Part shown: piece by piece, positions 1-64,000 of the stretch
Position numbering within the stretch: the stretch's first letter is position 1
Layout: each line of letters opens with the position of its first letter
Assembly (NCBI GenBank): GCA_946415785.1
Contig: CAMKTV010000001.1
Coordinates: 38,882-102,881 of the forward strand
DNA from: an uncultured Solobacterium sp.
GTDB lineage: Bacteria; Bacillota_I; Bacilli_A; Erysipelotrichales; Erysipelotrichaceae
Direction: 5' to 3'
Length of the DNA stretch: 64,000 nt
Notes under the pieces: model-generated
What the model saw: only the letters and a program-made list of their open reading frames with translations
Database searches by the model: none
Told to the model about the DNA's origin: nothing
Translations under genes and position numbers: made by a program

Positions 1-1
1 G

Positions 2-1018
2 GGATATCGTGGAGATTTTCCTTTTGAAATAATTGATTATTATAGTACACTTGTCCCAACTACTGTTTATAATGCAGGCTTACCAGAAATTGATTCTCAT
101 TTTAAGAAAAGATTAGATATGAATAAATTTGATATTGTTCATGTACATACACCTTTTATTGCGGGAATTGAAGGTTTAAAATATGCCCGAAAAAATAAAG
201 TTCCTGTTGTAGGCTCTTTCCATTCCAAGTATTATGATGATTTTTTACAAATCACTGGTTCTAAACATTTAGCAGGCATAGGGACTGATGTTATTGTCAA
301 ATTCTACAACAAATGTGATGAAGTCTGGACTGTTTCGGAAAATTCCGCTGATACATTAAGAAGCTATGGCTATAAAAAACCAATCTATATTATTCCTAAT
401 GGTATGGAAATAAAAGACATTGATTATGAATTAGCAATTAAAGCTAAAAAACATTTTAATTTGAGTTTTGATCCAATGTTACTATATGTTGGCCAGATAA
501 ATTGGAAGAAGAATATTGAAAGAATAATTAATGCTTGTGCATTATTAAAAAAAGATGATATTAAATTTCAATTAGTCTTAGCTGGTAAAGGTCCTCATGA
601 AAAAGAAATAGCTGCAGCTATTGAAAAATTAGGCATCAAAGAAAGTGTTGTCTTTACTGGGCATATTCTTGATGAAGATTTATTATATGGACTTTATGCC
701 TTAGCAGATTTGTTTGTTTTCCCTTCGTTGTATGATACATATTCAATGGTTGTAAGAGAAGCAGCTAATGCCAAAACAGCTTCAGTAGTTGTAAAGGACT
801 CAGCACCAGCTGAATGTATAAAAGATAGAGAAAATGGATTCTTATGTGAGGATAATGATGAAAGTTTATTTAAGATTTTAAAAGAAGCTGTAGCTAATAG
901 AGATAATCTCGTAGAAATGGGAATTAAAGCCAAAGAAAGTATACCAATATCTTGGGATGTCGTGATTGACCAGGCAATTCAAAGATATGAACAAATAATA
1001 AAAATGAAATCTAAATAA
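2..1018 (+). CDS. Glycosyltransferase family 4 (GT-B fold), 5'-truncated by the window edge
   Basis: The frame is open from base 2 (GYRGDFPFEIIDYY... precedes the first Met at 119), so the gene starts upstream of the window. The C-terminal half has GT4-like features (VGQINWKKN, FPSLYDTYSMVVREAAN EX7E-like motif). Confidence 0.8.
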   Translation, partial: GYRGDFPFEIIDYYSTLVPTTVYNAGLPEIDSHFKKRLDMNKFDIVHVHTPFIAGIEGLKYARKNKVPVVGSFHSKYYDDFLQITGSKHLAGIGTDVIVKFYNKCDEVWTVSENSADTLRSYGYKKPIYIIPNGMEIKDIDYELAIKAKKHFNLSFDPMLLYVGQINWKKNIERIINACALLKKDDIKFQLVLAGKGPHEKEIAAAIEKLGIKESVVFTGHILDEDLLYGLYALADLFVFPSLYDTYSMVVREAANAKTASVVVKDSAPAECIKDRENGFLCEDNDESLFKILKEAVANRDNLVEMGIKAKESIPISWDVVIDQAIQRYEQIIKMKSK

Positions 1019-1034
1019 TAGATTTCATTTTTTT
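1002..1034 (+). terminator. Rho-independent terminator after the GT4 gene
   Basis: 12-bp stem aaatgaaatcta/tagatttcattt with a 5-nt loop, followed by a T-run. It overlaps the stop codon. Confidence 0.7.
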
Positions 1035-1056
1035 GTTTAAGTTTTAATAAGAATAA

Positions 1057-1425
1057 TTATGCTTTAAATAGACTATGAAGGTTGCAATAAGCATATACTT
1101 CTTCAACTTCATCACCTTCTAAAATCGCAAAGCATGCTTTTGGTTCATCACCTGGTTTTAATTGTTTTCTTTGATTACCAAATTTAGTTTTTAAAGCAAT
1201 CCATTCAATATAATGTTCTTCACTCATAGGGTGAGCTACTTCACCAACTGATACAACTACTTTGTTGTCCTTAACTTCATAAACAGGAACATGTTTTTCG
1301 CTTGCACCATCACTAACACCAGGAACGATTTCTTCCATTGCCTTACCACAACACATAACTGGGCATGCTTTCTTTTTGACGATAGCAACTATTTGGCCAC
1401 AAACACTACAACGATAAAATTTCAT
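1057..1425 (-). CDS. dfx: Desulfoferrodoxin (2Fe superoxide reductase)
   Basis: N-terminal desulforedoxin-type cysteines (CSVCGQ ... VMCCGK) and C-terminal SOR centre ligands (EKHVP, HPMSEEHYIEW, CNLHS). I moved the start to MKFYRC (ATG at 1425); the ORF track extends to 1455. Confidence 0.9.
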   Translation of the reverse strand: MKFYRCSVCGQIVAIVKKKACPVMCCGKAMEEIVPGVSDGASEKHVPVYEVKDNKVVVSVGEVAHPMSEEHYIEWIALKTKFGNQRKQLKPGDEPKACFAILEGDEVEEVYAYCNLHSLFKA

Positions 1426-1548
1426 TTCAATCTTAATCCTTCTTTCTAATATCATTATATTTTAAATTCGCGTAATTTACATTTCCTTTTTATGGAGAAA
1501 TTCTTGACTCCACATTATGTGCAATTTCAAAATAAGGAGGAAATGTTA

Positions 1549-1932
1549 ATGAAAGAAAAATTGTATCATCGAAAAGACATTATTAAGGAGTTTAATATTT
1601 CAAGAAGAATTATTGAAAATTATGAGAAGTTAGGATTAGTAAAACACAGCCACAAAGATAAGATGGGCTATTATCTCTATGATTCTAAAACATGTATAAA
1701 GATAGGGCAGGTTAGATTATTACAGTTATTAGGACTAAACCTAAAACAGATAAAAGAAGTATTTGAAAGAAAAGATAAAGAATATGAAAAGGAAGTAATA
1801 ATCAAACACATCAACTATCTTAAGGAACAACCTAAAAGAATAAATAAACTTATTAAAGTAGCTTATTTATATCTTGAAAACAAAGATGGATTCTTAGACC
1901 TAGAAACAATCAAAAGCATTTATAAACAATAA
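1549..1932 (+). CDS. MerR-family-like HTH transcriptional regulator
   Basis: N-terminal HTH-like segment YHRKDIIKEFNISRRIIENYEKLGLV followed by a helical or coiled-coil tail. GGAGG lies 8 nt upstream of ATG 1549. The longer ORF from 1492 has no SD. Confidence 0.6.
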   Translation: MKEKLYHRKDIIKEFNISRRIIENYEKLGLVKHSHKDKMGYYLYDSKTCIKIGQVRLLQLLGLNLKQIKEVFERKDKEYEKEVIIKHINYLKEQPKRINKLIKVAYLYLENKDGFLDLETIKSIYKQ

Positions 1933-1944
1933 GGAGGAAAGAAG

Positions 1945-2511
1945 ATGCTTAGAAAAATAATTATTATATTAATATGCATGGTATGCTTAGCTGGATGTGA
2001 TGAAGAAGAAACACAGACATCAACCAAAGATGAATTTCTTAATAATCTTAGAGACATTAAAGATCAATACGATGGAATTAAAAATGAAATCGAAGATACT
2101 AAAAATGAAATATATAGTATCTTTGGCAACAACACCGAATCATCAAAGCAAGAAGAAAGTACCAATAATGAAAAACAGCAAGATGATAGTGAATATATAA
2201 AAGCTACATTTGACGATATGATTTCTTTATTGGAGGAAAATGCTCTAAAAGCAAAGAAAACCTATGAAGACAAAATAGTTGAAGTAACTGGTATTTTAGT
2301 GAATATTGATTCAGATGGTAAATATATCGGCTTGGGTGAAATAAATAATAAATACTCTATTAGGTCATTGCTATGTGAAGTTTGTAACGAAGACCAATTA
2401 AATTATGTATTGGATATGAAAAAAGGCAATAAATATACAATAAAAGTTAGAATAACATCAGTTGGCGAAGTGTTAGGGTATTCAGGAGATATTGTAGATT
2501 TTGTTAATTAA
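1945..2511 (+). CDS. Lipoprotein of unknown function
   Basis: Signal peptide with lipobox LAGC (MLRKIIIILICMVCLAGC), a polar acidic linker and a compact C-terminal domain. GGAGG lies upstream. Confidence 0.7.
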   Translation: MLRKIIIILICMVCLAGCDEEETQTSTKDEFLNNLRDIKDQYDGIKNEIEDTKNEIYSIFGNNTESSKQEESTNNEKQQDDSEYIKATFDDMISLLEENALKAKKTYEDKIVEVTGILVNIDSDGKYIGLGEINNKYSIRSLLCEVCNEDQLNYVLDMKKGNKYTIKVRITSVGEVLGYSGDIVDFVN

Positions 2512-2544
2512 TATGATAAGAATTTAAAATAAAAAGATGTAGTT

Positions 2545-2570
2545 AAGAGGAAAAAACTTCCTCTTGTTAA
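2545..2570 (+). terminator. Putative terminator after the lipoprotein gene
   Basis: Stem aagaggaa/ttcctctt with loop aaaac. The T-tract is weak. Confidence 0.45.
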
Positions 2571-2597
2571 TATAAAATGTGATTAAAATGTGGCAGC

Positions 2598-2626
2598 ATA
2601 TAAATAAAACGCCTTTATTAGGCGTT
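2598..2626 (-). terminator. Terminator downstream of tRNA-Thr (minus strand)
   Basis: 6-bp GC-rich stem aacgcc/ggcgtt with a 7-nt loop. On the minus strand it is followed by TTTTATTTAT. Confidence 0.6.
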
Positions 2627-2636
2627 ATTTTAACAA

Positions 2637-2711
2637 TGGTGCCGATACCGAGAGTTGAACTTGGATCTGACCCTTACCAAGGGCCTATAATAACCGTTAT
2701 ACTATATCGGC
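2637..2711 (-). tRNA. tRNA-Thr (anticodon GGU)
   Basis: The reverse complement reads GCCGATATAGTATAACGGTTATTATAGGCCCTTGGTAAGGGTCAGATCCAAGTTCAACTCTCGGTATCGGCACCA. It folds as a cloverleaf with a 7-bp acceptor stem, anticodon arm GGCCC-TTGGTAA-GGGTC, TTCAACT T-loop and encoded CCA. The anticodon arm core CCCUUGGUAAGGG is the same as in E. coli tRNA-Thr(GGU) as I remember it. There is one A-C mismatch in the T-stem. Confidence 0.8.
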
Positions 2712-2832
2712 TTGTTTCTTTTATTTTAAAATATGGGCTATTTATAGGCAATAATTATTCATAATCTTTTTTATTTATCTTCAGTTGGAATTCACATTCA
2801 AAGTATAGCATTTAAGCAAGGAGGTAGAAACG

Positions 2833-3522
2833 ATGGCTGAGAGTTTTAAAAGATATGAAAAGAAATATCTTCTAAATGAAAAGCAATATTCTTCTATGAA
2901 AGAAAAACTTAAAGGTTATATTGAAGATGATGTGTACAAAGAATACAACCTGATGTCTATCTATTATGACAATGACAATTATGAACTTATAAGAAGATCA
3001 ATAGAAAAACCAAAATATAAAGAAAAGCTCAGAATTCGTGCATATAATCCTCCAAAAGATGATGACTATGTACAAGTCGAGCTTAAAAAGAAATATGATG
3101 GCATTGTCTATAAAAGAAGAACCAAAGCAAAATATAAAGAAGTAATGGATGATATATATAACGCACAGTTTAAAGATGAACAAATTGGAAAGGAAATAAA
3201 ATACTTCTTAGATTACTATGGAAAACTAAAACCAAAGATATATATAGCTTGTAATAGAAAGAGTTATATAGGAAAAGAAGATAAGATATTAAGAATTACT
3301 TTTGATGAAAAGATGGAATATCGATTTAAAGATTTATCATTAAATAAAAGTGAAAAAGATGAATCAATAAGAGATGGCATCATCATGGAAATAAAAGTAA
3401 ATGGGAATATGCCATTATGGCTAACTAAGATATTGGATGAAGTTAAAGCTTATTCAAGAGGGTTCTCAAAAGTAGGGAACGCATATCTAAAAGAAATGGA
3501 GAAAGAAAATGGAATTATTTAA
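2833..3522 (+). CDS. VTC-domain (polyphosphate-polymerase-like, CYTH/triphosphate-tunnel fold) protein
   Basis: The N-terminus FKRYEKKYLL..., LRIRAY and the length (229 aa) match bacterial VTC-domain proteins as I know them. It overlaps the next gene by 14 nt. Confidence 0.75.
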   Translation: MAESFKRYEKKYLLNEKQYSSMKEKLKGYIEDDVYKEYNLMSIYYDNDNYELIRRSIEKPKYKEKLRIRAYNPPKDDDYVQVELKKKYDGIVYKRRTKAKYKEVMDDIYNAQFKDEQIGKEIKYFLDYYGKLKPKIYIACNRKSYIGKEDKILRITFDEKMEYRFKDLSLNKSEKDESIRDGIIMEIKVNGNMPLWLTKILDEVKAYSRGFSKVGNAYLKEMEKENGII

Positions 3523-4180
3523 AACAATTTTTACAGGAACATTTACCGTAGGACAGTTTTTGATCACAATAATTGTGAGCTTGGTATTAGGTTTATTTGT
3601 ATCTTTATATTACATGTATAAATCTCAACACACTAAATCATTAGCGTTATCATTAATTCTTATTCCAGCTATTGAAGCAGTAGTAATTATGATGGTTAAT
3701 GGCAGCTTAGGTGCAGGCATTGCCGTAGCTGGTTCATTTGCCTTAATCAGATTTAGGAGTGTTAAAGGCAGTGCTAAAGAACTTACATGTATCTTCTTGG
3801 CAATGGCTATCGGTATCATCTGTGGTACTGGTTATATCGCAATCGCTGCATTATTTACTTTATTATTATTGGCAGTATCTTTCATCTTAACTACAATTGG
3901 TTTTGGTAAAGATGGTGTCAATGAAAAATATTTAAAAGTGACTATTCCTGAATCATTAAATTATGATGAAGCATTTGAAGATATCTTAAATAAATATACT
4001 TCAAGTCATGAATTAATCAGCATTAAGACATTAAATCTAGGTAGTTTATTTAGAGTTGAATATAACGTAAATATGAAAGACCTAAAACAAGTTAAAGAAA
4101 TGATCGATGAATTAAGAACCAGAAATGGTAATTTAGAAATCATGTGTGGTTCTAAGGCAGGCGAAAAGGAGGAATTGTAA
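3509..4180 (+). CDS. DUF4956-like membrane protein
   Basis: Four predicted TM helices followed by a soluble roughly 90-aa tail. This is the usual partner architecture of bacterial VTC-domain genes. Its stop overlaps the next ATG (TAATG). Confidence 0.7.
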   Translation: MELFKTIFTGTFTVGQFLITIIVSLVLGLFVSLYYMYKSQHTKSLALSLILIPAIEAVVIMMVNGSLGAGIAVAGSFALIRFRSVKGSAKELTCIFLAMAIGIICGTGYIAIAALFTLLLLAVSFILTTIGFGKDGVNEKYLKVTIPESLNYDEAFEDILNKYTSSHELISIKTLNLGSLFRVEYNVNMKDLKQVKEMIDELRTRNGNLEIMCGSKAGEKEEL

Positions 4181-5547
4181 TGAAAAAGATCATAGTCATA
4201 TTAATAAGTTTATTTATTCTATGTGGCTGTAGTGGCGTAATTTATGATAGTAGCGAAAATGTTGATACAAACAATTTAAGCTTCAATAATGAAGACCTTG
4301 ATTCATCTTATTCTAATACAACTAATCTGGTTGTAGATGATGACGATGTTTATATTACAAGTGGAGGCACATATACATTAAGTGGCGTGCTTGAAGATAT
4401 ATCAGTAATTATCAATGTAGATGAAAAAGAAGAAGTTCAATTGGTACTCGATAATGTGACAATTAATTCAAATGATTTCGCTGCTATCTATGTTATAGAG
4501 GCAGACAAAGTTACAATCACTTTAGCTCAAGGAAGTGTTAATACATTAACTGATGGTTCAACTTATAAACAAATAGATACCAACAATGTGGATGCTGTTA
4601 TTTTCTCAAAAGCAGATCTAGTAATAAACGGGGAGGGAACACTTAATATTAATGCGAATTATTCACATGGCATCGTATCTAAAGATGATTTAATTATCAC
4701 GGGCGGCAATTATAATATTAATGCTGTTGGACAGGGAATTTGTGGCAAAGATTGTTTAAAAATATCTAGTGGCAATTTCAATGTTGAAAGTGGTGGTGAT
4801 GCATTGAAATCAAATAATGATGAAGATGCAGATAGAGGCTATGTATATATCACTGGTGGCACATATGTTATTAATTCTAAAGGTGATGGTATTTATGGAA
4901 TCAATCTTGTAAGCATTGAAGGAGGAAATTTCAACATCACTACCAGCAAATCATCAAATACATCATATAAAGCAATTAAATCTGATGCTTCAATAAAGAT
5001 AAGTGGTGGTGACTTCATCATCAATGCATATGATGATGGCATCCATAGTGATAATAGTATTTATATAAGTGAGGGCAATTTCACCATCACATCAACTGAT
5101 GATGGCATTCATGGTGATGGTTTAGTCACAATTGATAATGGCAATGTTGATATCAGTGCAAGAGAAGGCATTGAAGGAACATATATTGTCATAAATGGTG
5201 GAACTATTAATATTAGTGCCAGTGATGATGGTATCAACGCTGGTCAAAAGATTTCAAGCTATACTCCGACTGTTGAAATAAATGGTGGATACATCACAAT
5301 TGTTATGGGACAGGGAGACACTGATGGCATTGATTCAAATGGCTATATCTATATCAATGGTGGAACTGTTGATATAACTGGTCAATCATCATTTGATTAT
5401 GATCTAGGTGCTGAACATAATGGTGGAACAATTATCGTCAATGGCAGTCAAACTGATACAATAACAAATCAATTTGGTGGTGGAATGCAGGGCACCCCTG
5501 GTCAAGGAAGCTACTCCCCCTTTAGTGGCTTTGGCCCACGTAGATAA
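4180..5547 (+). CDS. Secreted lipoprotein with parallel beta-helix repeats (Cthe_2159-type carbohydrate-binding-like)
   Basis: Lipobox LCGC. The protein has many repeats of the form GG.f.I...dDGI.s... and a Gly-rich C-terminal tail. Confidence 0.7.
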   Translation: MKKIIVILISLFILCGCSGVIYDSSENVDTNNLSFNNEDLDSSYSNTTNLVVDDDDVYITSGGTYTLSGVLEDISVIINVDEKEEVQLVLDNVTINSNDFAAIYVIEADKVTITLAQGSVNTLTDGSTYKQIDTNNVDAVIFSKADLVINGEGTLNINANYSHGIVSKDDLIITGGNYNINAVGQGICGKDCLKISSGNFNVESGGDALKSNNDEDADRGYVYITGGTYVINSKGDGIYGINLVSIEGGNFNITTSKSSNTSYKAIKSDASIKISGGDFIINAYDDGIHSDNSIYISEGNFTITSTDDGIHGDGLVTIDNGNVDISAREGIEGTYIVINGGTINISASDDGINAGQKISSYTPTVEINGGYITIVMGQGDTDGIDSNGYIYINGGTVDITGQSSFDYDLGAEHNGGTIIVNGSQTDTITNQFGGGMQGTPGQGSYSPFSGFGPRR

Positions 5548-5549
5548 TA

Positions 5550-5585
5550 AATATGGTCTAGTTAAACTAGACCATATTTTTTTAA
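5550..5585. terminator. Bidirectional terminator between convergent genes
   Basis: 12-bp perfect stem aatatggtctag/ctagaccatatt flanked by an A-run and a T-run. It overlaps the maf stop codon. Confidence 0.75.
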
Positions 5586-6122
5586 TCGATTATATATCTG
5601 ACTTAGTGGTAAGCCCATAATGGCGTAATAATCGCCATCTATTTTTTTGATGAATTTACCACCAATGCCCTGTATTGCATAAGCACCTGCTTTATCTAGG
5701 GGCTCTTTTGTCTTAACGTATTCTTCTATTTCTTCATCACTTAAAGGATTGAAATAAACATCTGATACAACAGAGAAAGTCTCTGACATCTTATTAGAAA
5801 TAATCGTAACACCTGTTATAACGACATGTTTATTATTTTCTAAAAGATGCAACATCTCTTTAGCTTCTTCTATACTTTTAGGTTTTCCTAAAACCTTATC
5901 ATCTAAAGTAACAATTGTATCAGAACCAATTACCACAGCATCATTATGATCTTTAAATATTTCATTGGCCTTTAAAAAAGAAAGTCTTTCTATTTCTTCT
6001 TGTAAAGGCTTATTATCATCAATTGTTTCCTTAATGTCAGCAGCAATTATTTCAAAAGGGATATTTAAATAAGATAATATTTCTTTTCTTCTAGGAGAAG
6101 CTGAAGCTAGTATTAATTTCAT
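5562..6122 (-). CDS. maf: Maf-family nucleoside triphosphate pyrophosphatase
   Basis: N-terminus MKLILASASPRRKEIL and the motifs GSDT.V and GAYAIQG. Confidence 0.9.
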   Translation of the reverse strand: MKLILASASPRRKEILSYLNIPFEIIAADIKETIDDNKPLQEEIERLSFLKANEIFKDHNDAVVIGSDTIVTLDDKVLGKPKSIEEAKEMLHLLENNKHVVITGVTIISNKMSETFSVVSDVYFNPLSDEEIEEYVKTKEPLDKAGAYAIQGIGGKFIKKIDGDYYAIMGLPLSQIYNRLKKYGLV

Positions 6123-6895
6123 TTTTTAATGTACCTGTTATAAATATAATTCAAACCTAATGAAACCATATCAGCTTCATAATATTCAATTTCTTTAATA
6201 TCTTTGACAATATCTTTACCAAAGCCACCACAGCCAACTATCTTTGGATTAACATTAAGTTCAGCTTTTAAACCAGCCAATAAATATCTTAATGAACCAA
6301 TATATCCCTGATAGATACCAACATTCATAGCATCTAATGTGTTATTGGCTAAAAAAGTTAACATTCTTTTTGTCTCAAATTTTGGAAGTTTTGCGGCATT
6401 GCCCCACAATGTTTCCGCAATCTTTCCATACCCTGGAGAGATTATACAATGTTTAAATATGCCTTCTTCATCAATATGACAAATAACTGTAGCTGTGCCC
6501 ATTGATACAACTAATAATTCCTGTTTAAAAAGATTATAGGCATAAGCACACATCACTAATAAATCAGCACCAACTTCACCAGCATTTGGAATATCAAACT
6601 TAATTCCATAATCATTGAAAGGATCAATAAAGATTCCCTGTTTATTAAATAATTCAAAAATAGCTTTATCTAATGCGCTGTTGGCTTTAGGCACAACACT
6701 TGAAATAATGATGTCATCTATTAAGTCTTCTTTATAATTGTTGCGATATAAAAAGCCCTTAATTAGAGCTACAAAATCATCAAGAACAGTATCAGTCGCT
6801 AAAAAAGCTTTTATCTCATCATTTTCAAATATCGCTAATTTAATAAACGAATTACCTAGGTCAATTGTAAGCAGCATATTTTTATTATAAAGCAT
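6119..6895 (-). CDS. coaX: Type III pantothenate kinase
   Basis: The motifs LLTIDLGNS.IK and GTA.V, and the length, fit CoaX. An alternative start is the MLLTIDLGNS Met at 6877. Confidence 0.85.
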   Translation of the reverse strand: MLYNKNMLLTIDLGNSFIKLAIFENDEIKAFLATDTVLDDFVALIKGFLYRNNYKEDLIDDIIISSVVPKANSALDKAIFELFNKQGIFIDPFNDYGIKFDIPNAGEVGADLLVMCAYAYNLFKQELLVVSMGTATVICHIDEEGIFKHCIISPGYGKIAETLWGNAAKLPKFETKRMLTFLANNTLDAMNVGIYQGYIGSLRYLLAGLKAELNVNPKIVGCGGFGKDIVKDIKEIEYYEADMVSLGLNYIYNRYIKK

Positions 6896-6937
6896 TATTG
6901 CTTTTTTTGTTGTTTTTTTGTATCATAATAAGGCACT

Positions 6938-7020
6938 CCGGGTGTGGCGAAATTGGCAGACGCGCTAGACTTAGGATCTAGTGGGTGACCGTGGGGGTTC
7001 GAGTCCCTTCACCCGGACCA
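6938..7020 (+). tRNA. tRNA-Leu (anticodon UAG)
   Basis: CCGGGTGTGGCGAAATTGGCAGACGCGCTAGACTTAGGATCTAGTGGGTGACCGTGGGGGTTCGAGTCCCTTCACCCGGACCA. It has a long variable arm, anticodon loop CTTAGGA and encoded CCA. Confidence 0.9.
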
Positions 7021-7032
7021 ATTATATCTTAT

Positions 7033-7054
7033 AAAAGCCCTTATGGGCTTTTTT
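7033..7054 (+). terminator. Terminator after tRNA-Leu
   Basis: Hairpin aaaagccc-ttat-gggctttt followed by a T-run. Confidence 0.8.
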
Positions 7055-7131
7055 AATAGCTAAATAATTTTCTTATCCAAATTCATTAAGTTTTAGATAT
7101 ACAACATTCTAAAACATTATCATAGCCTCTA

Positions 7132-7159
7132 TTTACAAAACTTCCTCTTAGTTTATAAT
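7132..7159 (+). promoter_or_regulatory. Putative sigma-A promoter of the folT operon
   Basis: TTTACA/TTACAA -35 box and TATAAT -10 box (7154-7159) with a 15-16 nt spacer, just upstream of the riboswitch. Confidence 0.45.
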
Positions 7160-7171
7160 AAGTTTATATAT

Positions 7172-7258
7172 CAGGGTGGGATTAATGCGTTAAGTGCTAC
7201 TATACGGGACGTTGATAGTAGACGAAGAATTAGTTCGCGATATTAATCCGCGTCCACT
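7172..7258 (+). promoter_or_regulatory. THF (tetrahydrofolate) riboswitch
   Basis: Conserved THF-I elements are present: GCGUUAAGUG, GGGACGU, ACGAAG, UCGCG and CCGCG. P1 is GTGG/CCAC and P2 is GATTAAT/ATTAATC. The 3' side of P1 abuts the SD GGAGG (7259-7263) of folT. Confidence 0.85.
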
Positions 7259-7270
7259 GGAGGTGTTTTA

Positions 7271-7780
7271 ATGAAAAACAATAAGATTGTTAAAATGGTT
7301 TTCTTGGCATTGATGCTAGGCTTAAACATTGTGTTTTCGCGTATTTTACCACCAATAAATGCATGGAATATTAAGATTTCAATAACCTTTATTACTTATG
7401 TAATTACTGGCAATATATATGGTCCATTCTTTAGTGCTCTTATTGGAGGACTTGGTGATTTTATTGGTGCCTTAGCTTTTCCAATTGGTGAATATAATCC
7501 TTTATTCACAATTACTGCAATTGCTTCTGGCTTTGTCTTTGGTTTCTTTAGAAAAGACAATATGAAAATTGGACAGGTACTAATTGAATGTCTAGTTAAT
7601 AATATTTTTGTGACCTTATTATTGAATTCATATTTTATTGCGATTGCCTATAATTCATCATATAAAGCATTATTAGCTTCTAGAAGTATCCAGGCTGGAG
7701 TCATGTTGGTAATCCAAATAGTATTAATAACTTTATTAAGACCAGCAGTAGAAGATTTAAGTGGACGTAGCAAGTTATGA
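7271..7780 (+). CDS. folT: Folate ECF transporter S component
   Basis: 169-aa protein with 5-6 TM helices, located directly behind a THF riboswitch and in front of folC. Confidence 0.8.
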   Translation: MKNNKIVKMVFLALMLGLNIVFSRILPPINAWNIKISITFITYVITGNIYGPFFSALIGGLGDFIGALAFPIGEYNPLFTITAIASGFVFGFFRKDNMKIGQVLIECLVNNIFVTLLLNSYFIAIAYNSSYKALLASRSIQAGVMLVIQIVLITLLRPAVEDLSGRSKL

Positions 7781-9054
7781 GCGAAAAAGAAATCATTTCT
7801 TTTATTGAAGATAGACCTTGGGTGAGATCATCTGATCGATTAGAGAAGATGAGTCTTATTTTAAAAGAACTTCATAATCCGCAAAAGAAATTAAAATATA
7901 TTCATGTCGCTGGTACTAATGGTAAAGGGTCATGTTGCGCATTACTTACAAGTATTCTAATTGACAGCGGTTATAAAGTAGGTACTTATACTTCTCCTCA
8001 TTTAATTAAATATAATGAGCGTTTCTGTATAAACAATATTCCTGTTTCTAATAAAGAATTAGGTTTAATAATAAAAGATTTAAAACAAGCATTTAAAAGA
8101 TTGGATTTTGTGCCAAGTGTTTTTGAAACACTTACAGCGATTGCCTTTGAATATTTTAAAAGAGAAAAAGTAGATGTCGTTGTTTTAGAAGTTGGCTTAG
8201 GTGGCAGATACGATGCTACAAATATCATTGATAAATCACAATTAAGTATTCTTATGAATATTGGCCTTGAACATACAGAAGTATTGGGTAAGACTTTAGA
8301 AAAGATTGCTTATGAAAAGTCTGGCATCATTAAGGAAAATGGTGATGTTTTATCTTATGACAATTCAAAAAAAGTAATTAAAGTATTTAAAGAAGTAGCT
8401 AAAGAAAAAAAGGCCAGATTAAAAGTTGTGAACTTTGATTTAATAAAGATCAAAGAAGAAGGATTAGATCATCAGATTTTTGATTATGGTCATTTAAAGA
8501 ATATTGAATTAGGCTTATTGGGAAGGCATCAATTCTATAATGCTGCTGTAGTCATTGAAGCGATAAAGATATTAAGAAAAAAGGGCTACAACATTTCTAA
8601 TGATAATTTAAGAAATGGTTTAAAAAATGTTAAGTGGAATGCACGATTAGAGATATTATCTAAAAATCCTTTGTTTATTTTAGATGGTGCTCATAATCCT
8701 CAATGTGTCAGTGCTTTGAAAAAATCTTTACCATTTTTAATCGGAAAGAAAAAAGCTTATTTTATATTTGGAAGTTTAACTGATAAAGATTATCTTAAGA
8801 TGATTGATATGATGGCTCCTTACGCGAAAGAATTTATCTGTTTTGCGCCAAATTCAAATAGAGCCCTAAAAGCATCTAAATTAGCTATGATAATTAAAAA
8901 GAAGGGTATTAAGGCTACTTGTGCTTCTTCTTGTCTAGAAGCTATTGAAAAAGCTTATAAGAAAACTAAAAAAGATGATGTGATAATTGCTTTTGGTTCT
9001 TTATATTTAGCTGGTGAAATAAAAGATGAATTTAATAAATATCTTGGCTTATAA
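7777..9054 (+). CDS. folC: Folylpolyglutamate synthase / dihydrofolate synthase
   Basis: Mur-ligase P-loop HVAGTNGKGS, the motifs LEVGLGGRYDATN and DGAHNP. Confidence 0.9.
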   Translation: MSEKEIISFIEDRPWVRSSDRLEKMSLILKELHNPQKKLKYIHVAGTNGKGSCCALLTSILIDSGYKVGTYTSPHLIKYNERFCINNIPVSNKELGLIIKDLKQAFKRLDFVPSVFETLTAIAFEYFKREKVDVVVLEVGLGGRYDATNIIDKSQLSILMNIGLEHTEVLGKTLEKIAYEKSGIIKENGDVLSYDNSKKVIKVFKEVAKEKKARLKVVNFDLIKIKEEGLDHQIFDYGHLKNIELGLLGRHQFYNAAVVIEAIKILRKKGYNISNDNLRNGLKNVKWNARLEILSKNPLFILDGAHNPQCVSALKKSLPFLIGKKKAYFIFGSLTDKDYLKMIDMMAPYAKEFICFAPNSNRALKASKLAMIIKKKGIKATCASSCLEAIEKAYKKTKKDDVIIAFGSLYLAGEIKDEFNKYLGL

Positions 9055-9064
9055 TAATTAAGAA

Positions 9065-9835
9065 ATGAAAAAGGTCTTAATAATTCCTAATCCTTATTTA
9101 GAGAATAAAGAAACAGTGATTAAAAAAGTTATTAATAACTTAGGAAAAATAGAAACTGTTATTTTTGATAAGCCTTTAATCAATAAGAAAGATTATTTAA
9201 CTTTAAATAAATATTTAATTGATGTTGACTGTATTATTACTCTTGGTGGTGATGGTTCTTTATTAAAGGTCGCTATGATTGCAGCTAAAAATAATATTCC
9301 TTTATTAGGAATCAATTATGGTAATAGAGGTTATCTAACATCATTAAAGAAGAATGAATTAAAACAGTTAAAAAGATTAGTTAAAGATGAATATAAAACT
9401 GATTCAAGAATGATGCTGGATGTTTTGATTGATAATGGAAAGAGATATGAACAGCTAGCTTTAAATGATGTGATTATTAATAAAAAAGAAATAAATGTTC
9501 CAATTAAATTATCAGTTAATAAAAAAGATATCTATTATGGTGATGGCTTAATTGTTTCCACCTTAACTGGTTCTAGTGCATATAATTATTCAGCTGGTGG
9601 ACCTTTACTTAAAAAGGGAAGACAGGCTGTTTTAACTCCTATTTGTCCTGTTTCAAGAAATAATAAATCAAAAATATATGAAGATGATTTTAAACTTCAT
9701 ATTAAACCAGTTAGAGACCTTCGTGATGAAGCATTAGTTTCTGTTGATGGTTTTAAACCAATAAGAATCAATAATAAAAGCACTATTATAATTAGTGCTT
9801 CTAAATATCAGGCTAAATTAATCAGATTAAATTAA
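9065..9835 (+). CDS. nadK: NAD kinase
   Basis: GGDGSLL motif, NDV.I and the TGSSAYN.SAGGP motif. Confidence 0.9.
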   Translation: MKKVLIIPNPYLENKETVIKKVINNLGKIETVIFDKPLINKKDYLTLNKYLIDVDCIITLGGDGSLLKVAMIAAKNNIPLLGINYGNRGYLTSLKKNELKQLKRLVKDEYKTDSRMMLDVLIDNGKRYEQLALNDVIINKKEINVPIKLSVNKKDIYYGDGLIVSTLTGSSAYNYSAGGPLLKKGRQAVLTPICPVSRNNKSKIYEDDFKLHIKPVRDLRDEALVSVDGFKPIRINNKSTIIISASKYQAKLIRLN

Positions 9836-10746
9836 TCTTTTTTCCATAAGTCAAAAGGATAGAAACCGTTGTCTTTAAATTCTTGAATCTTGGCAACAAC
9901 TTTTGGCTTGTCTTCTTTATAAGTTACACCAAACCATTTTGAACTTGTAGGTATAACTTTTACATTGCATTGTTTTCTATTAACTAAAACACCTACATGA
10001 TTTGGCAATAATGCTTCATATTTAAGTGGATTATTCTCAAGTCCTCTTGGTAAGTCTTCTTTAAAGATGTCTTCTAATTTCTTTAAGACACTTGGCATAA
10101 AGCCAAAGAAGTTCATTGATACTGGTGTATCAACATCAATTGCCTTATAAACGCCATCTTCTTCATATTCAGCACCACCATCAACTTTTTTAATATTCAT
10201 GACTTCTTTGATGCTAGTAAGATAATCACCTTCATCTTTTTGACAGATAGCTCTAGTAACTGTTCCATTATCAGATAATGTATTTCCTAATTTAAAGCCA
10301 GCCATACAATAATCACTTTCACCAATGCCTTCTTGGAAATAATCATAAATAACTTTAAATGAATCTCTGCCATAGAAATCATCCGCATTACAGATAATAA
10401 ATGGATCATCTTTTAAGATATGACGACATGAAAGTAGGGCATGTGTTGTACCCCATGGCTTAACTCTGCCTTCAGGAACTTTTATACCATCAGGTAAATC
10501 ATTAATATCTTGATAAGCATATTCAACTTCAATGAATGGTCTGATTTTTTTAACCAGATTTTCTTCAAATAATTCTTCATGTTCCTTCCTGATGATTAAA
10601 ACTAATTTTTTAAAGCCAACTTTAATTGCATCATAAATTGTAAAATCAATAATTGATTCACCATTAGAACCAATTGTATCGATTTGTTTTAAGCCTCCAT
10701 AACGGCTGCCCATTCCAGCTGCTAAAATAACTAATGTTTCTTTCAT
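9832..10746 (-). CDS. Sugar-phosphate nucleotidyltransferase family protein
   Basis: N-terminal LAAGMGSRYGG.KQ signature of NTP-transferase folds. The substrate is unknown. Confidence 0.7.
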   Translation of the reverse strand: MKETLVILAAGMGSRYGGLKQIDTIGSNGESIIDFTIYDAIKVGFKKLVLIIRKEHEELFEENLVKKIRPFIEVEYAYQDINDLPDGIKVPEGRVKPWGTTHALLSCRHILKDDPFIICNADDFYGRDSFKVIYDYFQEGIGESDYCMAGFKLGNTLSDNGTVTRAICQKDEGDYLTSIKEVMNIKKVDGGAEYEEDGVYKAIDVDTPVSMNFFGFMPSVLKKLEDIFKEDLPRGLENNPLKYEALLPNHVGVLVNRKQCNVKVIPTSSKWFGVTYKEDKPKVVAKIQEFKDNGFYPFDLWKKD

Positions 10747-10748
10747 GT

Positions 10749-11459
10749 TTAATCTCCTTTACTTATTTGTCTAAAAGTATCACTTATTGAAGAATGAATG
10801 ATAATATCACACATATTGTCTTTTGGGGTTGATGATTTATTGATTATCGCTAAATGTTTACCATTGAAATAATTAATGAAACTTGCGGCAGGATAAACAT
10901 TAAGAGATGTTCCTAGGATTACTAATGTATCGGCATCATAAATTGAAATTGTAGCTTTATGAATTGTCATTTCATCTAGTCCTTCTTCATATAAGACGAC
11001 ATCAGGTTTGATTATACCACCACATTCACAATAGGGAATACCGTCAGTTTTTAAGATATCTTCTAAACTGTAGAATTTATGACATTTCATACAATAGTTA
11101 CGATTGACAGATCCATGTAGTTCATATACTTTTTTACTTCCTGCTTTTTGGTGCAAGCCATCAATGTTTTGAGTAACTACAGTGACATCTTTTTCATCCT
11201 GTAAGGAAGCAATATATTCATGTCCATAATTTGGTAGGGCATCAGGAAACAACATCTTTTCACGATAAAATTCATAGAACTCTTTTGGATGTGTCATGTA
11301 ATATGTATGAGATAGAATCTCTTCAGCGTGAAGGTTGTTATTATATAGACCTGTAGCTGAACGAAAATCAGGAATGCCACTGTCTGTTGACATACCAGCA
11401 CCCGTAAAGAAAACAATTTTCTTGGCGCCTTTAATCGCTGCTTTTAATTTATTTATCAT
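10749..11459 (-). CDS. NAD-dependent protein deacylase (Sir2 family)
   Basis: The motifs GAGMSTDSGIPDFRS, QNIDGLH and HG, plus Zn-ribbon cysteines (CMKC ... CECGG). Confidence 0.9.
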   Translation of the reverse strand: MINKLKAAIKGAKKIVFFTGAGMSTDSGIPDFRSATGLYNNNLHAEEILSHTYYMTHPKEFYEFYREKMLFPDALPNYGHEYIASLQDEKDVTVVTQNIDGLHQKAGSKKVYELHGSVNRNYCMKCHKFYSLEDILKTDGIPYCECGGIIKPDVVLYEEGLDEMTIHKATISIYDADTLVILGTSLNVYPAASFINYFNGKHLAIINKSSTPKDNMCDIIIHSSISDTFRQISKGD

Positions 11460-11555
11460 AATTTAATTATATTATCTAGCATCAATACTAGCCATATTTA
11501 ATTTGTTTTAATAATTTGTTATAATTATTAAACAGTCAATACTGGAGGTTTTCTT

Positions 11556-13040
11556 ATGGCGAGATTAACACGTACGCAAAAATATGCTGACTTTAGAGAA
11601 GAACTTTCTAATAGTCGTGAAGATTCATTAAGAACCAACGTCTTAGATGCTTATAGTAATAGAATGAAAAGCATTGATGAAGCACTTGGGGAAGAAATTA
11701 AAGATGCTTTAGAAAGACAAAATGATATCGCTCATTTTGTTGACGAAGAGTTTTTTAATAATGAAAATAAAGAAGCGCCACAAGAAGAATTAAACTTCGC
11801 TAAAATAGAACCACAAGAAGAAACAAACCAAAACGATATTGACGACTTTAATATTGACATAGATGATGATCAAGATGACTTCTTTGAATTTAAAAAGAGA
11901 TTAGATGAAGTTGTAAGTCAAGTATTGGGTGATGAAGAATCAAAAGATGAAGTTGAAGAAGCTGATGTAGTAATTAAATATGGTGGCACAAAAACAGATG
12001 AAGAACCTTCTTCTGAAGAAAATTTTGAAGATGATAATAAAGAAGAATCTTTAGATATACAAAATGAAGAAGAAACACAAGTAGAAACTGAAGAGCCTAA
12101 AGAAGAAGCAGTTATCTATGAAGAAGAACAGAAAGATGAAATTGTTGAAGATGTCCAAGATATTAACGAACCTATCGAGGAAGAAAAACCTGTAGAAGAA
12201 GTAGAGGTTGTCCCAACAGTTGAAGAACCTGTTGTTATTAATGTTAAAGAAAATAAAAAACCTATTACTCCTATTGATGTTGATGAGATAGTCGATAATT
12301 TATTAAGAATAATTGGACCACTTGATGAATTAAAAATAAAAGAGACAGTTCATTATGTACCTCCTGTAGAAGAACCTGTAGAAGAAATTGTTGAAAAACC
12401 TATTGAGGAAGAAGTTAAAGATAAACTAGAAGAAATAATTTCGGAAATTGAAGAAGAGATTAAACCAATTGAAGAAGAAATAGAAGAGAACGTTCCTGAA
12501 CAAGAAGAACCAGTTCAAGAAGAAAACGAAATAGTCACAGAAGAAGAAAAGACTCAAGAAATTCCTGAACAAGAAGAACCAGTTCAAGAAGAAAACGAAA
12601 TAGTCACAGAAGAAGAAAAGACTCAAGAAATTCCTGAACAAGAAGAACCAGTTCAAGAAGAAAAGGCTGAAGAAATTCCTGATTCTGTTAGCGAACAAAT
12701 TGATCAAGTATTATTAGATGCTAAAGATACAATAGCTATTAAAGAAGACGATATTACAGCTGTATTTAATAGTGAAGAATTTAATCATCCAGTTTTAGAA
12801 AAGAAAGAAGAAGCTATAGAAGAAGATGCGGTGGAAATACTTCCAATGGAAGAAACATTAAAATTTGATGTTGTTGATGATACAATTCCATTCACTGGTT
12901 TTGCACAAGACGAAGAAGATGAAGAAGAAATTGAAGATGCAAGTTTCTCAAAAGCTATCAATATCATCTTGATTGTCTTGATTGTAATATTAGCTATTAT
13001 TTTAGGTGTTGTTATATATTACTTGTGGAAAATGAGGTAA
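11556..13040 (+). CDS. Tail-anchored, extremely acidic (Glu-rich) repeat protein
   Basis: 494 aa. The N-terminus is MARLTRTQKYADFREEL. The body is long and rich in E, P, V and I. A single C-terminal TM helix (INIILIVLIVILAIILGVVIYYLW) is followed by KMR. GGAGG lies upstream. Confidence 0.75.
   Translation: MARLTRTQKYADFREELSNSREDSLRTNVLDAYSNRMKSIDEALGEEIKDALERQNDIAHFVDEEFFNNENKEAPQEELNFAKIEPQEETNQNDIDDFNIDIDDDQDDFFEFKKRLDEVVSQVLGDEESKDEVEEADVVIKYGGTKTDEEPSSEENFEDDNKEESLDIQNEEETQVETEEPKEEAVIYEEEQKDEIVEDVQDINEPIEEEKPVEEVEVVPTVEEPVVINVKENKKPITPIDVDEIVDNLLRIIGPLDELKIKETVHYVPPVEEPVEEIVEKPIEEEVKDKLEEIISEIEEEIKPIEEEIEENVPEQEEPVQEENEIVTEEEKTQEIPEQEEPVQEENEIVTEEEKTQEIPEQEEPVQEEKAEEIPDSVSEQIDQVLLDAKDTIAIKEDDITAVFNSEEFNHPVLEKKEEAIEEDAVEILPMEETLKFDVVDDTIPFTGFAQDEEDEEEIEDASFSKAINIILIVLIVILAIILGVVIYYLWKMR
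12495..12664 (+). repeat. Perfect 69-bp in-frame tandem repeat (2 full copies plus 32 nt)
   Basis: Units start at 12495, 12564 and 12633. Each encodes PEQEEPVQEENEIVTEEEKTQEI. Copies 1 and 2 are identical base for base. Confidence 0.95.
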
Positions 13041-13044
13041 TAAT

Positions 13045-13701
13045 ATGAAAATCAATATTGCGATTGATGGACCAAGTGGTGCTGGTAAGAGCACCATTTC
13101 TGATATATTGGCCCAAAAGTTAGGATATGCCCATCTTGATACTGGAGCAATGTATAGAGCAGTTGGCTATGCTGCTTTACAAAGAGGCTACAAGATGGAT
13201 GAAGAAGAAAAGATTGTGAAGATGATTGAAGAACTAGATTTAGTTGTAAAAACAGATAATTCAATCATTCTTAATGGTGAAGATATTTCTGGAAAAATTA
13301 GAACTAATGAAATATCAATGGCTGCCAGCGATGTATCAAAATTAAAAAATGTTCGTAAAGCCTTAGTTGCCATGCAACAAAAAATTGCTTCAAATAAGGG
13401 CTATATCGTTGATGGTAGAGATATATGTGAAGTCGTTTTGCCAGATGCTGAAGTTAAAATCTTTTTAACAGCTAGCGCAGAAGATAGGGCTAAAAGAAGA
13501 TTATTACAAAATCAAGAAAAAGGCATCGATGGTGATTATGAAACAATATTAGAAGAAATTAAAAAAAGAGATTACCAAGATTCACATCGTGAGAATTCAC
13601 CACTTCATAAAACTGATGATGCAACAGAGATTGATTCATCAGATAAGAGTATTGAAGAAGTAGTTAATATCATAATGCAAAAAGTATTAGAAAAACAATA
13701 A
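13045..13701 (+). CDS. cmk: Cytidylate kinase
   Basis: The motifs IAIDGPSGAGKST, DTGAMYR and DGRD. Confidence 0.92.
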   Translation: MKINIAIDGPSGAGKSTISDILAQKLGYAHLDTGAMYRAVGYAALQRGYKMDEEEKIVKMIEELDLVVKTDNSIILNGEDISGKIRTNEISMAASDVSKLKNVRKALVAMQQKIASNKGYIVDGRDICEVVLPDAEVKIFLTASAEDRAKRRLLQNQEKGIDGDYETILEEIKKRDYQDSHRENSPLHKTDDATEIDSSDKSIEEVVNIIMQKVLEKQ

Positions 13702-13714
13702 TAGGAGGTAAGTC

Positions 13715-15028
13715 ATGATAGATGGTACTATTGCGATTGTCGGACGACCAAATGTCGGCAAATCTACAGTATTCAACCGTATGTTAGAAAAAAGACTATC
13801 TATCGTTTTAGACACACCTGGAGTTACTAGAGATCGCATTTATGGTGATTGTAACTGGTTAAATAAAACATATCGTCTTATTGATACAGGCGGTATTGAA
13901 TTAGCTGATCAACCATTTCAAAAAGAAATAAAAGCACAAGTTGATATCGCCATTGAAGAAGCTGATGTCATCATTTTTCTTACGAACGGCAAAGAAAGTT
14001 TAACTAATGATGATAATTATATTGCAAAATTATTAAGAAAAAGTAAAAAGCCAGTTATTCTTGGCGTTAATAAAATTGATGATATTTCTAAAATAGATAA
14101 TATTTATGAGTTTTATGCTTTAGGAATGGGTGATCCAATTCCTGTTTCTGGCGTACATGGTATAGGGATTGGTGACCTTTTAGATAAGGCTGTTAGTCTA
14201 ATGCCAAAGAAAGAAATTGAAAATTATGAAGGCATGATTAAGTTTGCGATAATTGGTCGACCAAATGTCGGCAAATCATCTTTAACCAATGCTTTCTTAA
14301 GACAAGAAAGAGTTATTGTATCAGATATTGAAGGAACAACTAGAGATGCGATTGATACTGTCTTTAGAGCTAATGATAAAGAATATGTTGTCATTGATAC
14401 AGCTGGCATTAGAAAAAGAGGCAGAATCTATGAGAATGTTGAAAAATATTCAGTCTTAAGAGCGAGAAGTGCGATTGATAGAAGTGATGTTGCCTTAGTT
14501 GTCTTAGATGGACAAACAGGCATCATTGAACAGGATAAACATGTTGCCGGCATCGCTCATGAAGCGCTAAAAGGAGTTATCCTTGTCTATAATAAATGGG
14601 ACTTAGTTGAAAAAGATGAAAAGACAATGGATAAGATTACTAAGGAAATCAGAAAGCAATTTGCTTATTTAGATTATGCACCAATTGCTTTTGTCAGTGC
14701 TAAAAATAATTCAAGAGTAAATGATTTATTACCTATCATTGATATGGTATATAACAATGTCAATTTAAGAATTAAGACCAATGTCTTAAACGAAGTAATT
14801 TTAGATGCTCAATTAGCTAATCCTGCTAAGCCTCATAATGGAAAGAAATTTAAAATCTATTATGCTTCGCAAGTACAATCTTCGCCATGTGTCATTGTCT
14901 TATTTGTCAATGATCCTGAATTATTCCATTTCTCTTATAAACGTTATATTGAAAATAAATTAAGAGAGGCCTTCGGCTTTGAAGGTGTGCCAATTCAAAT
15001 TGTTGCCCGTAAAAAAGAAGAAGTATGA
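13715..15028 (+). CDS. der: Ribosome-associated GTPase Der (EngA)
   Basis: Two G domains (GRPNVGKST and GRPNVGKSS, DTGG/DTAG, NKID/NKWD) plus a KH-like C-terminus. Confidence 0.93.
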   Translation: MIDGTIAIVGRPNVGKSTVFNRMLEKRLSIVLDTPGVTRDRIYGDCNWLNKTYRLIDTGGIELADQPFQKEIKAQVDIAIEEADVIIFLTNGKESLTNDDNYIAKLLRKSKKPVILGVNKIDDISKIDNIYEFYALGMGDPIPVSGVHGIGIGDLLDKAVSLMPKKEIENYEGMIKFAIIGRPNVGKSSLTNAFLRQERVIVSDIEGTTRDAIDTVFRANDKEYVVIDTAGIRKRGRIYENVEKYSVLRARSAIDRSDVALVVLDGQTGIIEQDKHVAGIAHEALKGVILVYNKWDLVEKDEKTMDKITKEIRKQFAYLDYAPIAFVSAKNNSRVNDLLPIIDMVYNNVNLRIKTNVLNEVILDAQLANPAKPHNGKKFKIYYASQVQSSPCVIVLFVNDPELFHFSYKRYIENKLREAFGFEGVPIQIVARKKEEV

Positions 15029-15035
15029 ACATTTA

Positions 15036-15061
15036 AAAAAGTCATTTACAATGACTTTTTT
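15036..15061. terminator. Bidirectional terminator between der and the PBP gene
   Basis: Hairpin aaaaagtcatt-tac-aatgacttttt. Confidence 0.75.
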
Positions 15062-17744
15062 AATTAACAATTGAACAGTTATCGCCATTACATAATTCTA
15101 TTGTTCCACTAGGGACGTCATAGAATTCATAATAGCCATCGACTTGTGCTTCTTGAATAACACTTCCATTTACTTTAAGTTTTATATAAGCACTTGCTAC
15201 GCCATTTTCAAGCACTGTCGCATAATGAGGAAAATAACAGCGGCCAGTAGCATCTTTTGTTTTTCCATAGACATTACGGGCTGTTAAGTCTTGGGTTCCA
15301 TCACTACAATAATAACCACCTGTTGTAATAGTTACATAGACTACACCATTTTCATATCTTCCCGCAACATGCAAGCCTTTACCATCACCTGGCTTTGTAG
15401 GCAAATTCGCATAGACAGTATCAACACTTACTAAAGGTTTTTCGACAAGTTTTTCTGTTCTGATTAACCCTTTAACTGTTTCATGTACGCCATCACTATA
15501 TGCATATGGATAAGCACCTTTGACGATTGTGATTTCACTACAATCATCAGGTCTTTCAATTTGTTTTGGGTCATAATCATAATGTTCCTCTAATTCATCA
15601 AGAAGTTTCTTACAGATTCTTCCTTTTAAATTAGCCATATCTTCACTGGTTGTGAAATATGCGCCTTTTTCTGCTTTATCAAAACCTAACCAAACAGTAA
15701 CAGTATAATTTGATGTTTGGGCAACCATCCACATGTCTTTAGGAGCACCAGTTGGAATGCCATAGGCTCTACCAGCAGTAGCCCAGTCAGTTGTACCAGT
15801 TTTCGCATAAACAGGGTATTTTCTTTTTAGAATTTGCATTAAATTAGCGAAGCTTCCTGATACATTGAATTCTTCACAAGTTGCAGCCATATAAGCAGCA
15901 GCACTTGATACAACCTGATTACCTTCTATATCTGCAACATATTCTTCATCACCTTTATCATAAACAATTCTCTTTACTGTATGAGGAGTTACATAATATC
16001 CTTCATTCATAAAGATGGCATGGGCACCTGCTAATTGAACAGGTGTTACTAGGCACGTATTACCGCCGATTGCCCATTGTAAATCAAAGGTATCTAGATT
16101 TGCGGTTATACCAATACTTCTTAAATATTCTTTTACTTCATCTTCACCAATCTCTTTTATGACAGCGTCCAACGTTTGAACTGCCGGTGTATTTAAAGAT
16201 CTCGCAATCGCTTCAGTTATAAGCATATCGCCTGTATATCCTTGATTACCAGCATTTGAAATTAAGACATTACCGCCATATAAGAAAACAGGTTGGTCAG
16301 TTATTGTATGAGCTGTTGACCAGCCAAGACGATCAAAGGCTAAGACATATTCAAGAATTGGTTTAATTGATGAACCTGGCTGTAGATAAGCAGATGTTGC
16401 ACGATTAAATTGACGAACTTCTTTTTCTTGATTTCTGCCACCACCTAGTGCTACCAGTTCACCTGTTTGATTATTTAAAACAACTAGGGCAGATTGTTCA
16501 AGGTCGTTTGAATATTTTAATTCTGTTTTTTCATTTTCAATATTCCAAACAAGTTCCTGCATATAAGGATCCATATTTGTATAAATCTTCATTGAATGCA
16601 AATAAGGATCTTTGCCTGTAATATTAACTACTTCATCAATTACAGCATCAAGATAGTCTTGATAATATTCAGAATAACTTCTAAATTTTTGATCAGGTCC
16701 AGCTAAGATATCTTCAATTTTAATTGTCTTGGCAAGTTCTGCTTCTTCTTTGCTTAAATAGCCATGATATACCATTAAATCTAATACTTCTGCTGTTCTT
16801 TTTTGCGCATTTTCAAGATAAGTGATATTTGGATTTAAATAAATATAATTTGGATTATTTTTATAAAGTTCATTATAAGGATTGAAATTATTTGGTGAAT
16901 TGATAATGCCAGCAAGGAAACATGCTTCTACTAAATTGATATCTTTGACATTCTTACCAAAATAATATTCAGCGGCTTTTTGGACACCACGAATATTATT
17001 GCCGAAATTTATTTTATTTAAATATAAAGAAATGATTTCTTTTTTATTTAACTCTTTTTCAGCTTCAATAGCTAAGACGATTTCTTGAGCCTTACGTTTT
17101 ACACCTGCCATACCACTTGCAGCTGCTAAAGTGCTTTCACCATTGGCGTCTATCTGGAAATAGGAATTTTTTACTAGTTGCATGGTGACGGTCGAACCCC
17201 CTTGGCCAAAATCACCGGATTTTAAATTCTCAATAATTGCTTTGGTGAAACGCGGAATGTCAAAACCAAAATGTTTGAAAAAACGTGAATCTTCAATTGA
17301 GACAAAGGCGTCAACTAAACAATTAGGCAACTGTTCATATTCAACATTTTCTCTAAGATATAATCCAAGTTCTACTACTTCATTTCCATATGCATCATAT
17401 ATGACAGTTGATTCTTCAGATATTAATTTCTTGGCGTTAAATTCAGGTCTATCTTTAATCAGATTATAGCCAAAGATAGTTCCACCAATTATTGCGCATA
17501 AACCTAAAAAGATAATAGACAAAACAATAATATCTAATACCAGTACTTTTTTACTTGTTTTAGGTCTATCACTTTCTTTTTGAGTTATTTCTTCTTCTTG
17601 AACTGGTTCTTCTTTTTCTGTTTCTTCAACAGGCTCACTAAAAGAATTGTTTGTTTTTTCTTCCTGTCTTTTAGCCACCAGCTTTCTTCTTTTTGAAAGT
17701 CTTCTAAGTTGCATTGAACTTAGTTCTTCATCTTTTCTTTTCAT
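15060..17744 (-). CDS. Class A penicillin-binding protein (PBP1A-type transglycosylase/transpeptidase)
   Basis: Charged cytoplasmic tail followed by a TM helix. GT51 motifs (EDSRFF.H.G, GGST.TMQL, RK..E) and a transpeptidase SxxK (PGSSIKP), plus an extra C-terminal domain. Confidence 0.9.
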   Translation of the reverse strand: MKRKDEELSSMQLRRLSKRRKLVAKRQEEKTNNSFSEPVEETEKEEPVQEEEITQKESDRPKTSKKVLVLDIIVLSIIFLGLCAIIGGTIFGYNLIKDRPEFNAKKLISEESTVIYDAYGNEVVELGLYLRENVEYEQLPNCLVDAFVSIEDSRFFKHFGFDIPRFTKAIIENLKSGDFGQGGSTVTMQLVKNSYFQIDANGESTLAAASGMAGVKRKAQEIVLAIEAEKELNKKEIISLYLNKINFGNNIRGVQKAAEYYFGKNVKDINLVEACFLAGIINSPNNFNPYNELYKNNPNYIYLNPNITYLENAQKRTAEVLDLMVYHGYLSKEEAELAKTIKIEDILAGPDQKFRSYSEYYQDYLDAVIDEVVNITGKDPYLHSMKIYTNMDPYMQELVWNIENEKTELKYSNDLEQSALVVLNNQTGELVALGGGRNQEKEVRQFNRATSAYLQPGSSIKPILEYVLAFDRLGWSTAHTITDQPVFLYGGNVLISNAGNQGYTGDMLITEAIARSLNTPAVQTLDAVIKEIGEDEVKEYLRSIGITANLDTFDLQWAIGGNTCLVTPVQLAGAHAIFMNEGYYVTPHTVKRIVYDKGDEEYVADIEGNQVVSSAAAYMAATCEEFNVSGSFANLMQILKRKYPVYAKTGTTDWATAGRAYGIPTGAPKDMWMVAQTSNYTVTVWLGFDKAEKGAYFTTSEDMANLKGRICKKLLDELEEHYDYDPKQIERPDDCSEITIVKGAYPYAYSDGVHETVKGLIRTEKLVEKPLVSVDTVYANLPTKPGDGKGLHVAGRYENGVVYVTITTGGYYCSDGTQDLTARNVYGKTKDATGRCYFPHYATVLENGVASAYIKLKVNGSVIQEAQVDGYYEFYDVPSGTIELCNGDNCSIVN

Positions 17745-17815
17745 ACCTAAATATTATAACCTTAAATGTATGTAAAGTGCTAAAATGCGTGCTTTTAATA
17801 TGCTAAAATTATTAT

Positions 17816-19567
17816 ATGAAACATGTAAGAATTAAAGCGCTTCAAGAAGCGTTAATTAATAATGATTTAGACGCCTATTATTTAAATACCAGTGATTATC
17901 ATTTATCGGAATATGTTCCTGAATATTTTAAGACAATTAAATATTTTACTGGATTTACTGGTTCACTTGCGAATCTTATAGTTGATAGAGAAAAAGCTTA
18001 TATTTTTGTGGATGGCCGCTATCATATACAAGCTGAAAAAGAGTGTTATGAAGGAATAGAAATAATTAAATTGGGCACTAAAGGAGCCTTAGAAGCGAGT
18101 GATTTCTTAATCAAATATTATCAGAATAAAAAAATTGGCCTAGATGGTAAAAGAGTAAATATTAATTTTGTAAAGAATCTTGTTGATCATAAATTATATA
18201 TTATAAGTAAAGATATTTATTCAGACCTAGTTGAAGATAGAAGTCCTTTAATAAAAGATGTCTTGAAAGAATTTAAGATTGAATATAGTGGCGTTTCAAG
18301 AAAAGAAAAAATCAATAATCTGAAATATTGTTTTGAAAACAAAGCCTTTATCATCAATGATTTAGAATCAATTGCCTATATCTTAAATTTAAGAGGAAAC
18401 GATATTTTAAATACACCGGTCTTTTTAGCTTATTTACTTTTATATCAAAATGATATTTATTTCTTCATTAATCTAGAAAGGCTTAATAGTGAATTATTGG
18501 AAAAATTATATGAAGATGAAGTCATTATTAGACCATATGATGAATACTATTATTTCTTAAATCAAATTAAAAAAGAGGCCATCATCTTAGATGAACATCG
18601 TATTAATTATGAAACTTATCTTCATCTATTTAAAAACAATCATTTAATTTATATGCCTTCAATTGTTTTGGAAATGAAATCAATTAAAAATGAAGTGGAA
18701 ATAAAAAACAGTAAATTGGCTCACATCTATGATGGAGCGGCAATGATTAAATTCTTCTATTGGTTAGAAAATCAAAATAAAGAAGAATTAAATGAATATC
18801 TTGTAGCGAACAAATTAAATGAAATTAGATTAGGATATAAAGCTTTTGATTTAAGTTTTAAACCAATCGTTGCCTATAATGAAAATGCGGCCATGATGCA
18901 TTATAGCCCAAGACAGGAAAACAACAGTCAATTAAAAAATGAAGGTATTTTATTAATTGATAGCGGCGGCCAATATCTTGAAGGTACAACTGATATCACA
19001 AGAACTATTTCTTTAGGACCAGTTAAAGATATAGTCAAAAAGCATTTCACTTTAGTCTTAAAATCGATGTTTAATCTATCTGAAACAAAATTCTTAAGTG
19101 GTATTTCTGGCAATCAAATTGATATCTTGGCTAGAAAAGATATTTGGGAACTTGGCATTGATTATCGTTGTGGCACGGGTCATGGGGTAGGACATGTCTT
19201 ATCGGTTCATGAAGCGCCACCAAATATCCGTTATATGCATTCAGTAAGTAAAACAGAAGAAATGCCTTTAAAGGCTGGCCAGATTGTTTCTGATGAACCT
19301 GGAATATATCTTGAAGGAAGTTATGGAATAAGATGCGAGAATATGCTTCTTGTCAAAAAAGATGAATTAAATGAATATGGACAATTCTTAAAATTTGAAA
19401 CACTGACTATGTGTCCATTTGATTTGAAACTTATTGATAAGAATTACTTAGATGAAAAAACAATCAAGGTATTAAATGATTATCATAAGACTGTTTATGA
19501 AAATCTTAGTCCTTATTTAAATGAAGAAGAAAAAGAATATTTAAGAAAACTCACAAGGGAGATTTAA
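17816..19567 (+). CDS. M24B aminopeptidase P family protein (Xaa-Pro aminopeptidase)
   Basis: Two creatinase-like N-terminal domains and a pita-bread catalytic domain with the motifs DSGGQY, DITRT, HGVGH.LSVHE and EPG.Y. Confidence 0.85.
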   Translation: MKHVRIKALQEALINNDLDAYYLNTSDYHLSEYVPEYFKTIKYFTGFTGSLANLIVDREKAYIFVDGRYHIQAEKECYEGIEIIKLGTKGALEASDFLIKYYQNKKIGLDGKRVNINFVKNLVDHKLYIISKDIYSDLVEDRSPLIKDVLKEFKIEYSGVSRKEKINNLKYCFENKAFIINDLESIAYILNLRGNDILNTPVFLAYLLLYQNDIYFFINLERLNSELLEKLYEDEVIIRPYDEYYYFLNQIKKEAIILDEHRINYETYLHLFKNNHLIYMPSIVLEMKSIKNEVEIKNSKLAHIYDGAAMIKFFYWLENQNKEELNEYLVANKLNEIRLGYKAFDLSFKPIVAYNENAAMMHYSPRQENNSQLKNEGILLIDSGGQYLEGTTDITRTISLGPVKDIVKKHFTLVLKSMFNLSETKFLSGISGNQIDILARKDIWELGIDYRCGTGHGVGHVLSVHEAPPNIRYMHSVSKTEEMPLKAGQIVSDEPGIYLEGSYGIRCENMLLVKKDELNEYGQFLKFETLTMCPFDLKLIDKNYLDEKTIKVLNDYHKTVYENLSPYLNEEEKEYLRKLTREI

Positions 19568-20325
19568 TGAAAATAATAAACTGGAACGTTAATGGTTTAA
19601 GAGCTATTTTATCTAAAGGAAATCTAATTGATTTTTTAAAGGAAGAAGATCCTGATATTTTAGCTATTGAAGAAACTAAGATGCAAGAAGATCAGCTTAC
19701 ATATAATTTTGAAGGTTATTATCGATATATGAATTGTGCAGAGAGAAAAGGCTATTCAGGTACGATGGTACTTACAAAGATTAAACCAATTAGTGTTTCT
19801 TTTGATATAAAAGGTAAAGACCATCCAAAAGAAGGAAGAGTGATTACTTTAGAATTTGAGAAGTTCTATTTTGTCTGTGCATATGTTCCTAATTCTAAAG
19901 ATGGTTTAAAGCGTCTTGATTATCGTATGATTTGGGAAGATGATTTAAGAAAGCATTTAATTAAATTAGATAAATTAAAACCAGTTATTTATTGTGGTGA
20001 TTTAAATGTCGCTCATAATGAGATAGATTTAAAAAATCCTGATGAGAATCATTTCTCGGCAGGTTTTTCAGATGAAGAAAGAGAAAAATTCTCAAAATTA
20101 TTAGCTGCAGGTTTTGTGGACACATATCGTGAAATTTATCCTGATAGAATTCAATATTCATGGTGGTCATATCGTACTCTCGCAAGGCAACGTGGTGTAG
20201 GTTGGCGTATTGATTATTTTGTGGTATCTAAAAGATTTATGTCAGAAATTAAAGACAGTATTATTTACGATAAGATTGAAGGTTCAGATCATTGCCCAGT
20301 AGGGATAATAATAAAGGAGAGCTGA
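19567..20325 (+). CDS. xth: Exodeoxyribonuclease III
   Basis: The motifs NWNVNGLRA, ETK, GDLNVAH, WRIDY and SDHCP. Confidence 0.92.
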   Translation: MKIINWNVNGLRAILSKGNLIDFLKEEDPDILAIEETKMQEDQLTYNFEGYYRYMNCAERKGYSGTMVLTKIKPISVSFDIKGKDHPKEGRVITLEFEKFYFVCAYVPNSKDGLKRLDYRMIWEDDLRKHLIKLDKLKPVIYCGDLNVAHNEIDLKNPDENHFSAGFSDEEREKFSKLLAAGFVDTYREIYPDRIQYSWWSYRTLARQRGVGWRIDYFVVSKRFMSEIKDSIIYDKIEGSDHCPVGIIIKES

Positions 20326-20327
20326 TT

Positions 20328-21668
20328 ATGAAAAAATTTGTGGAAGAAAATTATGAATCAATGGTAAAAGACTTAGGAGTACTTGTGAGTCATAATTCTG
20401 TTTATGCAGAAGATGAAAAACCATTTGGTAAAGAAAATCGTGCAGTCTTATTAGATGCCATGAAATTAATGGAAGATAAGGGCTTTAAGACAGAAAATGT
20501 TGATTATTATGCCTGCTATGGCGAAATAGGACAAGGCGATAAGACAATTGGTATTGTTGCCCATTTGGATATTGTTCCTGCAGGTGAAGGTTGGGAATCT
20601 GATCCTTTTAAAGTAACTTTAAAGGGTGACCGTCTATATGGAAGGGGCGTATCTGATGATAAGGGGGCAGCCATTGCCAGTATGTATGCCATGAAATATT
20701 TAAAAGATATTAATTATCCTTTAAAAAAGAAAGTAAGATTAATACTTGGCTGTAATGAAGAAACAGGATCACAATGTGTTAGATATTATGTTGAAAAATG
20801 TGGCAGTCCTGATATGGGCTTTACACCTGATGGAAGCTTCCCTGGCATCTATGCGGAAAAAGGAATGATTGCAGGACTTCTTCAAGGAAGAAAAACAAAG
20901 ATTATTAGTATTGAAGGTGGTGAAGCTAGAAATATTGTTTGTAAGAAGGTAGTCTGCGTTGTACCAAATGATTCATTTAATTTAGAAAAATTTAAAGCAT
21001 ATCTAGATGAAAATAATATTTCATATGAAATCAAGAAAGAACTTAACACAACATTAACAGTTAATGGTGTGGCAGCTCATGGTGCTAGTCCAGATCTTGG
21101 AGTCAATGCGATTAATTATTTATTTGAAGGATTATATAATGCAGATTTTAATGATGCTTATGTTGATTTCTTCCATAAATACATTGGTCTATGTCTTCAT
21201 GGTGAAAAGATGGGCTTTGAGAGTATCAAAGATGAAGCGACTAATACTTCAACTAATATTGGCATCATCTATAAAGAAGGTGATGTAATAAATGCCACAG
21301 TTGATATGCGTTTCCCAATCAAGGCAAGCGTTTCAAAATGTAAGGAATTAATTGATGAAGTCAAAGATGAAAATAACGAATTTGTGATAAAAGGTGGAAT
21401 TGAACCAATCTATTTTGCCCAAGATGCACCAATGATTAAAGCGATGATTAAAGCTTATCAGGATGTTACTGGTGACTTTGAATCTAAAATGAAGGCAATA
21501 GGTGGAGGCACATATGCGAAAAGTGTCGGCAACATTATTGCCTTTGGTTGTGGATTTGAAAAAGATAAGGACAATATTCATAATGCGAATGAATCAATGT
21601 CAATTGAAAATTTCAAGAAACAAGTACTAATATATATCGAAGCAATTAAAAACTTGAATGAGGTATAA
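20328..21668 (+). CDS. pepV: M20-family dipeptidase (PepV / Sapep type)
   Basis: The motifs HLDIVPAG.GW, GRG..DDKG and NEETG. I chose the start at MKKFVEEN behind AAGGAGA. The ORF-track start at 20292 would overlap xth. Confidence 0.85.
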   Translation: MKKFVEENYESMVKDLGVLVSHNSVYAEDEKPFGKENRAVLLDAMKLMEDKGFKTENVDYYACYGEIGQGDKTIGIVAHLDIVPAGEGWESDPFKVTLKGDRLYGRGVSDDKGAAIASMYAMKYLKDINYPLKKKVRLILGCNEETGSQCVRYYVEKCGSPDMGFTPDGSFPGIYAEKGMIAGLLQGRKTKIISIEGGEARNIVCKKVVCVVPNDSFNLEKFKAYLDENNISYEIKKELNTTLTVNGVAAHGASPDLGVNAINYLFEGLYNADFNDAYVDFFHKYIGLCLHGEKMGFESIKDEATNTSTNIGIIYKEGDVINATVDMRFPIKASVSKCKELIDEVKDENNEFVIKGGIEPIYFAQDAPMIKAMIKAYQDVTGDFESKMKAIGGGTYAKSVGNIIAFGCGFEKDKDNIHNANESMSIENFKKQVLIYIEAIKNLNEV

Positions 21669-21669
21669 A

Positions 21670-22476
21670 ATGAAAAATTCTAAAATGGCCCTTATATATG
21701 ATTTTGATCATACTTTATCTCCATTAGATATGCAGGCTTTTCATTACATTGGTAAATTAGGCTACAGCAATGCGGATGAATTCTGGGCAAAATGTAAAGA
21801 AAATACCGATAAGAATAACATGGATGGTATTCTTTCATATATGGAATTAATGATTAAAGAAAATCCTAATGTAACCAAGAAAGAATTATTAGAAGAAGGC
21901 AAATATATTAAGTTCTATAAAGGCGTTGAGAATTGGTTCAAAAGAATCAATGAATATGGAAAGAAACATCATGTGGATGTTGAACACTATATTATCTCTA
22001 GTGGTATTAAAGAGATGATTAAAGGCACAAAGATTGCGGGTGAATTTAAAAAGATCTTTGCGTGTTCATATGTTTATGATTCTAAAGGAAGATGCTTGTG
22101 GCCTAGTAGAGTTGTAAATTATACTACTAAGACTCAATATTTATTTAGAATAAATAAAGGTGTTTTAGATGAAACAAATGATTTTGATTTAAATCGTAAA
22201 ACACCCGCAAGCGAAAAACATATTCCTTTTGAGAATATTGTTTATTTTGGGGATGGATTAACTGATGTTCCAAGTATGAAAGTTGTTTTGGAGCAGGGTG
22301 GTAATACGGTTGCAGTATATGAAGATGAGAAAACTTTGGCTCTTGAACTTAAAAAAGATGAAAGAGCGTCTTTTGTAGCCTTGGCAGATTATCGAAATAA
22401 TTCCAAGATTGACCATATTATAAAAGGCATAATCGACTCTATTGAAGCTAAGGCAAGGTTAAATGAATTAAGATGA
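21670..22476 (+). CDS. HAD-superfamily hydrolase
   Basis: DxDxT motif (YDFDHTL) and distal GDG.TD. The substrate is unknown. An alternative start is at 21658. Confidence 0.7.
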   Translation: MKNSKMALIYDFDHTLSPLDMQAFHYIGKLGYSNADEFWAKCKENTDKNNMDGILSYMELMIKENPNVTKKELLEEGKYIKFYKGVENWFKRINEYGKKHHVDVEHYIISSGIKEMIKGTKIAGEFKKIFACSYVYDSKGRCLWPSRVVNYTTKTQYLFRINKGVLDETNDFDLNRKTPASEKHIPFENIVYFGDGLTDVPSMKVVLEQGGNTVAVYEDEKTLALELKKDERASFVALADYRNNSKIDHIIKGIIDSIEAKARLNELR

Positions 22477-24419
22477 TATTTTATTTAGATGATTATAATT
22501 TAATAAGTGTTAAAAAGAATAATGAATTAGCTAATGTTTCGTTAGATATTTTTAAAGATAATAAAAGAATTGATTATGAATTAGAAAATGATGAAAAATA
22601 TCTTTTGATTCATCTTAAAGAAGATTATGATGAAACAGATTTTAAGATTCTAATAAATGATACTATTCAAGATCTAGTTCCACGTTTTATAACTCACACA
22701 AAAAGATTTGATGAAGATTATAAGGTGGACTTAAATCTTTTAGGTTCTTTTATTGAAGATAATAAGACAATATTCAGGTTGTGGGCACCACTATCAAAAG
22801 ATGCTTTTGTGGTCGCTGACAATCAAGAATATAAAATGGATTACAAAGGAAGAGGCTTATTTGAACTTATAATCAATGATAATTTAGATACAAGAATTTA
22901 TCATTATAAAGTTGTAAGAGAAAAAGCTTATGAATTTAGTGATCCTTTTTCTTATTTAAATAAAAATGAAAATGAATCATATGTTTTAGATATTAGAAGG
23001 TTTAATAAAGATAAGATTAAACCTGAACCATTTAAGAATGTTTCAATATATGAAATATCAGTACGTGATTTTTCAAGTGATAAAAGAATTGATTTTACTT
23101 ATCCAAAGAAATTTTTAGGTTTAATTGAAGAAGGCTTAAAACTGGATGAAAAAGAAGTTGGCTTTGATTATCTAAAACAATTAGGCGTAAGTCATGTGCA
23201 GATGTTGCCTGTATTCTCATTTGATCTAGATAAGAGTGATTATAACTGGGGTTATAATCCAACATCTTTTAATTCTTTGGAACACAATTATTTTGTAAGT
23301 GATGATCCATACGAAGAATTAAATGAATTTAAAAAGGTTGTCGATACATATCATAAGAATAATATCTATGTAAGTTTAGATGTTGTCTATAATCATGTCT
23401 ATCGTGTGAATGATTTTAATTTAGAAAAGATGTTGCCATATTATTTCTTTAGATATAAAAAAGATGTCATTGGCAATGCATCTTTCTGTGGCAATGAGAC
23501 AAGAAGTGAAGGATATTTCTTAAGTGAATATTTGAAATTATTATGCGAACGCTTTGTGGATGTCTACGACATAGATGCCTTACGTTTTGATATTATGGGA
23601 ATCTTAGATGTTGATACAATTAATGGCATTAAAGATATCTGTGTAAATAAAAAGCCTTATTTCTTAGTCTATGGTGAAGGATGGAATATGGGGGATATTT
23701 TATCTGATGATAAAAAAGCGACCATGGATAATGCAGCTATTTTAAAAGATGTAGGTTTCTTTAATGATAGATTCCGCAATACTTTAAGAGGCAAAGAAAT
23801 TGATGATGATAACGCATATCTTTTAGGAAAGATTGAACTCAAAGAAAAAGTTAAAGAATTATTGAAAGGTTCTTTAGATATGGGCTTTGAAACCAATCAA
23901 AGCGTCAATTATGTTGAATGTCATGATAACTATACTTTATTTGATAAATTAAGCAGATATGAAAAAGAAATCGATATTATAAAAGTTACAAAATTAGCTT
24001 TAGCTTTAACGGTTTTAAGTAGAGGCCTTGCCTTTATTCATAGCGGTATAGAATTTTTAAGAACAAAAAAAGGAATTGATAATTCATATAATAAACCAGA
24101 TGAAATAAATCTACTTGATTGGGATAGAAAAAATAAATATATTAATGTTTCTAAATATTTAAAAGATTTATTGAAACTAAAAGATATCTTATCTTCATAT
24201 TTTGATGAAAATAAAGAAATTACTTTTGAAGAATATTATGAAATATTAATTGTTAGAATTGATGATTTAATGATCTTTATCAACCCATGTGTCTTTGATC
24301 ATATTTATTGTGCTGATAATATTATTCATATCATTTTTGATGAAAATGGTTTTAAAGATGAAGATGATGATAAATTCAAGATAAGTTCTTTTAGCATTCT
24401 TGTAGGGTATAAGAGATAG
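22473..24419 (+). CDS. pulA: Type I pullulanase / glycogen debranching enzyme (GH13)
   Basis: N-terminal CBM48-like region (FRLWAP) and GH13 regions (DVVYNH, LRFDIMG, YGEGW, YVECHDN). Confidence 0.85.
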   Translation: MIFYLDDYNLISVKKNNELANVSLDIFKDNKRIDYELENDEKYLLIHLKEDYDETDFKILINDTIQDLVPRFITHTKRFDEDYKVDLNLLGSFIEDNKTIFRLWAPLSKDAFVVADNQEYKMDYKGRGLFELIINDNLDTRIYHYKVVREKAYEFSDPFSYLNKNENESYVLDIRRFNKDKIKPEPFKNVSIYEISVRDFSSDKRIDFTYPKKFLGLIEEGLKLDEKEVGFDYLKQLGVSHVQMLPVFSFDLDKSDYNWGYNPTSFNSLEHNYFVSDDPYEELNEFKKVVDTYHKNNIYVSLDVVYNHVYRVNDFNLEKMLPYYFFRYKKDVIGNASFCGNETRSEGYFLSEYLKLLCERFVDVYDIDALRFDIMGILDVDTINGIKDICVNKKPYFLVYGEGWNMGDILSDDKKATMDNAAILKDVGFFNDRFRNTLRGKEIDDDNAYLLGKIELKEKVKELLKGSLDMGFETNQSVNYVECHDNYTLFDKLSRYEKEIDIIKVTKLALALTVLSRGLAFIHSGIEFLRTKKGIDNSYNKPDEINLLDWDRKNKYINVSKYLKDLLKLKDILSSYFDENKEITFEEYYEILIVRIDDLMIFINPCVFDHIYCADNIIHIIFDENGFKDEDDDKFKISSFSILVGYKR

Positions 24420-24456
24420 TTTATTGTTATAATAAACATATAAGGAGCATTTCTTT

Positions 24457-25599
24457 ATGAACAAAAATAATATGGTTGCAATGATACTAGCAGGAGGCCG
24501 AGGCTCTAGACTTTTTGATTTGACTAAAAAAGAAGCTAAGCCAGCAGTGCACTTCGGTGGCAAGTATCGAATTATCGATTTCACATTATCAAATTGTGCG
24601 AACTCAAATATCAGCACAGTTGGCGTCTTATTACAATATGAATCAGTTTTACTTAGTTCATATGTCGCTAACTCAAGTGCTTGGGGATTAGACATGAAGG
24701 GTGGTGGTGTTTATGCCTTATCACCTAGAGAAAAGGATGAATCAAATCTATCAGTATATAAAGGAACTGCTGATGCGATTACTCAAAACATTGATTTTTT
24801 AGATAATGCCGAAGCGGAATATGTTTTGATTCTTTCTGGTGACCACATCTATAAGATGAATTATGAAAAGATGTTAGAAGCACATATCAAAGCTAATGCA
24901 GAAGCAACAATCGCTGTTATGGAAGTACCTAAGAAAGAAGCTTCACGTTTTGGCATTATGAATTGTGATGAAAATGACCGCATCATTGAATTTGAAGAAA
25001 AACCTAAAGAGCCAAAATCTAATTTAGCTAGTATGGGTGTTTATATCTTCACTTATAAGACTTTAAAACGTTTCTTAAAAGAAGATGAAAAGAATCATGA
25101 ATCAAATCATGACTTTGGTAAAGATATTATCCCAGCTTTCTTGAATAATGGATTAAATCTGTTGGCTTATCGCTTTAAAGGCTATTGGAAAGATGTTGGA
25201 ACAGTTGATTCATTATGGGAAGCTAATATGGATCTGTTAGATAATAATAGCCAATTAGATTTATTTGATCCTGGATGGAAAATCTATACTGATGATATTT
25301 TAGCTGGACCACAACTTATTGGTTCAAAAGCTAAGATAGATAATGCTTATATTACTCAAGGCTGTGTCGTTAATGGTGAAATTAAACATTCTGTTTTATT
25401 CACAAACTGTGTAGTTGATGAAGGCGCTAAAGTTGTTGATTCAGTAATCATGAATGATGCCAAGATTGGCAAGAATGTGCGCTTGAATAGATGTATTGTT
25501 GTAGAAGGTGTTAAAGTACCTGATGGTGCTAACTTCGGCAACAAGAATTCTAAGGATATTTTATTAGTGACTAAAAAATTAGTAAGCGAGGTTGAATAA
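24457..25599 (+). CDS. glgC: Glucose-1-phosphate adenylyltransferase
   Basis: The motifs ILAGGRGSRL..LT...AKPAV.FGGKYRIIDF.LSNC and a left-handed beta-helix C-terminus. Confidence 0.93.
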   Translation: MNKNNMVAMILAGGRGSRLFDLTKKEAKPAVHFGGKYRIIDFTLSNCANSNISTVGVLLQYESVLLSSYVANSSAWGLDMKGGGVYALSPREKDESNLSVYKGTADAITQNIDFLDNAEAEYVLILSGDHIYKMNYEKMLEAHIKANAEATIAVMEVPKKEASRFGIMNCDENDRIIEFEEKPKEPKSNLASMGVYIFTYKTLKRFLKEDEKNHESNHDFGKDIIPAFLNNGLNLLAYRFKGYWKDVGTVDSLWEANMDLLDNNSQLDLFDPGWKIYTDDILAGPQLIGSKAKIDNAYITQGCVVNGEIKHSVLFTNCVVDEGAKVVDSVIMNDAKIGKNVRLNRCIVVEGVKVPDGANFGNKNSKDILLVTKKLVSEVE

Positions 25600-26711
25600 T
25601 GGTTAAAGCATTAGGAATTATTAATATTGAGCCTTATTATGTAAAAGTTGAAGGCGTTGAAGAACATCGTCCTATTTCCGCATCTTCAATTTTAGGAAGA
25701 TATCGTGTTATTGACTTTATTCTTTCAAATATGACCAATTCAGGTATTTATAATATTGATGTTCAAGTTAAGAATCGTCCACGTAGTACAGTTCAACATA
25801 TTCATGGCACCAATTATAATATCAATACCAAAAAAGGAAACATTCGTATTCTTTATGGTGAAAAACCAGTTGTCAATGAAATATATAATACAGATATTAT
25901 GGCCTTATCTTCAAATATGGAATTCTTTGAAGAATCAAGTGCTCCATATGTTGTCATGGCACCAAGTCATTTTATTTATGTTCAAGATTTCAGAAAGATG
26001 TTAGAACATCATATTAAAAGTGGTGATGATATAACTGTTCTATATCAAAATGTTTCTAATGCCAATGAAAGTTTCTTAATGTGTGACACTTTAGAAATTA
26101 ATAAAAATAAGCGTGTCGTTAAGATGGACAAAAACAGAGGCAAACATAAACATGAAAAGATTTCTTTAGAAACTTATATCATGTCTAAGGATGTATTTAA
26201 AAGATTAGTAGATTCTGCTAAAGTTGTTTCATCATTATATTATTTTAGTGATATCTTAGCTGACTCATTAAAAACAATGAAGATTGGCACATATTGTCAT
26301 AACGGATTTGCGGCATGTCTTTCAACTTTAAAGGCTTACTACAAGGCTAGCATGGATATCAAACGTGAAAGAGAGCTTCACAAGATGATTAATGATGATT
26401 GGCCAATTTATACAGCTACTAATGATACTTGTCCAACATTGTATGTCCAAGGTTCAAAAATCAATAATTCAATCGTTGGTAATGGCTGTATCATTGAAGG
26501 TTCAGTATCTAATTGTGTTATCGGCAGAAATGTTGTGATTAAAAAGGGTGCTGTCGTGAAAGATTGCGTCATCATGCCAGATTCATTAATTAATAAGAAT
26601 GTCAAAATGGAAAAATGTGTTGTCGATAGACTCGCAATTATTACCCATATTAAAGAATTAAAAGGCACAAATGAAGAACCTTTATATATAGGTAGAGGAG
26701 ATCGTATTTAA
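25599..26711 (+). CDS. glgD: Glucose-1-phosphate adenylyltransferase regulatory subunit GlgD
   Basis: A GlgC paralogue lacking the GGxGxRL loop (ILGRYRVIDFILSNM), positioned between glgC and glgA as in Bacillota. Confidence 0.85.
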   Translation: MVKALGIINIEPYYVKVEGVEEHRPISASSILGRYRVIDFILSNMTNSGIYNIDVQVKNRPRSTVQHIHGTNYNINTKKGNIRILYGEKPVVNEIYNTDIMALSSNMEFFEESSAPYVVMAPSHFIYVQDFRKMLEHHIKSGDDITVLYQNVSNANESFLMCDTLEINKNKRVVKMDKNRGKHKHEKISLETYIMSKDVFKRLVDSAKVVSSLYYFSDILADSLKTMKIGTYCHNGFAACLSTLKAYYKASMDIKRERELHKMINDDWPIYTATNDTCPTLYVQGSKINNSIVGNGCIIEGSVSNCVIGRNVVIKKGAVVKDCVIMPDSLINKNVKMEKCVVDRLAIITHIKELKGTNEEPLYIGRGDRI

Positions 26712-28150
26712 TGAAAAAAATATTATTTGCTTCTTTTGAATCATTGCCATTTATTAAGACAGGCGGTTTAGCTGATGTTGTATATGCATTACCTAAAGCT
26801 CTTGATAAAAACAAATATGAAGTTAGAGTTGTCTTGCCTTTATTTAAAGCAATCAAAGAAAAATATTATGATTCTTTAAAATATCTAGATCATATCTATG
26901 TTCATTCTGGATATCTTAATGAGGAAGCAAATATTTATTCATGTGTCAATGAAGGCATTGAATACTTAATGATTGAAAACGATAACTTTTTCTATCGTGA
27001 TGCAGTATATGGATATAACGATGATGTTTTAAGATTCTGTTTCTACAATGTCGCAATTCTAGAAATGATGATTAAATTAGATTATTATCCAGATGTAATT
27101 CATTCTCATGATTATCATACAGCTGTTTTACCAGCTTTATGTAAATTACGTTATTGTGCTATTGAATCAATCAGAAATATTAAACATATTTTTACGATTC
27201 ACAATCTTGTCTATCAAGGTATTTATGATAAACAAATCTTATTTGATTATTTAGCTTTTGATTACAAATATTATGAAGATGGAACATTAAGATTTAATGA
27301 TTCATGTAACTTCATGAAGATTGGTATTATTACTGCTGATTTAGTAACGACTGTTTCAAAGACATATGCTAAAGAAATACAGACACCACAATATGGTGAA
27401 AATCTTGATATGATTTTGAAATATCGTCAAAATGATTTGTATGGTATCGTTAATGGCATTGATGAAAATCTATTTAATCCAAAAACAGATAAGATTTATT
27501 GTAATTATAATTTGCGCAATTATTTAAAAGGTAAGGCTGAAAATAAAGCAGCTATCCAAAGAGAATTAGGCCTTATTGAAGATCCTGATGCCTTACTTAT
27601 TGGAATGGTTTCGCGTCTTACTTTTCAAAAAGGTGCTGAACTTTTAGCTAACTGTTACAGCGAATTATTAAGAAAGCGTGTACAGATTATCGTTCTTGGT
27701 ACTGGTGAATCAAAATATGAATATGCCTTTAGAATCATGGAAAACGAAAATAGAGGCAAGGCTGTATTTTATTGTGGCTACAATGAAGCGTTGGCACATT
27801 CTATTTATGCAGGCTGCGATATGCTTCTAATGCCATCATTATTTGAACCATGTGGCATTTCCCAATTAATCGCTATGCGTTATGGAACATTACCACTAGT
27901 TAGAGAAACAGGTGGCTTAAAAGATACTGTTGAACCATATAACTGGTATACAAAACAGGGCCGAGGATTCTCTTTTGGACCATATAATGCCTATGACTTA
28001 ATGAAAGTATTTGATATCGCTTATGATGTCTATACTCAAAAACCAAGTGACTGGCATGCTTTGATGCGTAATGCTATGAGCTATGATGTTTCATTTAAAG
28101 TATCCGCAAAAGAATATGAAAGTTTATATGACAGGTTAGTTAAATGTTAG
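26711..28150 (+). CDS. glgA: Glycogen synthase (GT5)
   Basis: The motifs E..PF.KTGGLADV and PSLFEPCG..Q, and the length. Confidence 0.93.
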   Translation: MKKILFASFESLPFIKTGGLADVVYALPKALDKNKYEVRVVLPLFKAIKEKYYDSLKYLDHIYVHSGYLNEEANIYSCVNEGIEYLMIENDNFFYRDAVYGYNDDVLRFCFYNVAILEMMIKLDYYPDVIHSHDYHTAVLPALCKLRYCAIESIRNIKHIFTIHNLVYQGIYDKQILFDYLAFDYKYYEDGTLRFNDSCNFMKIGIITADLVTTVSKTYAKEIQTPQYGENLDMILKYRQNDLYGIVNGIDENLFNPKTDKIYCNYNLRNYLKGKAENKAAIQRELGLIEDPDALLIGMVSRLTFQKGAELLANCYSELLRKRVQIIVLGTGESKYEYAFRIMENENRGKAVFYCGYNEALAHSIYAGCDMLLMPSLFEPCGISQLIAMRYGTLPLVRETGGLKDTVEPYNWYTKQGRGFSFGPYNAYDLMKVFDIAYDVYTQKPSDWHALMRNAMSYDVSFKVSAKEYESLYDRLVKC

Positions 28151-30039
28151 AAGAATTCAACAAATTTTTTGATGGCTTTGAAATGGAAGCCTATAAATTA
28201 TTTGGCTCACATAAGAAAAACGATGGAGTTGAATTTTGTTTATGGGCTCCTCATGCTCATAAGGTTCAGGTGTTTACATCTTTTGACTGGAATCATTTTT
28301 ATGATCTAGAAAAGATTGATGAAAGAGGTGTTTGGAGAACATTTATTCCAAATCTAAAACCAATCTATAGCTATCGATATCGTATCTATACTGATGAATA
28401 TAATTTCAAAGATAAGTCTGATCCTTATGCTTACTGTTTTGAAAGAAGACCAGCTAATGCATCTTGTATATATGATTTAGATTATTATGAATTTTCAGAT
28501 AATGAATTCTTAAATTCAAGAAATGTTGGTTATGATAGACCAATGAATATCTATGAATTACATCTTAATAGTTTTGCGAAAAACAATGAAGATGAATTCT
28601 CTTCTTATCAGAAAATTAAAGAATCATTAATTCCTTATTGTTTAGATATGGGCTACAACTATGTTGAATTCATGCCTGTCTTTGAACATCCGTTTGATGG
28701 CTCGTGGGGCTATCAATCAACTGGTTTCTTTGGAACTACTTCAAGATATGGAACACCATATGACCTTATGGATTTAGTAAATGAATTACATAAGAATAAT
28801 ATTGGTGTCATTCTTGATGTTGTATATGTACATTTTGCCAGTGATGAATTTTCATTAAGCAATTTTGATGGGCAACCTTGTTATGAATATAAAGAAGCAC
28901 ATCTGGCTAAATCAGAATGGGGCACATATTGTTTTGATTTAAACAGTGGACCAGTTGTTTCATTCTTGATGTCTAGTGCTAATTTCTTTTTAGGCAAAAT
29001 GCATTTTGATGGTTTAAGATTTGATGCTGTAAGTCATTTTATTTATCATCATGGCAATAAAACAATGGGTGAAAACGTTGCAGGACACTCATTCTTAAAA
29101 AGAATCAGCCATCATTTAAAGACTATTCATCCTCAATGTATCTTGATTGCTGAAGATTCAACGGATTATTCAAGTGTTACTAAACCAAGCCAATATGGTG
29201 GTTTAGGCTTTGATTATAAATGGGATTTAGGTTGGATGAATGATACTTTAAAATATTATGCTTTAGATCCAATCTATAAACAATACAATCACAACATCAT
29301 TACTTTCTCAATGGCTTATTTCTATTCAGAAAGATTCTTGCTTCCATTCTCACATGATGAAGTAGTACATTCAAAAAAGACCATCATTGATAAGATGTGG
29401 GGTGATTATGAAACTAAATTCAGATTAGCGAGAAATCTCTATGTCTATATGTTTACTCATCCTGGCAAGAAGCTTAATTTTGAAGGCAATGAATTAGCGA
29501 TGTTTAGAGAATTTGATGAAAGAAGAGAACTTGACTGGCAAATATTAAATTATCCTTTACATGGTTTCTTTAAACGTTTAATAAGAGACTTAGGTTTAAT
29601 CTATTTAAATACTCCTGCTTTTTATGAAAATGATTATAACAGCAATTATTTCAAATGGATTGATGCTGATAATTACCAACAGTCTATCTATATCTATTAT
29701 CGTTATGATGATAATAACTGTTATGTTACTTTATTAAATATGACACCTAATGAATATCGTGAATATAAGGTAGGTGTACCATTTGAAGGAACATATGTTG
29801 AAATAATCAATTCAGAAAAAGATATTTATGGTGGATGTAATATGTGTAATTACAAGCCAATTAAATCAAAAAAAGAAAAATCACATAATTTGCCAGATAG
29901 TATCTCGATTACTATTGCACCATATGCAGCCATTATCTTTAAGGTAGATATATCCAAGAAAAAAGATAATAAATATTTCAATCAAGATATTATAAAAAAT
30001 AAAGAAGAAAATATCTGTAGTTGTCTAAAATCTAAATAA
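28144..30039 (+). CDS. glgB: 1,4-alpha-glucan branching enzyme
   Basis: CBM48 (F.LWAPHA) and GH13 regions (DVVY.HF, LRFDAV, AEDST, SHDEVVH). Confidence 0.92.
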   Translation: MLEEFNKFFDGFEMEAYKLFGSHKKNDGVEFCLWAPHAHKVQVFTSFDWNHFYDLEKIDERGVWRTFIPNLKPIYSYRYRIYTDEYNFKDKSDPYAYCFERRPANASCIYDLDYYEFSDNEFLNSRNVGYDRPMNIYELHLNSFAKNNEDEFSSYQKIKESLIPYCLDMGYNYVEFMPVFEHPFDGSWGYQSTGFFGTTSRYGTPYDLMDLVNELHKNNIGVILDVVYVHFASDEFSLSNFDGQPCYEYKEAHLAKSEWGTYCFDLNSGPVVSFLMSSANFFLGKMHFDGLRFDAVSHFIYHHGNKTMGENVAGHSFLKRISHHLKTIHPQCILIAEDSTDYSSVTKPSQYGGLGFDYKWDLGWMNDTLKYYALDPIYKQYNHNIITFSMAYFYSERFLLPFSHDEVVHSKKTIIDKMWGDYETKFRLARNLYVYMFTHPGKKLNFEGNELAMFREFDERRELDWQILNYPLHGFFKRLIRDLGLIYLNTPAFYENDYNSNYFKWIDADNYQQSIYIYYRYDDNNCYVTLLNMTPNEYREYKVGVPFEGTYVEIINSEKDIYGGCNMCNYKPIKSKKEKSHNLPDSISITIAPYAAIIFKVDISKKKDNKYFNQDIIKNKEENICSCLKSK

Positions 30040-30061
30040 TGAAAATTGTTTAGATTTTTTT
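30027..30061 (+). terminator. Terminator of the glg operon
   Basis: 10-bp stem aaaatctaaa/tttagatttt with a 12-nt loop and a T-run. It overlaps the glgB stop codon. Confidence 0.65.
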
Positions 30062-30081
30062 ATTAGTGCTAAAATTATTCT

Positions 30082-30483
30082 ATGAAAGAATTTGCGATAA
30101 GACTTGAAAATAACGCTGATTTAAAAAAGAGTATTGAAGAAATATGTGTTAAAAATGCATTTGACAGTGTAGTTGTATTAAGCAGTGTTGGCTGTCTAAA
30201 GAAAGTGCATATCCGTTTAGCGAAAGCTATTAATGAACTAGAAGTTGAAGATGATTATGAAATCATCTCCTTAAACGGTACAATCGCTAAAGGACAAGCT
30301 CATTTACATATTTCTTTAGCTGATGAAATCGGCAATTGTTTTGGTGGCCATCTAAAAGAAGGCTGTATAATCAATACGACCTGTGAACTTGTCTTAGGCA
30401 TTTTAGATGAATATCAAAGCGAAAGAATATATGATGATAATACAGGATATAAAGAAATTGTATTTAAGAAGGTAGGTAAATAA
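30082..30483 (+). CDS. PPC (DUF296) domain protein
   Basis: 133 aa. The pattern ...VVVLSSVGCLKKV.IRLA... G.AHLHISL.D..G...GGHL is typical of bacterial PPC/DUF296 proteins. Confidence 0.65.
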   Translation: MKEFAIRLENNADLKKSIEEICVKNAFDSVVVLSSVGCLKKVHIRLAKAINELEVEDDYEIISLNGTIAKGQAHLHISLADEIGNCFGGHLKEGCIINTTCELVLGILDEYQSERIYDDNTGYKEIVFKKVGK

Positions 30484-30484
30484 A

Positions 30485-31441
30485 ATGATTAATGTTTATA
30501 TTGTTTCGGGATTTTTAGGCGCTGGTAAGACAACTTTTATTCAGAAGTTATTAAAGGAAAAGAAGTTTCCTAAACCTGTTTTATTAGAAAATGAATTTGG
30601 TGAAATAGGTGTTGATAGTGCTTTCTTTGATTCAGCATTAAATATAAAAGAAATCAACAATGGCTGTATATGTTGTTCATTACAGGGTGATTTTAAGAAG
30701 GCTCTTGAAGAAATAGAAGATATGGAAATATCTGATTTGATTATCGAACCTTCAGGTGTCGGTAAGTTATCAGAGATTTTAAATGTCGTCAGTGAAGATG
30801 AAGACTTCAGAATTGTTTCGCATATTTGTGTAGTGGACGTTAAGACATGTAATAAATATCATAAGAATTTTAAAGAATATTTTGATGATCAAATCAAAGC
30901 TGCCAATGCGATTATCCTATCTCATCTTGATATCGCAGACAAAGAAGATATTGATAAGGCAAAAGCGATTATTGAAGAAATAAATGATGATATTGTCGTT
31001 TTAGATAAACCATTAGAAGATTATTCATTAGAAGAATTATTAGATTTGATTGTAACTGGTCATTTTGAATTTGAACATCATGACCACAATCATGAACATG
31101 AACATCATCATGAACATGAACATCACCATCATCATGAACACGATCATGAACATCATCACCATCACCATGATGATGACGATGAAGATGAAATATTTAAAAA
31201 TCAGATAATCAGAACTGATTATGTTTTTGAAATTGAAGAATTAGAAAAAATCTTAAGTGATGTAGAAGATGACATCATTCGTATCAAAGGCTATGTACAT
31301 GGTGTAGAAGGTACTTTATATATCAATTATGTATTAAATCAGGCACATATCTATTATGGAGAAAAAAGAGAAGATACATTGATATCAATTATTGGTACAG
31401 CTATAAATAGAGAAAAATATAAAGAGGCTTTCCATGAATAG
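30485..31441 (+). CDS. COG0523-family (CobW/ZigA-like) metallochaperone GTPase with His-rich insert
   Basis: Walker A GFLGAGKTT, metal motif CICC, and IIEPSGVG. A His/Asp/Glu tract HFEFEHHDHNHEHEHHHEHEHHHHHEHDHEHHHHHHDDDDEDE is encoded at about 31061-31188. Confidence 0.85.
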   Translation: MINVYIVSGFLGAGKTTFIQKLLKEKKFPKPVLLENEFGEIGVDSAFFDSALNIKEINNGCICCSLQGDFKKALEEIEDMEISDLIIEPSGVGKLSEILNVVSEDEDFRIVSHICVVDVKTCNKYHKNFKEYFDDQIKAANAIILSHLDIADKEDIDKAKAIIEEINDDIVVLDKPLEDYSLEELLDLIVTGHFEFEHHDHNHEHEHHHEHEHHHHHEHDHEHHHHHHDDDDEDEIFKNQIIRTDYVFEIEELEKILSDVEDDIIRIKGYVHGVEGTLYINYVLNQAHIYYGEKREDTLISIIGTAINREKYKEAFHE

Positions 31442-32342
31442 ACCAATCTATTTTTTCACTGGTTTTCTTGATTCAGGAAAGACATCTTCAATTAAAAGAA
31501 CACTTGAAGATCCTCGTTTTACAGAAGGTGAGAAGACGCTTATCATTTGTTTAGAAGAGGGTGACGAAGTTTATGATGAAGGTTTTTTAAAAGCGACCAA
31601 TAGTGCTGTTGAATATATTGAATTTGAAGATTTTAATAATGAAGTCTTTAAAAAATTAGATGAATATCATAAACCAGATAGAATGTTTATTGAATTTAAC
31701 GGAATGAGAGATGATCGTGAATTATTATTTCGACAGTTTCCTTGTGAATATGAAATAGCTCAGGTTATCTGTACAATTGATGCATCTAAATTTAGATTAT
31801 ATGTATCCAATATGTCGCAGTTTATGTTTAATCATGTTTCTGTTGCATCAATGGTTGTTTTAAACAGATATGAAGATGCAGACTTTAAATATCTAAGAAA
31901 TAATATCAAGACTATGAATCGTACTGCTCCTATTCTATTAGAAGATAATACAGGTCAGATGTATGATTTACCAGTAAGTGATTTATTTGATCCTAATAAT
32001 CTGGATATCAGTGATGATGATTATGGCTTATTCTATATGGATGTTGTGGAAAATGTTCCACGTTATAAAGATGCCAATGTAAAATTTAATGGCTTCATGA
32101 TTGAAAGTAAAGGTGATGATGCGATTGTTGGTAGATATGCTATGGTATGTTGTGCCAATGATATGCAACGTCTCGCAATGAAAGTTAAAGGCCTAAAAAA
32201 TAAAATGCAAGTTGGCAAGTATTATCATATAGAAGGGACAATAAGAGTCAAGAAGGTATTAAAAGGTATTTTATTATATATTGAAGGTAAGAATGCTACC
32301 GAAATAGATAAACCAGAACAGGAGTATGTAAGTTTTAGCTAA
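31434..32342 (+). CDS. Degenerate COG0523-like P-loop domain fused to a DUF1980-like C-terminal CC domain
   Basis: The N-terminus keeps the P-loop (GFLDSGKTS) and FIEFNGM, but the CxCC motif is absent. The C-terminus GFMIESKGDDAIVGRYAMVCCANDMQRLAMKVKG resembles the conserved R(F/Y).(M/I).CCA.D motif of DUF1980/TIGR03943 proteins (from memory). Confidence 0.6.
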   Translation: MNRPIYFFTGFLDSGKTSSIKRTLEDPRFTEGEKTLIICLEEGDEVYDEGFLKATNSAVEYIEFEDFNNEVFKKLDEYHKPDRMFIEFNGMRDDRELLFRQFPCEYEIAQVICTIDASKFRLYVSNMSQFMFNHVSVASMVVLNRYEDADFKYLRNNIKTMNRTAPILLEDNTGQMYDLPVSDLFDPNNLDISDDDYGLFYMDVVENVPRYKDANVKFNGFMIESKGDDAIVGRYAMVCCANDMQRLAMKVKGLKNKMQVGKYYHIEGTIRVKKVLKGILLYIEGKNATEIDKPEQEYVSFS

Positions 32343-33445
32343 TGTCAGTCTTTGCGTTATTTTTAGAAGGATTATTATCATTTTTATCACCATGTGTTTT
32401 ACCACTACTTCCTTTATACATGTCTTATCTTTCAATCAATGGTAAACAAGAAGATGAAGATGGCAATATAAGTTATAAGAGTGGACATGTTTTATTAATG
32501 ACAATTTTCTTTGTCTTAGGAATCAGTGTCATTTTTGTAGTCTTAGCTCTATCAATTGATTTAGTTAAACCATTTGTAGAAAAATATAAAGAAATCATTT
32601 CTATCATTGGCGGTACAATCATTATCATCTTTGGACTAAATGAAGTTGGCATAATTCATATTGATGTTTTAAATCTGGAATCTAAAATAAAACTCAATAT
32701 TGATTCAAAGAATATGAATTATTTAAAAGCTTTCTTGTTAGGCTTTGTATTTGCGTTTGGTTGGTCACCATGTATTGGACCGATGTTGGCAAGCGCCATC
32801 ATTATTGCTTCAACTGAAAGCCTAGGCTCTTTATATATCCTTGTCTATGGACTTGGCTTAATTATTCCTTTTATTATTACTGGTTTATTTACATCAACAA
32901 TCTTAAATTTCTTAAAGAATAAAAAATCAATATTTAAATATGTCTTAGTGATTGCTGGAATTATTCTAATCATCTATGGTGTTTATATGATTAGAAGTGC
33001 ATCAAAGACAATAATAGCTAGACAAAGTGTAACTTCATCTACTACTGTCTTTGAAAATCAAGATGGAGAAATAATTAATCTTGATGATTATAAAGGAAAA
33101 TATATTTTCCTAAACTATACGACTACCTGGTGTACATATTGTAAAGAAGAAATACCTGTCTACAAGGAATTCTCTGACAAGGGAGAAGATTATATCTGTT
33201 TCTATGTTATGTCTCCTTTAACAAGTGGTGTAAGTAAAGAAGAAATAATTGAATATATAAAAGAGAATAATATTGAAGTGCCAGTTTTAATTGATGAATA
33301 CAACAAGATTTATAACACATATAATCCAACTGGCTATCCAATGATGTATGTCCTAGACAAACAGGGTGATTACATTGGCTATGTGGAAGGAGCTTTAGAT
33401 AGCGAAGGCTTTGAGAATGTCTATCAAGAAATACTGACATATTAA
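32342..33445 (+). CDS. CcdA/DsbD-type thiol-disulfide transporter fused to a TlpA/thioredoxin-like domain
   Basis: The N-terminal 6-TM domain carries the two conserved cysteines (FLSPCVLPLLP, WSPCIGP). An extra TM helix follows, then a thioredoxin fold with WCTYC. Confidence 0.8.
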   Translation: MSVFALFLEGLLSFLSPCVLPLLPLYMSYLSINGKQEDEDGNISYKSGHVLLMTIFFVLGISVIFVVLALSIDLVKPFVEKYKEIISIIGGTIIIIFGLNEVGIIHIDVLNLESKIKLNIDSKNMNYLKAFLLGFVFAFGWSPCIGPMLASAIIIASTESLGSLYILVYGLGLIIPFIITGLFTSTILNFLKNKKSIFKYVLVIAGIILIIYGVYMIRSASKTIIARQSVTSSTTVFENQDGEIINLDDYKGKYIFLNYTTTWCTYCKEEIPVYKEFSDKGEDYICFYVMSPLTSGVSKEEIIEYIKENNIEVPVLIDEYNKIYNTYNPTGYPMMYVLDKQGDYIGYVEGALDSEGFENVYQEILTY

Positions 33446-33478
33446 AAAAGAATCTAGAAATTAATCTAGATTCTTTTT
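33445..33478. terminator. Bidirectional terminator
   Basis: 14-bp stem aaaaagaatctaga/tctagattcttttt between convergent genes. Confidence 0.8.
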
Positions 33479-33497
33479 AACTTAATTTAAATAAGTA

Positions 33498-34577
33498 TTA
33501 TAGGAATGATTTGAATGGAAGATTTACTTCTTCAGTAAATACATCATCGAATCCTCTATAGTGATGATATTCAATCTTATTCTTATCATCAGGATATGTG
33601 AAGTGTCCACCTACTTCCCAAATGAATGGTTTGAATTTATATTGTAGTCTATTCTTTCTCATATACCACAATACAAGAATTTCTTTTGTATCAGCTTGGA
33701 AGTTAGTCCATAGATCATGATGATAAGGAATAATAACTTCACAGTTTAGATTTTCAGCCATTCTTAAGATATCGCTAGAAGTCATCTTATCAGTGATACC
33801 TCTTGGGTTTTCACCATATGAACCAAAGGCAACGTCAATCTTATATTCATTACCATGTTTAGCATACATATTGCCGAAATGGCTATCACCTGAATGGTAT
33901 ACAGTGCCAGCAGGAGTTTCAATGATATAAGAAACTGCTCTTTCATCCATGTCATCACAAGGAAGGCCTTTAATATCGCCTTTTGGTGGAGGAGTGATTA
34001 GGATAGTTCTATCAACTGATTCAACAGCATGAATCTTGATATCACCAACTTCAACAACATCGCCAGGTCTTACAGTTTTTAGACGTTCTTCTGGAACACC
34101 CCAAGATCTCCATAAATCGGTTGCATGTTTTGGGCCAATAAATGGAATTGGTTTTTCAACATTTTGTAAGATAGCAGCAGCAACGTTGATGTCGATATGA
34201 TCTGAGTGTGTATGAGATGCAAGTAAAGCATCTAATTTTTTAATTTTAAAAGGATCAATAACACATGGAATAGCTCTTAAGTTTGGTTGCATAGTTCTAG
34301 CACCAGACATTCTAGCCATTTGATGGTCTGGATCAATTTTTCTGATTGATCCATCAGCGTTGTAATGAGAGTTCTTACCAGTAGATACCCACAAGTCAAC
34401 CATAACGCTTGTGCCACCTTCTGATTTAACCCAAATTCCTGTGTTGCCAAGCCACCACATTTTGAACTTTCCTTTTTCAACTTCAGCTTCTTCTATCTCT
34501 TCATTAAGATATGAACCCCACTCAGGGAAAGTTTTTAATATCCAACTTTCACGAGTAACGTCTTTTACATTAGGCAT
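33498..34577 (-). CDS. ulaG: UlaG-type metallo-beta-lactamase-fold lactonase (L-ascorbate-6-phosphate lactonase family)
   Basis: The N-terminus ...[23 protein letters not shown]...F.MWWLG.TGIW.KSEGGT.V.VD.W is nearly colinear with E. coli UlaG as I remember it. HTHSDH motif present. Confidence 0.88.
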
Positions 34578-34621
34578 TATTCTTCCTCCTTTATCTAATG
34601 TATTAATTAATAAAAGAAAGG

Positions 34622-35410
34622 CTATATTGTTTCAATATAGTCTTTCATTGCTTGATTATTAATCACAAGTTTATTAAGTCTTTCTTTTGTGTTATTGTAA
34701 ACTGTTTCTTCTTTTAGATGCTTAGCACAAACTAATTTAGCTAAAAGATATTGAACAACTTCTCTTTTATTCATATTATCTTCATTAATATCTTTTAAAT
34801 AACGATAAGCACCTTCATAGTCACCTTCATAATTTTTATGTTGGCCATTGATAACTTCCCAATTGAAATAATATGAGCCTTTATATCTTTTACCTTTTTT
34901 ATTGTGCATATCACGAGTATTAATAAGTTTTTTAAATGCTTCATTACTCTTACCAGATAATCCAGTTTCACCATAGGCAATCATATTTCCATAATGAGCA
35001 GTTATTAATACATCATATTCGTTGATTCCTTCTTTTTCTAATTCATCAATATATTTCTTTAAATCATCAAAGCTTCTTAAATCAACATAAACTAATATTC
35101 TCATCATCTGATTAGATGTTTTGAATGTTTTAAAGAAATCATATTTATCAATGAAAGCTAATATTTTTAAAGTATCATTCGCTCTATCATCAACGATTAA
35201 TTTTTTTGTAGCTATGTCATAACAAATTCTCAAGCCTTCAAATTGTAAGCCCACAAGACCAATAAAGATGGCAATAATTAAATTAAATATGATAGACGAT
35301 GCGTTTGTAGCCTTTATACATGAATAGATAATATAACCAAAAAAGATGATATAAACAATAATTGTCAGCGCTATTCTCATATAAAAGGAAAATTGATATC
35401 TTTTTCTCAT
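34622..35410 (-). CDS. Hypothetical membrane protein (2 N-terminal TM helices plus a helical soluble domain)
   Basis: Clean 262-aa ORF immediately upstream of ulaG on the same strand. I recognise no motif. Confidence 0.5.
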
Positions 35411-35432
35411 ATAGTAATTATATCTATTTTTA

Positions 35433-35753
35433 ATGAAAATGTCTTATAATCAAATTATGAGTAATAAACAAGAAAAAAAAGAATATACAAGAGAAGAAAT
35501 TAAAAACATGTCTTATTGGCAACTCTGGGGCTTAAGAAGAAAAACTGGACTTTGGTATTTCTTGGTTCTAGGAGGAATATATAGCTTTTTAATCTACGCT
35601 TTCTTTAAAGCACTTATAATTCTAGGAAGTGGTGATACTTTAAAGTTTGTGGTAGATTTATGGGCGATTCCAATCTTCATATTGGCAGGGCCTCTCTATT
35701 ATTTAATTCACGAGTTGTATTACAAACATGTCTATTTAAAAAAGCAGTCTTAA
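35433..35753 (+). CDS. Hypothetical small membrane protein
   Basis: 106 aa with two hydrophobic helices. I recognise no motif. Confidence 0.4.
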   Translation: MKMSYNQIMSNKQEKKEYTREEIKNMSYWQLWGLRRKTGLWYFLVLGGIYSFLIYAFFKALIILGSGDTLKFVVDLWAIPIFILAGPLYYLIHELYYKHVYLKKQS

Positions 35754-35759
35754 CTGCTT

Positions 35760-36689
35760 TTATTTATACATTGAATAAAATCTCGCAGGATTTTTAATCA
35801 TGAATTTTTCGATTGTTTCTAAGTCGAAGCCTTCATCTAATAAACGAGGAATAAATTTATTCTTAATAAATGTTAAGCCTGGTCCATAGCCATATACAGT
35901 ATGATGGGTAATTTTCCCCATATCGTTTGATAGCATGATTTTATCTCCATAGCCATCATTGACTAGTTTTCTTAATAATTCAACTAAAACTTCATCAGTA
36001 TAATATTTTGCCTTGCCTGGTCCATCAAAGATTAAATAGACACCATGTTCTAACATCTTTTTGTGGTACCAATAATCAGGATTTCTAGAAACATGGGCAA
36101 TACAGAAATGTTTCATACCCATTCCTTCTTCTTCCATGATTTCAATTTGTTCAAGTCCCATAGTACCAACGCTTGTGTGAGTATGAACAGGAGCACCAGT
36201 TTTAATTGAAGCTCTGGCAGCTGCCCTTAAGACCATCTCTTCTCTTTTAGAAATATAATTATATGAAGTGCCAGCTTTGATCCAACCAGCTTTATAATCA
36301 GTATTGTCCATACCAATCGTTATTTCATCAATCATTTCTTTTTCAAGATCATCAATTGTTTTGTCTTTTATCCATTCATCCATGTTGACTTGATTTTCAC
36401 ATAGATAGCCTGTACAGCATACGATATTGATGCCTGTCTGTTTTGACAACTTTGCCATACCAATCGTATTTCTTCCCCAGTGTTTTGTGGAAGCTTCAGC
36501 TATCGCTTGTCCACCAGCGTTTTTATAGATTTCTAGCATCTCTTTAGCTTTGTCATAATCATTTAAAACATGTTCCTTATCCATAAAGCCACCAACTCTA
36601 GGGTCATCTAAGATATGTTCATGGGCCATTGTAAAGCCAAGTTCACTTGGTTCAATATCTTTTAATATAGTTCTTATTTTTCCTTGCAT
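35760..36689 (-). CDS. Phosphotriesterase-homology (PTE/PHP, cog1735 amidohydrolase) protein, likely a sugar-lactone or phospho-lactone lactonase
   Basis: TIM-barrel amidohydrolase metal ligands are present: HEH at the N-terminus (MAHEHIL), internal HTH and CIAHV, and a distal D (SNDMG). It is divergent from the Ula-type PTS operon. Confidence 0.8.
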   Translation of the reverse strand: MQGKIRTILKDIEPSELGFTMAHEHILDDPRVGGFMDKEHVLNDYDKAKEMLEIYKNAGGQAIAEASTKHWGRNTIGMAKLSKQTGINIVCCTGYLCENQVNMDEWIKDKTIDDLEKEMIDEITIGMDNTDYKAGWIKAGTSYNYISKREEMVLRAAARASIKTGAPVHTHTSVGTMGLEQIEIMEEEGMGMKHFCIAHVSRNPDYWYHKKMLEHGVYLIFDGPGKAKYYTDEVLVELLRKLVNDGYGDKIMLSNDMGKITHHTVYGYGPGLTFIKNKFIPRLLDEGFDLETIEKFMIKNPARFYSMYK

Positions 36690-36744
36690 AATGAATTACC
36701 TTTATATAGTTATAATATCAAATTTCATTTTAAATAGATAATAA

Positions 36745-36775
36745 TTGAAAGGGCTTTCAAATAGTATGGTATAAT
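36745..36775 (+). promoter_or_regulatory. Putative promoter of the PTS operon with a cre-like palindrome over the -35 box
   Basis: TTGAAA (36745-50), a 19-nt spacer, and an extended -10 TGgTATAAT (36767-75). The perfect palindrome TTGAAAG-GG-CTTTCAA (36745-36760) fits the CcpA cre consensus WTGNAANCGNWNNCW except for the central CG. Confidence 0.45.
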
Positions 36776-36805
36776 ATATCCATCCATACGAAAAGGGGGG
36801 GAATC

Positions 36806-38272
36806 ATGGAAATTTTAAAGACCATTTGGATGTTTTTCCAAACAAACATTTTAACTCAACCCGCATTCTTCGTTGGTTTCCTAGTTTTAATTGGTAGTAT
36901 CCTACTAAGAAAAAAATGGTACCAATGCTATGCAAGTTTTGTTAAAGCAACAGTTGGATATTTGATTCTAAACGTTGGATCTGGTGGATTAGTTAACACT
37001 TTCCGTCCAATCTTAGCTGGTTTAAATCAGCGTTTTAACTTAAACGCTGCTGTTATTGACCCATACTTCGGTCAAAACGCTGCTCAACATGCTTTAGAAG
37101 CTGTTGGCAGAACTAGTTCATTATTGTTCTTGGGTCTATTAGTTGCTTTCTTTGTAAACATTTTATTAGTTGCATTAAGAAAAGTTACAAAGATTCGTAC
37201 ATTATTCACTACTGGTCATATTATGATGCAACAATCTGCAACAGGTATGTGGATGATTATCTTCTTCTTTCCACAATTCCAAGATGCTACAGCAGTTATC
37301 ATGTTAGGCGTTATCCTTGGTATTTTCTGGGCTGTATCTTCTAACTTAACTGTTGAAATCACTCAAAAACTTACAGATGGTGGTGGTTTCGCTGTAGGTC
37401 ACCAACAAATGTTTGGTGTATGGCTAGTTGACAAACTTGCACCTAAAATTGGTGGCAAGAACGCTAAACCTATTGAAGAACTTGAATTACCTGGTTGGTT
37501 ATCAATCTTCACTGACAACGTTGTTGCTACAAGTACACTAATGTTATTATTCTTTGGTGTTCTATTATCAGTATTAGGTCCAACATTCTTAAAGACTCCT
37601 GCTGCTGAAGGTGGTTTAGGTATTAGCTTTAATAGCTTCCCATTCTATGTAATGACTACTGCATTCAACATGGCAGTATATCTAAGCATCTTACAACTTG
37701 GTGTTAGAATGTTCGTTGCTGAATTAACAGAATCATTCACAGGTATTTCTGAAAAATTATTACCAGGTTCAGTACCTGCTGTTGACTGTGCTGCTACTTA
37801 TGGCTTTGGTTCACCAAATGCTCCAATCGTTGGTTTCTTCTTTGGTGCTCTAGGTCAATTCTTAGCAATTATCGGTTTAGTAATCTTCAAGTCTCCAGTA
37901 TTAATTATCACTGGTTTCGTTCCTGTATTCTTCGATAATGCTACATTCGCAGTATTCGCAAACAAAGCTTCTGGCTTAAAGGCTGCTGCAATCTTAACAT
38001 TCTGCTCTGGTATTATCCAAGTATTATGTGGTGCTGTATGTGCTCATATTTTCGAAACTTACCAATATGGTGGATGGCATGGAAACTTCGATATTTCAAC
38101 TATCTGGCTAGTTGGTGGTTTACTACAAAAATACATCGGTATCGTTGGATATGTAATCGGTGTCATCGCTTTATTAGCTATTCCTCAAATTCAATATGCA
38201 AAAGACAAAGAACACTACTTCCAAGTAGTTGAAGATTGGGATGCTTATAAAGCTGCTAAAGGCATTGAATAA
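36806..38272 (+). CDS. ulaA: PTS ascorbate-family (L-Asc) transporter subunit IIC
   Basis: 488-aa polytopic membrane protein with UlaA/SgaT-like length and N-terminus (FF.TNIL..PA.FVG), followed by IIB and IIA genes. Confidence 0.88.
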   Translation: MEILKTIWMFFQTNILTQPAFFVGFLVLIGSILLRKKWYQCYASFVKATVGYLILNVGSGGLVNTFRPILAGLNQRFNLNAAVIDPYFGQNAAQHALEAVGRTSSLLFLGLLVAFFVNILLVALRKVTKIRTLFTTGHIMMQQSATGMWMIIFFFPQFQDATAVIMLGVILGIFWAVSSNLTVEITQKLTDGGGFAVGHQQMFGVWLVDKLAPKIGGKNAKPIEELELPGWLSIFTDNVVATSTLMLLFFGVLLSVLGPTFLKTPAAEGGLGISFNSFPFYVMTTAFNMAVYLSILQLGVRMFVAELTESFTGISEKLLPGSVPAVDCAATYGFGSPNAPIVGFFFGALGQFLAIIGLVIFKSPVLIITGFVPVFFDNATFAVFANKASGLKAAAILTFCSGIIQVLCGAVCAHIFETYQYGGWHGNFDISTIWLVGGLLQKYIGIVGYVIGVIALLAIPQIQYAKDKEHYFQVVEDWDAYKAAKGIE

Positions 38273-38294
38273 TCAATTATAAGGAGGTTTAAGT

Positions 38295-38585
38295 ATGTTG
38301 AAAGTAATCGCTGCTTGCGGAAACGGCATGGGTTCTAGCCAAATGATTAAAATGAAAATCACTAAGGTTTTCAAGAAATTAAATGTCGATGTTACAGTTG
38401 ACCACAACTCAGTTGGAGCAGCTAGTAGTATGGCAGTAAATTATGATGCAGTATTTGTATCACAAAATTTCGTTGATAATTTCAAAACTGCTGCCAGCAA
38501 AGGCGTTAAAATCATTGGTTTAAAGAATCTACTTTCTGAACAAGAAATTGAAGAAAAAATCAAAGAAGCAGGCTTAGATAAGTAA
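38295..38585 (+). CDS. ulaB: PTS L-Asc family subunit IIB
   Basis: 96 aa with the active-site Cys in the N-terminal MLKVIAACGNGMGSS motif. Confidence 0.88.
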   Translation: MLKVIAACGNGMGSSQMIKMKITKVFKKLNVDVTVDHNSVGAASSMAVNYDAVFVSQNFVDNFKTAASKGVKIIGLKNLLSEQEIEEKIKEAGLDK

Positions 38586-38611
38586 ACATCTTGCCTTCGT
38601 AAAAAATGATT

Positions 38612-38649
38612 TAAAAAGACTATTATGAATTTGTTTCTAATAGTCTTTT
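38612..38649 (+). terminator. Intra-operon hairpin between the IIB and IIA genes
   Basis: 13-bp stem aaaaagactatta/taatagtcttttt with a T-run, followed by a TATAAT-containing stretch and a GGAGG for the IIA gene. Confidence 0.6.
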
Positions 38650-38702
38650 TGTTTATAAGATATAATATAGATAAGAATTATTAACATTAATTAGGAGGGA
38701 CT

Positions 38703-39164
38703 ATGTTATTAAGAGAATTAGTGGAAAAGAAGCTAACTTGTTATGAGGAGAGCTTTGCAGACTGGAAAGAAGCAATTAGAGCCAATGGTAATCCACTTAA
38801 AAGAGAAGGTTATATCGAAGATGCTTATTTAGATGCTGTTATTGCGTGTGTAGAAAAGTATGGACCTTATATTGTTATCATTCCAAATGTTGCAATGCCT
38901 CATTCAACTGAAGGAGCCCCTGGTGTGTTAAAGACTGGTATTGGATTTATGAAAGTAGAAGAAGCTGTTCACTTTGATCCAAATGATCCAGAAAAAGACG
39001 CAAGATTATTCTTTATGCTTGCATCAAATGATTCAGAAGCACATTTAAATAACATCATGCAACTATCTGAATTATTATCAAATGATGATTTAGTTAATGA
39101 TTTATTAACTGTTAAAAACGATGAAGAATTATTAGCTGTTGCTGATAAATATGGTGGAGAATAA
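38703..39164 (+). CDS. ulaC: PTS subunit IIA (mannitol/fructose/Ula type)
   Basis: 153 aa with the phosphorylatable His in the NVAMPHS motif. Confidence 0.85.
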   Translation: MLLRELVEKKLTCYEESFADWKEAIRANGNPLKREGYIEDAYLDAVIACVEKYGPYIVIIPNVAMPHSTEGAPGVLKTGIGFMKVEEAVHFDPNDPEKDARLFFMLASNDSEAHLNNIMQLSELLSNDDLVNDLLTVKNDEELLAVADKYGGE

Positions 39165-39166
39165 TT

Positions 39167-40195
39167 ATGAAGTTTGAAAAAACTCATCTTGATGATATTA
39201 CTAGATGCTATTGCACTAGTCATATGTTTATCGATGAAAAACCTTATATTTTCTTTGCATCAGAAAATCCTACAAGCCCATGTAATGCCTATTCAGGGAA
39301 GGACTTTAGTGTAAAAGAAAATGTTTGGGAAGATAGAGGCGGATGTATGTCTATTATTCCATTTGAAACAAGAAAAGGAGAATTCCTTGCAGTAAATGAA
39401 TTCTATCTAAAGATATCTCCATCACTTTCTAAACTTGTTTGGGGAAAACATGAAGATGGCAAATGGATTATAAAAGATTTATTCAATCTTCCTTATCTTC
39501 ATCGATTTGATATTTTCCATGTTGAAGATAAAGATTATGTTTTAGTTACAACAATCGCTAGAGATAAAGCTAATAAAGAAGACTGGACAAGACCTGGTCA
39601 AGTATATGTAGGCGAAATTCCTGCTGATTTAGAAAATAGTAATGTTGTATTAAGACAATTATTAGACAATCAATTTAGAAATCACGGTTATTATAGAGAC
39701 CATGTAAACAATGTTTCTTATGTTGCATCTGATGATGGCGTATATAAAATTATTCCACCAACTAAAGATAGCGATTGGAAAGTTGAAAAGATTAAAGACG
39801 GCATGACATCAGAAGCAGCAGTAGGTGATATTGATGGTGATGGCTATGATGAAATGATTACTATTGAACCATTCCATGGCAACACAATTAAAATCTATCG
39901 TTTAAAAGATGGAAAGGCAGAAGAAATCTATAATTATCCTTATGAATTAGATTTCGCTCATGCTTTAAAGTTTGATGTCATTGGTGGCAAAAAATGTTTC
40001 GTAGGTGGCATTAGAAGAGTAGATGCTGAACTATTTGTGATTTATGCAAATCAAGAAGGCTTACAGCTAGAAAGAATTGAATGTGGAGCTGGACCTGCTA
40101 ATGTTGATGTGATTCATGTTGATGGTGATGATTATATTCTTTCGGCAAATCATACAAAGAATGAAGCAGCAATCTATAAATATATTGGAGAATAA
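39167..40195 (+). CDS. Hypothetical protein, possibly a beta-propeller with an FG-GAP-like Ca-binding loop
   Basis: 342-aa cytoplasmic ORF with no signal peptide, tightly packed between ulaC and the 4-epimerase gene. The only motif I recognise is [20 protein letters not shown]. Confidence 0.55.
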
Positions 40196-40197
40196 AA

Positions 40198-40896
40198 ATG
40201 TTAGAAGAATTAAAAAAAGAAGTATTTGAAGCTAATTTATTATTACCTAAATATGGTCTTGTTGTTTTTACATGGGGCAATGTTTCAGGTATTGATAGAG
40301 AAAAAGGTCTTGTAGTAATTAAACCAAGTGGTGTTGAATATGACAAGATGAGCGCTGAAGATATGGTAGTTACTGATTTAGATGGCAATGTTGTTGAAGG
40401 CCATTTAAAACCATCTAGTGACTTAATGACTCACTTAGAGTTCTATAAGAACTTTCCTAACATTGGTGGTGTAGTACATACTCATTCAATTAATGCTGTA
40501 GCCTTTGCTCAAGCAGGAAAAGATGTACCAGCACTTGGCACAACTCATGGTGATTATTTCTATGGCGATATTCCTTGTACTAGAAAAATGAAAGTTGAAG
40601 AAATTCAAAGTGATTATGAATTAAATACAGGTAAAGTCATCGTTGAAGAATTCTTAAATAGAAAAATAGATCCTGATACAATGCCAGCTGTGCTAGTTCA
40701 TTCTCACGGACCATTTACTTGGGGCAAGGACCCTTTTGATGCTGTTCATAATTCTGTAGTTCTAGAAACATTATCAGAGATGGCAATCAAATCATATATT
40801 GTTAAAAATGGAACATGTGAAACAATGCAAAAAGAATTATTAGACAAACATTTCTTAAGAAAACATGGTCCAGGAGCATATTATGGCCAAGGATAG
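40198..40896 (+). CDS. ulaF: L-ribulose-5-phosphate 4-epimerase (class II aldolase fold)
   Basis: The motifs [24 protein letters not shown] and HGPF.WG are typical of AraD/UlaF/SgbE. Confidence 0.9.
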
Positions 40897-41749
40897 AAAA
40901 TATTTGCTTGGAATGTATGAAAAAGCTGTTCCAGCATCTTTAAGCTTAGAAGAAAAGCTTATCGCATGTAAGGAAGCAGGCTTTGACTGGATGGAAATAT
41001 CGATTGATGAAACCGATGAAAAGATTTCTAGATTATATTGGTCTAAAGAAGAAAAAGACGCCTTAGTTAAATCAATCAAAAAGACTGGTCAACCAATTTA
41101 TACAATGTGTTTTTCTGCTCAAAGAAAATATTCTTTAGGTTCTTTAGGAAAAGATAAACATGAGAAGGCCATGGAAATCATGGAGAAAGCCATTGATTTC
41201 GCAGCTGATATTGGTATCCGTATTATTCAGCTTGCAGGCTATGACTGTTACTATGAAGAAGCTAACGAAGAAAGCAGAAATGAATTTATTAAGAACTTAA
41301 AAATAGCTACGGAAATGGCAGCTAAAAAGGGTGTTCTTATGGGCTTTGAAACAATGATGGATAGGGAATTTATCAGCACTGTTGAAAAAGGTATGGAATT
41401 TGTAGATATCTGTGGCAGTCCATATTTAGGTGTCTATCCAGATATTGGAAATCTAGAAGGCGCAAGAATTGATTTTGGCTATGAAAAATCAGTTCATGAT
41501 GATATTCTGACTGGTAAAGGCCATATCTTTGCGGCTCATTTAAAAGAAACAAAATCAAAAGTTGATAGAAGTGTTCCTTGGGGAACAGGTGTCACTGATT
41601 ATGTTAATAATATTCGCTTATTAAAAGAATTAGGTGTAAGAATGTTTAATGGTGAATTCTGGTGTGATCATCCTGATGCTTGGAAAGAATATCTACTGGA
41701 ATCAAATAAATTCTTACGTGAAAAATTAGATGAGGTCTTTGATGATTAA
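40883..41749 (+). CDS. ulaE: L-ribulose-5-phosphate 3-epimerase (xylose-isomerase-like TIM barrel)
   Basis: The N-terminus [10 protein letters not shown]......EKL...[17 protein letters not shown]...RL.W is typical of UlaE/SgbU. The start is set at MAKDRK. The ORF track begins at 40865. Confidence 0.88.
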
Positions 41750-42539
41750 ACTTATTGCTTGTGATCTAGACGGAACAGTCTTAGACGATAATAAAAATGT
41801 TGATAGTGAATTAAAAGAAGTTGTCGCTAAATTAAAAGAAAAGGACATCTTATTTACTGTTGCATCTGGTAGAAGCAGAGAACTGTTACTTCATATTCTT
41901 GATTATTTCAATTTAAAAGATGTTCCATATATTTGTAATAATGGGGCAAACATCTTTAAGAATGAAGAACTAATTCATGTAGAAGCAATCAATAGTGAAT
42001 ACGCAAGAGATATCTGCAAGATGTTTCATGAACATGGAATCGTCTTTAGAATGTATGCTTTAGAAGATGTATATATAAATGGCATGTCAGATTTCTTTAG
42101 AGCCAGAATGAAAGGTTACTCTAAACCATTCATTGATTATTATCCTGAACTAAATATGGATGATATTCATGTTGTAAAGATTACGGCTGATTTAACTAAT
42201 CATAATGATTTAGCAGACTTCTTTACAAAAGAAGTATCTAAATTTCCAAACACAGTCTTTACAAAAGCCGAAGATAATATCTATTGTGTAAATTCTACAA
42301 ATGCCAATAAGGGTGCTGCTCTAGAGTGGGTTAGCAATTATATGGGCATCAAGATGGGAGAAGTAATGGCTTTTGGTGATAATGAAAATGATTTAGCTAT
42401 GCTCAAAAAAGCGGGGGTATCAATCGCTGTTTCAAATGGCGAAGAATATGTTAAATCACAAGTTACAAATATCACTAAAGATAATAATCATAATGGAGTA
42501 TCTTGTTTCTTAAAAGAATATTTCAAAGATATCTTATAA
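41742..42539 (+). CDS. Cof-type HAD-IIB sugar phosphatase
   Basis: The motifs IACDLDGTVL, SGR and FGDNENDL.ML. The start is set at MIKLIA behind GAGG. Confidence 0.85.
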   Translation: MIKLIACDLDGTVLDDNKNVDSELKEVVAKLKEKDILFTVASGRSRELLLHILDYFNLKDVPYICNNGANIFKNEELIHVEAINSEYARDICKMFHEHGIVFRMYALEDVYINGMSDFFRARMKGYSKPFIDYYPELNMDDIHVVKITADLTNHNDLADFFTKEVSKFPNTVFTKAEDNIYCVNSTNANKGAALEWVSNYMGIKMGEVMAFGDNENDLAMLKKAGVSIAVSNGEEYVKSQVTNITKDNNHNGVSCFLKEYFKDIL

Positions 42540-42612
42540 AAAAAGAAAAAATAAGTAATCAAAAACGACACATAAGTGTGGTGACCCCACTAAGTTGGAC
42601 TTAAATATTTAA

Positions 42613-43512
42613 TTATGATGATAAGGATTGTTGCCTAAACTCTAAAGGCGATAATCCTTTTCTTTTGATATTAATTCTTTCTTCGTTGTAATAAGTAATA
42701 TATTCTTTCATAGCTTTTCTTAAATCTTCTAATGATTCATATTTATAGTCATAATACATCTCGTTCTTCATAATCCCAAAGAAGTTCTCCATTAAGGAAT
42801 TATCCATACAGTTACCTTTTCTTGAGAAAGATTGTTGTATGCCTTTATCTTTTAACCAGTTCATATATGTTTTATGTTGGTATTGCCACCCTTGATCTGA
42901 ATGAAAGATTAATCCTTCTAAGTTAGAGTTATTACTGAATGCCTTATCTATCATTCTTTTAATTTGACTAAAATCTGGATGAATGGATATGTCATAAGAA
43001 ATTATTGATCTGTCATACATATCCATAATTGGTGATAAGTATAGCTTGCCTCCTGGCGCTTTAAACTCTGATACATCTGTAGTCCATTTCTCATTAGGTT
43101 TAGATGTAGAGAAATCTCTTTTGTATTCAGTTTTATTTGTTTCAGTGTTTACTTCTTTATGTAATAAGAGATTTTCTTTATATGCACCATTATCACCTGC
43201 ATATGAATGATATTTATTTCTTGGTTGCTTACCTAATAGTTTATTAGTAGACATAATCCTTTGAATCTTCTTATGATTAATGCCACTTAATTCATCTTCT
43301 AAGGCTATTATAATGCGCCTATAACCGTATCTTTCTTTGTGATGCATAAATACTGGAGTAATAATAGAAAGGATTCTATCATCTTCATTTTTACGTCTAT
43401 TAGTTGCTTCTAGATGTTTTCTTGAATGGTAATAAGAGTAAGTTGACTTAGGAAGTTTAGAGATACTTAAAAGAATCTTTAAGTTATATCTTTGCCTTAG
43501 TTCATCTACCAC
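42613..43512 (-). CDS. IS3-family transposase OrfB (DDE / rve integrase core)
   Basis: The motifs WTTDVSEF, FHSDQGWQY and MENFFGIMKNE form a DDE triad. The frame stays open about 22 codons upstream of the GTG at 43512, overlapping orfA. Confidence 0.9.
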   Translation of the reverse strand: MVDELRQRYNLKILLSISKLPKSTYSYYHSRKHLEATNRRKNEDDRILSIITPVFMHHKERYGYRRIIIALEDELSGINHKKIQRIMSTNKLLGKQPRNKYHSYAGDNGAYKENLLLHKEVNTETNKTEYKRDFSTSKPNEKWTTDVSEFKAPGGKLYLSPIMDMYDRSIISYDISIHPDFSQIKRMIDKAFSNNSNLEGLIFHSDQGWQYQHKTYMNWLKDKGIQQSFSRKGNCMDNSLMENFFGIMKNEMYYDYKYESLEDLRKAMKEYITYYNEERINIKRKGLSPLEFRQQSLSS

Positions 43513-43514
43513 TA

Positions 43515-44009
43515 TTATTTTTTCTTCTGTTCTTGGGCCTTCCTTTTTTGAACTAAGGCACTTAATTTTTTTAAGTATTCATTTTCTGCCTTTAAATATT
43601 CATTTTCTTCTTTGAGTGATTCTAATTCAGATTTATTCTTATCTTTTTTAGGTTTCTTTGTCATGGATGGTCTTTTACCTCTTTTTAATGATTTTAACCC
43701 ATCTATGCCTCTTTCTAAATAGATACGATGCCATTTGATTAATAAGTCAGATCCGATTCCTGTTGAAAAAGCTACAGATCTATATGATTCACCAGATTCC
43801 ACTCTATCAAATAATTCTAATCTTTCTTCAATGCTTAATGTTGGTTTGCCATGTTCTAATCCAGCTTCTCCTAAGAAATCATATACTTTTGCCCATTTTC
43901 TTATTTGCTCACGAAACCCATTGTGTTTCATCCCTGGTGGATCTTCTATATAATCTCCATTCTTATACTTTTTAACACATTCCAATTTAAATTCTTTACT
44001 GTACTTCAT
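43515..44009 (-). CDS. IS3-family transposase OrfA (HTH plus leucine zipper)
   Basis: HTH N-terminus and the C-terminal heptad ELESLKEENEYLKAENEYLKKL. It ends AAG AAA AAA TAA (A6 at 43518-43523). The start is set at MKYSKEF behind AAGGAGG. Confidence 0.88.
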   Translation of the reverse strand: MKYSKEFKLECVKKYKNGDYIEDPPGMKHNGFREQIRKWAKVYDFLGEAGLEHGKPTLSIEERLELFDRVESGESYRSVAFSTGIGSDLLIKWHRIYLERGIDGLKSLKRGKRPSMTKKPKKDKNKSELESLKEENEYLKAENEYLKKLSALVQKRKAQEQKKK

Positions 44010-44099
44010 AATAAAAGTGACCTCCTTTAGTTGGTCCAACTTTAGGGGGTCACTTCAAAGTGTCGTTTTTATATTAAAGCCTTATTAATCAATTAGTAA

Positions 44100-45299
44100 T
44101 TATTTCTTAATTTCTGTAACGTTACCAGAGCCTACAGTTCTACCACCTTCTCTGATAGAGAATTTAGTACCGTTTTCGATAGCGATTGGAGAAATTAATT
44201 TAACTGTCATTTGAACGTTGTCACCAGGCATAACCATTTCCATTGGGTTACCATCATTGTCTTTGATTTCTTCAACAACACCAGTAACGTCAGTTGTTCT
44301 GAAATAGAATTGAGGACGATAGTTTACTACGAATGGAGTATGACGTCCACCTTCTTCTTTAGTTAATACGTATACTTGAGCAACGAATTCAGTATGAGGA
44401 GTAACTGAACCAGGTTTAGCTAATACTTGTCCTCTTTCGATTTCATCACGGTTAACACCACGAAGAAGAGCACCAATATTATCACCAGCTTCAGCTTGGT
44501 CTAATTGTTTACGGAACATTTCTAGACCAGTGATAACTGTCTTACGAGTTTCTCTAATACCTACGATTTCAACTTCATCATTTAGATGAGCAACACCACG
44601 TTCTACTCTACCTGTAGCAACTGTACCACGACCTGTGATAGTGAATACGTCTTCTACAGACATTAAGAATGGTTTATCGATTTCTCTAGCTGGAGAAGGA
44701 ATATATTCATCTACAGCATCCATTAATTCATCGATAGATTTTTGAGCTTCAGCATCACCTTCAAGAGCTTTTAAAGCTGAACCTCTAATAACTGGAGCAT
44801 TATCACCATCGAAACCATATTCAGATAATAATTCTCTAACTTCCATTTCAACTAAGTCGATTAATTCTGGATCATCAACTTGGTCAACTTTGTTTAGATA
44901 AACAACGATATAAGGAACGCCTACCTGTCTAGCTAATAAGATATGTTCTCTAGTTTGAGGCATTGGTCCATCAGTTGAAGCGACAACTAGGATTGCACCA
45001 TCCATTTGTGCAGCACCAGTGATCATGTTTTTAACATAGTCAGCGTGTCCTGGGCAGTCAACGTGTGCATAGTGTCTCTTTGCAGTTTTGTATTCAACGT
45101 GAGCAGTATTAATAGTAATACCTCTAGCCTTTTCTTCAGGTGCACCATCGATTTGATCATAAGCTCTAAATTCAGCTTGGCCTTTTTCTGCTAATCTTTT
45201 AGTAATAGCAGCAGTTAAAGTAGTTTTACCATGGTCAACGTGACCAATAGTACCGATATTGACATGTTCTAACGAACGGTCAAATTTTTCTTTTGCCAT
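44100..45299 (-). CDS. tuf: Elongation factor Tu
   Basis: [26 protein letters not shown] and the full EF-Tu length. Confidence 0.98.
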
Positions 45300-45358
45300 T
45301 TTAAGTTTTTCCTCCTGTTTAACATTATTATTTTAAGATAAAACGTTATAATAAGCAA

Positions 45359-47455
45359 TTATTCATAAGCGTTTTTCTTGGCAAGTTTTTCTGCGATGCT
45401 TTCAGGAACTTTTGCGTAATGATCCATCTGCATCATATAGTTACCACGACCTTGTGTAAATGACCTTAAGTCAGTGGCATATCCGAACATTTCTGATAGA
45501 GGAATGTAGGCTCTAATTGCGACTGCGTTGCCTCTTTTTTCTTGTTCATTAATGTGGCCTCTTCTTTTAGTAATATCTCCCATTACAGAGCCAAGATATT
45601 CTTCAGGGGCCGTTACTTCGACATCCATGATAGGTTCTAATAGAACTGGACTACATTTTTTAGCAGCTTCTTTTAAAGCTAATGATGCAGCAGTCTTGAA
45701 TGCCATTTCTGATGAGTCAACTTCATGATATGAACCATCATAAAGTGTTGCCTTGATATCAACGATAGGGTAGCCAGCATTTAAGCCACCTGCTAGTGAA
45801 GCTTGTAAGCCTTCTTGTACAGGTTTGATGTATTCTTTTGGCACTGCACCACCAACTATTGCGTTGACAAATTCAAATCCTTTACCTTGTTCGTTTGGTT
45901 CAAATTTAATCCAAACATGACCATATTGTCCTCTACCACCAGATTGTTTAATGAAACGTCCTTCACATTCAGCAGCTTTAGTGATTGTTTCTCTAAAGGC
46001 AACCTGTGGGGCACCTACATTACATTCGACCTTGAATTCTCTTTTCATACGATCGATGATGATATCTAAATGAAGTTCACCCATACCAGCGATAATTGTC
46101 TGGCCAGTTTCTTCATCAGTATAGGTCTTGAAGGTTGGATCTTCTTCAGCTAATTTAGCTAGTGCTAAATCCATCTTGTCTAAGTCAGCTTTTGTTTTAG
46201 GCTCAACTGACATTTGAATAACAGGTTCTGGGAAGACCATTGATTCAAGAATAATAGGGGAATTAGTTGCACATAATGTATCACCTGTTGTTGTATCTTT
46301 TAGACCAACTGCAGCAGCGATATCACCAGCGACAACTTCTTCAATGTCAGCACGATGGTTGGCATGCATCTGTACTAAACGACCAAATCTTTCTTTTCTA
46401 TCTTTAGTTGCATTTAATACATAACTGCCAGCTTTCGCAACACCTGAATAAACTCTAAAGTAAGTTAATCTTCCTACGAATGGGTCAGTCATTACTTTAA
46501 AGGCTAGGGCAGCGAATGGTTCATCATCACTTGATTTTCTTTCTTCCTCTTTACCATTAATTAATTTTCCTTTAATTGCAGGTACATCTAATGGAGAAGG
46601 CAAATATTCAATAATTGCATCCAATAATAGTTGAATACCTTTATTCTTATATGCTGATCCACATAATACAGGGAAGAATTCTGCACCTATTACAGCTTTT
46701 CTGATCGCTCTTTTGATGATTTGAACTGGAACTTCTTTACCATCAATAAATAATTCCATCAATTCATCATCATAATCAGCCATCTTTTCTAATAATTCAT
46801 TACGAAGTAATTCAACTTCATCTTTGAACTGATCTTCAACATCGATTTCTTTGATATCTGTGCCTTGGTCATTGGCATACATATATTGTCTGTTTTCGAT
46901 AATATCGATAATTCCTCTAAAAGTATTTTCAGCGCCAACTGGTAATTGAATAGCTGCTGCACTAGCACCTAAACGATCACCGATTGATTTAACAGACATC
47001 TTGAAATCAGCACCTGTTGCATCCATCTTGTTACAAAAGACAATTCTTGGTACATGATATGTGCTAGCTTGACGCCATACTGTTTCTGTTTGAGGTTCAA
47101 CGCCAGCCTTTGCATCTAATACCGTAACAGCACCATCCAATACTCTTAAAGATCTTTCAACTTCAACAGTGAAGTCAACATGTCCTGGAGTATCAATGAT
47201 GTTTATTCTGTTTTTAGGGAATTGTCCCTTACTGCCAGCCCAGAATGTAGTAGTAGCAGCACTAGTAATAGTGATACCTCTTTCCTGTTCCTGAGCCATC
47301 CAGTCCATTTGGCTTGCCCCATCATGGGTTTCGCCAATTTTGTGAGTTTTGCCGGTAAAGAAAAGAATACGTTCAGTACACGTTGTTTTTCCAGCATCAA
47401 TATGAGCCATGATACCAATATTTTTTGTGTTTTCTAAGCTATATTCTCTTGCCAT
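45359..47455 (-). CDS. fusA: Elongation factor G
   Basis: The motifs [14 protein letters not shown] and DTPGHVDF, with a 698-aa five-domain layout. Confidence 0.98.
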
Positions 47456-47473
47456 AAACTCCCTTTCCTTAAA

Positions 47474-47944
47474 TTACCAGCGGAAATGTGCAAACGCCTT
47501 ATTAGCATCTGCCATCTTATGTGTATCTTCTTTCTTCTTAACAGATTGTCCAACGCCATTAGATGCATCAATAATTTCAGCAGCCAATCTTTGTTCCATA
47601 GTTTTTTCACTTCTTAAACGAGCGTAGTTTACAATCCATCTTAAACCTAATGTAAGTCTTCTTTCTTGTGAAACTTCAACTGGAACTTGGTAGTTAGCAC
47701 CACCAACTCTTCTTAATTTAAGTTCTAGTTGAGGCATAACATTGTTAAGTGCTTTTTCAAAAACTTCCATTGGTTGTTCACCAGTTTTCTTTTCAACGAT
47801 TTGAAATGCATTATATAGAATAGTTTGCGCAACGTCTTTTTTGCCGTCCAACATGATTTTGTTGATTAAACGTGTTACTAATCTAGAATTGTAAATAGGA
47901 TCTGCTAATACATCTCTTTTCGCGATATGTCCTTTTCTAGGCAT
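47474..47944 (-). CDS. rpsG: 30S ribosomal protein S7
   Basis: MPRKG......L.DP.Y ... [10 protein letters not shown]. Confidence 0.98.
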
Positions 47945-47966
47945 GTTAATCTCCTTTCGTGTTTAA

Positions 47967-48377
47967 TTATTTAGGCTTCTTTGTGCCATATAATGAACGG
48001 CCTTGTCTACGGTTTTCAACACCAGCACAGTCTAGTGTTCCTCTAACGATGTGATATCTTACACCTGGTAAGTCTTTAACTCTACCGCCTCTGATAAGTA
48101 CGACCGAGTGTTCTTGTAAGTTATGTCCGATACCTGGAATATAAGCAGTAACTTCCATACCATTACTTAATCTAACACGGGCATATTTTCTTAAAGCTGA
48201 GTTAGGCTTCTTAGGTGTCATTGTACCAACTCTGGTACAAACGCCTCTTTTTTGAGGTGATGCCACATTGATAGGTCTAGATTTCAAAGAGTTAAATCCC
48301 TTGTTTAATGCAGGTGATTTAGACTTCCAAGTTCTAGCAGTTCTACCTTTTCTTACTAATTGATTAATAGTAGGCAT
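47967..48377 (-). CDS. rpsL: 30S ribosomal protein S12
   Basis: MPTINQL.RKGR ... [10 protein letters not shown] ... [13 protein letters not shown]. Confidence 0.98.
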
Positions 48378-48519
48378 TTAATTCTCCTTTCTTCTTTTTA
48401 ACACACAATCACAAGTGTGCCATAATCTTGCTTTATATATAGATCCTTTCGGATCTAACAGCCTTATAATAATATAACGAAAAAAATAAAAATACAAGCG
48501 TTTTTTGCGAAATGTTATA

Positions 48520-48786
48520 ATGTTAGAGAAAATGAAGTTAAGAAGTGATTTTATCAGTCAGGAATTAAATGACAGTATTATCTTAGTGCCACTTGATGGT
48601 TATTTTAAAGGTGTCATTAAAGTAAATGAAAGTGCTGCTTTTATTATTGATTGTCTAAAAGAAGAAACAACTGTTGAAGAAATAAAAAGTAAGTTAATGG
48701 CTAAATACAACATTGATGAAAAAGAGGCAGAAAATAGTGTAAAAAAGATAATTGATAAACTTCAAGAAATTAATGCTTTAATATGA
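48520..48786 (+). CDS. PqqD-family (RiPP recognition element-like) small protein
   Basis: About 85-89 aa. The pattern L..DS.ILV.L.G......V.KVNESAAFI...L.EE.TVEEI...L...Y.IDE.EAE..V...I..L matches PqqD/RRE-type winged-helix proteins. The start is uncertain (ATG 48520 or 48532, TTG 48505). An extended -10-like TGtTATAAT lies at 48513-48521. Confidence 0.7.
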   Translation: MLEKMKLRSDFISQELNDSIILVPLDGYFKGVIKVNESAAFIIDCLKEETTVEEIKSKLMAKYNIDEKEAENSVKKIIDKLQEINALI

Positions 48787-49517
48787 TAGATTTTAAGATT
48801 TCTTTAGCTGGCCTATGTATTGGTGTCAGAGCTAATTATGCAAGTACAGAAGAATTTTGTAAGGATTATAAAGTAGATGAAGATCCTGTTTTTGCTGTGG
48901 AAGTCACTTTACAAGATATCGAAAATGAAAGACAGATCTCTTATGTTCAAAGTGAAAGAGAAAAGGGAAAAAGAATTGAATATCCAAATGAATATTTAGA
49001 AAGATTAGCTTTATATCGAAAAATAGTTGTGAAGATAATTGATTATGATGCCTTTTTATTTCATAGTTCTATCATCGCTGTTGATGGTCTGGCCTATGCT
49101 TTTTCTGCTAAATCAGGTACAGGGAAAACGACCCATACAAGATTTTATTTAGAAAAGATAGAAGGTGCCCATGTCTTGAATGGTGATAAGCCGTTATTAA
49201 GAATAATTGATGATAAGGTTTATGCCTGTGGAACTCCATGGCAGGGAAAAGAAAATTTTGGAACCAATGAAATCCTTCCATTAAAAGCTATCTGCTTATT
49301 GCAAAGAGGAAGTGAAAATGAAATCGAAGAGATTAAGTTTTCACAAGGCTTTAATGATATTGTCCAACAAGCATATCATAATGCAGAAGGTGATTTTTTA
49401 GCTAAATCAATTCAATTAATTTTACGACTTCAAAATAAAATAAAAGTATATCGCTTAAAATGTAACCTTGACCCTAATTCAGCGATTATAAGTTATAATT
49501 TTATAAGAGACAACTAA
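48783..49517 (+). CDS. HPr-kinase-like P-loop protein (ScmC / lasso-peptide-kinase-like)
   Basis: FHSSIIAVDGLAYAFSAKSGTGKTTH matches the H(A/S)S.V...G.A..F.G.SG.GKST signature of HprK C-domain-like kinases found in RiPP clusters. It overlaps the PqqD-like gene by 4 nt. Confidence 0.65.
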   Translation: MIDFKISLAGLCIGVRANYASTEEFCKDYKVDEDPVFAVEVTLQDIENERQISYVQSEREKGKRIEYPNEYLERLALYRKIVVKIIDYDAFLFHSSIIAVDGLAYAFSAKSGTGKTTHTRFYLEKIEGAHVLNGDKPLLRIIDDKVYACGTPWQGKENFGTNEILPLKAICLLQRGSENEIEEIKFSQGFNDIVQQAYHNAEGDFLAKSIQLILRLQNKIKVYRLKCNLDPNSAIISYNFIRDN

Positions 49518-49518
49518 G

Positions 49519-50625
49519 ATGGAGAAAAGAAATATCTTAAATAATAAGCTCTATACAAATATGATCTATTTGATTAATTGTGCTTTAAACAATGAAAAAG
49601 TAGATGATGATTTTAATGATGGAGAATTATTGTCTTTAGCCAAAGGGCATCGTTTATCTGCCTTAGTTGCCAGTGCTTTTAAAAAACCAAATTCTAAATG
49701 GGAAAAAGCTTATTTTAAAGCAATAAGAAGAGAAACTCTTTTTGAACAACAAAGAAAAGAAATCACGCAAGCGTTCAGTGAAGAAAAAATCTGGTATTGC
49801 CTATTAAAAGGAATAATCATGAAAGATTATTATCCTAAAGGCTATTTAAGAGAAATGTCTGATAACGATATTCTGATTGATGAGACAAAATGTGAAGAAA
49901 TAAAAAAGATTATGTTAGAAAAGGGCTATCGTTATGAACACGATTATGGTGAACATCATGACGTCTATGTCAAAGAGCCAATCTTTAAATTTGAACTTCA
50001 TCGCAGTTTAATCTCTGAAGAAAAAGAAAAAGAATTCTTTGAATATTTTAAAGATATAAATAAACGTTTAATCAAAGATGAAAATAATGAATATGAATAT
50101 CATCTTAGTAAAGAAGATTTCTATATCTATTCATTTGTCCATACATATCATCATTATGTTTATAATGGAGCAGGCATAAGACATTTAATTGATATTTATT
50201 TATATACAAGCAAGAATGAACTTGATTGGAATTATATAAATAATGAATTAGAAAAATTAGGCATCTTAGAAAAAGAAAGAACTTTTAGAAAGATTGCCTA
50301 TAAATTATTTTCAACATTTGAAGAATTAACTGAAGAAGAAAAAGAACAGTTAGAATTCATGTTTATATCATGTGTTCATGGCTCATATAAAAGCAGAATC
50401 ATGATTATGATGGCAAAAGATAAAGAGAACAATAAGAACTATCGCTTTAAATATCTTCGTGATCGTTTATTATTAGATGACGCCTATCTAAAAGAAAGAT
50501 ATCCATTCTTTTATAAACACCGTGTTGCTTTGCCATTGCTGACTGTATATCGTCTATTCCGTGGCTTATTTAAAGGACATGGAAGACTTAAATGGGAAAT
50601 AAAGAATTTCGTTAAGAATAAATAA
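49519..50625 (+). CDS. Nucleotidyltransferase family protein (NTP_transf_5 / PF14907-like)
   Basis: LLKGIIMKDYYPKGYLREMSDNDILIDE resembles the LKG...Y....R...D(I/L)D(L/I)L active-site region of this family. It starts 1 nt after the previous stop. Confidence 0.6.
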   Translation: MEKRNILNNKLYTNMIYLINCALNNEKVDDDFNDGELLSLAKGHRLSALVASAFKKPNSKWEKAYFKAIRRETLFEQQRKEITQAFSEEKIWYCLLKGIIMKDYYPKGYLREMSDNDILIDETKCEEIKKIMLEKGYRYEHDYGEHHDVYVKEPIFKFELHRSLISEEKEKEFFEYFKDINKRLIKDENNEYEYHLSKEDFYIYSFVHTYHHYVYNGAGIRHLIDIYLYTSKNELDWNYINNELEKLGILEKERTFRKIAYKLFSTFEELTEEEKEQLEFMFISCVHGSYKSRIMIMMAKDKENNKNYRFKYLRDRLLLDDAYLKERYPFFYKHRVALPLLTVYRLFRGLFKGHGRLKWEIKNFVKNK

Positions 50626-50658
50626 TAGTTTTAATATATTTAGTTAAGGAGGCACATT

Positions 50659-51321
50659 ATGGTTTTTTTAAAAGCTATTAAAAAAGTTAGTATCCTTATT
50701 AGTCTTACTTATATTTTTATTGGATATAAATTACTATCATTAAAGGCCAAAGCTAATGAAGTAGTCTTTACTTTTTTAGCAGTAAGTTTATGTGTTATTG
50801 GTCTATTTATTATCATCAGATATTTATTATTAAAAATAAATGAACGTTATAAAAGAAATGATTTTGTCTTAGGGGCCATCATTTTAATGATTGGTGTTGT
50901 GCTCTTATTTGTTAAAGAGCTGGTAATTGCCTTTGACTATTTAATCCTTGGAAGCATGATTATCATCAGCGCTTTAACAATTGTTCAGGATGCTTTTGAT
51001 GGGAAAGCAATAGGTATGAAACCTGTTACTGGCTATATGGTATTGATGGTTGTGGAACTCGGGATAGGTGCTTTAGTATTAATCAATCCATTTAAAGATG
51101 AATTATCTTTTATAATCATGGGCATAAGTTTAATGATTTGTGGATTAGGTGCTTTTGTTTCTAATTTTGTCTTAGCGATAATAAAAACTAAACATGAAAG
51201 AGAAATAAAAGAAGAAACTTTTGAGCCAATAGATGAGATTAAAGAAGAAAACAAAGAAGAAAAAGAAACACAAGAAGAATATAAATTCATTGAAGATAAA
51301 GAAGATAATACTGAACAATGA
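50659..51321 (+). CDS. Multi-pass membrane protein (DUF308/HdeD-like repeats) with an acidic C-terminal tail
   Basis: Six hydrophobic helices in pairs, then EIKEETFEPIDEIKEENKEEKETQEEYKFIEDKEDNTEQ. AAGGAGG lies upstream. Confidence 0.6.
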   Translation: MVFLKAIKKVSILISLTYIFIGYKLLSLKAKANEVVFTFLAVSLCVIGLFIIIRYLLLKINERYKRNDFVLGAIILMIGVVLLFVKELVIAFDYLILGSMIIISALTIVQDAFDGKAIGMKPVTGYMVLMVVELGIGALVLINPFKDELSFIIMGISLMICGLGAFVSNFVLAIIKTKHEREIKEETFEPIDEIKEENKEEKETQEEYKFIEDKEDNTEQ

Positions 51322-51815
51322 GACTATTAGAAATTTGGCTAGCGGATAATGATTTAAGTTATGATTTGTATAAATCATTTGAAAAAGATGAGAATGGCTT
51401 TATTAATTCTTGTTTTGATATGAATAGAGAAGAATATGATGAGTATGTTTTAAAATGTTATAAAAATTCATTAGGCCAAGATTTAAAGCCAGGTTATGTG
51501 CCTGATAGTAAATATGTGGTTATTGATGATGAAGACAATTATGTTGGAATTGTTAATTTTAGACATTATTTAAATGATGCTTTAAGAAATGGTGCAGGGC
51601 ATATTGGTTATATTATTAGAAAAGAATATCGCAATAAAGGCTATGCTAAAAAAGCTTTAGCTCTAGCTTTAGAAAAATGTAAAGACGCCAATATTCATGA
51701 AGTGTATTTATCTTGTAATCTGGATAATATTGCCTCATTAAAAGTTCAATTAGCTAATGGCGCTATCATTCACCATCAAGATGATAAATGTAATTACACA
51801 AGAATATTTATCTGA
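51318..51815 (+). CDS. GNAT-family N-acetyltransferase
   Basis: The acetyl-CoA motif A is I(R/K)KEYRNKGYAKKALALAL. It overlaps the previous gene by 4 nt (ATGA). Confidence 0.8.
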   Translation: MRLLEIWLADNDLSYDLYKSFEKDENGFINSCFDMNREEYDEYVLKCYKNSLGQDLKPGYVPDSKYVVIDDEDNYVGIVNFRHYLNDALRNGAGHIGYIIRKEYRNKGYAKKALALALEKCKDANIHEVYLSCNLDNIASLKVQLANGAIIHHQDDKCNYTRIFI

Positions 51816-52398
51816 TTGAATATTTACAACCACAATAATTTTGATGATATAGATTCAATTCTTTATTCATTCTTTCGTTGATGATTATGCCATCAGCTTT
51901 TTTAAAGTCAGCATATAAGTATTTAATATGAGGATATTTCTTTTGAAGTTCTTCACCAATTTCATTGATATATAAAGCATTCTTACGATTAGAAATTGAC
52001 ATAATGGTTGCACAATAATCATAATGATGTTTTTCACCATACTTAAATGTTTCTTCCATGCGTAATTTATAGCACTTGTAGCATCTCTTGCCACCTTCTT
52101 TTTCATCTTTAAATTCTTTTAATTCTGCATCATATTTTTCATAATCATAAGGGGCTACAATCAGCTTTATATCAGGATTATTTAAGATGTTTAAATATTC
52201 TTTTAAAGCATTAAGACGTTTAAGATATTCATCATATGGATATATATTTGAATTATAGAAAAAGATTGTTATATCAAAATATTTATTAAGATATATTAAA
52301 GGATAGACACTACAAACACCACAACATACATGTAGCAATAATGTCGGTCTTCCTTTTAGTTCTTGAATTTGTTTTAAGTGTTTTTGATAATTATTCAT
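51808..52398 (-). CDS. queH: Epoxyqueuosine reductase QueH (DUF208)
   Basis: LLLHVCCGVCS ... C..CY..R ... YCGC cysteine pattern, adjacent to queA-tgt. Confidence 0.88.
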   Translation of the reverse strand: MNNYQKHLKQIQELKGRPTLLLHVCCGVCSVYPLIYLNKYFDITIFFYNSNIYPYDEYLKRLNALKEYLNILNNPDIKLIVAPYDYEKYDAELKEFKDEKEGGKRCYKCYKLRMEETFKYGEKHHYDYCATIMSISNRKNALYINEIGEELQKKYPHIKYLYADFKKADGIIINERMNKELNLYHQNYCGCKYSIR

Positions 52399-53418
52399 TG
52401 TTTATGAACATTGAATCGCCAAATGAGAAAAAGCGATATTTATTATTGATAGCTTCTTTATATGCAGATAAAATCATCTCTTTGCTTGTGAAGGCAGCAA
52501 TCATCATAATTAATGTTGATTTTGGAAGATGGAAATTGGTTATCTGACAATCAATAGCTTTAAAAACATACGGAGGATAAATAAAGATATTTGTTTCACC
52601 GCTATCCTCTTTAAAAGTTCCATATTTCTTCATGATTGTTTCTAAAGTTCTTGTAGAAGTTGTGCCAACAGCGATAATTCTTCTTCCATCTGCTTTTGCT
52701 TTATTTAATTTATCCGCAACATCTTTAGACATGTAATATGTTTCATAATGCATATGATGATTTTCAATTGTTTTTTCTTTGACGGGTTTAAATGTACCAA
52801 GTCCCACATGTAAAGTGATATCTAGAACTTCAACACCTTTTTCTTTTATTTTTTCAATCAATTCATCAGTAAAATGTAAGCCAGCTGTTGGACAGGCAGC
52901 AGAACCAAGAATTGAAGCATAGATATTCTGATAACGTGAATTATCTTTTAATTTTTCATGAATATAAGGAGGAGTAGGCATTTGACCAATTCTTTCTAAT
53001 ATTTCTATGAATATTCCTTCATATATCATCTTAAAGATTCTGATTCCTTCTTCTTTTACTTCCAGACATTCACCTTTTAATTCATCTGAAAAAGTTATGA
53101 TACTGCCAGCTTTTATTGCTTTGGCATTGCCACACAGACATTCACAAATATCATCATCATTTATTTTTAAGATTAATACTTCAACTTTCGCACCTGTTTC
53201 TTCTTTAGTGCCATATAATCTGGCAGGAATTACTTTAGAATTATTGCGCACTAAAACATCACCTTCATGAAGATAATCGATAATATCTGAAAAATGTTTA
53301 TGTTCAATCTTTCCGCTATTTTTATGAAGAACTAAAAGCCTGCTGGCATCTCTTTTTTCTGTAGGATGTTGAGCAATCAATTCTTCAGGTAAATCAAAAT
53401 CAAATTCATCTACTAACA

Positions 53419-53419
<1 letters not shown>
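52391..53419 (-). CDS. queA: S-adenosylmethionine:tRNA ribosyltransferase-isomerase
   Basis: The motifs FDFDLPEELIAQHP, PTPPYI, GSAA.PTAGLHFT and VGTTS.R.LE. Confidence 0.95.
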
Positions 53420-54573
<1,154 letters not shown>

Positions 54574-54630
54574 TTATACTTGCCACTAGTCTGGGTTTAA
54601 TCATTAGCAAAAATGTGATAACATTTTTTT

Positions 54631-55014
54631 ATGAGTGAATTTGAAAACAATGCTTATTTTTGGCAAAAAGTAGATGCCGCTTATATGTCAGGTGATTATC
54701 AAGTTATATACAAAAAAGGTAGTAAACACCCAAAACTACCAGAATTAATTTTCCCTTGTGACTATGGGCATGTGAGTACAGGAGGAGACTTTGAAACATC
54801 GTTAAAAGTGTTCAAGGGAAGTAAGAAAGAAACAATTGAAAGTGTTGTTGTTTGTTGTAACTTGCTGGAAAAAGACTTATCAACTATTGTTTTAGTTGGC
54901 GTCACCAATGAAGAAAAAGAAGAAATCTTAAAGTTCCTCAATAGCAATGATTTCCAAAAAACAATCATCTTAAATAGAGGAAAAAACATCCCTAGTTGGG
55001 CAATAGCAGAGTAG
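54631..55014 (+). CDS. Small conserved protein, possibly of the short inorganic-pyrophosphatase-like family
   Basis: FWQK.D......(gap)...G(S)KHPK.P..I(F/Y)P.DYG(H/Y) resembles short Bacillota proteins usually labelled inorganic pyrophosphatase. This is recalled, not verified. Confidence 0.4.
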   Translation: MSEFENNAYFWQKVDAAYMSGDYQVIYKKGSKHPKLPELIFPCDYGHVSTGGDFETSLKVFKGSKKETIESVVVCCNLLEKDLSTIVLVGVTNEEKEEILKFLNSNDFQKTIILNRGKNIPSWAIAE

Positions 55015-55036
55015 CATAGACTACTCTTTAATTTAA
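55008..55036 (+). terminator. Hairpin between the small gene and guaA
   Basis: 7-bp stem agagtag/ctactct with a 6-nt loop, then TTTAATTT. Confidence 0.5.
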
Positions 55037-55052
55037 TAAGGAGAAAAAGAAT

Positions 55053-56024
55053 ATGAAAGATCTAAGACCTAGTACAATGAAACGCATCACAAACAAGAAA
55101 TTAGCTTTAGCTTTTATTGAAAAACAAGTTGAAGAAATCAAGAAGCAAGTTGGTGACAACAAAGTCCTGTTAGCATTATCAGGAGGTGTTGATTCTTCTG
55201 TTGTAGCAGCATTATTAATTAAAGCTATCGGCAAGAATCTGGTATGTGTTCATGTAAACCATGGTTTATTAAGAAAAGGTGAGTCTGAACAAGTTATTGA
55301 TGTATTTAAAAAACAATTAGGTGCAACATTAATATATAGAAATAAAACTAATTTATTCTTAGATAACTTAAAAGGTGTAAGTGATCCAGAAAAGAAAAGA
55401 AAGATTATTGGTAAGATCTTTATTGATGTTTTCGCTGAAGAAGCAAAGAAATTGAAAGGGATCAAATATTTAGCCCAAGGAACAATCTATCCAGATATTT
55501 TAGAATCAAAGGGTGTTAAAGCTCATCATAATGTAGGCGGCCTACCTAAATCATTAAAATTTGAATTAGTAGAACCAGTTAAATTCTTATACAAAGATGA
55601 AGTAAGAGTTGTCGGCGAGGCATTAGGCTTACCAAAATCAATGGTATATCGTCAACCATTCCCAGGACCAGGCCTAGGAGTAAGATGTGTTGGCGCTATT
55701 ACTAAAGATAGATTAAACGCATTAAGAGAAGCAGATGCTATTGTTAGAGAAGAGATTGGCAAATTAGAAAAAACACCTTGGCAATATTTTTGTGTAATTC
55801 CTGATTTAAAATCAACAGGTATTAAAGATGGCAAGAGATATATGGGTTGGGCAGCTATCATTAGAGCGATAAACACTAAAGATGCAGTAACTGCCAAATC
55901 ATTTGAAATCCCATATAAAACACTTTATAAGATCAGAGATCGTATCATTAAAGAAGTTCCTGGCGTCAATAGAGTATTATGGGATTATAGTGATAAACCA
56001 GTAAGCACTATTGAGTGGGAATAA
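55053..56024 (+). CDS. guaA: GMP synthase, ATP-pyrophosphatase plus dimerisation domains only (no glutamine amidotransferase domain)
   Basis: N-type PP-loop LALSGGVDSSV, the motifs AQGT.YPD..ES, HHNVGGLP and R.PFPGPGL..R, and the canonical C-terminus IEWE. At 323 aa it starts right at the synthetase domain. Confidence 0.88.
   Translation: MKDLRPSTMKRITNKKLALAFIEKQVEEIKKQVGDNKVLLALSGGVDSSVVAALLIKAIGKNLVCVHVNHGLLRKGESEQVIDVFKKQLGATLIYRNKTNLFLDNLKGVSDPEKKRKIIGKIFIDVFAEEAKKLKGIKYLAQGTIYPDILESKGVKAHHNVGGLPKSLKFELVEPVKFLYKDEVRVVGEALGLPKSMVYRQPFPGPGLGVRCVGAITKDRLNALREADAIVREEIGKLEKTPWQYFCVIPDLKSTGIKDGKRYMGWAAIIRAINTKDAVTAKSFEIPYKTLYKIRDRIIKEVPGVNRVLWDYSDKPVSTIEWE
56001..56024 (+). repeat. att-like copy A, the genuine 3' end of guaA
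   Basis: gta agc act att gag tgg gaa taa (VSTIEWE*). The core GAGTGGGAATA lies at 56013-56023. Confidence 0.9.
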
Positions 56025-56043
56025 GCACAGTATATATAAATAA

Positions 56044-56100
56044 AAAATGCAACGTATTTAAATGCGTTGCATTTTCGTAGCAAAAATGCTACGATTTTTA
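56044..56100 (+). terminator. Two tandem hairpin terminators downstream of guaA
   Basis: A near-perfect 16-nt palindrome aaaatgcaacgtattt/aaatgcgttgcatttt, then an 8-bp stem tcgtagca/tgctacga followed by TTTTTA. Confidence 0.7.
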
Positions 56101-56113
56101 TAGAGGTGTTGCG

Positions 56114-57370
56114 ATGAAAAAAGAGAATAAATATTTAGAATATAAGGAAAAGCAAACTAAAACATATTTAAAAACAGTATGTGCTTTTGCGAATTATCAC
56201 GATGGTGAAATAATCTTTGGAATAAGCGACGACTATAAGGTTTTGGGTATTGATAATCCAAAAGACTTTTGTTTAAATCTAGAAAATCAAATAAACGATT
56301 CAATTAAACCAAAACCAGATTACACACTAAAGATTAATAAAGACACCACTGTAACTTTATATGTTAAGAAAAGCCTATCAACTCCTTATATGTATAATGG
56401 TAAAACTTATAAAAGAAACGATTCATCTACAATCGAAGTGGATGAATTAGAACACAAAAGATTAACATTAGCAGGAATGAACCAAAATTATGAAGAACTT
56501 GCTTCTAATAAACAAGATTTAACTTTTGATATATTAAAGAAAAATCTTAAAGAAAAAATAAATATCAAAACTTTTAATCAAGATACTTTAAGAAGCTTAA
56601 ATTTATTTAATGACGATATTGGTTATAACATCGCAGCATCATTGCTAGCAGACATTAACAAATGTCCAGGTTTAGATATTGTTGTTTTTGGATCTTCAAT
56701 AAGCGATATAAAAAGAAGAAAAACTTTAAATAATCAATCTATTATCAAACAATATTACGAAGCATTAAAGATATTTGAAGAAGAGTATGTTAGTGAAGTT
56801 GTAGATAATGGTTTTAGAAAAAAAGTTGAGAAAATACCATATGATGCTTATAGAGAAGCAATAGCTAATGCTTTGATTCATAGAGTGTGGGATGTAAACG
56901 CTAATACTAAAGTAGAAATGTATCCAGACAGAATCGTTATTTCTTCACCTGGCGGATTACCTCAAGGAATTAGCGAAGAGCAATACAAAAAAGGAACATT
57001 TTCACTACTGAGGAATCCAATAATTTCTAATGTGTTTTATAGACTAAATATTGTAGAAATATTCGCTACAGGAATAAAGAGAATAAATGAACTATATAGA
57101 GAATCTATGTCTAAGCCAATATATGATGTAATGGAACAAGCAATAAGCATTACGCTTCCTCTATACAACATTAATACACTTTCTAAAAACGAAGAGTTAA
57201 TTTTTAGTTCAATGCAAGCAAATCAAAAATATAAGAGAGAAGAATTACAAACGATAACTGGATTAAGCAAAGATAAAGTTATTAGAGCAATTCCTATGTT
57301 ACTAAAAAGAAATTTGATAAATAAAGAAGGAGAAGGCAAAGCAACTATTTATATAAGGACTGACAAATAA
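56114..57370 (+). CDS. AlbA_2 (Schlafen-like divergent AAA) plus HATPase_c_4 plus wHTH protein
   Basis: The N-terminus is YLEYKEK....YLKTVCAFANYHDGEIIFGISDD (AlbA_2). The central region REAIANALIHRVWD....KVEMYPDRIVISSPGGLP ... RNPIISNVF..L.IVE..ATGIKRI matches HATPase_c_4. The C-terminus is winged-helix-like. Confidence 0.8.
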   Translation: MKKENKYLEYKEKQTKTYLKTVCAFANYHDGEIIFGISDDYKVLGIDNPKDFCLNLENQINDSIKPKPDYTLKINKDTTVTLYVKKSLSTPYMYNGKTYKRNDSSTIEVDELEHKRLTLAGMNQNYEELASNKQDLTFDILKKNLKEKINIKTFNQDTLRSLNLFNDDIGYNIAASLLADINKCPGLDIVVFGSSISDIKRRKTLNNQSIIKQYYEALKIFEEEYVSEVVDNGFRKKVEKIPYDAYREAIANALIHRVWDVNANTKVEMYPDRIVISSPGGLPQGISEEQYKKGTFSLLRNPIISNVFYRLNIVEIFATGIKRINELYRESMSKPIYDVMEQAISITLPLYNINTLSKNEELIFSSMQANQKYKREELQTITGLSKDKVIRAIPMLLKRNLINKEGEGKATIYIRTDK

Positions 57371-57486
57371 GTCGTGCTCCCTTCTATGCTCCCCAAAATC
57401 TTAGTAAATAGAGATAATAAATATAAAATCAAGGATACTAGCATATAAATGTATATAATATAAGCAACTAGATATACGTGATATAA

Positions 57487-57510
57487 GGTAGTGCCATCGA
57501 GTGGGAATAA
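57487..57510 (+). repeat. att-like copy B (most diverged)
   Basis: ggt agt gcc atc gag tgg gaa taa, readable as GSAIEWE*. There is a 12-nt exact match to the guaA end (gagtgggaataa) plus partial matches upstream. Confidence 0.5.
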
Positions 57511-57521
57511 TCGAATATATG

Positions 57522-57549
57522 AAATAAGCCTTTAAATAAAGGCTTATTT
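57522..57549. terminator. Hairpin just after att-like copy B
   Basis: Hairpin aaataagcc-tttaaataaa-ggcttattt. Confidence 0.55.
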
Positions 57550-57617
57550 GATGGTTTTGTAAAATTTTGAGTAAAATCTGAGTAAATTTTGATGATTAAT
57601 ATAAAAAATTGAAATAT

Positions 57618-57663
57618 ATGTGCCGAAAAATAGGAAACAAATGTGCCGAAAAATAGGAAACAA
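57618..57663. repeat. Perfect 23-bp direct tandem repeat (2 copies)
   Basis: ATGTGCCGAAAAATAGGAAACAA occurs at 57618-57640 and again at 57641-57663, just upstream of the TA promoter. Confidence 0.95.
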
Positions 57664-57681
57664 ATAATTTGTTTATAAACA

Positions 57682-57710
57682 TTGAAAGTGTATGACATAT
57701 GACATACAAT
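57682..57710 (+). promoter_or_regulatory. Putative TA-operon promoter with direct-repeat operator
   Basis: TTGAAA (57682-87), a 17-nt spacer and TACAAT (57705-10). The spacer holds two abutting ATGACAT heptamers (57692-98 and 57699-705). Confidence 0.5.
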
Positions 57711-57728
57711 AATAGTGAGGTAGGAGCA

Positions 57729-57935
57729 ATGATATCAATTAGACTTAACGAAAATATTGAAAAACAATTAAAAGAAGTTGCTGAATTTGAAGGAGTCAGC
57801 ATATCTGATTATGTTAGAGATTTAATAACGGAAAAACTAGAAGATATGTATGATTTAAAAGTAGCTGAACAAGCTCATAAAGATTATGTAAAAAGTGGTA
57901 AGAAAACATACACATTTGATGAGGTTTTTAAATAG
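57729..57935 (+). CDS. Ribbon-helix-helix antitoxin (RelB/CopG-like)
   Basis: MISIRLNENIEKQLKEVAEFEGVSISDYVRDLI is a typical RHH N-terminus. GAGGTAGGAG lies upstream of ATG 57729. The ORF-track start at 57699 is less likely. The stop abuts the toxin ATG. Confidence 0.8.
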   Translation: MISIRLNENIEKQLKEVAEFEGVSISDYVRDLITEKLEDMYDLKVAEQAHKDYVKSGKKTYTFDEVFK

Positions 57936-58202
57936 ATGAAATATACGCTTGTATTTTCAAGTAGATGTAAAAAAGAAATATCTAAATTAGATAATTCGAC
58001 AAAGAAACTTCTTAAAGGATGGATTTTAAACCATTTAATTAATTGCGATAATCCTAGAGCGACGGGCAAATCATTAACTGGAAATAAAACCGGCTATTGG
58101 CAATATCGCGTTGGTAACTATAGATTGATTGTTGAAATAAAAGATAAAGAATTAATTGTGTTAGCGATTACTTTTAGTCATAGATCGGAAGTGTATAAGT
58201 AG
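57936..58202 (+). CDS. RelE/ParE-superfamily toxin (RelE/StbE type)
   Basis: 88 aa. The motifs (K)L.G...GYWQYRVGNYRLIVEI.D.ELIVLAI.F.HRSEVY are present. Confidence 0.85.
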   Translation: MKYTLVFSSRCKKEISKLDNSTKKLLKGWILNHLINCDNPRATGKSLTGNKTGYWQYRVGNYRLIVEIKDKELIVLAITFSHRSEVYK

Positions 58203-58257
58203 ATACAGTTAAATAAATATATAAAGTTTAATAATAGATTATAAAGAGGAGAAACTT

Positions 58258-60138
58258 ATGAATCCACTATCACCAAAAACGATTGAAAAAAGGTTTAAAG
58301 AAGCAGGTATAACTCTTAATGAAAGAGAATTATTGCATAGGTATATGCTATGCTTTTCTAATTTGTATGGTTGCATAGAGATAGGTGTACTATGGAATGT
58401 TTTTAAATCATATAAAGAAAACATTACTATGAATAAATTCTATGACTATGTTGATATAGCTCAAAGAATGGATACTGATTTTTATATTTTAAATTTAAAT
58501 GAGGTTTATACAGGAGAAACAAGTGAAGAAACAGAAAATAAACTATTAGTTAATAAATATCTAGTAAGAAGATTTGAATTGAAGTTTTGGTATATCTATC
58601 AATTAGAAGAGTATAAAGATGAAAAATTTGGACCATACATTCCTTCAAAAGAAGAACTATTTAGATTTGACCATGATGTTTTTTATGACAATGAAATTGG
58701 TAGAAAAATGGTATCTTTGATTTCAAATCTTAAAACATCAGGAATAAGTACTAATAAAATTAATAAAAAAGAGATCGAGATGATTGATATAAACGGTAAT
58801 AAATGTAAAGGTAAAAGATTAGCTGATATTATTTATTTCGATAGATATGAACAATCATCAATAGATTATTTTAAGAGACCTAATGAAAAAGAGTATCAAA
58901 TAAAAAAGGCAAGCATACCAAGCGCTAAAAAGATTTTAAATGAAATTAAAAATTGTATTATGATTTATGATACCGATGTTTATATGAATAGACTTAATTA
59001 TATCTTAGAGAAGATTAATTATGATTTAGGTGTTGAATTCACAGAAGAATTTTTAAATGAATTTATGGCATTATTTATGGAATTATCAAATAACTCTAAT
59101 AGATGGAATATATTTGGTTGGAAGCCTAATATGCTTAGTACTATGGTACCTAAACATGATGGTCCAATAAAGCTATCAATCGGTCCAAATATGCGAAAAA
59201 TGATTGAAGATGGTGAATACGATTTAGGTGAAATGGATAAATTTTTTAAGGACAATAATCAAAATGTAATTATTGATGATGAAGAAAAAGATGATTATGA
59301 AAAAATCATCAAAAAGAATAATCTTTATCTTGAAGAATTTAGAGATTTTTTAATAAAGAGAAATTATCGAGAAAGTATAATCGATAAGCACATCTCTAGA
59401 GTTGTATATTATATAAATCACTATCTAATGCATGGAATTCCAAAGAATATGGAAGATGGATGTGGCCTTGATGTTATGAGCTTTATAGAAGATTGTGTTA
59501 ATAGAAAACATTTTCCTGCCAGTGTTCACAATATTGATTTTTATCTAGTAAGCATATCGTTGTTTTATGAATGTATGTGTGAAAAAGGACGAATTTCAAA
59601 AAATGTTTTAAAAGAGTTTAAAAAAGATATTACATCTTTTAAAGACGAACTTGTTGAAGACTATTATGATTGTAACCCAAAAGAAATTGATATCTATGAT
59701 GTAATTGAAGCTATTGAAATGGCAAATGGTTATGGTACGGCATATATGAATATTAAGACAGGTGAAAAGGTCTTTATACCAGAAGAGGAATCGTTATATG
59801 ACGGAGATTTAGATGAATTATATGATAGAATCGATACTCCTAATTGGGTGGAAATTCCTGAAATAAAAGATTATAAAATAATGATGAATTTCGCCAGTCA
59901 AGTTAAAGATAAGAATATATCTAATACATTAATTGGTATTCTTAAAAATAAACATTCATATCGAAATTTTAAAAACGCCATATTTGATATGAATATTGAA
60001 GATGAGTACTACGATTATTATGATGAACAGATTTATCAGATAGCAGAAGATTGGTTAGATGAGAATTGTGTTAATGAATTAATCGATGATTATGATGAAG
60101 ATATTGTTTTTGAAAGCGACAATAATACAAAACATTAA
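58258..60138 (+). CDS. Orphan 626-aa protein with a UPF0158-like C-terminal region
   Basis: Strong RBS (AGAGGAGAAA). The cytoplasmic middle segment LEEFRDFLIKRNYRESIIDKHISRVVYYINHYL resembles a recombinase core-binding/SAM-like helix bundle. The C-terminus (IPE..DYKIMMNFA......L...L......YRNFKNAI...........YY....) resembles UPF0158. Both assignments are tentative. Confidence 0.6.
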   Translation: MNPLSPKTIEKRFKEAGITLNERELLHRYMLCFSNLYGCIEIGVLWNVFKSYKENITMNKFYDYVDIAQRMDTDFYILNLNEVYTGETSEETENKLLVNKYLVRRFELKFWYIYQLEEYKDEKFGPYIPSKEELFRFDHDVFYDNEIGRKMVSLISNLKTSGISTNKINKKEIEMIDINGNKCKGKRLADIIYFDRYEQSSIDYFKRPNEKEYQIKKASIPSAKKILNEIKNCIMIYDTDVYMNRLNYILEKINYDLGVEFTEEFLNEFMALFMELSNNSNRWNIFGWKPNMLSTMVPKHDGPIKLSIGPNMRKMIEDGEYDLGEMDKFFKDNNQNVIIDDEEKDDYEKIIKKNNLYLEEFRDFLIKRNYRESIIDKHISRVVYYINHYLMHGIPKNMEDGCGLDVMSFIEDCVNRKHFPASVHNIDFYLVSISLFYECMCEKGRISKNVLKEFKKDITSFKDELVEDYYDCNPKEIDIYDVIEAIEMANGYGTAYMNIKTGEKVFIPEEESLYDGDLDELYDRIDTPNWVEIPEIKDYKIMMNFASQVKDKNISNTLIGILKNKHSYRNFKNAIFDMNIEDEYYDYYDEQIYQIAEDWLDENCVNELIDDYDEDIVFESDNNTKH

Positions 60139-60233
60139 ATTATGATGATTAGTAAATAAAAAAGCAATTAGAGAAATTCTAGTTATTAATAGAATGTTGT
60201 GAAGTAAAAGCGATAAAACATCAACTATTTATA

Positions 60234-60266
60234 AGTGATAAAGTATCAACTATTGAGTGGGAATAA
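60234..60266 (+). repeat. att-like copy C (extended guaA 3' mimic)
   Basis: agt gat aaa gta tca act att gag tgg gaa taa (SDKVSTIEWE*). Compared with guaA 55989-56024 (agt gat aaa cca gta agc act att gag tgg gaa taa), it has a 3-nt gap and a synonymous Ser change, and the last 18 nt are identical. Confidence 0.85.
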
Positions 60267-60425
60267 AAGTACATTTAATGGGGGCAAAATATATCGTCCC
60301 TTTTAAGTCTTTTGAATTTGAAAATAATAATGATAATCTGAACAAGGCATGAAAACATGAGAGGATGGCTTTTTGTTATTCCACCAGGATGTTTTAGGGC
60401 TGTTAGTTAAAAAGAGGGCAGAAAT

Positions 60426-60641
60426 ATGGAAGATTTCAAATATCAAAATGATTTTGAAAAAGCTATTGCTGCTTCTTTAAATCATAATAGTGACATCGAT
60501 TCAACAGGAGCAGTTACTGGTAACATAGTTGGACCATTCTTGGGGTATGATAAAATACCTCATAAATATTTAAACAATTTAGAATTAAAAGAAGAAATAC
60601 TAGATATATCAAAAGATTTATTTATATTGAGACAAGAATAG
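60426..60641 (+). pseudogene. C-terminal remnant of an ADP-ribosylglycohydrolase-family gene
   Basis: This 71-aa ORF carries only the C-terminal metal-site region (NSDIDSTGAVTGNIVGPFLGYDKIPHKYL). Full-length family members are about 250-350 aa, and an in-frame stop lies at 60408-10. Confidence 0.6.
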
Positions 60642-60749
60642 ACATGAAGCATCACATGAATCAAAAATAATCATACATATATTTTCTATCATGTTAAATT
60701 ATTAAAGATTTTACCAAAGTGAAGTTTTTATTGGATATAGGTATTGGCC

Positions 60750-60777
60750 TTGCAAATTTATAAATAATTAGTAATAT
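60750..60777 (+). promoter_or_regulatory. Putative promoter of the 630-aa gene (possibly a leaderless mRNA)
   Basis: TTGCAA (60750-55), a 16-nt spacer and TAATAT (60772-77). ATG 60782 lies 5 nt downstream and has no SD. Confidence 0.35.
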
Positions 60778-60781
60778 ATTT

Positions 60782-62674
60782 ATGATGAATAATGATTATC
60801 TTATAGCTAAAAAACTAGGTGATAAAGATTTTCACCGTTTAATAAATGAAAAGAAAGACCCTTTCTTAAAATCTTTGGAAGATGAGGTTAAAAATCTTTA
60901 TATTTTAAGTAAACAATATGTTGGAACTTTTGATATACCTTTGCATATGATAGTCGGCACCGTAAATAACTTAAGAAAAAGATCTTTTGCGGAAAACTTT
61001 ATGCCTATTATGAATGAAAATAGTGAATTTGCTTATAAATGGAATAATCTATTTGAAAGTCAAGTTAATGAAGGCATCAATGAGCCTATAAAGGTTTATG
61101 AATATCTACAAAACTTTTATGTAATAGAAGGCAATAAAAGAGTTTCGGTTATGAAATTTCTTAATAATTTTGCGATTCGAGCAGAAGTTATTAGAGTTTT
61201 ACCAGAAAGAAACAGCGATAATGAATTGTATTATGAGTTTTTAGATTTTTATTCAGTAGCGCCTATCTATGAAATTGTTTTTTCTAAAAAAGGTGGTTTT
61301 AAAGAATTAGCTAAATATTTAAATAAAGATCTAAATTCACCTTGGCCAATTGAATTAGTTAGAGAATTAGAAGCTTCATTTTTAAGATTTTATTCCATTT
61401 TTATGGAAAAGGGTGGATATCAATTGTCAATGACAGCTGCCGATGGACTCCTTTTATATTTAAAAACATATTCAATTGATTCTTTACTAGACAAATCGAG
61501 AAACATCTTAGAGAATCGTATGAATTTAATGTGGAATGAGTTTTTAAGTAGTGATAACAATGAATTTCTTTTAAAAAGCACCTCATATAATCAAAAAAAT
61601 TGGGATATACTACATTTATTTAACAAACCACCTTATGATGAAAAGCATCCTTTAAAAGTAGCTTTCATTCATAATGATGATGAAAAAGCCTTATGGATAA
61701 AAGAACATGTTAAGGGTGCGAATTATATAAATAATGTTTTTGAAAATATTGTATTATGTAAGAATTATTTTAATTGCGATAGCGATAATGCTGTAAAAAA
61801 AGCAGTAGATGAAGCGATTTCTTGGGGTGCTAAAGTTATTTTTGGAACCTCTTCAACAATTGTATACAGCTTATTAAATAAGGCGCTTGAACATAAAGAT
61901 ATAAAGTTTTTTGATTGTGCCTTAAATATTAAAAGTAACGCTATTGCGACATACTATGGAAGAATGTTTGAAGCAAAGTTTTTGATGGGTATTTTAGCTG
62001 CTCAATTAGCTGATAATCATAAAATTGCCTATATAGCTGATGCACCAGTTTATGGAACTATAGCAAATTTAAATGCTTTTGCCCTTGGCGTATCAACAAT
62101 TGATCCTAAAGCCTTAGTTTATGTTGATTGGAGCGGCAAAAAAGATTTTGATTACAACAACTTTATATTAAAAAACGATATTAAAGTTATATCTGGAAAA
62201 GATAGCGAAGAAGAAAATGCGACCTATGGAGTATATAAGATAAATGAGGATGGAACATATTCGAATTATGGAAGTGCTTATTTTAAGTGGGGCAAATATT
62301 ATGAGTTAATTCTCAAACCAATTATTTATGGCAATAATGAGATTAATGAAAATGATATAGCATCATTATATTGGTGGGGAATTAAAGAAGGTGTTTTAGA
62401 TATAAGATTATCAAAAGAATTATCATATTATTCTTTAAAGACTATCAATGGATTTAAAAACGAAATCATATCTGGATATTATTCAATCTTTGAGGGTAAG
62501 CTAATTAGTCAAGAAGGAATAATCGCAAGAGAATTTGAAACATTAGACTATAAACAAATAATTGGCATGGATTGGTTAAACGACAACATTGTCGGTATAA
62601 TACCAAAAATAAGTGAACTTAATGATGGAAGTCAAAAGCTATTTGAAGTAAGTGGAATAAGAGTTAAAAAATAA
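60782..62674 (+). CDS. Cytoplasmic ParB/Srx-like N-domain plus helical linker plus BMP (PnrA-type periplasmic-binding-protein fold) C-domain protein
   Basis: No signal peptide. The N-terminal segment PIKVYEYLQNFYVIEGNKRVSVMKFL resembles the ParB/sulfiredoxin-fold (D/E)G.(H/K)R motif. The C-terminal half (KVAFIHNDDE... GAKVIFGTSS... ATYYGRMFEAKFLMGILAA... IAYIADAPVYG.IANLNAFALG) resembles BMP-family nucleoside-binding proteins. Confidence 0.6.
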   Translation: MMNNDYLIAKKLGDKDFHRLINEKKDPFLKSLEDEVKNLYILSKQYVGTFDIPLHMIVGTVNNLRKRSFAENFMPIMNENSEFAYKWNNLFESQVNEGINEPIKVYEYLQNFYVIEGNKRVSVMKFLNNFAIRAEVIRVLPERNSDNELYYEFLDFYSVAPIYEIVFSKKGGFKELAKYLNKDLNSPWPIELVRELEASFLRFYSIFMEKGGYQLSMTAADGLLLYLKTYSIDSLLDKSRNILENRMNLMWNEFLSSDNNEFLLKSTSYNQKNWDILHLFNKPPYDEKHPLKVAFIHNDDEKALWIKEHVKGANYINNVFENIVLCKNYFNCDSDNAVKKAVDEAISWGAKVIFGTSSTIVYSLLNKALEHKDIKFFDCALNIKSNAIATYYGRMFEAKFLMGILAAQLADNHKIAYIADAPVYGTIANLNAFALGVSTIDPKALVYVDWSGKKDFDYNNFILKNDIKVISGKDSEEENATYGVYKINEDGTYSNYGSAYFKWGKYYELILKPIIYGNNEINENDIASLYWWGIKEGVLDIRLSKELSYYSLKTINGFKNEIISGYYSIFEGKLISQEGIIAREFETLDYKQIIGMDWLNDNIVGIIPKISELNDGSQKLFEVSGIRVKK

Positions 62675-62675
62675 A

Positions 62676-63311
62676 ATGAGGATATTGGCCTTATCTGACA
62701 AAGAAGATCTTGGATTGTGGAATTATTATGCACCCGAAAAAGTTGAAGGTGTTGATTTAATAATTGCCTGTGGTGATTTAAAAAAAGACTATCTAGAATT
62801 TCTTGTGACAATGATAAACAAGCCTCTTTTATATGTAAATGGTAATCATGATAGATTTAATGATAATTATTATCCAGAGGGTTGTGAAAATATTGATGGT
62901 AAATTATTCCTATTGAATGATCTTAGAGTTTTAGGGCTTGGAGGATCAAACAAATATAGTGATGAAGCAATAAATATGTATAGCCAAAAACAAATGAAAA
63001 AAAGAGTAAATAGAATTAAAAAGAACATTAAAAGTAATAATGGTTTTGACATACTTGTAGCTCATGCGCCAATTAAAGGATATGGCGATCAAGAAGATAT
63101 TGCTCATCAAGGATTTGAAGTGTTTGAAGATTTAATAAATCAATATAAACCAAAAATAATGTTACATGGGCATATCCATAGAGAATATGGAAATTTTCAA
63201 AGAATTATTAATCATCCAAGTGGTACTACTTTGATCAATTGTTTTGAATCAGTAATATTTGATATTGACTTTAAAAAAGATAAAAACAATATTGCTTTTC
63301 ATCGCTTTTAA
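62676..63311 (+). CDS. Calcineurin-like metallophosphoesterase
   Basis: The motifs are MRILALSD (motif I), ACGDL (motif II), GNHD (motif III), VAHAP and GH.H. It starts 1 nt after the previous stop. Confidence 0.8.
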   Translation: MRILALSDKEDLGLWNYYAPEKVEGVDLIIACGDLKKDYLEFLVTMINKPLLYVNGNHDRFNDNYYPEGCENIDGKLFLLNDLRVLGLGGSNKYSDEAINMYSQKQMKKRVNRIKKNIKSNNGFDILVAHAPIKGYGDQEDIAHQGFEVFEDLINQYKPKIMLHGHIHREYGNFQRIINHPSGTTLINCFESVIFDIDFKKDKNNIAFHRF

Positions 63312-63322
63312 ACTATTTGTTC

Positions 63323-63346
63323 GTAAGTACTATTGAGTGGGAATAG
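63323..63346 (+). repeat. att-like copy D (distal boundary)
   Basis: gta agt act att gag tgg gaa tag (VSTIEWE* with a TAG stop). 22 of the 23 nt match guaA 56001-56023. Confidence 0.85.
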
Positions 63347-63524
63347 TAAGAACTGTCATTCTACACTTAAATATATTCCAAATTTTACATTCAAATATAT
63401 TTTCGTAGGATAACTCAACCTAGACATAAACAAATATTATTGGCTCTTGTTTATTCTTTAAGAAGAAAGAAAGATAAATATCCAATTATTAAAGCAACAT
63501 TTTTTATTAAGATTATCTAGAATT

Positions 63525-63548
63525 AAAGTCCTTAGCTAAGGATTTTTT
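63525..63548 (+). terminator. Terminator distal to the att array (possibly the ancestral guaA terminator)
   Basis: Hairpin aaagtcctt-agct-aaggatttt followed by a T-run. Confidence 0.6.
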
Positions 63549-63575
63549 AGGTTATAATTTTACTTGAGGTAAATT

Positions 63576-64000
63576 ATGAAAAAAGAGTTTTTTAAAAAGG
63601 ATTTAAAAGAGATTCTAAGTTTTATCAATTCAGAAATTAAAAAACATAAGCTTAAAAAGAGTGAAGAAAATAGAGCATCTTTAATGGTTGAAGAAACTTT
63701 AATGACGCTAATTGAACATACTAATGAGGACACTATTACAATTAATACAAGTTATTTAGGTGGAATATTTAAGATAAAAATAGTCTCTAAGGGCGAAGCC
63801 TTTGACCCATTATCAGTAAGCGACTATGATCCAATAAGAGAAGCTCTGATGAAGTCTTTTGCGGAAGACATTCAAACTAGGCACCACAAGAATACTAATA
63901 TCATCACGATAACTGCTTATAAATCAAGATATATACTTCTTTATCGATTGATAGCTTGGGGCCTTGCGGGCTTGTTGCTGTCATTATTAATTAAAAACTT
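63576..64000 (+). CDS. Hypothetical protein, 3'-truncated by the window edge (soluble N-domain followed by a TM helix)
   Basis: ATG 63576 lies behind TGAGGT. The frame stays open to the end of the window (141 codons) and ends in the hydrophobic stretch YILLYRLIAWGLAGLLLSLLI. It is absent from the ORF track because it has no stop. Confidence 0.6.
   Translation, partial: MKKEFFKKDLKEILSFINSEIKKHKLKKSEENRASLMVEETLMTLIEHTNEDTITINTSYLGGIFKIKIVSKGEAFDPLSVSDYDPIREALMKSFAEDIQTRHHKNTNIITITAYKSRYILLYRLIAWGLAGLLLSLLIKN

Follow-up and report, generated by a model that had tools for sequence, protein, structure and literature searches.

The locus examined here raises the question of what a set of RiPP-like tailoring genes acts on when none of the usual partner genes is found beside it. 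The genes are located in a 64,000-nt stretch of DNA from an uncultured Solobacterium sp. (the window), a gut bacterium of the Erysipelotrichaceae, where positions 48532-50625 hold three closely packed genes encoding a PqqD-type protein, an ScmC-family P-loop protein and an NTP_transf_5 nucleotidyltransferase (the trio). Two further genes follow on the same strand.

48532..48786, plus strand: PqqD-family RiPP-recognition-element-like protein, 84 aa (PF05402 match)
48783..49517, plus strand: ScmC-family (PF27840) P-loop protein, 244 aa, with a PEPCK/HprK-like fold; putative RRE-dependent phosphotransferase
49519..50625, plus strand: NTP_transf_5 (PF14907) Pol-beta-type nucleotidyltransferase, 368 aa (PF14907 match)
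50659..51321, plus strand: DUF308/HdeD-like six-TM protein with an acidic tail; resident neighbour, outside the module
51318..51815, plus strand: GNAT acetyltransferase (Acetyltransf_3 and Acetyltransf_1 in Pfam); resident neighbour, outside the module

The original prediction described three coupled genes, and the open reading frames and their junctions confirm this: the PqqD stop and the ScmC start have 4 nt in common (ATGA), and a single nucleotide separates the ScmC and NTP_transf_5 genes. Between the NTP_transf_5 and six-TM genes lie 33 nt that include AAGGAGG, and the six-TM and GNAT genes share 4 nt. A promoter scan returned fewer sites than shuffled controls and is uninformative. A TGTTATAAT element is found at 48513-48521, near the 5' end of the trio.

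The PqqD-type protein scores 53.5 bits against PF05402 (gathering cut-off 23.4, E 3e-14) and matches a profile of PqqD proteins from ScmC clusters with an E-value of 3e-30; against TIGR04248 (ScmD) it reaches 14 bits. Its family had been predicted correctly, but not its length of 93 aa. The mechanical ORF call begins at TTG 48505, whereas the conserved start is ATG 48532, which gives a protein of 84 aa. The latter was taken as the start because in L008, a relative with 88% identity, the ATG further upstream does not share the reading frame.

The 244-aa protein bears the motif FHSSIIAVDGLAYAFSAKSGTGKTTH, quoted earlier in calling it HprK-like. This call stands with respect to the motif and the fold: the AlphaFold model (AF2, pLDDT 94.8) retrieves ATP-dependent PEPCK (E 2.6e-7) and HprK/P (1kkl, E 2e-6) in Foldseek searches. 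It does not stand with respect to family. The local Pfam copy, Hpr_kinase_C (PF07475) included, gives no match at E<=1, and alignment with a PF07475 lasso kinase (hhalign) covers about 49 columns, confined to the His...P-loop segment. From the His-Lys-Asp-Asp motif of lasso kinases the protein retains H94, K115 and D135, while the second Asp is missing (NGDK). Judged by its sequence, the protein is not a lasso-type kinase of the Hpr_kinase_C family, and what it has in common with these kinases is the fold and the His...P-loop segment.

The designation ScmC derives from PF27840, a precomputed assignment carried by homologues of the protein, one of them 99% identical (P0001) and some marked 'faint' or 'weak'; it reaches the window protein via these homologues, the model being absent from the Pfam copy used. 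The score against TIGR04249 (ScmC) is 13 bits with a cut-off of 125, and the protein appears to belong to the ScmC family at the Pfam level only. None of the residues invariant in the family is missing, namely H94, S96, the Walker A motif SGTGKTTH (111-118), NGDKP (133-137) and CGTPWxGKE (149-157). The Walker A motif is nearly identical to the kinase-1a motif of PEPCK (SGTGKTT), whereas CGTPWxGKE is ScmC's own and distinguishes it from both PEPCK and HPr kinase/phosphorylase. These two enzymes share the P-loop fold with ScmC but differ in genomic context, and their sequence similarity to it is not significant (best E 0.2-0.45 in a profile search of PDB sequences). The ScmC profile matches about 6,900 representatives at the 50%-identity level (E<=1e-10). 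A metagenome scan with the single protein yielded just 4 distant loci. We know of no characterised member of the family and of no experimental work on it, and phosphorylation by ScmC is for this reason an assumption.

The NTP_transf_5 call is borne out by a PF14907 score of 156.9 bits (cut-off 31.2, E 9e-46). D115 and D117 of the MSDNDIL motif, which correspond to the acidic metal-binding DxD of the Pol-beta NTase core, are invariant across 49 homologues, and H161, H208, H212 and D225 are further invariant residues. The protein matches the profile from related clusters with an E-value of 4e-136 and aligns with a lasso-cluster NTP_transf_5 protein over its full length (hhalign probability 99.6%, 339 columns). 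Structural matches of the AF2 model (pLDDT 92.4) to LnuA, ANT(2'')-Ia and MenT1 are confined to the NTase core, and a profile search of PDB sequences found nothing significant. FKRP-type phosphotransferases are among the weak structural matches.

The anticipated link to RiPP accessory machinery thus holds, given this full-length homology and the linkage of PqqD to ScmC in dozens of RiPP-like clusters. The three proteins are equivalent in type to the lasso tailoring set (B1 RRE, PadeK/ThcoK/PsmK and PsmN), but the cyclase, B2 protease, precursor and exporter of lasso clusters are not seen here. A lasso cyclase, B2 protease or precursor was found neither within 10 kb of the trio in the 98%-identical relative L095 nor among the ten window ORFs of at least 455 aa scanned with Pfam, which places the trio outside lasso peptide clusters within this scope. 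These ten ORFs encode PBP, peptidase and glycogen-metabolism proteins or have no Pfam family, and none is an Asn-synthase-like cyclase; upstream of about 38 kb the scan covered ORFs of about 450 aa or more, so that a short B2-type protease there could escape it. The presence of a PqqD-like protein beside an ScmC-family P-loop protein also recalls SynChlorMet (ScmC/ScmD; TIGR04249, TIGR04248; PF27840), but the window lacks the ScmE/ScmF radical-SAM enzymes of that system (TIGR04248-04251). A radical-SAM profile finds nothing in the window, and this, like the low TIGR04249 score, sets the trio apart from SynChlorMet.

Closer counterparts are found in uncharacterised clusters of gut and rumen Firmicutes (L015, L043, L058, L033 and B. 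fibrisolvens pNP243, L106), which contain orthologue-level relatives of the trio proteins. In complete clusters these relatives are joined by leader-bearing precursors, an S26-type peptidase and an ABC exporter, in some cases also by a radical-SAM/SPASM maturase; these components, together with an acyltransferase-like membrane protein, are missing in the window. Of 55 well-flanked ScmC loci, 34 have PqqD no more than 1 kb from ScmC, 31 have an S26 peptidase, 18 an NTP_transf_5 gene and 17 leader-bearing precursors, while 15 have no detectable PqqD. The precursors (n=35 across 28 loci) share the leader consensus PE[ML]EVVRF..EDVIATS; an example of such a leader sequence is MKTPEMEVVRFNESDVIVASG. 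Lasso kinases modify a C-terminal Ser, whereas the cores of these precursors have no conserved one. A neighbour of ScmC of about 150 aa was considered as a half-size ScmC paralogue and rejected: it is an S26 signal-peptidase-like protein, co-clustered through fusion proteins. The components of a cluster need not lie together. L103 has its precursor and ABC exporter, along with an NTP_transf_5 protein 47% identical to that of the window, 9 kb from ScmC-PqqD, and at other loci precursors are 4-7 kb from ScmC. Peptide clusters of this class are widespread in gut and rumen Firmicutes, and ScmC appears to be the enzyme that defines them. The trio is a reduced branch of this large RiPP-like family.

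Profiles of the S26 peptidase, radical-SAM maturase, precursor leader and trio members were built from more than 80 related loci. Run against all six reading frames of the 64-kb window, they revealed no S26 peptidase, no radical-SAM maturase, no precursor leader and no second copies of the trio genes. The best leader match in the window scores 12.5 bits, where true precursors reach 26.6-44 bits; it is a 20-aa antisense fragment (31256-31315, minus strand) and was rejected. With this score and no S26 match, the locus falls outside the precursor/PqqD/S26/ScmC clusters, and an unannotated small precursor ORF in the flanks, allowed for in the original prediction, is excluded for the leader type of the family. 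When the 10-kb flanks of the L095 trio were annotated with Pfam, no RiPP enzyme came up, and no complete RiPP cluster was found just outside the trio there. The absence of partners that had been reported from the sequence holds across the window profile scans, the ten large ORFs and the L095 flanks.

With precursor, leader protease and exporter missing, the target is taken to be encoded elsewhere. We consider, with moderate confidence, that the trio is a self-contained peptide-tailoring module, a reduced RiPP-like offshoot acting on a leader-bearing peptide encoded at a distance. The substrate search, which covered 64 kb of the genome and 10-kb flanks in relatives, found no substrate. The close matches of the window PqqD and NTP_transf_5 proteins to the profiles from related clusters suggest that the leader of the substrate would be of the same kind as in those clusters. 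The PqqD-type protein would bind the leader of a substrate, peptide or protein, whose gene lies elsewhere in the genome, and present this substrate to ScmC, which might phosphorylate a hydroxyl group with a nucleoside triphosphate as donor. The NTP_transf_5 protein would then elaborate the phosphate with a sugar or nucleotide. By analogy with PsmK and PsmN, phosphorylation followed by decoration of the phosphate is the most likely chemistry we infer for the trio. The second step is proposed because, in the lasso pair, PsmK phosphorylates and the addition of hexose to the phosphate requires PsmN (PMC6993621). Points against the proposal are the missing PF07475 match and second Asp of ScmC, the lack of a conserved C-terminal Ser in the family cores and the unsettled exact chemistry of PsmN itself. 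The pairing of a kinase with an NTP_transf enzyme has precedent (PMC6993621, PMC9266682). Should a precursor turn up elsewhere in the genome, the trio would be part of a split cluster and otherwise ordinary.

The trio clade carries no leader peptidase, exporter or precursor, a poor fit to a secreted RiPP, and is nevertheless stably kept in two lineages. The trio might instead modify a cellular target that is not exported, a full-length protein or envelope component recognised by PqqD, and would then be a system for protein modification and not a natural-product pathway, which we regard as unlikely. Several modules of ScmC, PqqD, S26 and NTP_transf_5 genes are embedded in capsule or exopolysaccharide loci that also encode Wzz-like, CpsB-like, LCP, priming-transferase and glycosyltransferase proteins, and FKRP-type enzymes appear among the NTP_transf_5 matches. 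The 15 ScmC loci without PqqD imply that the ScmC family is not strictly peptide-directed. Against such a target, the window PqqD closely matches PqqD proteins that adjoin leader-bearing precursors, no reading frame of the window contains a leader-like motif, and the trio has no candidate target linked to it. It is comparably doubtful that a free-standing trio, with its RRE as adaptor, phosphorylates and then glycosylates or nucleotidylates either a protein of the cell or a peptide encoded at a distance, and dispenses with a dedicated precursor, peptidase and exporter. To our knowledge, RRE-type tailoring machinery has so far been found only in RiPP pathways. Action of the trio in trans, or on a target other than a RiPP, would mean that RRE-guided tailoring enzymes can persist and function apart from biosynthetic clusters, and that genome-mining tools miss them or mislabel them as lasso-like.

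The extent of the module bears on whether the two downstream genes, previously listed as followers of the cassette, take part in its function. All five genes share orientation, with short gaps or overlaps and no terminator-like site before 51877, and L008 and L095 have all five in the same order. They might form one system in which the membrane protein is either the exporter or the substrate, with the GNAT protein as a further tailoring enzyme. This is very unlikely, and is largely refuted by the related genome L102, whose equivalent site reads rpsG-rpsL / DUF308-GNAT / queH-queA, without the trio. The six-TM protein and the GNAT protein are therefore resident neighbours and not members of the cassette. 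The trio itself is a discrete insertion/deletion unit of about 2.15 kb between the str operon and the DUF308-GNAT pair. DUF308 and GNAT genes do not accompany ScmC in the other loci examined, and in L097 the PqqD-ScmC-NTP_transf_5 genes, at 55% and 53% identity, adjoin an unrelated MATE gene. The acidic tail of the six-TM protein is 100% identical to that of L008, but this is caused by a recombination tract of about 100% nucleotide identity. In plasmid and phage collections the trio has partial matches at 30-38% identity, which provide no evidence of mobility on such elements. With its clear boundaries, the trio offers a minimal three-gene entry to the unstudied ScmC family.

The trio loci form one clade nested among full clusters, and the nearest relatives outside this clade carry S26, radical-SAM or precursor genes. 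Together with the lack of all other cluster components, this would accord with a decaying remnant of a full cluster that has no current function. The reading frames are, however, intact and the invariant catalytic residues are kept, with dN/dS of 0.16 for PqqD, 0.11 for ScmC and 0.12 for NTP_transf_5 at dS of 0.5-0.7, and the equivalent trio of L097 persists in another lineage and location. The trio is under purifying selection, and decay is highly improbable. It is similarly improbable that the trio is a resistance device inactivating family peptides from neighbouring bacteria by phosphorylation or nucleotidylation: its enzyme types resemble antibiotic-modifying kinases and nucleotidyltransferases (the LnuA and ANT(2'') structural matches) and the full-cluster producers share the rumen and gut habitat, but PqqD-type proteins normally recognise a leader that exported products have lost, the trio enzymes carry no secretion signal, and PADLOC defence models gave no match to any of the five proteins at E<=0.01.

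The acidic tail of the six-TM protein was also considered as a substrate of the trio, being conserved and ending in Q like many precursor cores. It was rejected, as the recombination tract accounts for the conservation and the gene occurs without the trio. Homologues of the six-TM protein, 6 in all, carry PF03729.

Five co-directional ORFs occupy positions 48505-51815 of the window:

48532-48786, + strand: PqqD, 84 aa from the ATG at 48532, the start common to relatives
48783-49517, + strand: ScmC, a 244-aa P-loop protein
49519-50625, + strand: NTP_transf_5 nucleotidyltransferase, 368 aa
50659-51321, + strand: six-TM protein with an acidic tail; sub-threshold Pfam matches only, DUF308 among these
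51318-51815, + strand: GNAT acetyltransferase by Pfam

The window comes from an Erysipelotrichaceae MAG, the name borne by the 90% cluster of its EF-G. Pfam searches bear out the original prediction for the first ORF (PF05402, E 3e-14) and the third (PF14907, E 9e-46). The first three ORFs are tightly packed, with a 4-nt overlap between the PqqD stop and the ScmC start and 1 nt between ScmC and NTP_transf_5. In L008, the 88%-identical relative, an ATG upstream of the PqqD start is out of frame. An extended -10-like element, TGTTATAAT (48513-48521), is kept in L008 and ends 10 nt ahead of the PqqD start codon; it received no score in a generic promoter scan. If it is used, the mRNA of the trio would be nearly leaderless.

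The 244-aa protein has no match in the local Pfam copy and reaches E 0.049 at best against NCBIfam ScmC, while PF27840 'ScmC' is the assignment precomputed for its homologues. A word-indexed search returned 1,419 homologues, and a profile search with ScmC 6,907 representatives at 50% identity (E<=1e-10). H94, S96, the Walker A SGTGKTTH, NGDKP and CGTPWxGKE are invariant in an alignment of 38 members. Structural matches of the AlphaFold model (pLDDT 94.8) are ATP-dependent PEPCK (E 2.6e-7) and HprK/P (E 2e-6), so that, as far as the fold goes, the original prediction was right to call the protein HPr-kinase-like. The family is ScmC and not the lasso-type HprK kinase: PF07475 is matched by the genuine lasso-cluster kinase of Butyrivibrio fibrisolvens, with which the alignment of the ScmC profile is limited to 49 columns around the His...P-loop (probability 91%). 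From the His-Lys-Asp-Asp motif of lasso kinases (PMC9266682), ScmC retains His, Lys and one Asp.

NTP_transf_5 keeps D115 and D117 (MSDNDIL), H161, H208, H212 and D225 invariant in 49 homologues. Its model (pLDDT 92.4) matches solved structures in the Pol-beta NTase core alone, namely LnuA, ANT(2'')-Ia and MenT1, and weakly FKRP. The profile of the family can be aligned across 339 columns with NTP_transf_5 from a genuine lasso cluster (probability 99.6%). For pseudomycoidin, a cluster-encoded kinase of the HprK family, PsmK, places a phosphate on the C-terminal Ser, and hexose addition to this phosphate then needs the 'uncharacterized NTP transferase' PsmN (PMC6993621). This is the sole functional precedent for a kinase paired with an NTP transferase, PsmN being likened to NTP_transf_5 by its description.

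We compared 80 loci from species-representative genomes and, in addition, contigs from metagenomes, nearly all of rumen or gut Clostridia. Clustering of neighbouring genes revealed a recurrent RiPP-like cluster around ScmC. It comprises at least one small ORF with the conserved N-terminal leader M..[YF]E.PE[MLV]E[VI][VI].F..[ED]D[VI]I..S(G), PqqD, an S26 signal-peptidase-like protein of ~155 aa (in some cases fused to ScmC) and ScmC itself; NTP_transf_5, an MsbA-like ABC exporter, a membrane acyltransferase-like protein and a radical-SAM/SPASM maturase are optional. Near ScmC, the 55 loci flanked by 3 kb or more on each side have PqqD (34/55), the S26-like peptidase (31/55), NTP_transf_5 (18/55), a leader-bearing precursor (17/55) and the rSAM maturase (5/55); 15 of the 55 have none of the five. 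Precursor ORFs (35 in 28 loci), which no Pfam or NCBIfam model recognizes, have hypervariable cores 5-130 aa long, and ten of the 35 cores end in Q. Examples lie at L015 8299-8628, L043 7166-7537 and 8758-9138, and L058 8141-9150, with further loci in L044, L047, L052, L103 (7927-8049) and others. A literature search for the precursor/PqqD/S26/ScmC cluster type found no paper, and the family, large in rumen and gut Clostridia, is apparently undescribed. It is the more notable by-product of the comparison; the trio alone, a variant of an already known, though uncharacterised, kind of cluster, is of moderate interest.

A six-frame scan of the 64-kb window with HMMs for the leader, S26 peptidase, rSAM maturase, PqqD, ScmC and NTP_transf_5 found nothing beyond the trio. 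The best leader-like match, an antisense fragment, was rejected: it scores 12.5 bits, where true precursors reach 26.6-44. Ten ORFs of the window, each of at least 455 aa, were scanned with Pfam and are housekeeping or without a Pfam family; upstream of ~38 kb the Pfam scan covered ORFs of ~450 aa and above. Two ORFs, 11556-13040 (+, 494 aa) and 58258-60138 (+, 626 aa), have no family at E<=1e-5. In L095, a 98%-identical relative, the 10 kb on each side of the trio hold only PTS, str operon, queuosine, MgtC and similar genes. The observation made in the original prediction is confirmed, and its interpretation is partly supported.

Against HMMs built from precursor-containing clusters, the window PqqD scores E 3e-30 and NTP_transf_5 E 4e-136. 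The parts of such a system can be dispersed over kilobases: in L103 a precursor of 40 aa, an ABC exporter and an NTP_transf_5 that shares 47% identity with the one in the window (7927-11116) sit 9 kb from ScmC-PqqD (20253-21116), across a gap that includes a 2,204-aa ORF, and elsewhere the precursor lies 4-7 kb from ScmC. Given these strong matches and dispersed parts, the reading we prefer is tailoring in trans, with a leader-bearing peptide whose gene lies beyond the 64 kb as the substrate; we judge its chances to be evenly balanced. PqqD would recruit the peptide, ScmC would add a phosphate to it, and NTP_transf_5 would then decorate this phosphate, a chemistry proposed only from fold, motifs and the PsmK/PsmN analogy. 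A non-exported target is rather improbable, and would agree with the absence of peptidase and exporter across the whole trio clade.

A system of all five genes, as originally implied, is less likely, since L102, the rpsL/queH site of a related genome (RpsL 96%, QueA 87%, GC 0.30), keeps DUF308-GNAT without the trio in the order rpsG-rpsL, DUF308-GNAT, queH-queA. The upstream intergenic sequence is alignable between the two up to ~48,490 and divergent beyond, and the trio is therefore a discrete insertion or deletion of ~2.15 kb. Neither the six-TM gene nor GNAT was seen beside ScmC in any other comparison locus, and for the six-TM protein there are just six homologues, carrying DUF308. Both genes are resident neighbours outside the trio. 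Identity between the window and L008 is ~87% regionally at the nucleotide level and rises to 99-100% in two tracts:

51230-51830: end of the DUF308 gene and the GNAT gene
53480-54380: tgt

The tracts indicate recent recombination between the two lineages, and the acidic-tail identity with L008 falls within the first. Just upstream of tuf, at 42613-44039 (- strand), two ORFs of 299 and 174 aa, putative transposase genes on a reading of their sequence, are absent in L095, where a HAD-hydrolase gene adjoins tuf; they have the appearance of an IS insertion specific to the strain.

The arrangement of the trio alone is one that has been maintained. Values of dN/dS against L008 are 0.16, 0.11 and 0.12 for PqqD, ScmC and NTP_transf_5 (dS 0.5-0.7), and the trio shares the host GC of 0.29. 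L097, a locus in a low-GC genome, has the three genes in the same order with overlapping junctions, beside a MATE gene (ScmC 55%, NTP_transf_5 53% identity). In an NJ tree the trio loci group as a single clade, which is nested within the S26- or rSAM-carrying clusters. The low dN/dS, the L097 trio and the single clade together make a transient, decaying remnant unlikely. A resistance function of the trio is also less likely than tailoring in trans.

Other members of the ScmC family occur in different surroundings. Plasmid pNP243 of B. fibrisolvens D1 (L106/L107; NZ_CP146964.1, at positions ~185-200 kb) carries a genuine lasso cluster (B2 protease, PF07475 kinase, Asn-synthase-like cyclase, 49-aa ORF, two NTP_transf_5 genes and PqqD). 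Another sub-cluster lies ~8 kb away and consists of ABC genes, a 296-aa ScmC-like protein, a peptide of 57 aa, PqqD, an S24/S26 peptidase and PssD/PssE glycosyltransferases. Loci L061, L066, L071, L074, L078, L079 and L089 form a separate clade with ScmC and no PqqD (~10-12.8 kb in L061), in which the gene after ScmC encodes a conserved Cys-rich protein of ~70 aa, CCRYCK...FNPFAPRVPRVR...DPLDFKI. The next three genes are LuxS-, Pfs/MTA nucleosidase- and sugar-phosphate nucleotidyltransferase-like, which gives the clade the look of a non-RiPP context. In L030, L040, L051 and L054, ScmC-PqqD-S26-ABC(-NTP_transf_5) modules are flanked on both sides of ScmC by capsule/exopolysaccharide-like genes (Wzz/CpsD-like, CpsB-like phosphatase, LCP family, priming sugar transferase), assigned like those of the preceding clade by reading the sequence, which hints at a link to the synthesis of cell-surface glycopolymers.

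Follow-up and report, generated by a model that had tools for sequence, protein, structure and literature searches.

The 7.3 kb that follow guaA in the 64-kb stretch of DNA analyzed here (the window, taken at its full length) very probably constitute an accretion array at an attachment (att) site in the 3' end of guaA, with the core TATT-GAGTGGG-AATA. The 11-nt sequence GAGTGGGAATA is the att core given in the literature for Tn6254, Tn5801/Tn6647, and GIflu-1 (PMC4377027; PMC4844618; bioRxiv 10.64898/2026.03.26.714560; PMC13418153; PMC5704250), and integration into the guaA 3' end with this same 11-mer is likewise on record (PMC4377027, PMC4844618, PMC13418153, PMC5704250). Since tandem accretion involving CIMEs has also been described, the array is of a known kind and is a clear but ordinary case of mobile DNA accumulating at a known insertion hotspot. 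A first-pass annotation had proposed integration into this gene end followed by tandem accretion, a reading that our comparisons of sequence support, and had named guaA as an integration hotspot, for which the literature gives the very same 11-mer. The order of events, the present-day mobility of the units, and the identity of the acting recombinase are what we infer from these comparisons.

Direct copies of the guaA 3' end divide the array

The target gene and the four att copies, designated A to D, are as follows.

55053-56024, + strand: guaA (target gene), encoding a 323-aa GMP synthase, ATP-pyrophosphatase half only
56001-56024, + strand: att copy A (attL-like), the present guaA 3' end, with the core GAGTGGGAATA at 56013-56023
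57487-57510, + strand: att copy B, the most degenerate of the four, GGTAGTGCCATCGAGTGGGAATAA
60234-60266, + strand: att copy C, 33 nt, imitating the guaA end and reading SDK-VSTIEWE-stop
63323-63346, + strand: att copy D, GTAAGTACTATTGAGTGGGAATAG, where homology to locus L001 starts again

The guaA product matches Pfam GMP_synt_C (4.2e-29) as well as PP-loop families, its closest homologues are the GMP synthases of Erysipelotrichaceae MAGs, and its reading frame of 323 aa is intact. Exact matches to GAGTGGGAATA number four in the 64-kb window, all on the + strand (56013-56023, 57499-57509, 60255-60265, and 63335-63345), versus a mean of 0.04 in dinucleotide shuffles, none of 100 of which reaches four. 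A repeat search of the window returns a single 25-nt family (56000-56024, 57486-57510, 60242-60266, and 63322-63346) whose copies are 76-88% identical to the guaA copy and lie 1486, 2756, and 3080 bp apart; the four same-strand copies and the three cargo segment lengths reported in the first-pass annotation are thus recovered. No further copy with ≤5 mismatches to ACTATTGAGTGGGAATAA is found in the array or on the opposite strand. As read from the sequence, the att core is a 7-bp GAGTGGG between the inverted repeat TATT/AATA, and copy D has a perfect 6-bp inverted repeat around it (ACTATT-GAGTGGG-AATAGT). The 11-nt core is perfect in all four copies while the bases around it drift, and each copy keeps the (I)EWE-stop reading. 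Copy C (AGT GAT AAA GTA TCA ACT ATT GAG TGG GAA TAA) lacks the codon CCA and carries TCA in place of AGC when compared with guaA, which is the codon-sized gap and Ser codon swap described earlier, and approximately 38 nt at copy B can be aligned to the guaA end of locus L014.

The uncultured source of the DNA, together with the fact that its closest relatives are all MAGs or metagenome contigs, raises the question of an artefact or coincidence, that is, a generic short genome repeat or unrelated contigs fused at a k-mer they have in common in a chimeric metagenome assembly. This reading is already effectively refuted, first by the excess of copies over expectation and second by their distribution in 1.58 Mb of related sequence. 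A degenerate site pattern has 110 matches in the window and loci L001-L116 (101 on the + and nine on the - strand), and in the 15 loci printed individually all of them have the orientation of guaA and none lies 5' of its stop. Likewise, a 17-mer scan of 98 sources places all extra copies 3' of guaA and on its strand. In the sequence covered, the motif was seen only at guaA ends and in the copies that follow them in one orientation, which speaks against the generic repeat that had been named as a threat to the claim. Junctions A and B recur in the independent assemblies L112, L113, and L114, the flanks of junctions C and D recur in L003 and L001, and typical assembly k-mers are longer than the 17-25 nt that the copies have in common.

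Gene content of the three islets

The att copies delimit three islets with the features listed here.

56025-57510, + strand: islet 1 (1486 bp), hairpin terminators at 56048-56094 and then one gene
56114-57370, + strand: islet 1 gene for a 418-aa Schlafen/AlbA_2 + HATPase_c_4 protein
57511-60266, + strand: islet 2 (2756 bp), left-end relic, tandem repeat, and three genes
57511-57610, + strand: conserved left end of islet 2, from recombinase-bearing guaA elements, with a hairpin (57522-57549) and the direct repeat TGAGTAAAATCTGAGTAAATTTTGA (57568-57592)
57604-57665: 23-bp tandem repeat of islet 2
57699-57935: islet 2 RHH/DUF6290 antitoxin (Pfam DUF6290, 5.6e-21)
57936-58202: islet 2 ParE toxin (Pfam ParE_toxin, 1.7e-9)
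58258-60138: islet 2 626-aa protein, family not assignable
60267-63346, + strand: islet 3 (3080 bp), with a left end (60267-60327) common to an L003 islet
60426-60641: islet 3 ADP-ribosylglycohydrolase C-terminal fragment (Pfam ADP_ribosyl_GH)
60782-62674: islet 3 630-aa protein with a Bmp/PnrA-like domain (Pfam Bmp, 1e-13)
62676-63311: islet 3 211-aa metallophosphoesterase (Pfam Metallophos, 5.6e-10)

The GC content of islets 1, 2, and 3 is 28.3%, 26.2%, and 28.1%, respectively, versus 31.4% in the rest of the window. The islet 1 protein matches Pfam AlbA_2 (3e-19) and HATPase_c_4 (7e-17) and PHROG 12156 (7.5e-47). The 626-aa protein of islet 2 has no family match in Pfam, NCBIfam, PHROGs, or PADLOC. 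In islet 3, the ADP_ribosyl_GH match covers only model positions 245-286 of 287, so this gene is truncated; the N-terminal half of the 630-aa protein has no assignable family, and the 211-aa protein falls in the PADLOC candidate defence family PDC-S10 (2.7e-18). A simple terminator scan calls terminator-like hairpins just after copies A (56075-56094) and B (57522-57549) and calls none at 63525-63548, where a terminator had been placed beyond copy D.

The islets had been described as integrase-less, and this holds against every search made. Pfam assigns none of the seven listed islet proteins (ORFs ≥40 aa) to a recombinase, excisionase, or relaxase family, NCBIfam and/or PHROGs do not do so for the five proteins compared with them, and tblastn of both recombinase types found in relatives gives no match anywhere in the window.

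Occupancy of the guaA site in related genomes

Among contigs with a GuaA ≥96% identical to that of the window we find five occupancy states, represented by the window, L114, L001, L014, and L116, and the breakpoints among them are the guaA stop and copy D. L001 (GuaA 97% identical) is collinear with window positions 45055-56024 at 96.5% identity up to the guaA stop exactly, collinearity is back at 63323, the first base of copy D, and a single different islet of 1.68 kb (TMEM164 + MgtC) lies where the window has three. Homology with L014 and L114, as with L001, ends at the guaA stop codon at 56024 (copy A). In L114, a 98% relative, guaA is followed by islet 1 (99.4% identical; range 99.3-99.4%), copy B, 43 nt, another att copy, and a different islet, the last of which is common to L001 and to L003, in the latter at 98% identity. 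Identity between the core DNA of L003 and that of the window is no more than 80-87%, which indicates that this islet moved without its flanks. L014 (a 96% relative) and L116 (a 98% relative) carry recombinase-bearing elements at the same point. The junction of islet 1, copy B, and islet 2 recurs at 99.4-99.7% identity in two independent short contigs, L112 and L113, and window 60244-60327 is 91.7% identical to L003 17546-17626, after which L003 has different cargo. Arrays hold at least four att copies in the window and four to five in relatives. Content that varies between strains, with breakpoints at att copies, is what the first-pass annotation had said would support modular exchange, and of the empty and variant sites it asked for in relatives we recovered the variant ones; no truly empty guaA site was found among the contigs retrieved for the clade, where an 88% species with a single att copy still holds a recombinase remnant.

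Beyond copy D, two features are relevant to the extent of the array.

63347-64000, + strand: segment 3' of copy D, common to L001; chromosomal flank or fourth array unit
from 63576, + strand: N-terminus of a 534-aa SDF-family transporter

Window positions 63323-63437 correspond to L001 12631-12744 at 89.6% identity and positions 63435-64000 to L001 13151-13716 at 98.9%. Two more att copies, at 17489 and 17955, follow this matching segment in L001, so that the array probably continues past the end of the window. The ordinary-looking gene that had been noted after copy D is there, but it probably does not mark the end of the array as had been supposed; in L063, guaA is followed at a distance of 7 bp by a 63%-identical homologue of the SDF-family transporter.

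All three units are flanked on both sides by an att copy whose 11-nt core is perfect, and units re-assort between arrays and lineages. Homologous recombination of DNA taken up by the cell could also produce such re-assortment, with no site-specific recombination of the small units. Taken further, the array would be a fossil of past integrations in which the islets are now inert, and strain differences would come from homologous recombination (transformation or conjugation, with crossover in guaA and the distal flank) and from deletions between short repeats. We regard this as possible but rather unlikely. The lack of a recombinase in the window, the degeneracy of copy B (three mismatches in 18), the identity of the islet 1-copy B-islet 2 junction in independent samples, and the att-bounded mini-units of 43 and 71 bp, which resemble deletion scars, are all in its favor; on the other hand, the exchange points are att copies and not arbitrary positions in the longer homologous flanks, the near-identical islet of L114 and L003 sits amid far more divergent core DNA, and the att core stays perfect amid drifting neighbors.

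Recombinase-bearing elements and their relics

In relatives, the guaA end adjoins a conserved four-gene module that encodes an integrase-like protein of 379-394 aa, proteins of ~890 and ~340 aa, and a divergently transcribed HTH regulator. The integrase-like gene is convergent with guaA and 110-130 bp from its stop in L014-L017, L116, L098, L099-L104, L107, and L021, a position that is unchanged even where the guaA neighborhood differs (guaB-guaA), and a recombinase next to the att site is present in L014, L116, L098, L099/L117, and L107. In L117, an intact 14.4-kb element lies between att1 and att2, after which come a recombinase-less islet of 2.5 kb, att3, 71 bp, and att4. The integrase-like protein matches PHROG_1 (2.5e-10 and 5.9e-10), NCBIfam XerA (7e-7), the Tn1549 Int in the PDB (8e-4), and classical integrases by hhalign (4.9e-5), with a Pfam Phage_integrase match (2.6e-4, 21.2 bits) below the gathering threshold of 27.1. 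The family has an invariant Box I Arg, Lys, YxxR replacing HxxR, and GH; the canonical Tyr column is not conserved and is occupied by Cys, Ala, or Phe in the 394-aa type and by Tyr in L116. An AlphaFold model (pLDDT 52) is too poor for use. The ~890-aa protein has an invariant C-terminal NHYxDY motif and the ~340-aa protein is zinc-ribbon-like, neither being assignable to a family. Intact elements hold a second recombinase candidate in addition to the guaA-adjacent protein, an internal classical integrase with Xis-like and NikA-like neighbors.

The link between these elements and the array is the left end of islet 2. Window positions 57511-57610 are 80-91% identical to the interval that separates the guaA stop from the integrase-like gene in L014, L098, L099, and L107, and match an L003 remnant over the same range of identity. 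This left-end motif occurs once in the window; elsewhere, among the fetched loci that match it and extend far enough upstream, it always lies just after a guaA stop, apart from L003/L018, in which it is an internal remnant, and it directly follows the guaA stop in four of seven matches in JGI metagenomes. The erosion of the recombinase gene is graded, in that L003/L018 retain the left end and 36 codons from the 3' end of the integrase-like gene, L004-L013/L019 retain a 39-codon remnant of the L116-type recombinase gene, and islet 2 of the window retains only the ~100-bp left end without a recombinase. Of the decayed or CIME-type origin proposed earlier for all three units, that of islet 2 is thus directly supported by its conserved left end. 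No relic of the recombination module was detected in islets 1 and 3, the latter having only a truncated cargo gene, and a decayed-element origin of these two is an extension from islet 2.

These relics also bear on whether the units are dedicated cargo-only cassettes, integron-like or tycheposon-like, which a recombinase encoded on the chromosome or in the four-gene module inserts, excises, and shuffles, with their promoters, at guaA. Units are indeed small (0.04-5 kb, one to four genes), those of the window all point the same way as guaA, one unit is found at different array positions in different genomes, left ends of ~60-100 bp are common to different cargo, and toxin-antitoxin and candidate defence genes abound among the cargo. 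Nonetheless, we consider such a system improbable. Islet 2 starts with precisely the intergenic end of a recombinase-bearing element, the graded remnants in relatives speak for decay rather than design, and islet 3 contains a truncated gene. Furthermore, neither the window nor the relatives without an intact element have a resident recombinase next to the array, and attC-like hairpin sites are absent.

We favor accretion and decay, which may have proceeded as follows. The attP of guaA-targeting elements would imitate the final 17-45 nt of guaA, and as a result each insertion would restore the ...IEWE-stop of the gene and place another copy at the distal end of the element. Repeated entry of elements at an att copy already present, and the loss of recombination genes by internal deletion, would yield three recombinase-less units with four att copies as bounds. 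Islet 2 is probably a deletion derivative of the roughly 14-kb element family with the four-gene module, and islets 1 and 3 may be likewise decayed elements or cargo-only units. With an att copy on each side, every unit could be deleted, swapped, or moved, either by the recombinase of an incoming element acting in trans (CIME-type) or by recombination across repeats and flanks, which would explain why strains of one species differ in the units they hold. At least one of the two recombinase candidates of the intact elements is predicted to recombine a substrate carrying TATTGAGTGGGAATA.

Comparison with known integration systems

As in the window, the guaA elements Tn5801 and the islands resembling it, Tn6254, Tn6647, and GIflu-1 target the last GMP synthase codons, have the 11-nt direct repeat, and restore the target reading frame; GIsul2, ATE-1, and the streptococcal Tyr_3 IMEs also target guaA (PMC4377027; PMC4844618; bioRxiv 10.64898/2026.03.26.714560; PMC13418153; PMC5704250 table; PMC5357655). 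Tn6254 has an integrase-type gene directly at the guaA end, as do relatives of the window. Unlike these elements, the window units have no integrase, conjugation or mobilisation, or resistance genes and are 1.5-3.1 kb rather than 20-50 kb in size, and the guaA-adjacent integrase-like protein of relatives is highly divergent and has two large partners of unassigned family.

CIMEs and a three-step model of integration, decay to a CIME, and new integration are established (PMC5704250). Known arrays include ICESt1/ICESt3-CIME at fda in Streptococcus thermophilus and IME-CIME tandems at tRNA-Lys in S. agalactiae, whose CIMEs, like the window units, lack integration and transfer genes and have att sites on both sides. 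They are stacked by newcomers that enter a resident att site and form composites with intact elements (PMC5704250), and L117 is such a tandem of an intact element and recombinase-less units. The window differs in host clade (ruminant-gut Erysipelotrichaceae), target gene, and recombination module, and its units are more numerous and smaller and would be candidates for cis-mobilisation.

Prochlorococcus tycheposon islands resemble the window in their repeated integration at one site, where newcomers push older elements inward, and have scattered partial target-gene copies, fragmented integrases, and plug-in cassette cargo (bioRxiv 10.1101/2020.12.28.424599); in contrast to the window units, tycheposons target tRNA genes and have their own integration and replication modules. 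Integron cassette arrays likewise consist of small, co-oriented, mostly single-function units between short recombination sites. However, integrons have IntI, with attI and a Pc promoter, beside the array and attC imperfect palindromes at the cassette ends; the 64-kb window has neither an integrase nor attC-type sites, its repeats are direct copies of a gene 3' end, and its units, unlike integron cassettes, have their own terminators and promoter-like regions. Relics of element-borne recombinase genes are a further difference.

The unusual recombinase module of the relatives is a more interesting by-product of this analysis than the array itself. Speculatively, and with low expectation on our part, the four-gene module might be an undescribed, possibly heteromeric site-specific recombination system that serves the guaA site in trans, in which case the arrays would be not a graveyard but a store of toxin-antitoxin and defence cassettes shuffled within and between Erysipelotrichaceae lineages.

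Copies of the guaA 3′ end delimit three islets

The window guaA encodes a GMP synthase that consists of the ATP-pyrophosphatase half only, and the last codons of the gene are found three more times downstream on the same strand. These copies (A, the current guaA end, to D, the last copy) bound a 7.3-kb array of three islets, as follows:

55053-56024: guaA, 323-aa GMP synthase, ATP-pyrophosphatase half only (Pfam GMP_synt_C, 4e-29)
56025-57510: islet 1 (copies A to B), two hairpin terminators, then a 418-aa Schlafen/AlbA_2 + HATPase_c_4 protein
57511-60266: islet 2 (B to C), RHH/DUF6290 antitoxin, ParE toxin, 626-aa protein without family
60267-63346: islet 3 (C to D), ADP-ribosylglycohydrolase gene fragment, 630-aa Bmp/PnrA-like-domain protein, 211-aa metallophosphoesterase

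A repeat search recovered the copies as a 25-nt family (56000-56024, 57486-57510, 60242-60266 and 63322-63346) with spacings of 1486, 2756 and 3080 bp, in agreement with the same-strand recurrence described in the first-pass annotation. Within the 64-kb window, the core GAGTGGGAATA is found four times (56013, 57499, 60255 and 63335) versus 0.04 in dinucleotide shuffles, which rejects a chance repeat; neither hidden extra copies nor opposite-strand copies were found. Copy C lacks one codon relative to guaA and has AGC replaced by TCA, as originally read. The att core reads as a 7-bp GAGTGGG inside the inverted repeat TATT/AATA, with perfect 6-bp arms in copy D (ACTATT...AATAGT), an arrangement typical of tyrosine-recombinase core sites. 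A XerCD/dif-type IMEX was set aside from direct reading of the core, in which arms of 4-6 bp copied from a gene end flank a 7-bp spacer, and an integron was rejected given no IntI and no attC. The copies are specific to guaA: in a 17-mer scan of 98 sources, all extra copies lie on the guaA strand downstream of guaA, and a degenerate site pattern run over the window and contigs L001-L116 (1.58 Mb) gave 110 matches, on the guaA strand throughout in the individually inspected loci.

The listed islet proteins (seven in Pfam; five in NCBIfam and/or PHROGs) show no match to integrase, excisionase or relaxase families, so that the profile searches bear out the earlier description of the islets as lacking such genes; recombinases of relatives, used as tblastn queries, match nowhere in the window. 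The ADP-ribosylglycohydrolase gene of islet 3 is a C-terminal fragment that covers only model positions 245-286 of 287, and the 211-aa metallophosphoesterase matches the PADLOC candidate defence family PDC-S10 (2.7e-18). The GC content of the islets is 26-28% versus 31.4% in the rest of the window, and no Rfam families were found within 54000-64000. Islet 2 also has a tandem repeat immediately ahead of its antitoxin-toxin pair (57604-57665), made of 2.7 units of the 23-bp AAAAATAGGAAACAAATGTGCCG; in the related contig L113 one copy has a single base difference, and the repeat could be an operator or iteron. Cargo types recur from genome to genome in the guaA islets: an AlbA_2/HATPase_c_4 paralogue of the islet 1 protein (window 56114-57370; 27% identity) is found in an islet shared by contigs L003 and L114 (L003 19459-20796), and a ParE toxin homologue (48% identity) in a 2.66-kb guaA islet of a Clostridiales MAG (L045 11393-11653).

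Upstream, a conserved 127-aa ORF without family (54631-55014) precedes guaA. The window GuaA (55053-56024), from which the glutamine-amidotransferase domain is absent, is 100% identical to database protein P0001. MAGs with the labels Oscillospiraceae, Lachnospiraceae, Mogibacterium and even Bacteroidales contain short-type GuaA proteins of 74-80% identity, a diversity of labels that suggests horizontal spread or MAG contamination.

Islet content varies between close relatives

The source is an uncultured ruminant-gut Erysipelotrichaceae, the nearest named relatives of which are goat-gut MAGs. Contigs with GuaA at least 96% identical (the window, L114, L001, L014 and L116) present five occupancy states of the site. 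L001 (97% GuaA identity) aligns collinearly, at 96.5%, with window 45055-56024; homology stops at the guaA stop codon and restarts at window 63323, the first base of copy D, with a single 1.68-kb islet (TMEM164-like + MgtC) between these breakpoints. L114 (98%) carries islet 1 at 99.4% identity and copy B, followed by 43 nt, the att copy ACCATTGAGTGGGAGTAG and an islet that contains an AlbA_2-like gene. The latter islet is 98% identical to part of the array of L003, the core DNA of which is only 80-87% identical to the window, and L001 holds a deleted version of it. The left end of islet 3 (the first 60 nt past copy C) recurs behind an att copy in L003, where the cargo differs. In L014-L017 (96%) and L116 (98%), recombinase-bearing elements begin directly after the guaA stop codon. 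An assembly chimera is rejected because independent assemblies reproduce the junctions; that of islet 1, copy B and islet 2 is present in short contigs L112 and L113 at 99.4-99.7% identity.

As judged from these alignments, the site downstream of guaA is hypervariable, with breakpoints at the att copies. The related contigs support the site-specific integration and tandem accretion proposed in the first-pass annotation. Since the copies are guaA-specific and islet content differs between relatives, with five states at GuaA identities of at least 96%, neither a generic repeat nor content common to all relatives, the two outcomes named there as contrary to its reading, describes the locus.

More widely, a GTDB scan with GuaA revealed no representative closer than 91% and no arrays in the clade at ≤88% GuaA identity. 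No empty guaA site was found among the related contigs, and the single-copy species at 88% (L004-L013, L019) carries a 39-codon recombinase remnant of the L116-type gene. Three Clostridia MAGs (L045, L085, L030) have a single extra guaA-end copy, with no obvious integrase in their ORF lists. Mini-units of 43 bp between att copies in L114 (12459-12500) and of 71 bp between att3 and att4 of contig L117 are probably scars of elements whose entire content was deleted. A second strain-variable block of the window (~48475-50655, between rpsL and a 220-aa gene) contains PqqD-like, ScmC-like (faint) and NTP_transf_5 genes, a set suggestive of RiPP maturation; L001, L014 and L114 have the block, L003 and L004 do not.

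The array beyond copy D

A gene for a 534-aa SDF-family transporter begins at 63576, and the sequence past copy D is 98.9% identical to L001. Because this segment of L001 (4.85 kb, four genes) precedes two more att copies (at 17489 and 17955), the window array probably continues past 64000. From L001 we predict a further ~4.2 kb encoding the SDF transporter and 255-aa, MBL-fold and 153-aa proteins, then an att copy ending in ACTATTGAGTGGGAGTAG, and then one ending in ATTATTGAGTGGGAATAA. The transporter could be mobile cargo, or it could be an old chromosomal neighbour of guaA, given that a 63%-identical homologue directly follows guaA, by 7 bp, in an unrelated Mogibacterium MAG (L063 10182-11765) with GuaA only 77% identical. 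L001 also has ~406 bp of extra non-coding sequence (12745-13150) between the copy-D flank and the transporter, absent from the window (63437/63435).

Recombinase-bearing elements at guaA in relatives

In L014-17, L116, L098, L099-104/L117, L107 and L021, the guaA stop codon adjoins a convergent gene for a 379-394-aa integrase-like protein. This gene is co-transcribed with those for ~870-900-aa and ~335-355-aa proteins, and upstream lies a divergently transcribed HTH protein gene. The three-gene operon (~340, ~890 and 379-394 aa) lies at:

L014 8807-13713, - strand
L116 2473-7202, - strand
L099 6328-11170, + strand
L117 14492-19334

The module comes in three versions, only 25-37% identical to one another, and all of them abut guaA, even where the neighbourhood differs (guaB-guaA) or guaA is only 52% identical. 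The integrase-like gene occupies the same guaA-adjacent position as reported guaA-specific integrases (PMC4377027). The 379-394-aa protein matches PHROG_1 (2.5e-10, 5.9e-10), NCBIfam XerA (7e-7), the Tn1549 Int PDB entry (8e-4) and, by hhalign, classical integrases (4.9e-5 over 290 columns); its Pfam Phage_integrase match (2.6e-4, 21.2 bits) falls short of the 27.1-bit gathering score. No curated annotation exists for the family, which comprises 819 representative clusters at E ≤1e-3 and 347 at ≤1e-30 in a 1.84-billion-protein library. It retains the box I Arg, Lys, YxxR and GH, the last followed by x8-R-x2-[F/Y], and its canonical nucleophile column lacks a conserved Tyr. In the ~890-aa partner, the C-terminal motif NHYxDY is invariant; hhalign gives no signal for this protein against classical integrases (probability 0.2%), and neither it nor the ~340-aa protein matches Pfam, NCBIfam, PHROGs or PADLOC. 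It is possible that the integrase-like protein and its ~890-aa partner form a split or heteromeric recombinase. An AlphaFold2 model of the former from an 11-sequence alignment was too poor to help (pLDDT 52).

The interval of ~110 bp between the guaA stop and the integrase-like gene is conserved and harbors a hairpin, AAGCCTTTAAATAAAGGCTT, and a direct repeat, TGAGTAAAATCTGAGTAAATTTTGA. The motif of this left end lies just past the guaA stop in L014-L017, L098 and L099-L103, and directly after it in 4/7 matches from JGI metagenomes; in L104, guaA is beyond the contig end. In L003/L018 it is an internal remnant, and these contigs, which retain the left end and the last 36 codons of the integrase-like gene, represent graded intermediates, as does the 88% species with the last 39 codons of its L116-type gene. 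IMG/VR yielded no match to the motif and therefore no support for a phage or satellite origin. As the only occurrence in the window (57568-57592) is at the start of islet 2, we interpret islet 2 as the remainder after the recombination module of such an element was lost.

L117 shows guaA-end copies bounding elements of the module-bearing family. In guaA orientation, its intact 14.4-kb element runs from the guaA stop (att1) to att2. Besides the three-protein module and the HTH protein, it contains genes for a protein kinase, a NikA-like protein, a Xis-like protein of 74 aa and a classical tyrosine integrase (Arm-DNA-bind_4/SAM_3/Phage_integrase), as well as seven unknown ORFs. The classical integrase sits mid-element and the integrase-like gene adjoins guaA; either may be the enzyme that acts at the site. 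Past att2 follow a 2.5-kb recombinase-less islet (metallophosphoesterase, 137-aa protein and AAA_15/21 ATPase), att3, 71 bp, att4 and the flank.

Probable accretion and decay at a known integration site

We consider it highly probable that the post-guaA array is the product of accretion and decay. The attP of incoming elements would mimic 17-45 nt of the guaA end, so that integration would restore guaA; attP-like mimics are L001 copy b (~45 nt), window copy C (33 nt) and L001 copy c (NPVGTIEWE-stop). Each element would bring a terminator immediately past the new stop, newcomers would integrate into a resident att copy, and deletions would remove the recombination genes. Because att copies would still bracket the leftovers, these could be lost, swapped or carried along. 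The anatomy and boundaries of the array, the specificity of the copies, the re-assortment of units, the relics and the intact element are directly observed, and from these we infer the order of events, the enzyme acting and any current mobility. A fossil reading, according to which the units can no longer be mobilised, overlaps with accretion and decay and seems to us possible but less likely than not.

SaPI-type islands integrate at the guaA 3′ end. The same 11-mer is the direct repeat, or att core, of Tn6254 of Lactobacillus hokkaidonensis (PMC4377027), of Tn6647 of Enterococcus, which is known from a composite with Tn5801 (bioRxiv 10.64898/2026.03.26.714560), and of GIflu-1 of Vibrio (PMC13418153). 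Tn5801-like islands carry an 11-bp direct repeat on either side at the guaA 3′ end (PMC4844618), and guaA IMEs have further been catalogued in Trueperella, Brucella, Pseudomonas and streptococci (PMC5704250, PMC5357655). Published elements (PMC4377027, PMC4844618, PMC13418153) thus confirm the integration hotspot invoked in the first pass. CIMEs and accretion were defined in PMC5704250, and L117 exhibits the same intact-element-plus-CIME tandem as the streptococcal ICEs/IMEs described there. Tycheposons, in which islands build up with partial target copies and fragmented integrases (bioRxiv 10.1101/2020.12.28.424599), are analogous to the window array. The array is ordinary in kind and leaves concepts unchanged, because the literature already describes both the site it targets, including the 11-mer, and the accretion/CIME process.

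The best lead for follow-up lies outside the window, in the guaA-abutting recombinase-like module of relatives, which is conserved, unannotated, of sizeable family and atypical in active-site pattern. For annotation, the 7.3 kb are strain-variable accessory DNA with a toxin-antitoxin pair, a Schlafen/AlbA_2 protein and a candidate defence phosphoesterase, and guaA-end copies are usable as markers that delimit such units in MAGs. In this uncultured Erysipelotrichaceae from the ruminant gut, the guaA hotspot offers a clean, well-delimited case of an island that has, in all likelihood, grown through accretion and decay.

Follow-up and report, generated by a model that had tools for sequence, protein, structure and literature searches.

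Islet 3 of the analysed window, a stretch of 64,000 nucleotides from an uncultured Solobacterium sp., carries a two-gene unit that is widely conserved in gut and rumen bacteria but uncharacterised. The unit encodes a 630-aa protein, in which a predicted ParB/sulfiredoxin (Srx)-fold region precedes a BMP/PnrA-type ligand-binding domain, and a 211-aa metallophosphoesterase. We suggest that the pair is probably an undescribed ParB-fold fusion module, a nucleotide- or nucleoside-sensing switch acting together with a hydrolase. The copy in islet 3 is intact and its site in this genome is not native. The features of the islet are as follows.

60242..60266, + strand: att-like repeat C (direct-repeat family D1), a duplicate of the guaA 3' end, left border of islet 3
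60426..60641, + strand: ADP-ribosylglycohydrolase gene remnant, only the C-terminal about 70 aa
60712..63325, + strand: 2.6-kb block with the promoter region and both genes, 98.2% nucleotide identity to a copy elsewhere
60750..60777, + strand: possible promoter TTGCAA-16 nt-TAATAT, ending 4 nt 5' of the ATG, conserved in L001
60782..61207, + strand: residues 1-142, N-terminal helix and ParB/Srx-fold core, putatively nucleotide-binding, motif E116-G-N-K-R-V-S122
61208..61561, + strand: residues 143-260, acidic helical domain where ParB has its HTH domain
61649..62656, + strand: residues 290-625, cytoplasmic BMP/PnrA-type periplasmic-binding-protein fold of the purine-binder subgroup
62676..63311, + strand: 211-aa metallophosphoesterase (D8xE10, G33D34, G56NHD59, H130, G165HxH168)
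63322..63346, + strand: att-like repeat D, right-hand border both of islet 3 and of the entire islet array

The two open reading frames (60782..62674 and 62676..63311, both on the + strand) are separated by 1 nt, confirming the coupled gene pair of the preliminary description, and their linkage extends far beyond this genome. All 82 genome loci that could be tested have the phosphoesterase gene directly 3' of the large gene, and in most of them the two overlap by 4 nt. Viewed from the phosphoesterase side, with metagenome relatives, the large gene is the neighbour in 70 of 74 testable loci. In one locus (L150) a cytidylate kinase gene stands between the two. The two proteins also diverge together (r = 0.69 over 57 non-redundant pairs), a correlation that none of 2000 permutations reached. 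The expected co-occurrence and co-variation were therefore both found, and the gene pair is an obligate unit. Relatives are present in at least 591 species-level genomes, including Lachnospiraceae, Oribacterium, Erysipelotrichaceae, Acutalibacteraceae and Collinsella, and a profile of the N-domain collects 448 clusters at 50% identity (E <= 1e-30), most of them about 620-690 aa in length.

The N-terminal 260 residues of the large protein are predicted to form a ParB/Noc/KorB-like domain with a sulfiredoxin-like core, a relationship visible by structure prediction alone. Predicted models reach pLDDT values of 89.6 and 94, the latter for the AF2 model of the N-region, and every significant PDB match of this model in Foldseek is a Noc, ParB, KorB, PadC or sulfiredoxin structure (Noc 7ol9, ParB 7bnk, KorB 8qa9 and Srx 6ky4; best E 5.8e-06). 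At E <= 0.001 there are 15 PDB matches, each of them to ParB, Noc, KorB, pNOB8-ParB or Srx, and the matches in a viral structure library are likewise ParB/Srx proteins. Pfam ParBc (PF02195) is silent, with no match to the window protein at E <= 0.1 or to the N-terminal regions of 16 members at E <= 10, and the ParB Box III motif ENxxR is not recognisable in the family alignment. The ParB/Srx fold of the earlier proposal thus holds in the predicted structure. The motif EGNKRVS is invariant, with G117-N-K-R120 present in 46 of 46 sequences, and in the profile alignment GNKR falls on the GCHR of sulfiredoxin. Judging only from the fold and this GxxR-type motif, the domain may bind an NTP.

The C-terminal part is a BMP-type ligand-binding domain located in the cytoplasm. 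Residues 305-569 are covered by Pfam Bmp (PF02608; E 9.6e-14; 51.5 bits against a curated cutoff of 24.1 bits), the family profile over residues 284-621 matches AtzT (6pi5, E 1.5e-52) and 3s99 (E 3e-51), and Foldseek on the domain gives TM scores of 0.78-0.79 normalised to the target. A hydrophobic N-terminus, signal peptide or lipobox was found in none of 46 family members, in line with the preliminary description. In AtzT the ligand is contacted by Tyr45, Ser97, Glu165, Trp194, Asn218 and Asn220 (PMC6834077). Positions homologous to the guanine contacts are highly conserved in the family (W305 in 43/46, S357 in 39/46, G425 and N431 in 46/46). The first stacking aromatic residue (Tyr45, here W305) and Ser97 (here S357) are retained, whereas the guanine-specifying Glu165 is replaced by Gly in all 46 sequences, neither Asn218 nor Asn220 is conserved and the segment with Trp194 is absent. 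Since several of the guanine-specific residues are changed, the ligand might not be a purine.

The 211-aa protein matches Pfam Metallophos and Metallophos_2 with scores above the cutoffs. Four of the five metal motifs (GD, GNHD, H and GHxH) are canonical and invariant in the family alignment, but motif I is D8-x-E10 throughout the family instead of the canonical DxH, so that the earlier assignment of a complete canonical set stands for all motifs except this one. PEGC and GYGDxxDxxHxGF are additional invariant motifs specific to the family. The closest solved relatives by sequence are MPPED2 (E 3e-5) and Dbr1. The protein also matches 189 of 223 profile positions of PDC-S10 (E 2.7e-18, 64 bits), a single-gene candidate in PADLOC-DB v2.

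The preliminary description had considered the 630-aa gene to be possibly leaderless. Inspection of the sequence upstream of this gene indeed reveals no Shine-Dalgarno sequence, and TAATAT ends 4 nt before the ATG. However, promoter-like matches are at least as frequent after shuffling of this AT-rich stretch, TTGCAA-16-TAATAT is statistically indistinguishable from background, and a Shine-Dalgarno sequence is present in most homologues; leaderless expression is therefore unproven.

Islet 3 belongs to a genuine hot spot of cargo turnover, situated at the 3' end of guaA. The 16-nt core of the repeats, CYATYGAGTGGGAATA, occurs four times, always on the + strand, against a chance expectation of 0.01, and its first copy is the end of guaA itself (...IEWE and the stop codon), which bears out the islet between att copies C and D. 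In a related species (L093), the guaA hot spot has an att copy which, together with its flank, is 92% identical to the segment 60244-60327. A close relative (L094) has a single islet, and what follows that islet aligns again with the window from 63323; from 63435 the window aligns with the SDF-transporter gene of the same relative at 98.9% identity. Other cargo occupies the same guaA site in related strains, as the mobile hotspot with cargo turnover in the preliminary description had implied. The ADP-ribosylglycohydrolase fragment was recovered as well: of Pfam ADP_ribosyl_GH the 71-aa ORF at 60426..60641 covers no more than the final 42 positions (245-286 of 287; E 4.6e-10), its NCBIfam matches are the C-termini of Tri1 and DraG, and a stop codon breaks the in-frame sequence upstream.

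Comparison of the window by blastn with related Erysipelotrichaceae MAGs (L001, L003, L004 and L005) places the copy of the 2.6-kb block at a chromosomal locus different from the guaA site of the window. The core flanks of that related species are merely 80-88% identical to the window; that the block is 98% identical between the two species at distinct loci indicates recent transfer. The block is thus a recent arrival in a cassette-like islet array that is accreting at the guaA 3' end. Its left border in L001 adjoins an IS3-family element, and at the right border 11 nt are in common, which take in the stop codon of an FtsX gene in convergent orientation.

Such surroundings had led to the proposal of a defence module. 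In an anti-phage or abortive-infection pair the large protein would sense an infection-derived nucleotide or nucleoside and activate the phosphoesterase as an effector degrading nucleic acids or nucleotides. The recent transfer of the block is consistent with this, as is the islet array of the window, where a ParE/DUF6290 toxin-antitoxin pair and a Schlafen AlbA_2 protein lie beside the ParB-fold/BMP pair. The near-identical copy in L001 (98.2-99%) adjoins a type I restriction-modification system in addition to the IS3 element, the phosphoesterase matches phage phosphoesterase PHROGs as well as PDC-S10, and two family members come from viral records, one labelled 'Podoviridae sp.' and derived from a virome, the other an unverified contig labelled 'Bacteriophage sp.'. 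However, the large protein has no match in PADLOC-DB v2, as expected from the earlier remark that it fits no named defence system, and the wider genomic context argues against defence. In a flanking survey of 35 diverse loci, 135 proteins fall into 139 Pfam families, none seen more than four times, and no recurring partner gene was found among them. PADLOC, applied to these 135 proteins (a limited sample and not genome-wide), gave scattered matches to 11 models, mostly single-component and each with at most four proteins, with no recurring defence family and no complete system among them. In Collinsella the pair occupies one syntenic site beside rplA-rplK-nusG-secE-tuf in more than 50 species-level genomes, which fits a vertically inherited core gene and not the turnover of a defence island; elsewhere it lies near genes such as those of glycogen phosphorylase, lgt, queA, pheST, DnaJ, PPIase and citrate synthase. 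Most of the large protein is contained in just one of 50,697 phage records and in just two plasmid records, namely a Collinsella replicon of 900 kb and a fragment from Subdoligranulum. The defence reading of the pair, drawn from its location, is accordingly not supported, and we consider it unlikely. Housekeeping contexts, which the preliminary description had counted against its proposal, were found, although not the nucleoside-salvage operons with ABC permeases that it had named; the two other properties on which it had made the proposal depend, co-variation of the genes and a ParB/Srx fold, are both present.

Three further explanations concern the activity of the large protein. A metabolic pair, in which an Srx-like phosphotransferase acts on the molecule in the BMP cleft and the phosphoesterase then removes or processes the phosphate in a purine-like salvage or modification step, has precedents in the fold, namely sulfiredoxin and an archaeal ParB-fold serine kinase. 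Sulfiredoxins are among the best local matches of the core (6ky4, whose target-normalised TM is 0.66-0.67, and 3cyi, which contains ATP), the putative BMP pocket residues are strongly conserved, both proteins are acidic, soluble and enzyme-like, and the gene inserted in L150 encodes cytidylate kinase. On the other hand, this protein has Asn where sulfiredoxin has its catalytic Cys. The structure of the serine-kinase type, 1vk1, matches only weakly (E 0.02) and ranks behind ParB, Noc and KorB, and the flanking survey shows no conserved metabolic neighbours indicating a pathway; we regard this explanation as quite unlikely. It is improbable, too, that the protein is a ParB/KorB-like DNA-binding regulator with the logic of LacI/PurR, whose BMP domain would sense a purine and which would regulate transcription, including that of the phosphoesterase gene. 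The Foldseek alignments to Noc, ParB and KorB do cover both N-terminal domains and run through the HTH DNA-binding domain (215-246 columns), and PurR and LacI-type repressors are among the weaker matches of the C-domain. But superposition on these ParB-family structures gives an rmsd of 14-20 A, which means that the two N-terminal domains are placed differently relative to each other; the helical domain is acidic (median pI 5.0, median net charge -5; whole protein pI about 5.2), the 630-aa protein has no Pfam HTH match, and strict translational coupling to an enzyme in all lineages would be unusual for a regulator and its target. Databases name the protein 'BMP family ABC transporter substrate-binding protein', and its C-domain is a genuine BMP fold. 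A mis-located extracellular substrate-binding protein is nevertheless contradicted by the lack of a signal peptide or lipobox in all 46 members, the 290-aa ParB-fold region ahead of the BMP domain, the cytoplasmic phosphoesterase as constant partner, and the failure of the flanking survey and the Collinsella site to reveal a conserved BMP-type permease or ATPase near the pair; it can hardly be entertained.

We therefore return to the ligand-gated switch. Both proteins are made from one message, usually via a 4-nt ATGA overlap. The BMP cleft, in a domain derived from purine and nucleoside binders, may take up a purine-like base, a nucleoside or a nucleotide-derived ligand, while an NTP may be held by the ParB-fold domain. 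Together the two domains would act as a switch which, in complex with the phosphoesterase, controls or directs it, and the binuclear phosphoesterase would cleave a phosphorylated small molecule or nucleotide. Its role would lie in the nucleotide homeostasis or signalling of the cell itself and not in phage defence. For the whole of this reading, a cytoplasmic ParB-fold/BMP switch with a phosphoesterase in nucleotide homeostasis or signalling, present here as a cargo copy, the chances appear to us about even. More tentatively, and rather against the odds, the pair could be the first ParB-type NTP switch gated by a cytoplasmic periplasmic-binding-protein domain and controlling a phosphoesterase, conceivably anti-phage when mobilised. 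If the switch is real, human-gut and rumen Firmicutes and Collinsella possess a new kind of nucleotide-sensing or signalling module, and a widespread switch family is now mis-annotated as an ABC-transporter component.

In comparison to the ParB-CTPase family (ParB/Spo0J, Noc, KorB and PadC), the predicted fold of residues about 40-260 is in common, as is the layout 'EIPL..I.GT.T..R..F' followed by a helix, two strands and G-x-x-R (EGNKRVS here, GERRxRA there). The features of a canonical ParB partition or clamp protein are replaced or absent: there is no PF02195 match, Box III or basic helical (HTH) domain, the BMP domain stands in place of the C-terminal dimerisation domain, and the constant partner is a metallophosphoesterase instead of ParA, which was not found among the neighbours in the flanking-gene survey. 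Fusions of ParB-CTPases were surveyed in 2025 with PF02195 as the probe, and the words 'Bmp', 'substrate-binding' and 'phosphoesterase' are absent from the main text of that survey (10.1101/2025.10.10.680097). According to the same survey, neither sequence nor AlphaFold 3 reliably predicts nucleotide specificity (10.1101/2025.10.10.680097). Locally, the core superposes best on sulfiredoxin 6ky4 (88 columns, rmsd 2.6-3.9 A, 23-24% identity), but the match in sequence falls short of significance (E 0.52), GNKR stands in place of GCHR and a peroxiredoxin context is absent. LacI/PurR regulators have a similar logic, an N-terminal nucleic-acid or nucleotide module joined to a type-I periplasmic-binding-protein sensor. 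This is an analogy only, as their N-terminal module is different, homology is limited to the periplasmic-binding-protein fold and DNA binding is without evidence here. The R-x-x-E, N-A-F, W-G-x-Y-Y and W-W-G motifs of the purine-binding BMP proteins (AtzT, 3s99) are retained, and in place of the altered or missing AtzT contacts there is a conserved S-G-x-D motif; unlike AtzT, Brucella 3s99 and PnrA/BmpD, the present family is cytoplasmic and has neither a lipoprotein signal nor an ABC permease. With the small phosphoesterases of the YfcE/MJ0936 type the 211-aa protein has Metallophos_2 and YfcE-type matches in common, but the scores, 28 bits for YfcE against a cutoff of 56 bits and 64 bits for PDC-S10, are both far under family level. 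The DxE of motif I and the dependence on a ParB-fold/BMP partner distinguish it from the YfcE/MJ0936 type, MPPED2 and PDC-S10 alike.

Islet 3, the last of three stretches of cargo delimited by att-like copies of the guaA 3' end, contains the following features.

60242-60266: repeat copy C, a 25-nt direct repeat, left border of islet 3
60426..60641: ADP-ribosylglycohydrolase remnant, a 71-aa ORF matching the last 42 profile positions only (E 4.6e-10)
60782..62674, + strand: ORF of the large protein, 630 aa
62676..63311, + strand: ORF of the phosphoesterase, 211 aa, 1 nt after the large gene
63322-63346: repeat copy D, a 25-nt direct repeat, right border of islet 3

The ORF pair with its 1-nt gap, the remnant and the repeat borders were all seen as the preliminary description had them. 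The 16-nt core of the repeat, CYATYGAGTGGGAATA, is found on the + strand only, in four copies over the 64 kb of the window where 0.01 would be expected by chance, the earliest of them being the 3' end of the gene for a 323-aa GMP synthase ATP-pyrophosphatase (55053..56024), whose product ends in ...TIEWE before the stop. The 71-aa ORF, for which the C-termini of Tri1 and DraG are further matches, is a gene remnant, since the match is C-terminal only and a stop codon breaks the in-frame sequence ahead of it. A -10-like hexamer is located 4-6 nt 5' of the start codon of the large gene, without Shine-Dalgarno, in the window (60772-60784) and in a locus of another genome (L018, about 7988-8006). 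Most other homologues have a clear Shine-Dalgarno; from this comparison, which covered two Erysipelotrichaceae lineages of the clade, leaderless translation may be a trait of the Erysipelotrichaceae clade.

With each species represented by a single genome, the scan gave at least 591 species-level carriers, among them Lachnospiraceae, Oribacterium, Solobacterium and other Erysipelotrichaceae, Acutalibacteraceae and many Collinsella. The phosphoesterase gene is located directly 3' of the large gene in 82 of 85 loci, mostly with a 4-nt overlap, and the contig ends there in the remaining three. For the reverse test, 80 metagenome loci were found by the phosphoesterase profile, of which 74 were testable and six had insufficient flank. 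The large gene is adjacent in 70 of these 74, lying directly upstream in 68 (tblastn) and being recognized by inspection in two more, once as a short piece of its C-terminal part (L135) and once in a convergent arrangement (L126). The phosphoesterase is solo in L111, L146, L151 and L170, with genes identical in kind around it in L146 and L151. The two proteins also diverge in parallel: over 57 non-redundant pairs their distance matrices show a correlation of r = 0.69, a value reached in none of 2000 permutations. Both co-occurrence and co-variation of the two genes, on which their proposed coupling depended, are found.

Two loci depart from the usual gene order. In L126 (626-1529) the large gene is downstream of the phosphoesterase, the sole rearranged pair seen, and in L150 (1-4687) two genes are inserted between the partners. 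Judged by N-terminal sequence, one product carries a dinucleotide-binding motif at its N-terminus and may be a flavoprotein, and the other resembles cytidylate kinase (cmk) by its P-loop; ispH-like and rpsA-like genes come after these. In this single locus the insertion might point to some connection with cytidine nucleotides.

The N-region of the large protein has no ParBc match in Pfam, permissive thresholds included, and a PDB profile search gave sulfiredoxin (Srx) as its sole, non-significant match. The AlphaFold2 model of the full-length protein, built on a 46-member alignment (pLDDT 89.6, pTM 0.83), matches Noc, ParB and sulfiredoxin in this region by Foldseek. When residues 1-262 were modelled on their own (pLDDT 94), significant matches were solely to ParB-family and sulfiredoxin structures, namely Noc 7ol9 (E 5.8e-06), Myxococcus ParB 7bnk, KorB 8qa9, PadC and Srx 6ky4, and a search of a viral structure library likewise returned ParB/Srx proteins. 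The ParB/sulfiredoxin fold suspected for the N-terminus is thus borne out by predicted structure, while being invisible to Pfam at the sequence level. The family consensus has the same layout as the ParB N-domain, and its invariant E-G-N-K-R-V-S motif superposes on the GCHR motif of sulfiredoxin in the profile alignment. Alignments to ParB, Noc and KorB cover 215-246 columns, and therefore the helical domain (residues 143-260), which is acidic with a median pI of 5.0, sits where ParB has its HTH domain.

The N-domain profile recovered 448 clusters at 50% identity (E <= 1e-30), and since their lengths are mostly about 620-690 aa, essentially every N-domain has a BMP domain joined to it. Members of 848-904 aa were considered as fusions of the large protein with the phosphoesterase and rejected, their extra length being Ala/Glu/Lys-rich low-complexity tails only; in one subclade of the large protein (P0076, P0085, P0105) such C-terminal tails measure 200-270 aa and are coiled-coil-like in look.

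In the C-terminal half, residues 305-569 match the Pfam family Bmp (PF02608), and the 46-member family profile over residues 284-621 matches the purine-binding BMP proteins AtzT (6pi5, E 1.5e-52) and Brucella 3s99 (E 3e-51). The same two structures come first in the Foldseek search with the C-domain (TM 0.78-0.79, target-normalised), followed by the nucleoside binders PnrA, BmpD and Lbp. Neither signal peptide nor lipobox was found in any family member checked, as stated earlier for the 630-aa protein; Pfam, profile and model all agree with the earlier assignment of a BMP/PnrA-type domain. The guanine contacts of AtzT are Tyr45, Ser97, Glu165, Asn169, Trp194, Asn218 and Asn220 (PMC6834077), and these were mapped through the family profile alignment with column counts over the 46 members.

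Counterparts of the AtzT guanine contacts in the large-protein family
Tyr45: W305, 43/46
Ser97: S357, 39/46
Asn169: N429, 30/46
Glu165: G425, Gly in 46/46
Asn218, Asn220: K473, S475, not kept
Trp194: no counterpart, segment missing

Where AtzT has Asn218/Asn220, the family has replacements and a conserved S471-G472-x-D474 motif. The column counts suggest that the pocket is under selection and that its specificity is different from free-guanine specificity.

The 211-aa partner matches Metallophos and Metallophos_2 in Pfam, and GD, GNHD, H and GHxH are invariant in the family alignment. Of the full canonical set claimed earlier, these four motifs are as stated, and motif I is D8-x-E10 and not DxH. 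PEGC and GYGDxxDxxHxGF are invariant motifs specific to the family, and the nearest solved relatives by sequence, MPPED2 and Dbr1, are both weak. The protein also matches PDC-S10, a PADLOC single-gene defence candidate (64 bits), and phage phosphoesterase PHROGs, matches which indicate distant paralogy and not family membership.

ORF clustering over the 85 loci found no third gene conserved across lineages besides the partner, synteny being lineage-specific only. An annotated record of Collinsella aerofaciens shows the pair between an MscS-type channel and rplA-rplK-nusG-secE-rpmG-tuf, an arrangement recurring among the Collinsella species sampled. Its neighbours are epimerase, PPIase and DnaJ genes in Chordicoccus, glycogen phosphorylase, lgt, queA and pheST in one Lachnospiraceae, TauE, PRD antiterminator and amylase in one Erysipelotrichaceae, and citrate synthase, isocitrate dehydrogenase, Mnh antiporter and UDG elsewhere. 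Scanned as a pool, 135 proteins encoded beside the pair in 35 diverse loci gave 139 Pfam families, each seen at most 4 times, and 11 PADLOC models matched at E <= 1e-10, mostly by one protein each and at maximum by 4. Phage records held no large protein except on one unverified virome 'Bacteriophage sp.' contig (L176, MT836456.1 1630-3528), and two plasmid records only, a 900-kb Collinsella replicon and a Subdoligranulum fragment, hold most of it. A second virome-derived member, a 'Podoviridae sp.' fragment (BFVD A0A8S5LUW4), has a structure matching the N-region (TM 0.89). Both virome-derived members may be phage genes or bacterial contamination. These surroundings do not follow the pattern of a defence system; neither are they those of a nucleoside-salvage transporter operon, and the operons with ABC permeases raised earlier as a counter-case were not seen among the contexts examined.

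In the window itself, the pair is a passenger in the guaA islet array. Window positions 60712-63325, which comprise 70 nt upstream, both genes and 14 nt past the stop, have a counterpart block, 98.2% identical in nucleotides, in MAGs of related Erysipelotrichaceae. There an IS3-family element lies on one side of the block and a convergent FtsX/ABC pair on the other. At the left end of the MAG block the homology meets the IS3-family element exactly (L001 8400-9930; L003), and at the right end 11 nt are in common, including the FtsX stop codon. The DNA 5' of the IS3 element varies, with a type I restriction-modification system and a 646-aa protein without assignment in some MAGs and patatin and adenosine deaminase genes instead in another, and this difference suggests IS-mediated rearrangement at that locus. 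In the related species that carries the block, the guaA protein shares 91% identity with that of the window and is apparently encoded on the block's own 385-kb contig. Identity to the window falls to 80-88% in the core flanks of this species, as against 98.2% in the block, and the exchange of the block is therefore recent.

A true hot spot exists at the 3' end of guaA. The mobile hot spot with cargo turnover envisaged earlier is corroborated by two relatives with wholly different cargo there. The close relative L094, whose flanks are 96.5% identical, has a single different islet (10972-12744; TMEM164, MgtC), followed by an att copy and the same SDF-transporter gene as in window 63435-64000. 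L093, the species with the 91% identical guaA protein, contains three att copies around radical-SAM/SPASM, Sel1, DnaJ-like and HIRAN genes (10958-20934), and segments of 60-120 nt right after att copies B and C are common to its islets and the window. Window 56000-63346 resembles a cassette array in which four direct guaA-end copies delimit three integrase-less islets; no recombinase was identified for this array. Islet 1 encodes a protein (56114-57370, +) with Schlafen AlbA_2 and HATPase_c_4 domains, weak PADLOC matches to SIR2- and pAgo-associated models and a strong match to PHROG 'DNA helicase' (E 7.5e-47). In islet 2, a 626-aa protein (58258-60138, +) without match in Pfam, NCBIfam, PADLOC or PHROGs is encoded directly 3' of a DUF6290 (RelB-like)/ParE toxin-antitoxin pair (57699-58202). 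The guaA gene (region 54631-56024) consists of the 323-aa ATP-pyrophosphatase part alone; an adjacent glutamine amidotransferase domain is absent, and any GATase subunit would need to be encoded elsewhere. The 127-aa ORF upstream of guaA has no Pfam match and is kept in L093 and L094 (126-127 aa). A cluster of PqqD, faintly ScmC-like and NTP_transf_5 genes, RiPP-like in look, is present between rpsL and GNAT/queH genes in the window (48400-50625) and L094 (3466-5571) and absent at the corresponding position of L093.

From the observed folds, linkage and contexts we infer, with moderate confidence, a cytoplasmic module of nucleotide-related physiology. The ParB-fold domain, fused to the ligand-binding BMP domain, would be an NTP-binding switch, and this switch would work together with the phosphoesterase; the NTP, the ligand, the complex and the substrate are all putative. 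The role as a transporter component, implied by the name 'BMP family ABC transporter substrate-binding protein' borne by thousands of large-protein relatives, is contradicted by the data on the pair.

A defence system, named in the preliminary description beside signalling, or an abortive-infection system is rather unlikely. What speaks for it is limited to the local context in the window, the recent transfer of the block and the resemblance of the phosphoesterase to PDC-S10; however, the neighbours of the family in 35 loci lack a recurring family, and the phage and plasmid records contain almost none of it. It is somewhat less probable still that the two proteins are a phosphotransferase/phosphatase enzyme pair working on the BMP-bound ligand. 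A ParB/KorB-like ligand-responsive DNA-binding regulator is again somewhat less probable, a reading weakened by the acidic nature of the helical domain.

The nucleotide-related switch module, with two putative ligand sites and an enzyme partner, is directly testable in vitro. What emerges is a widespread and mis-annotated ParB-fold fusion family. It occurs commonly in abundant genera of the gut and rumen, among them Collinsella, Lachnospiraceae, Oribacterium and Erysipelotrichaceae, and throughout these the transporter label is misleading; its members should not be annotated as ABC-transporter substrate-binding proteins.

ParB-CTPase folds are now seen as versatile NTP switches that are reused via domain fusion. 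The combination of a ParB fold and BMP domain with a phosphoesterase was not found described in our literature search. The probe of a 2025 survey of ParB-CTPase fusions was PF02195, and the survey's main text does not contain the terms 'Bmp', 'substrate-binding' or 'phosphoesterase' (10.1101/2025.10.10.680097); since PF02195 has no match to the large-protein family, a survey so probed would have missed it. The family thus adds a ParB-fold fusion architecture that is out of sight of Pfam-based surveys because its N-domain has no Pfam model, and it ties a predicted NTP-binding switch to a purine-type ligand domain and an obligate hydrolase partner.
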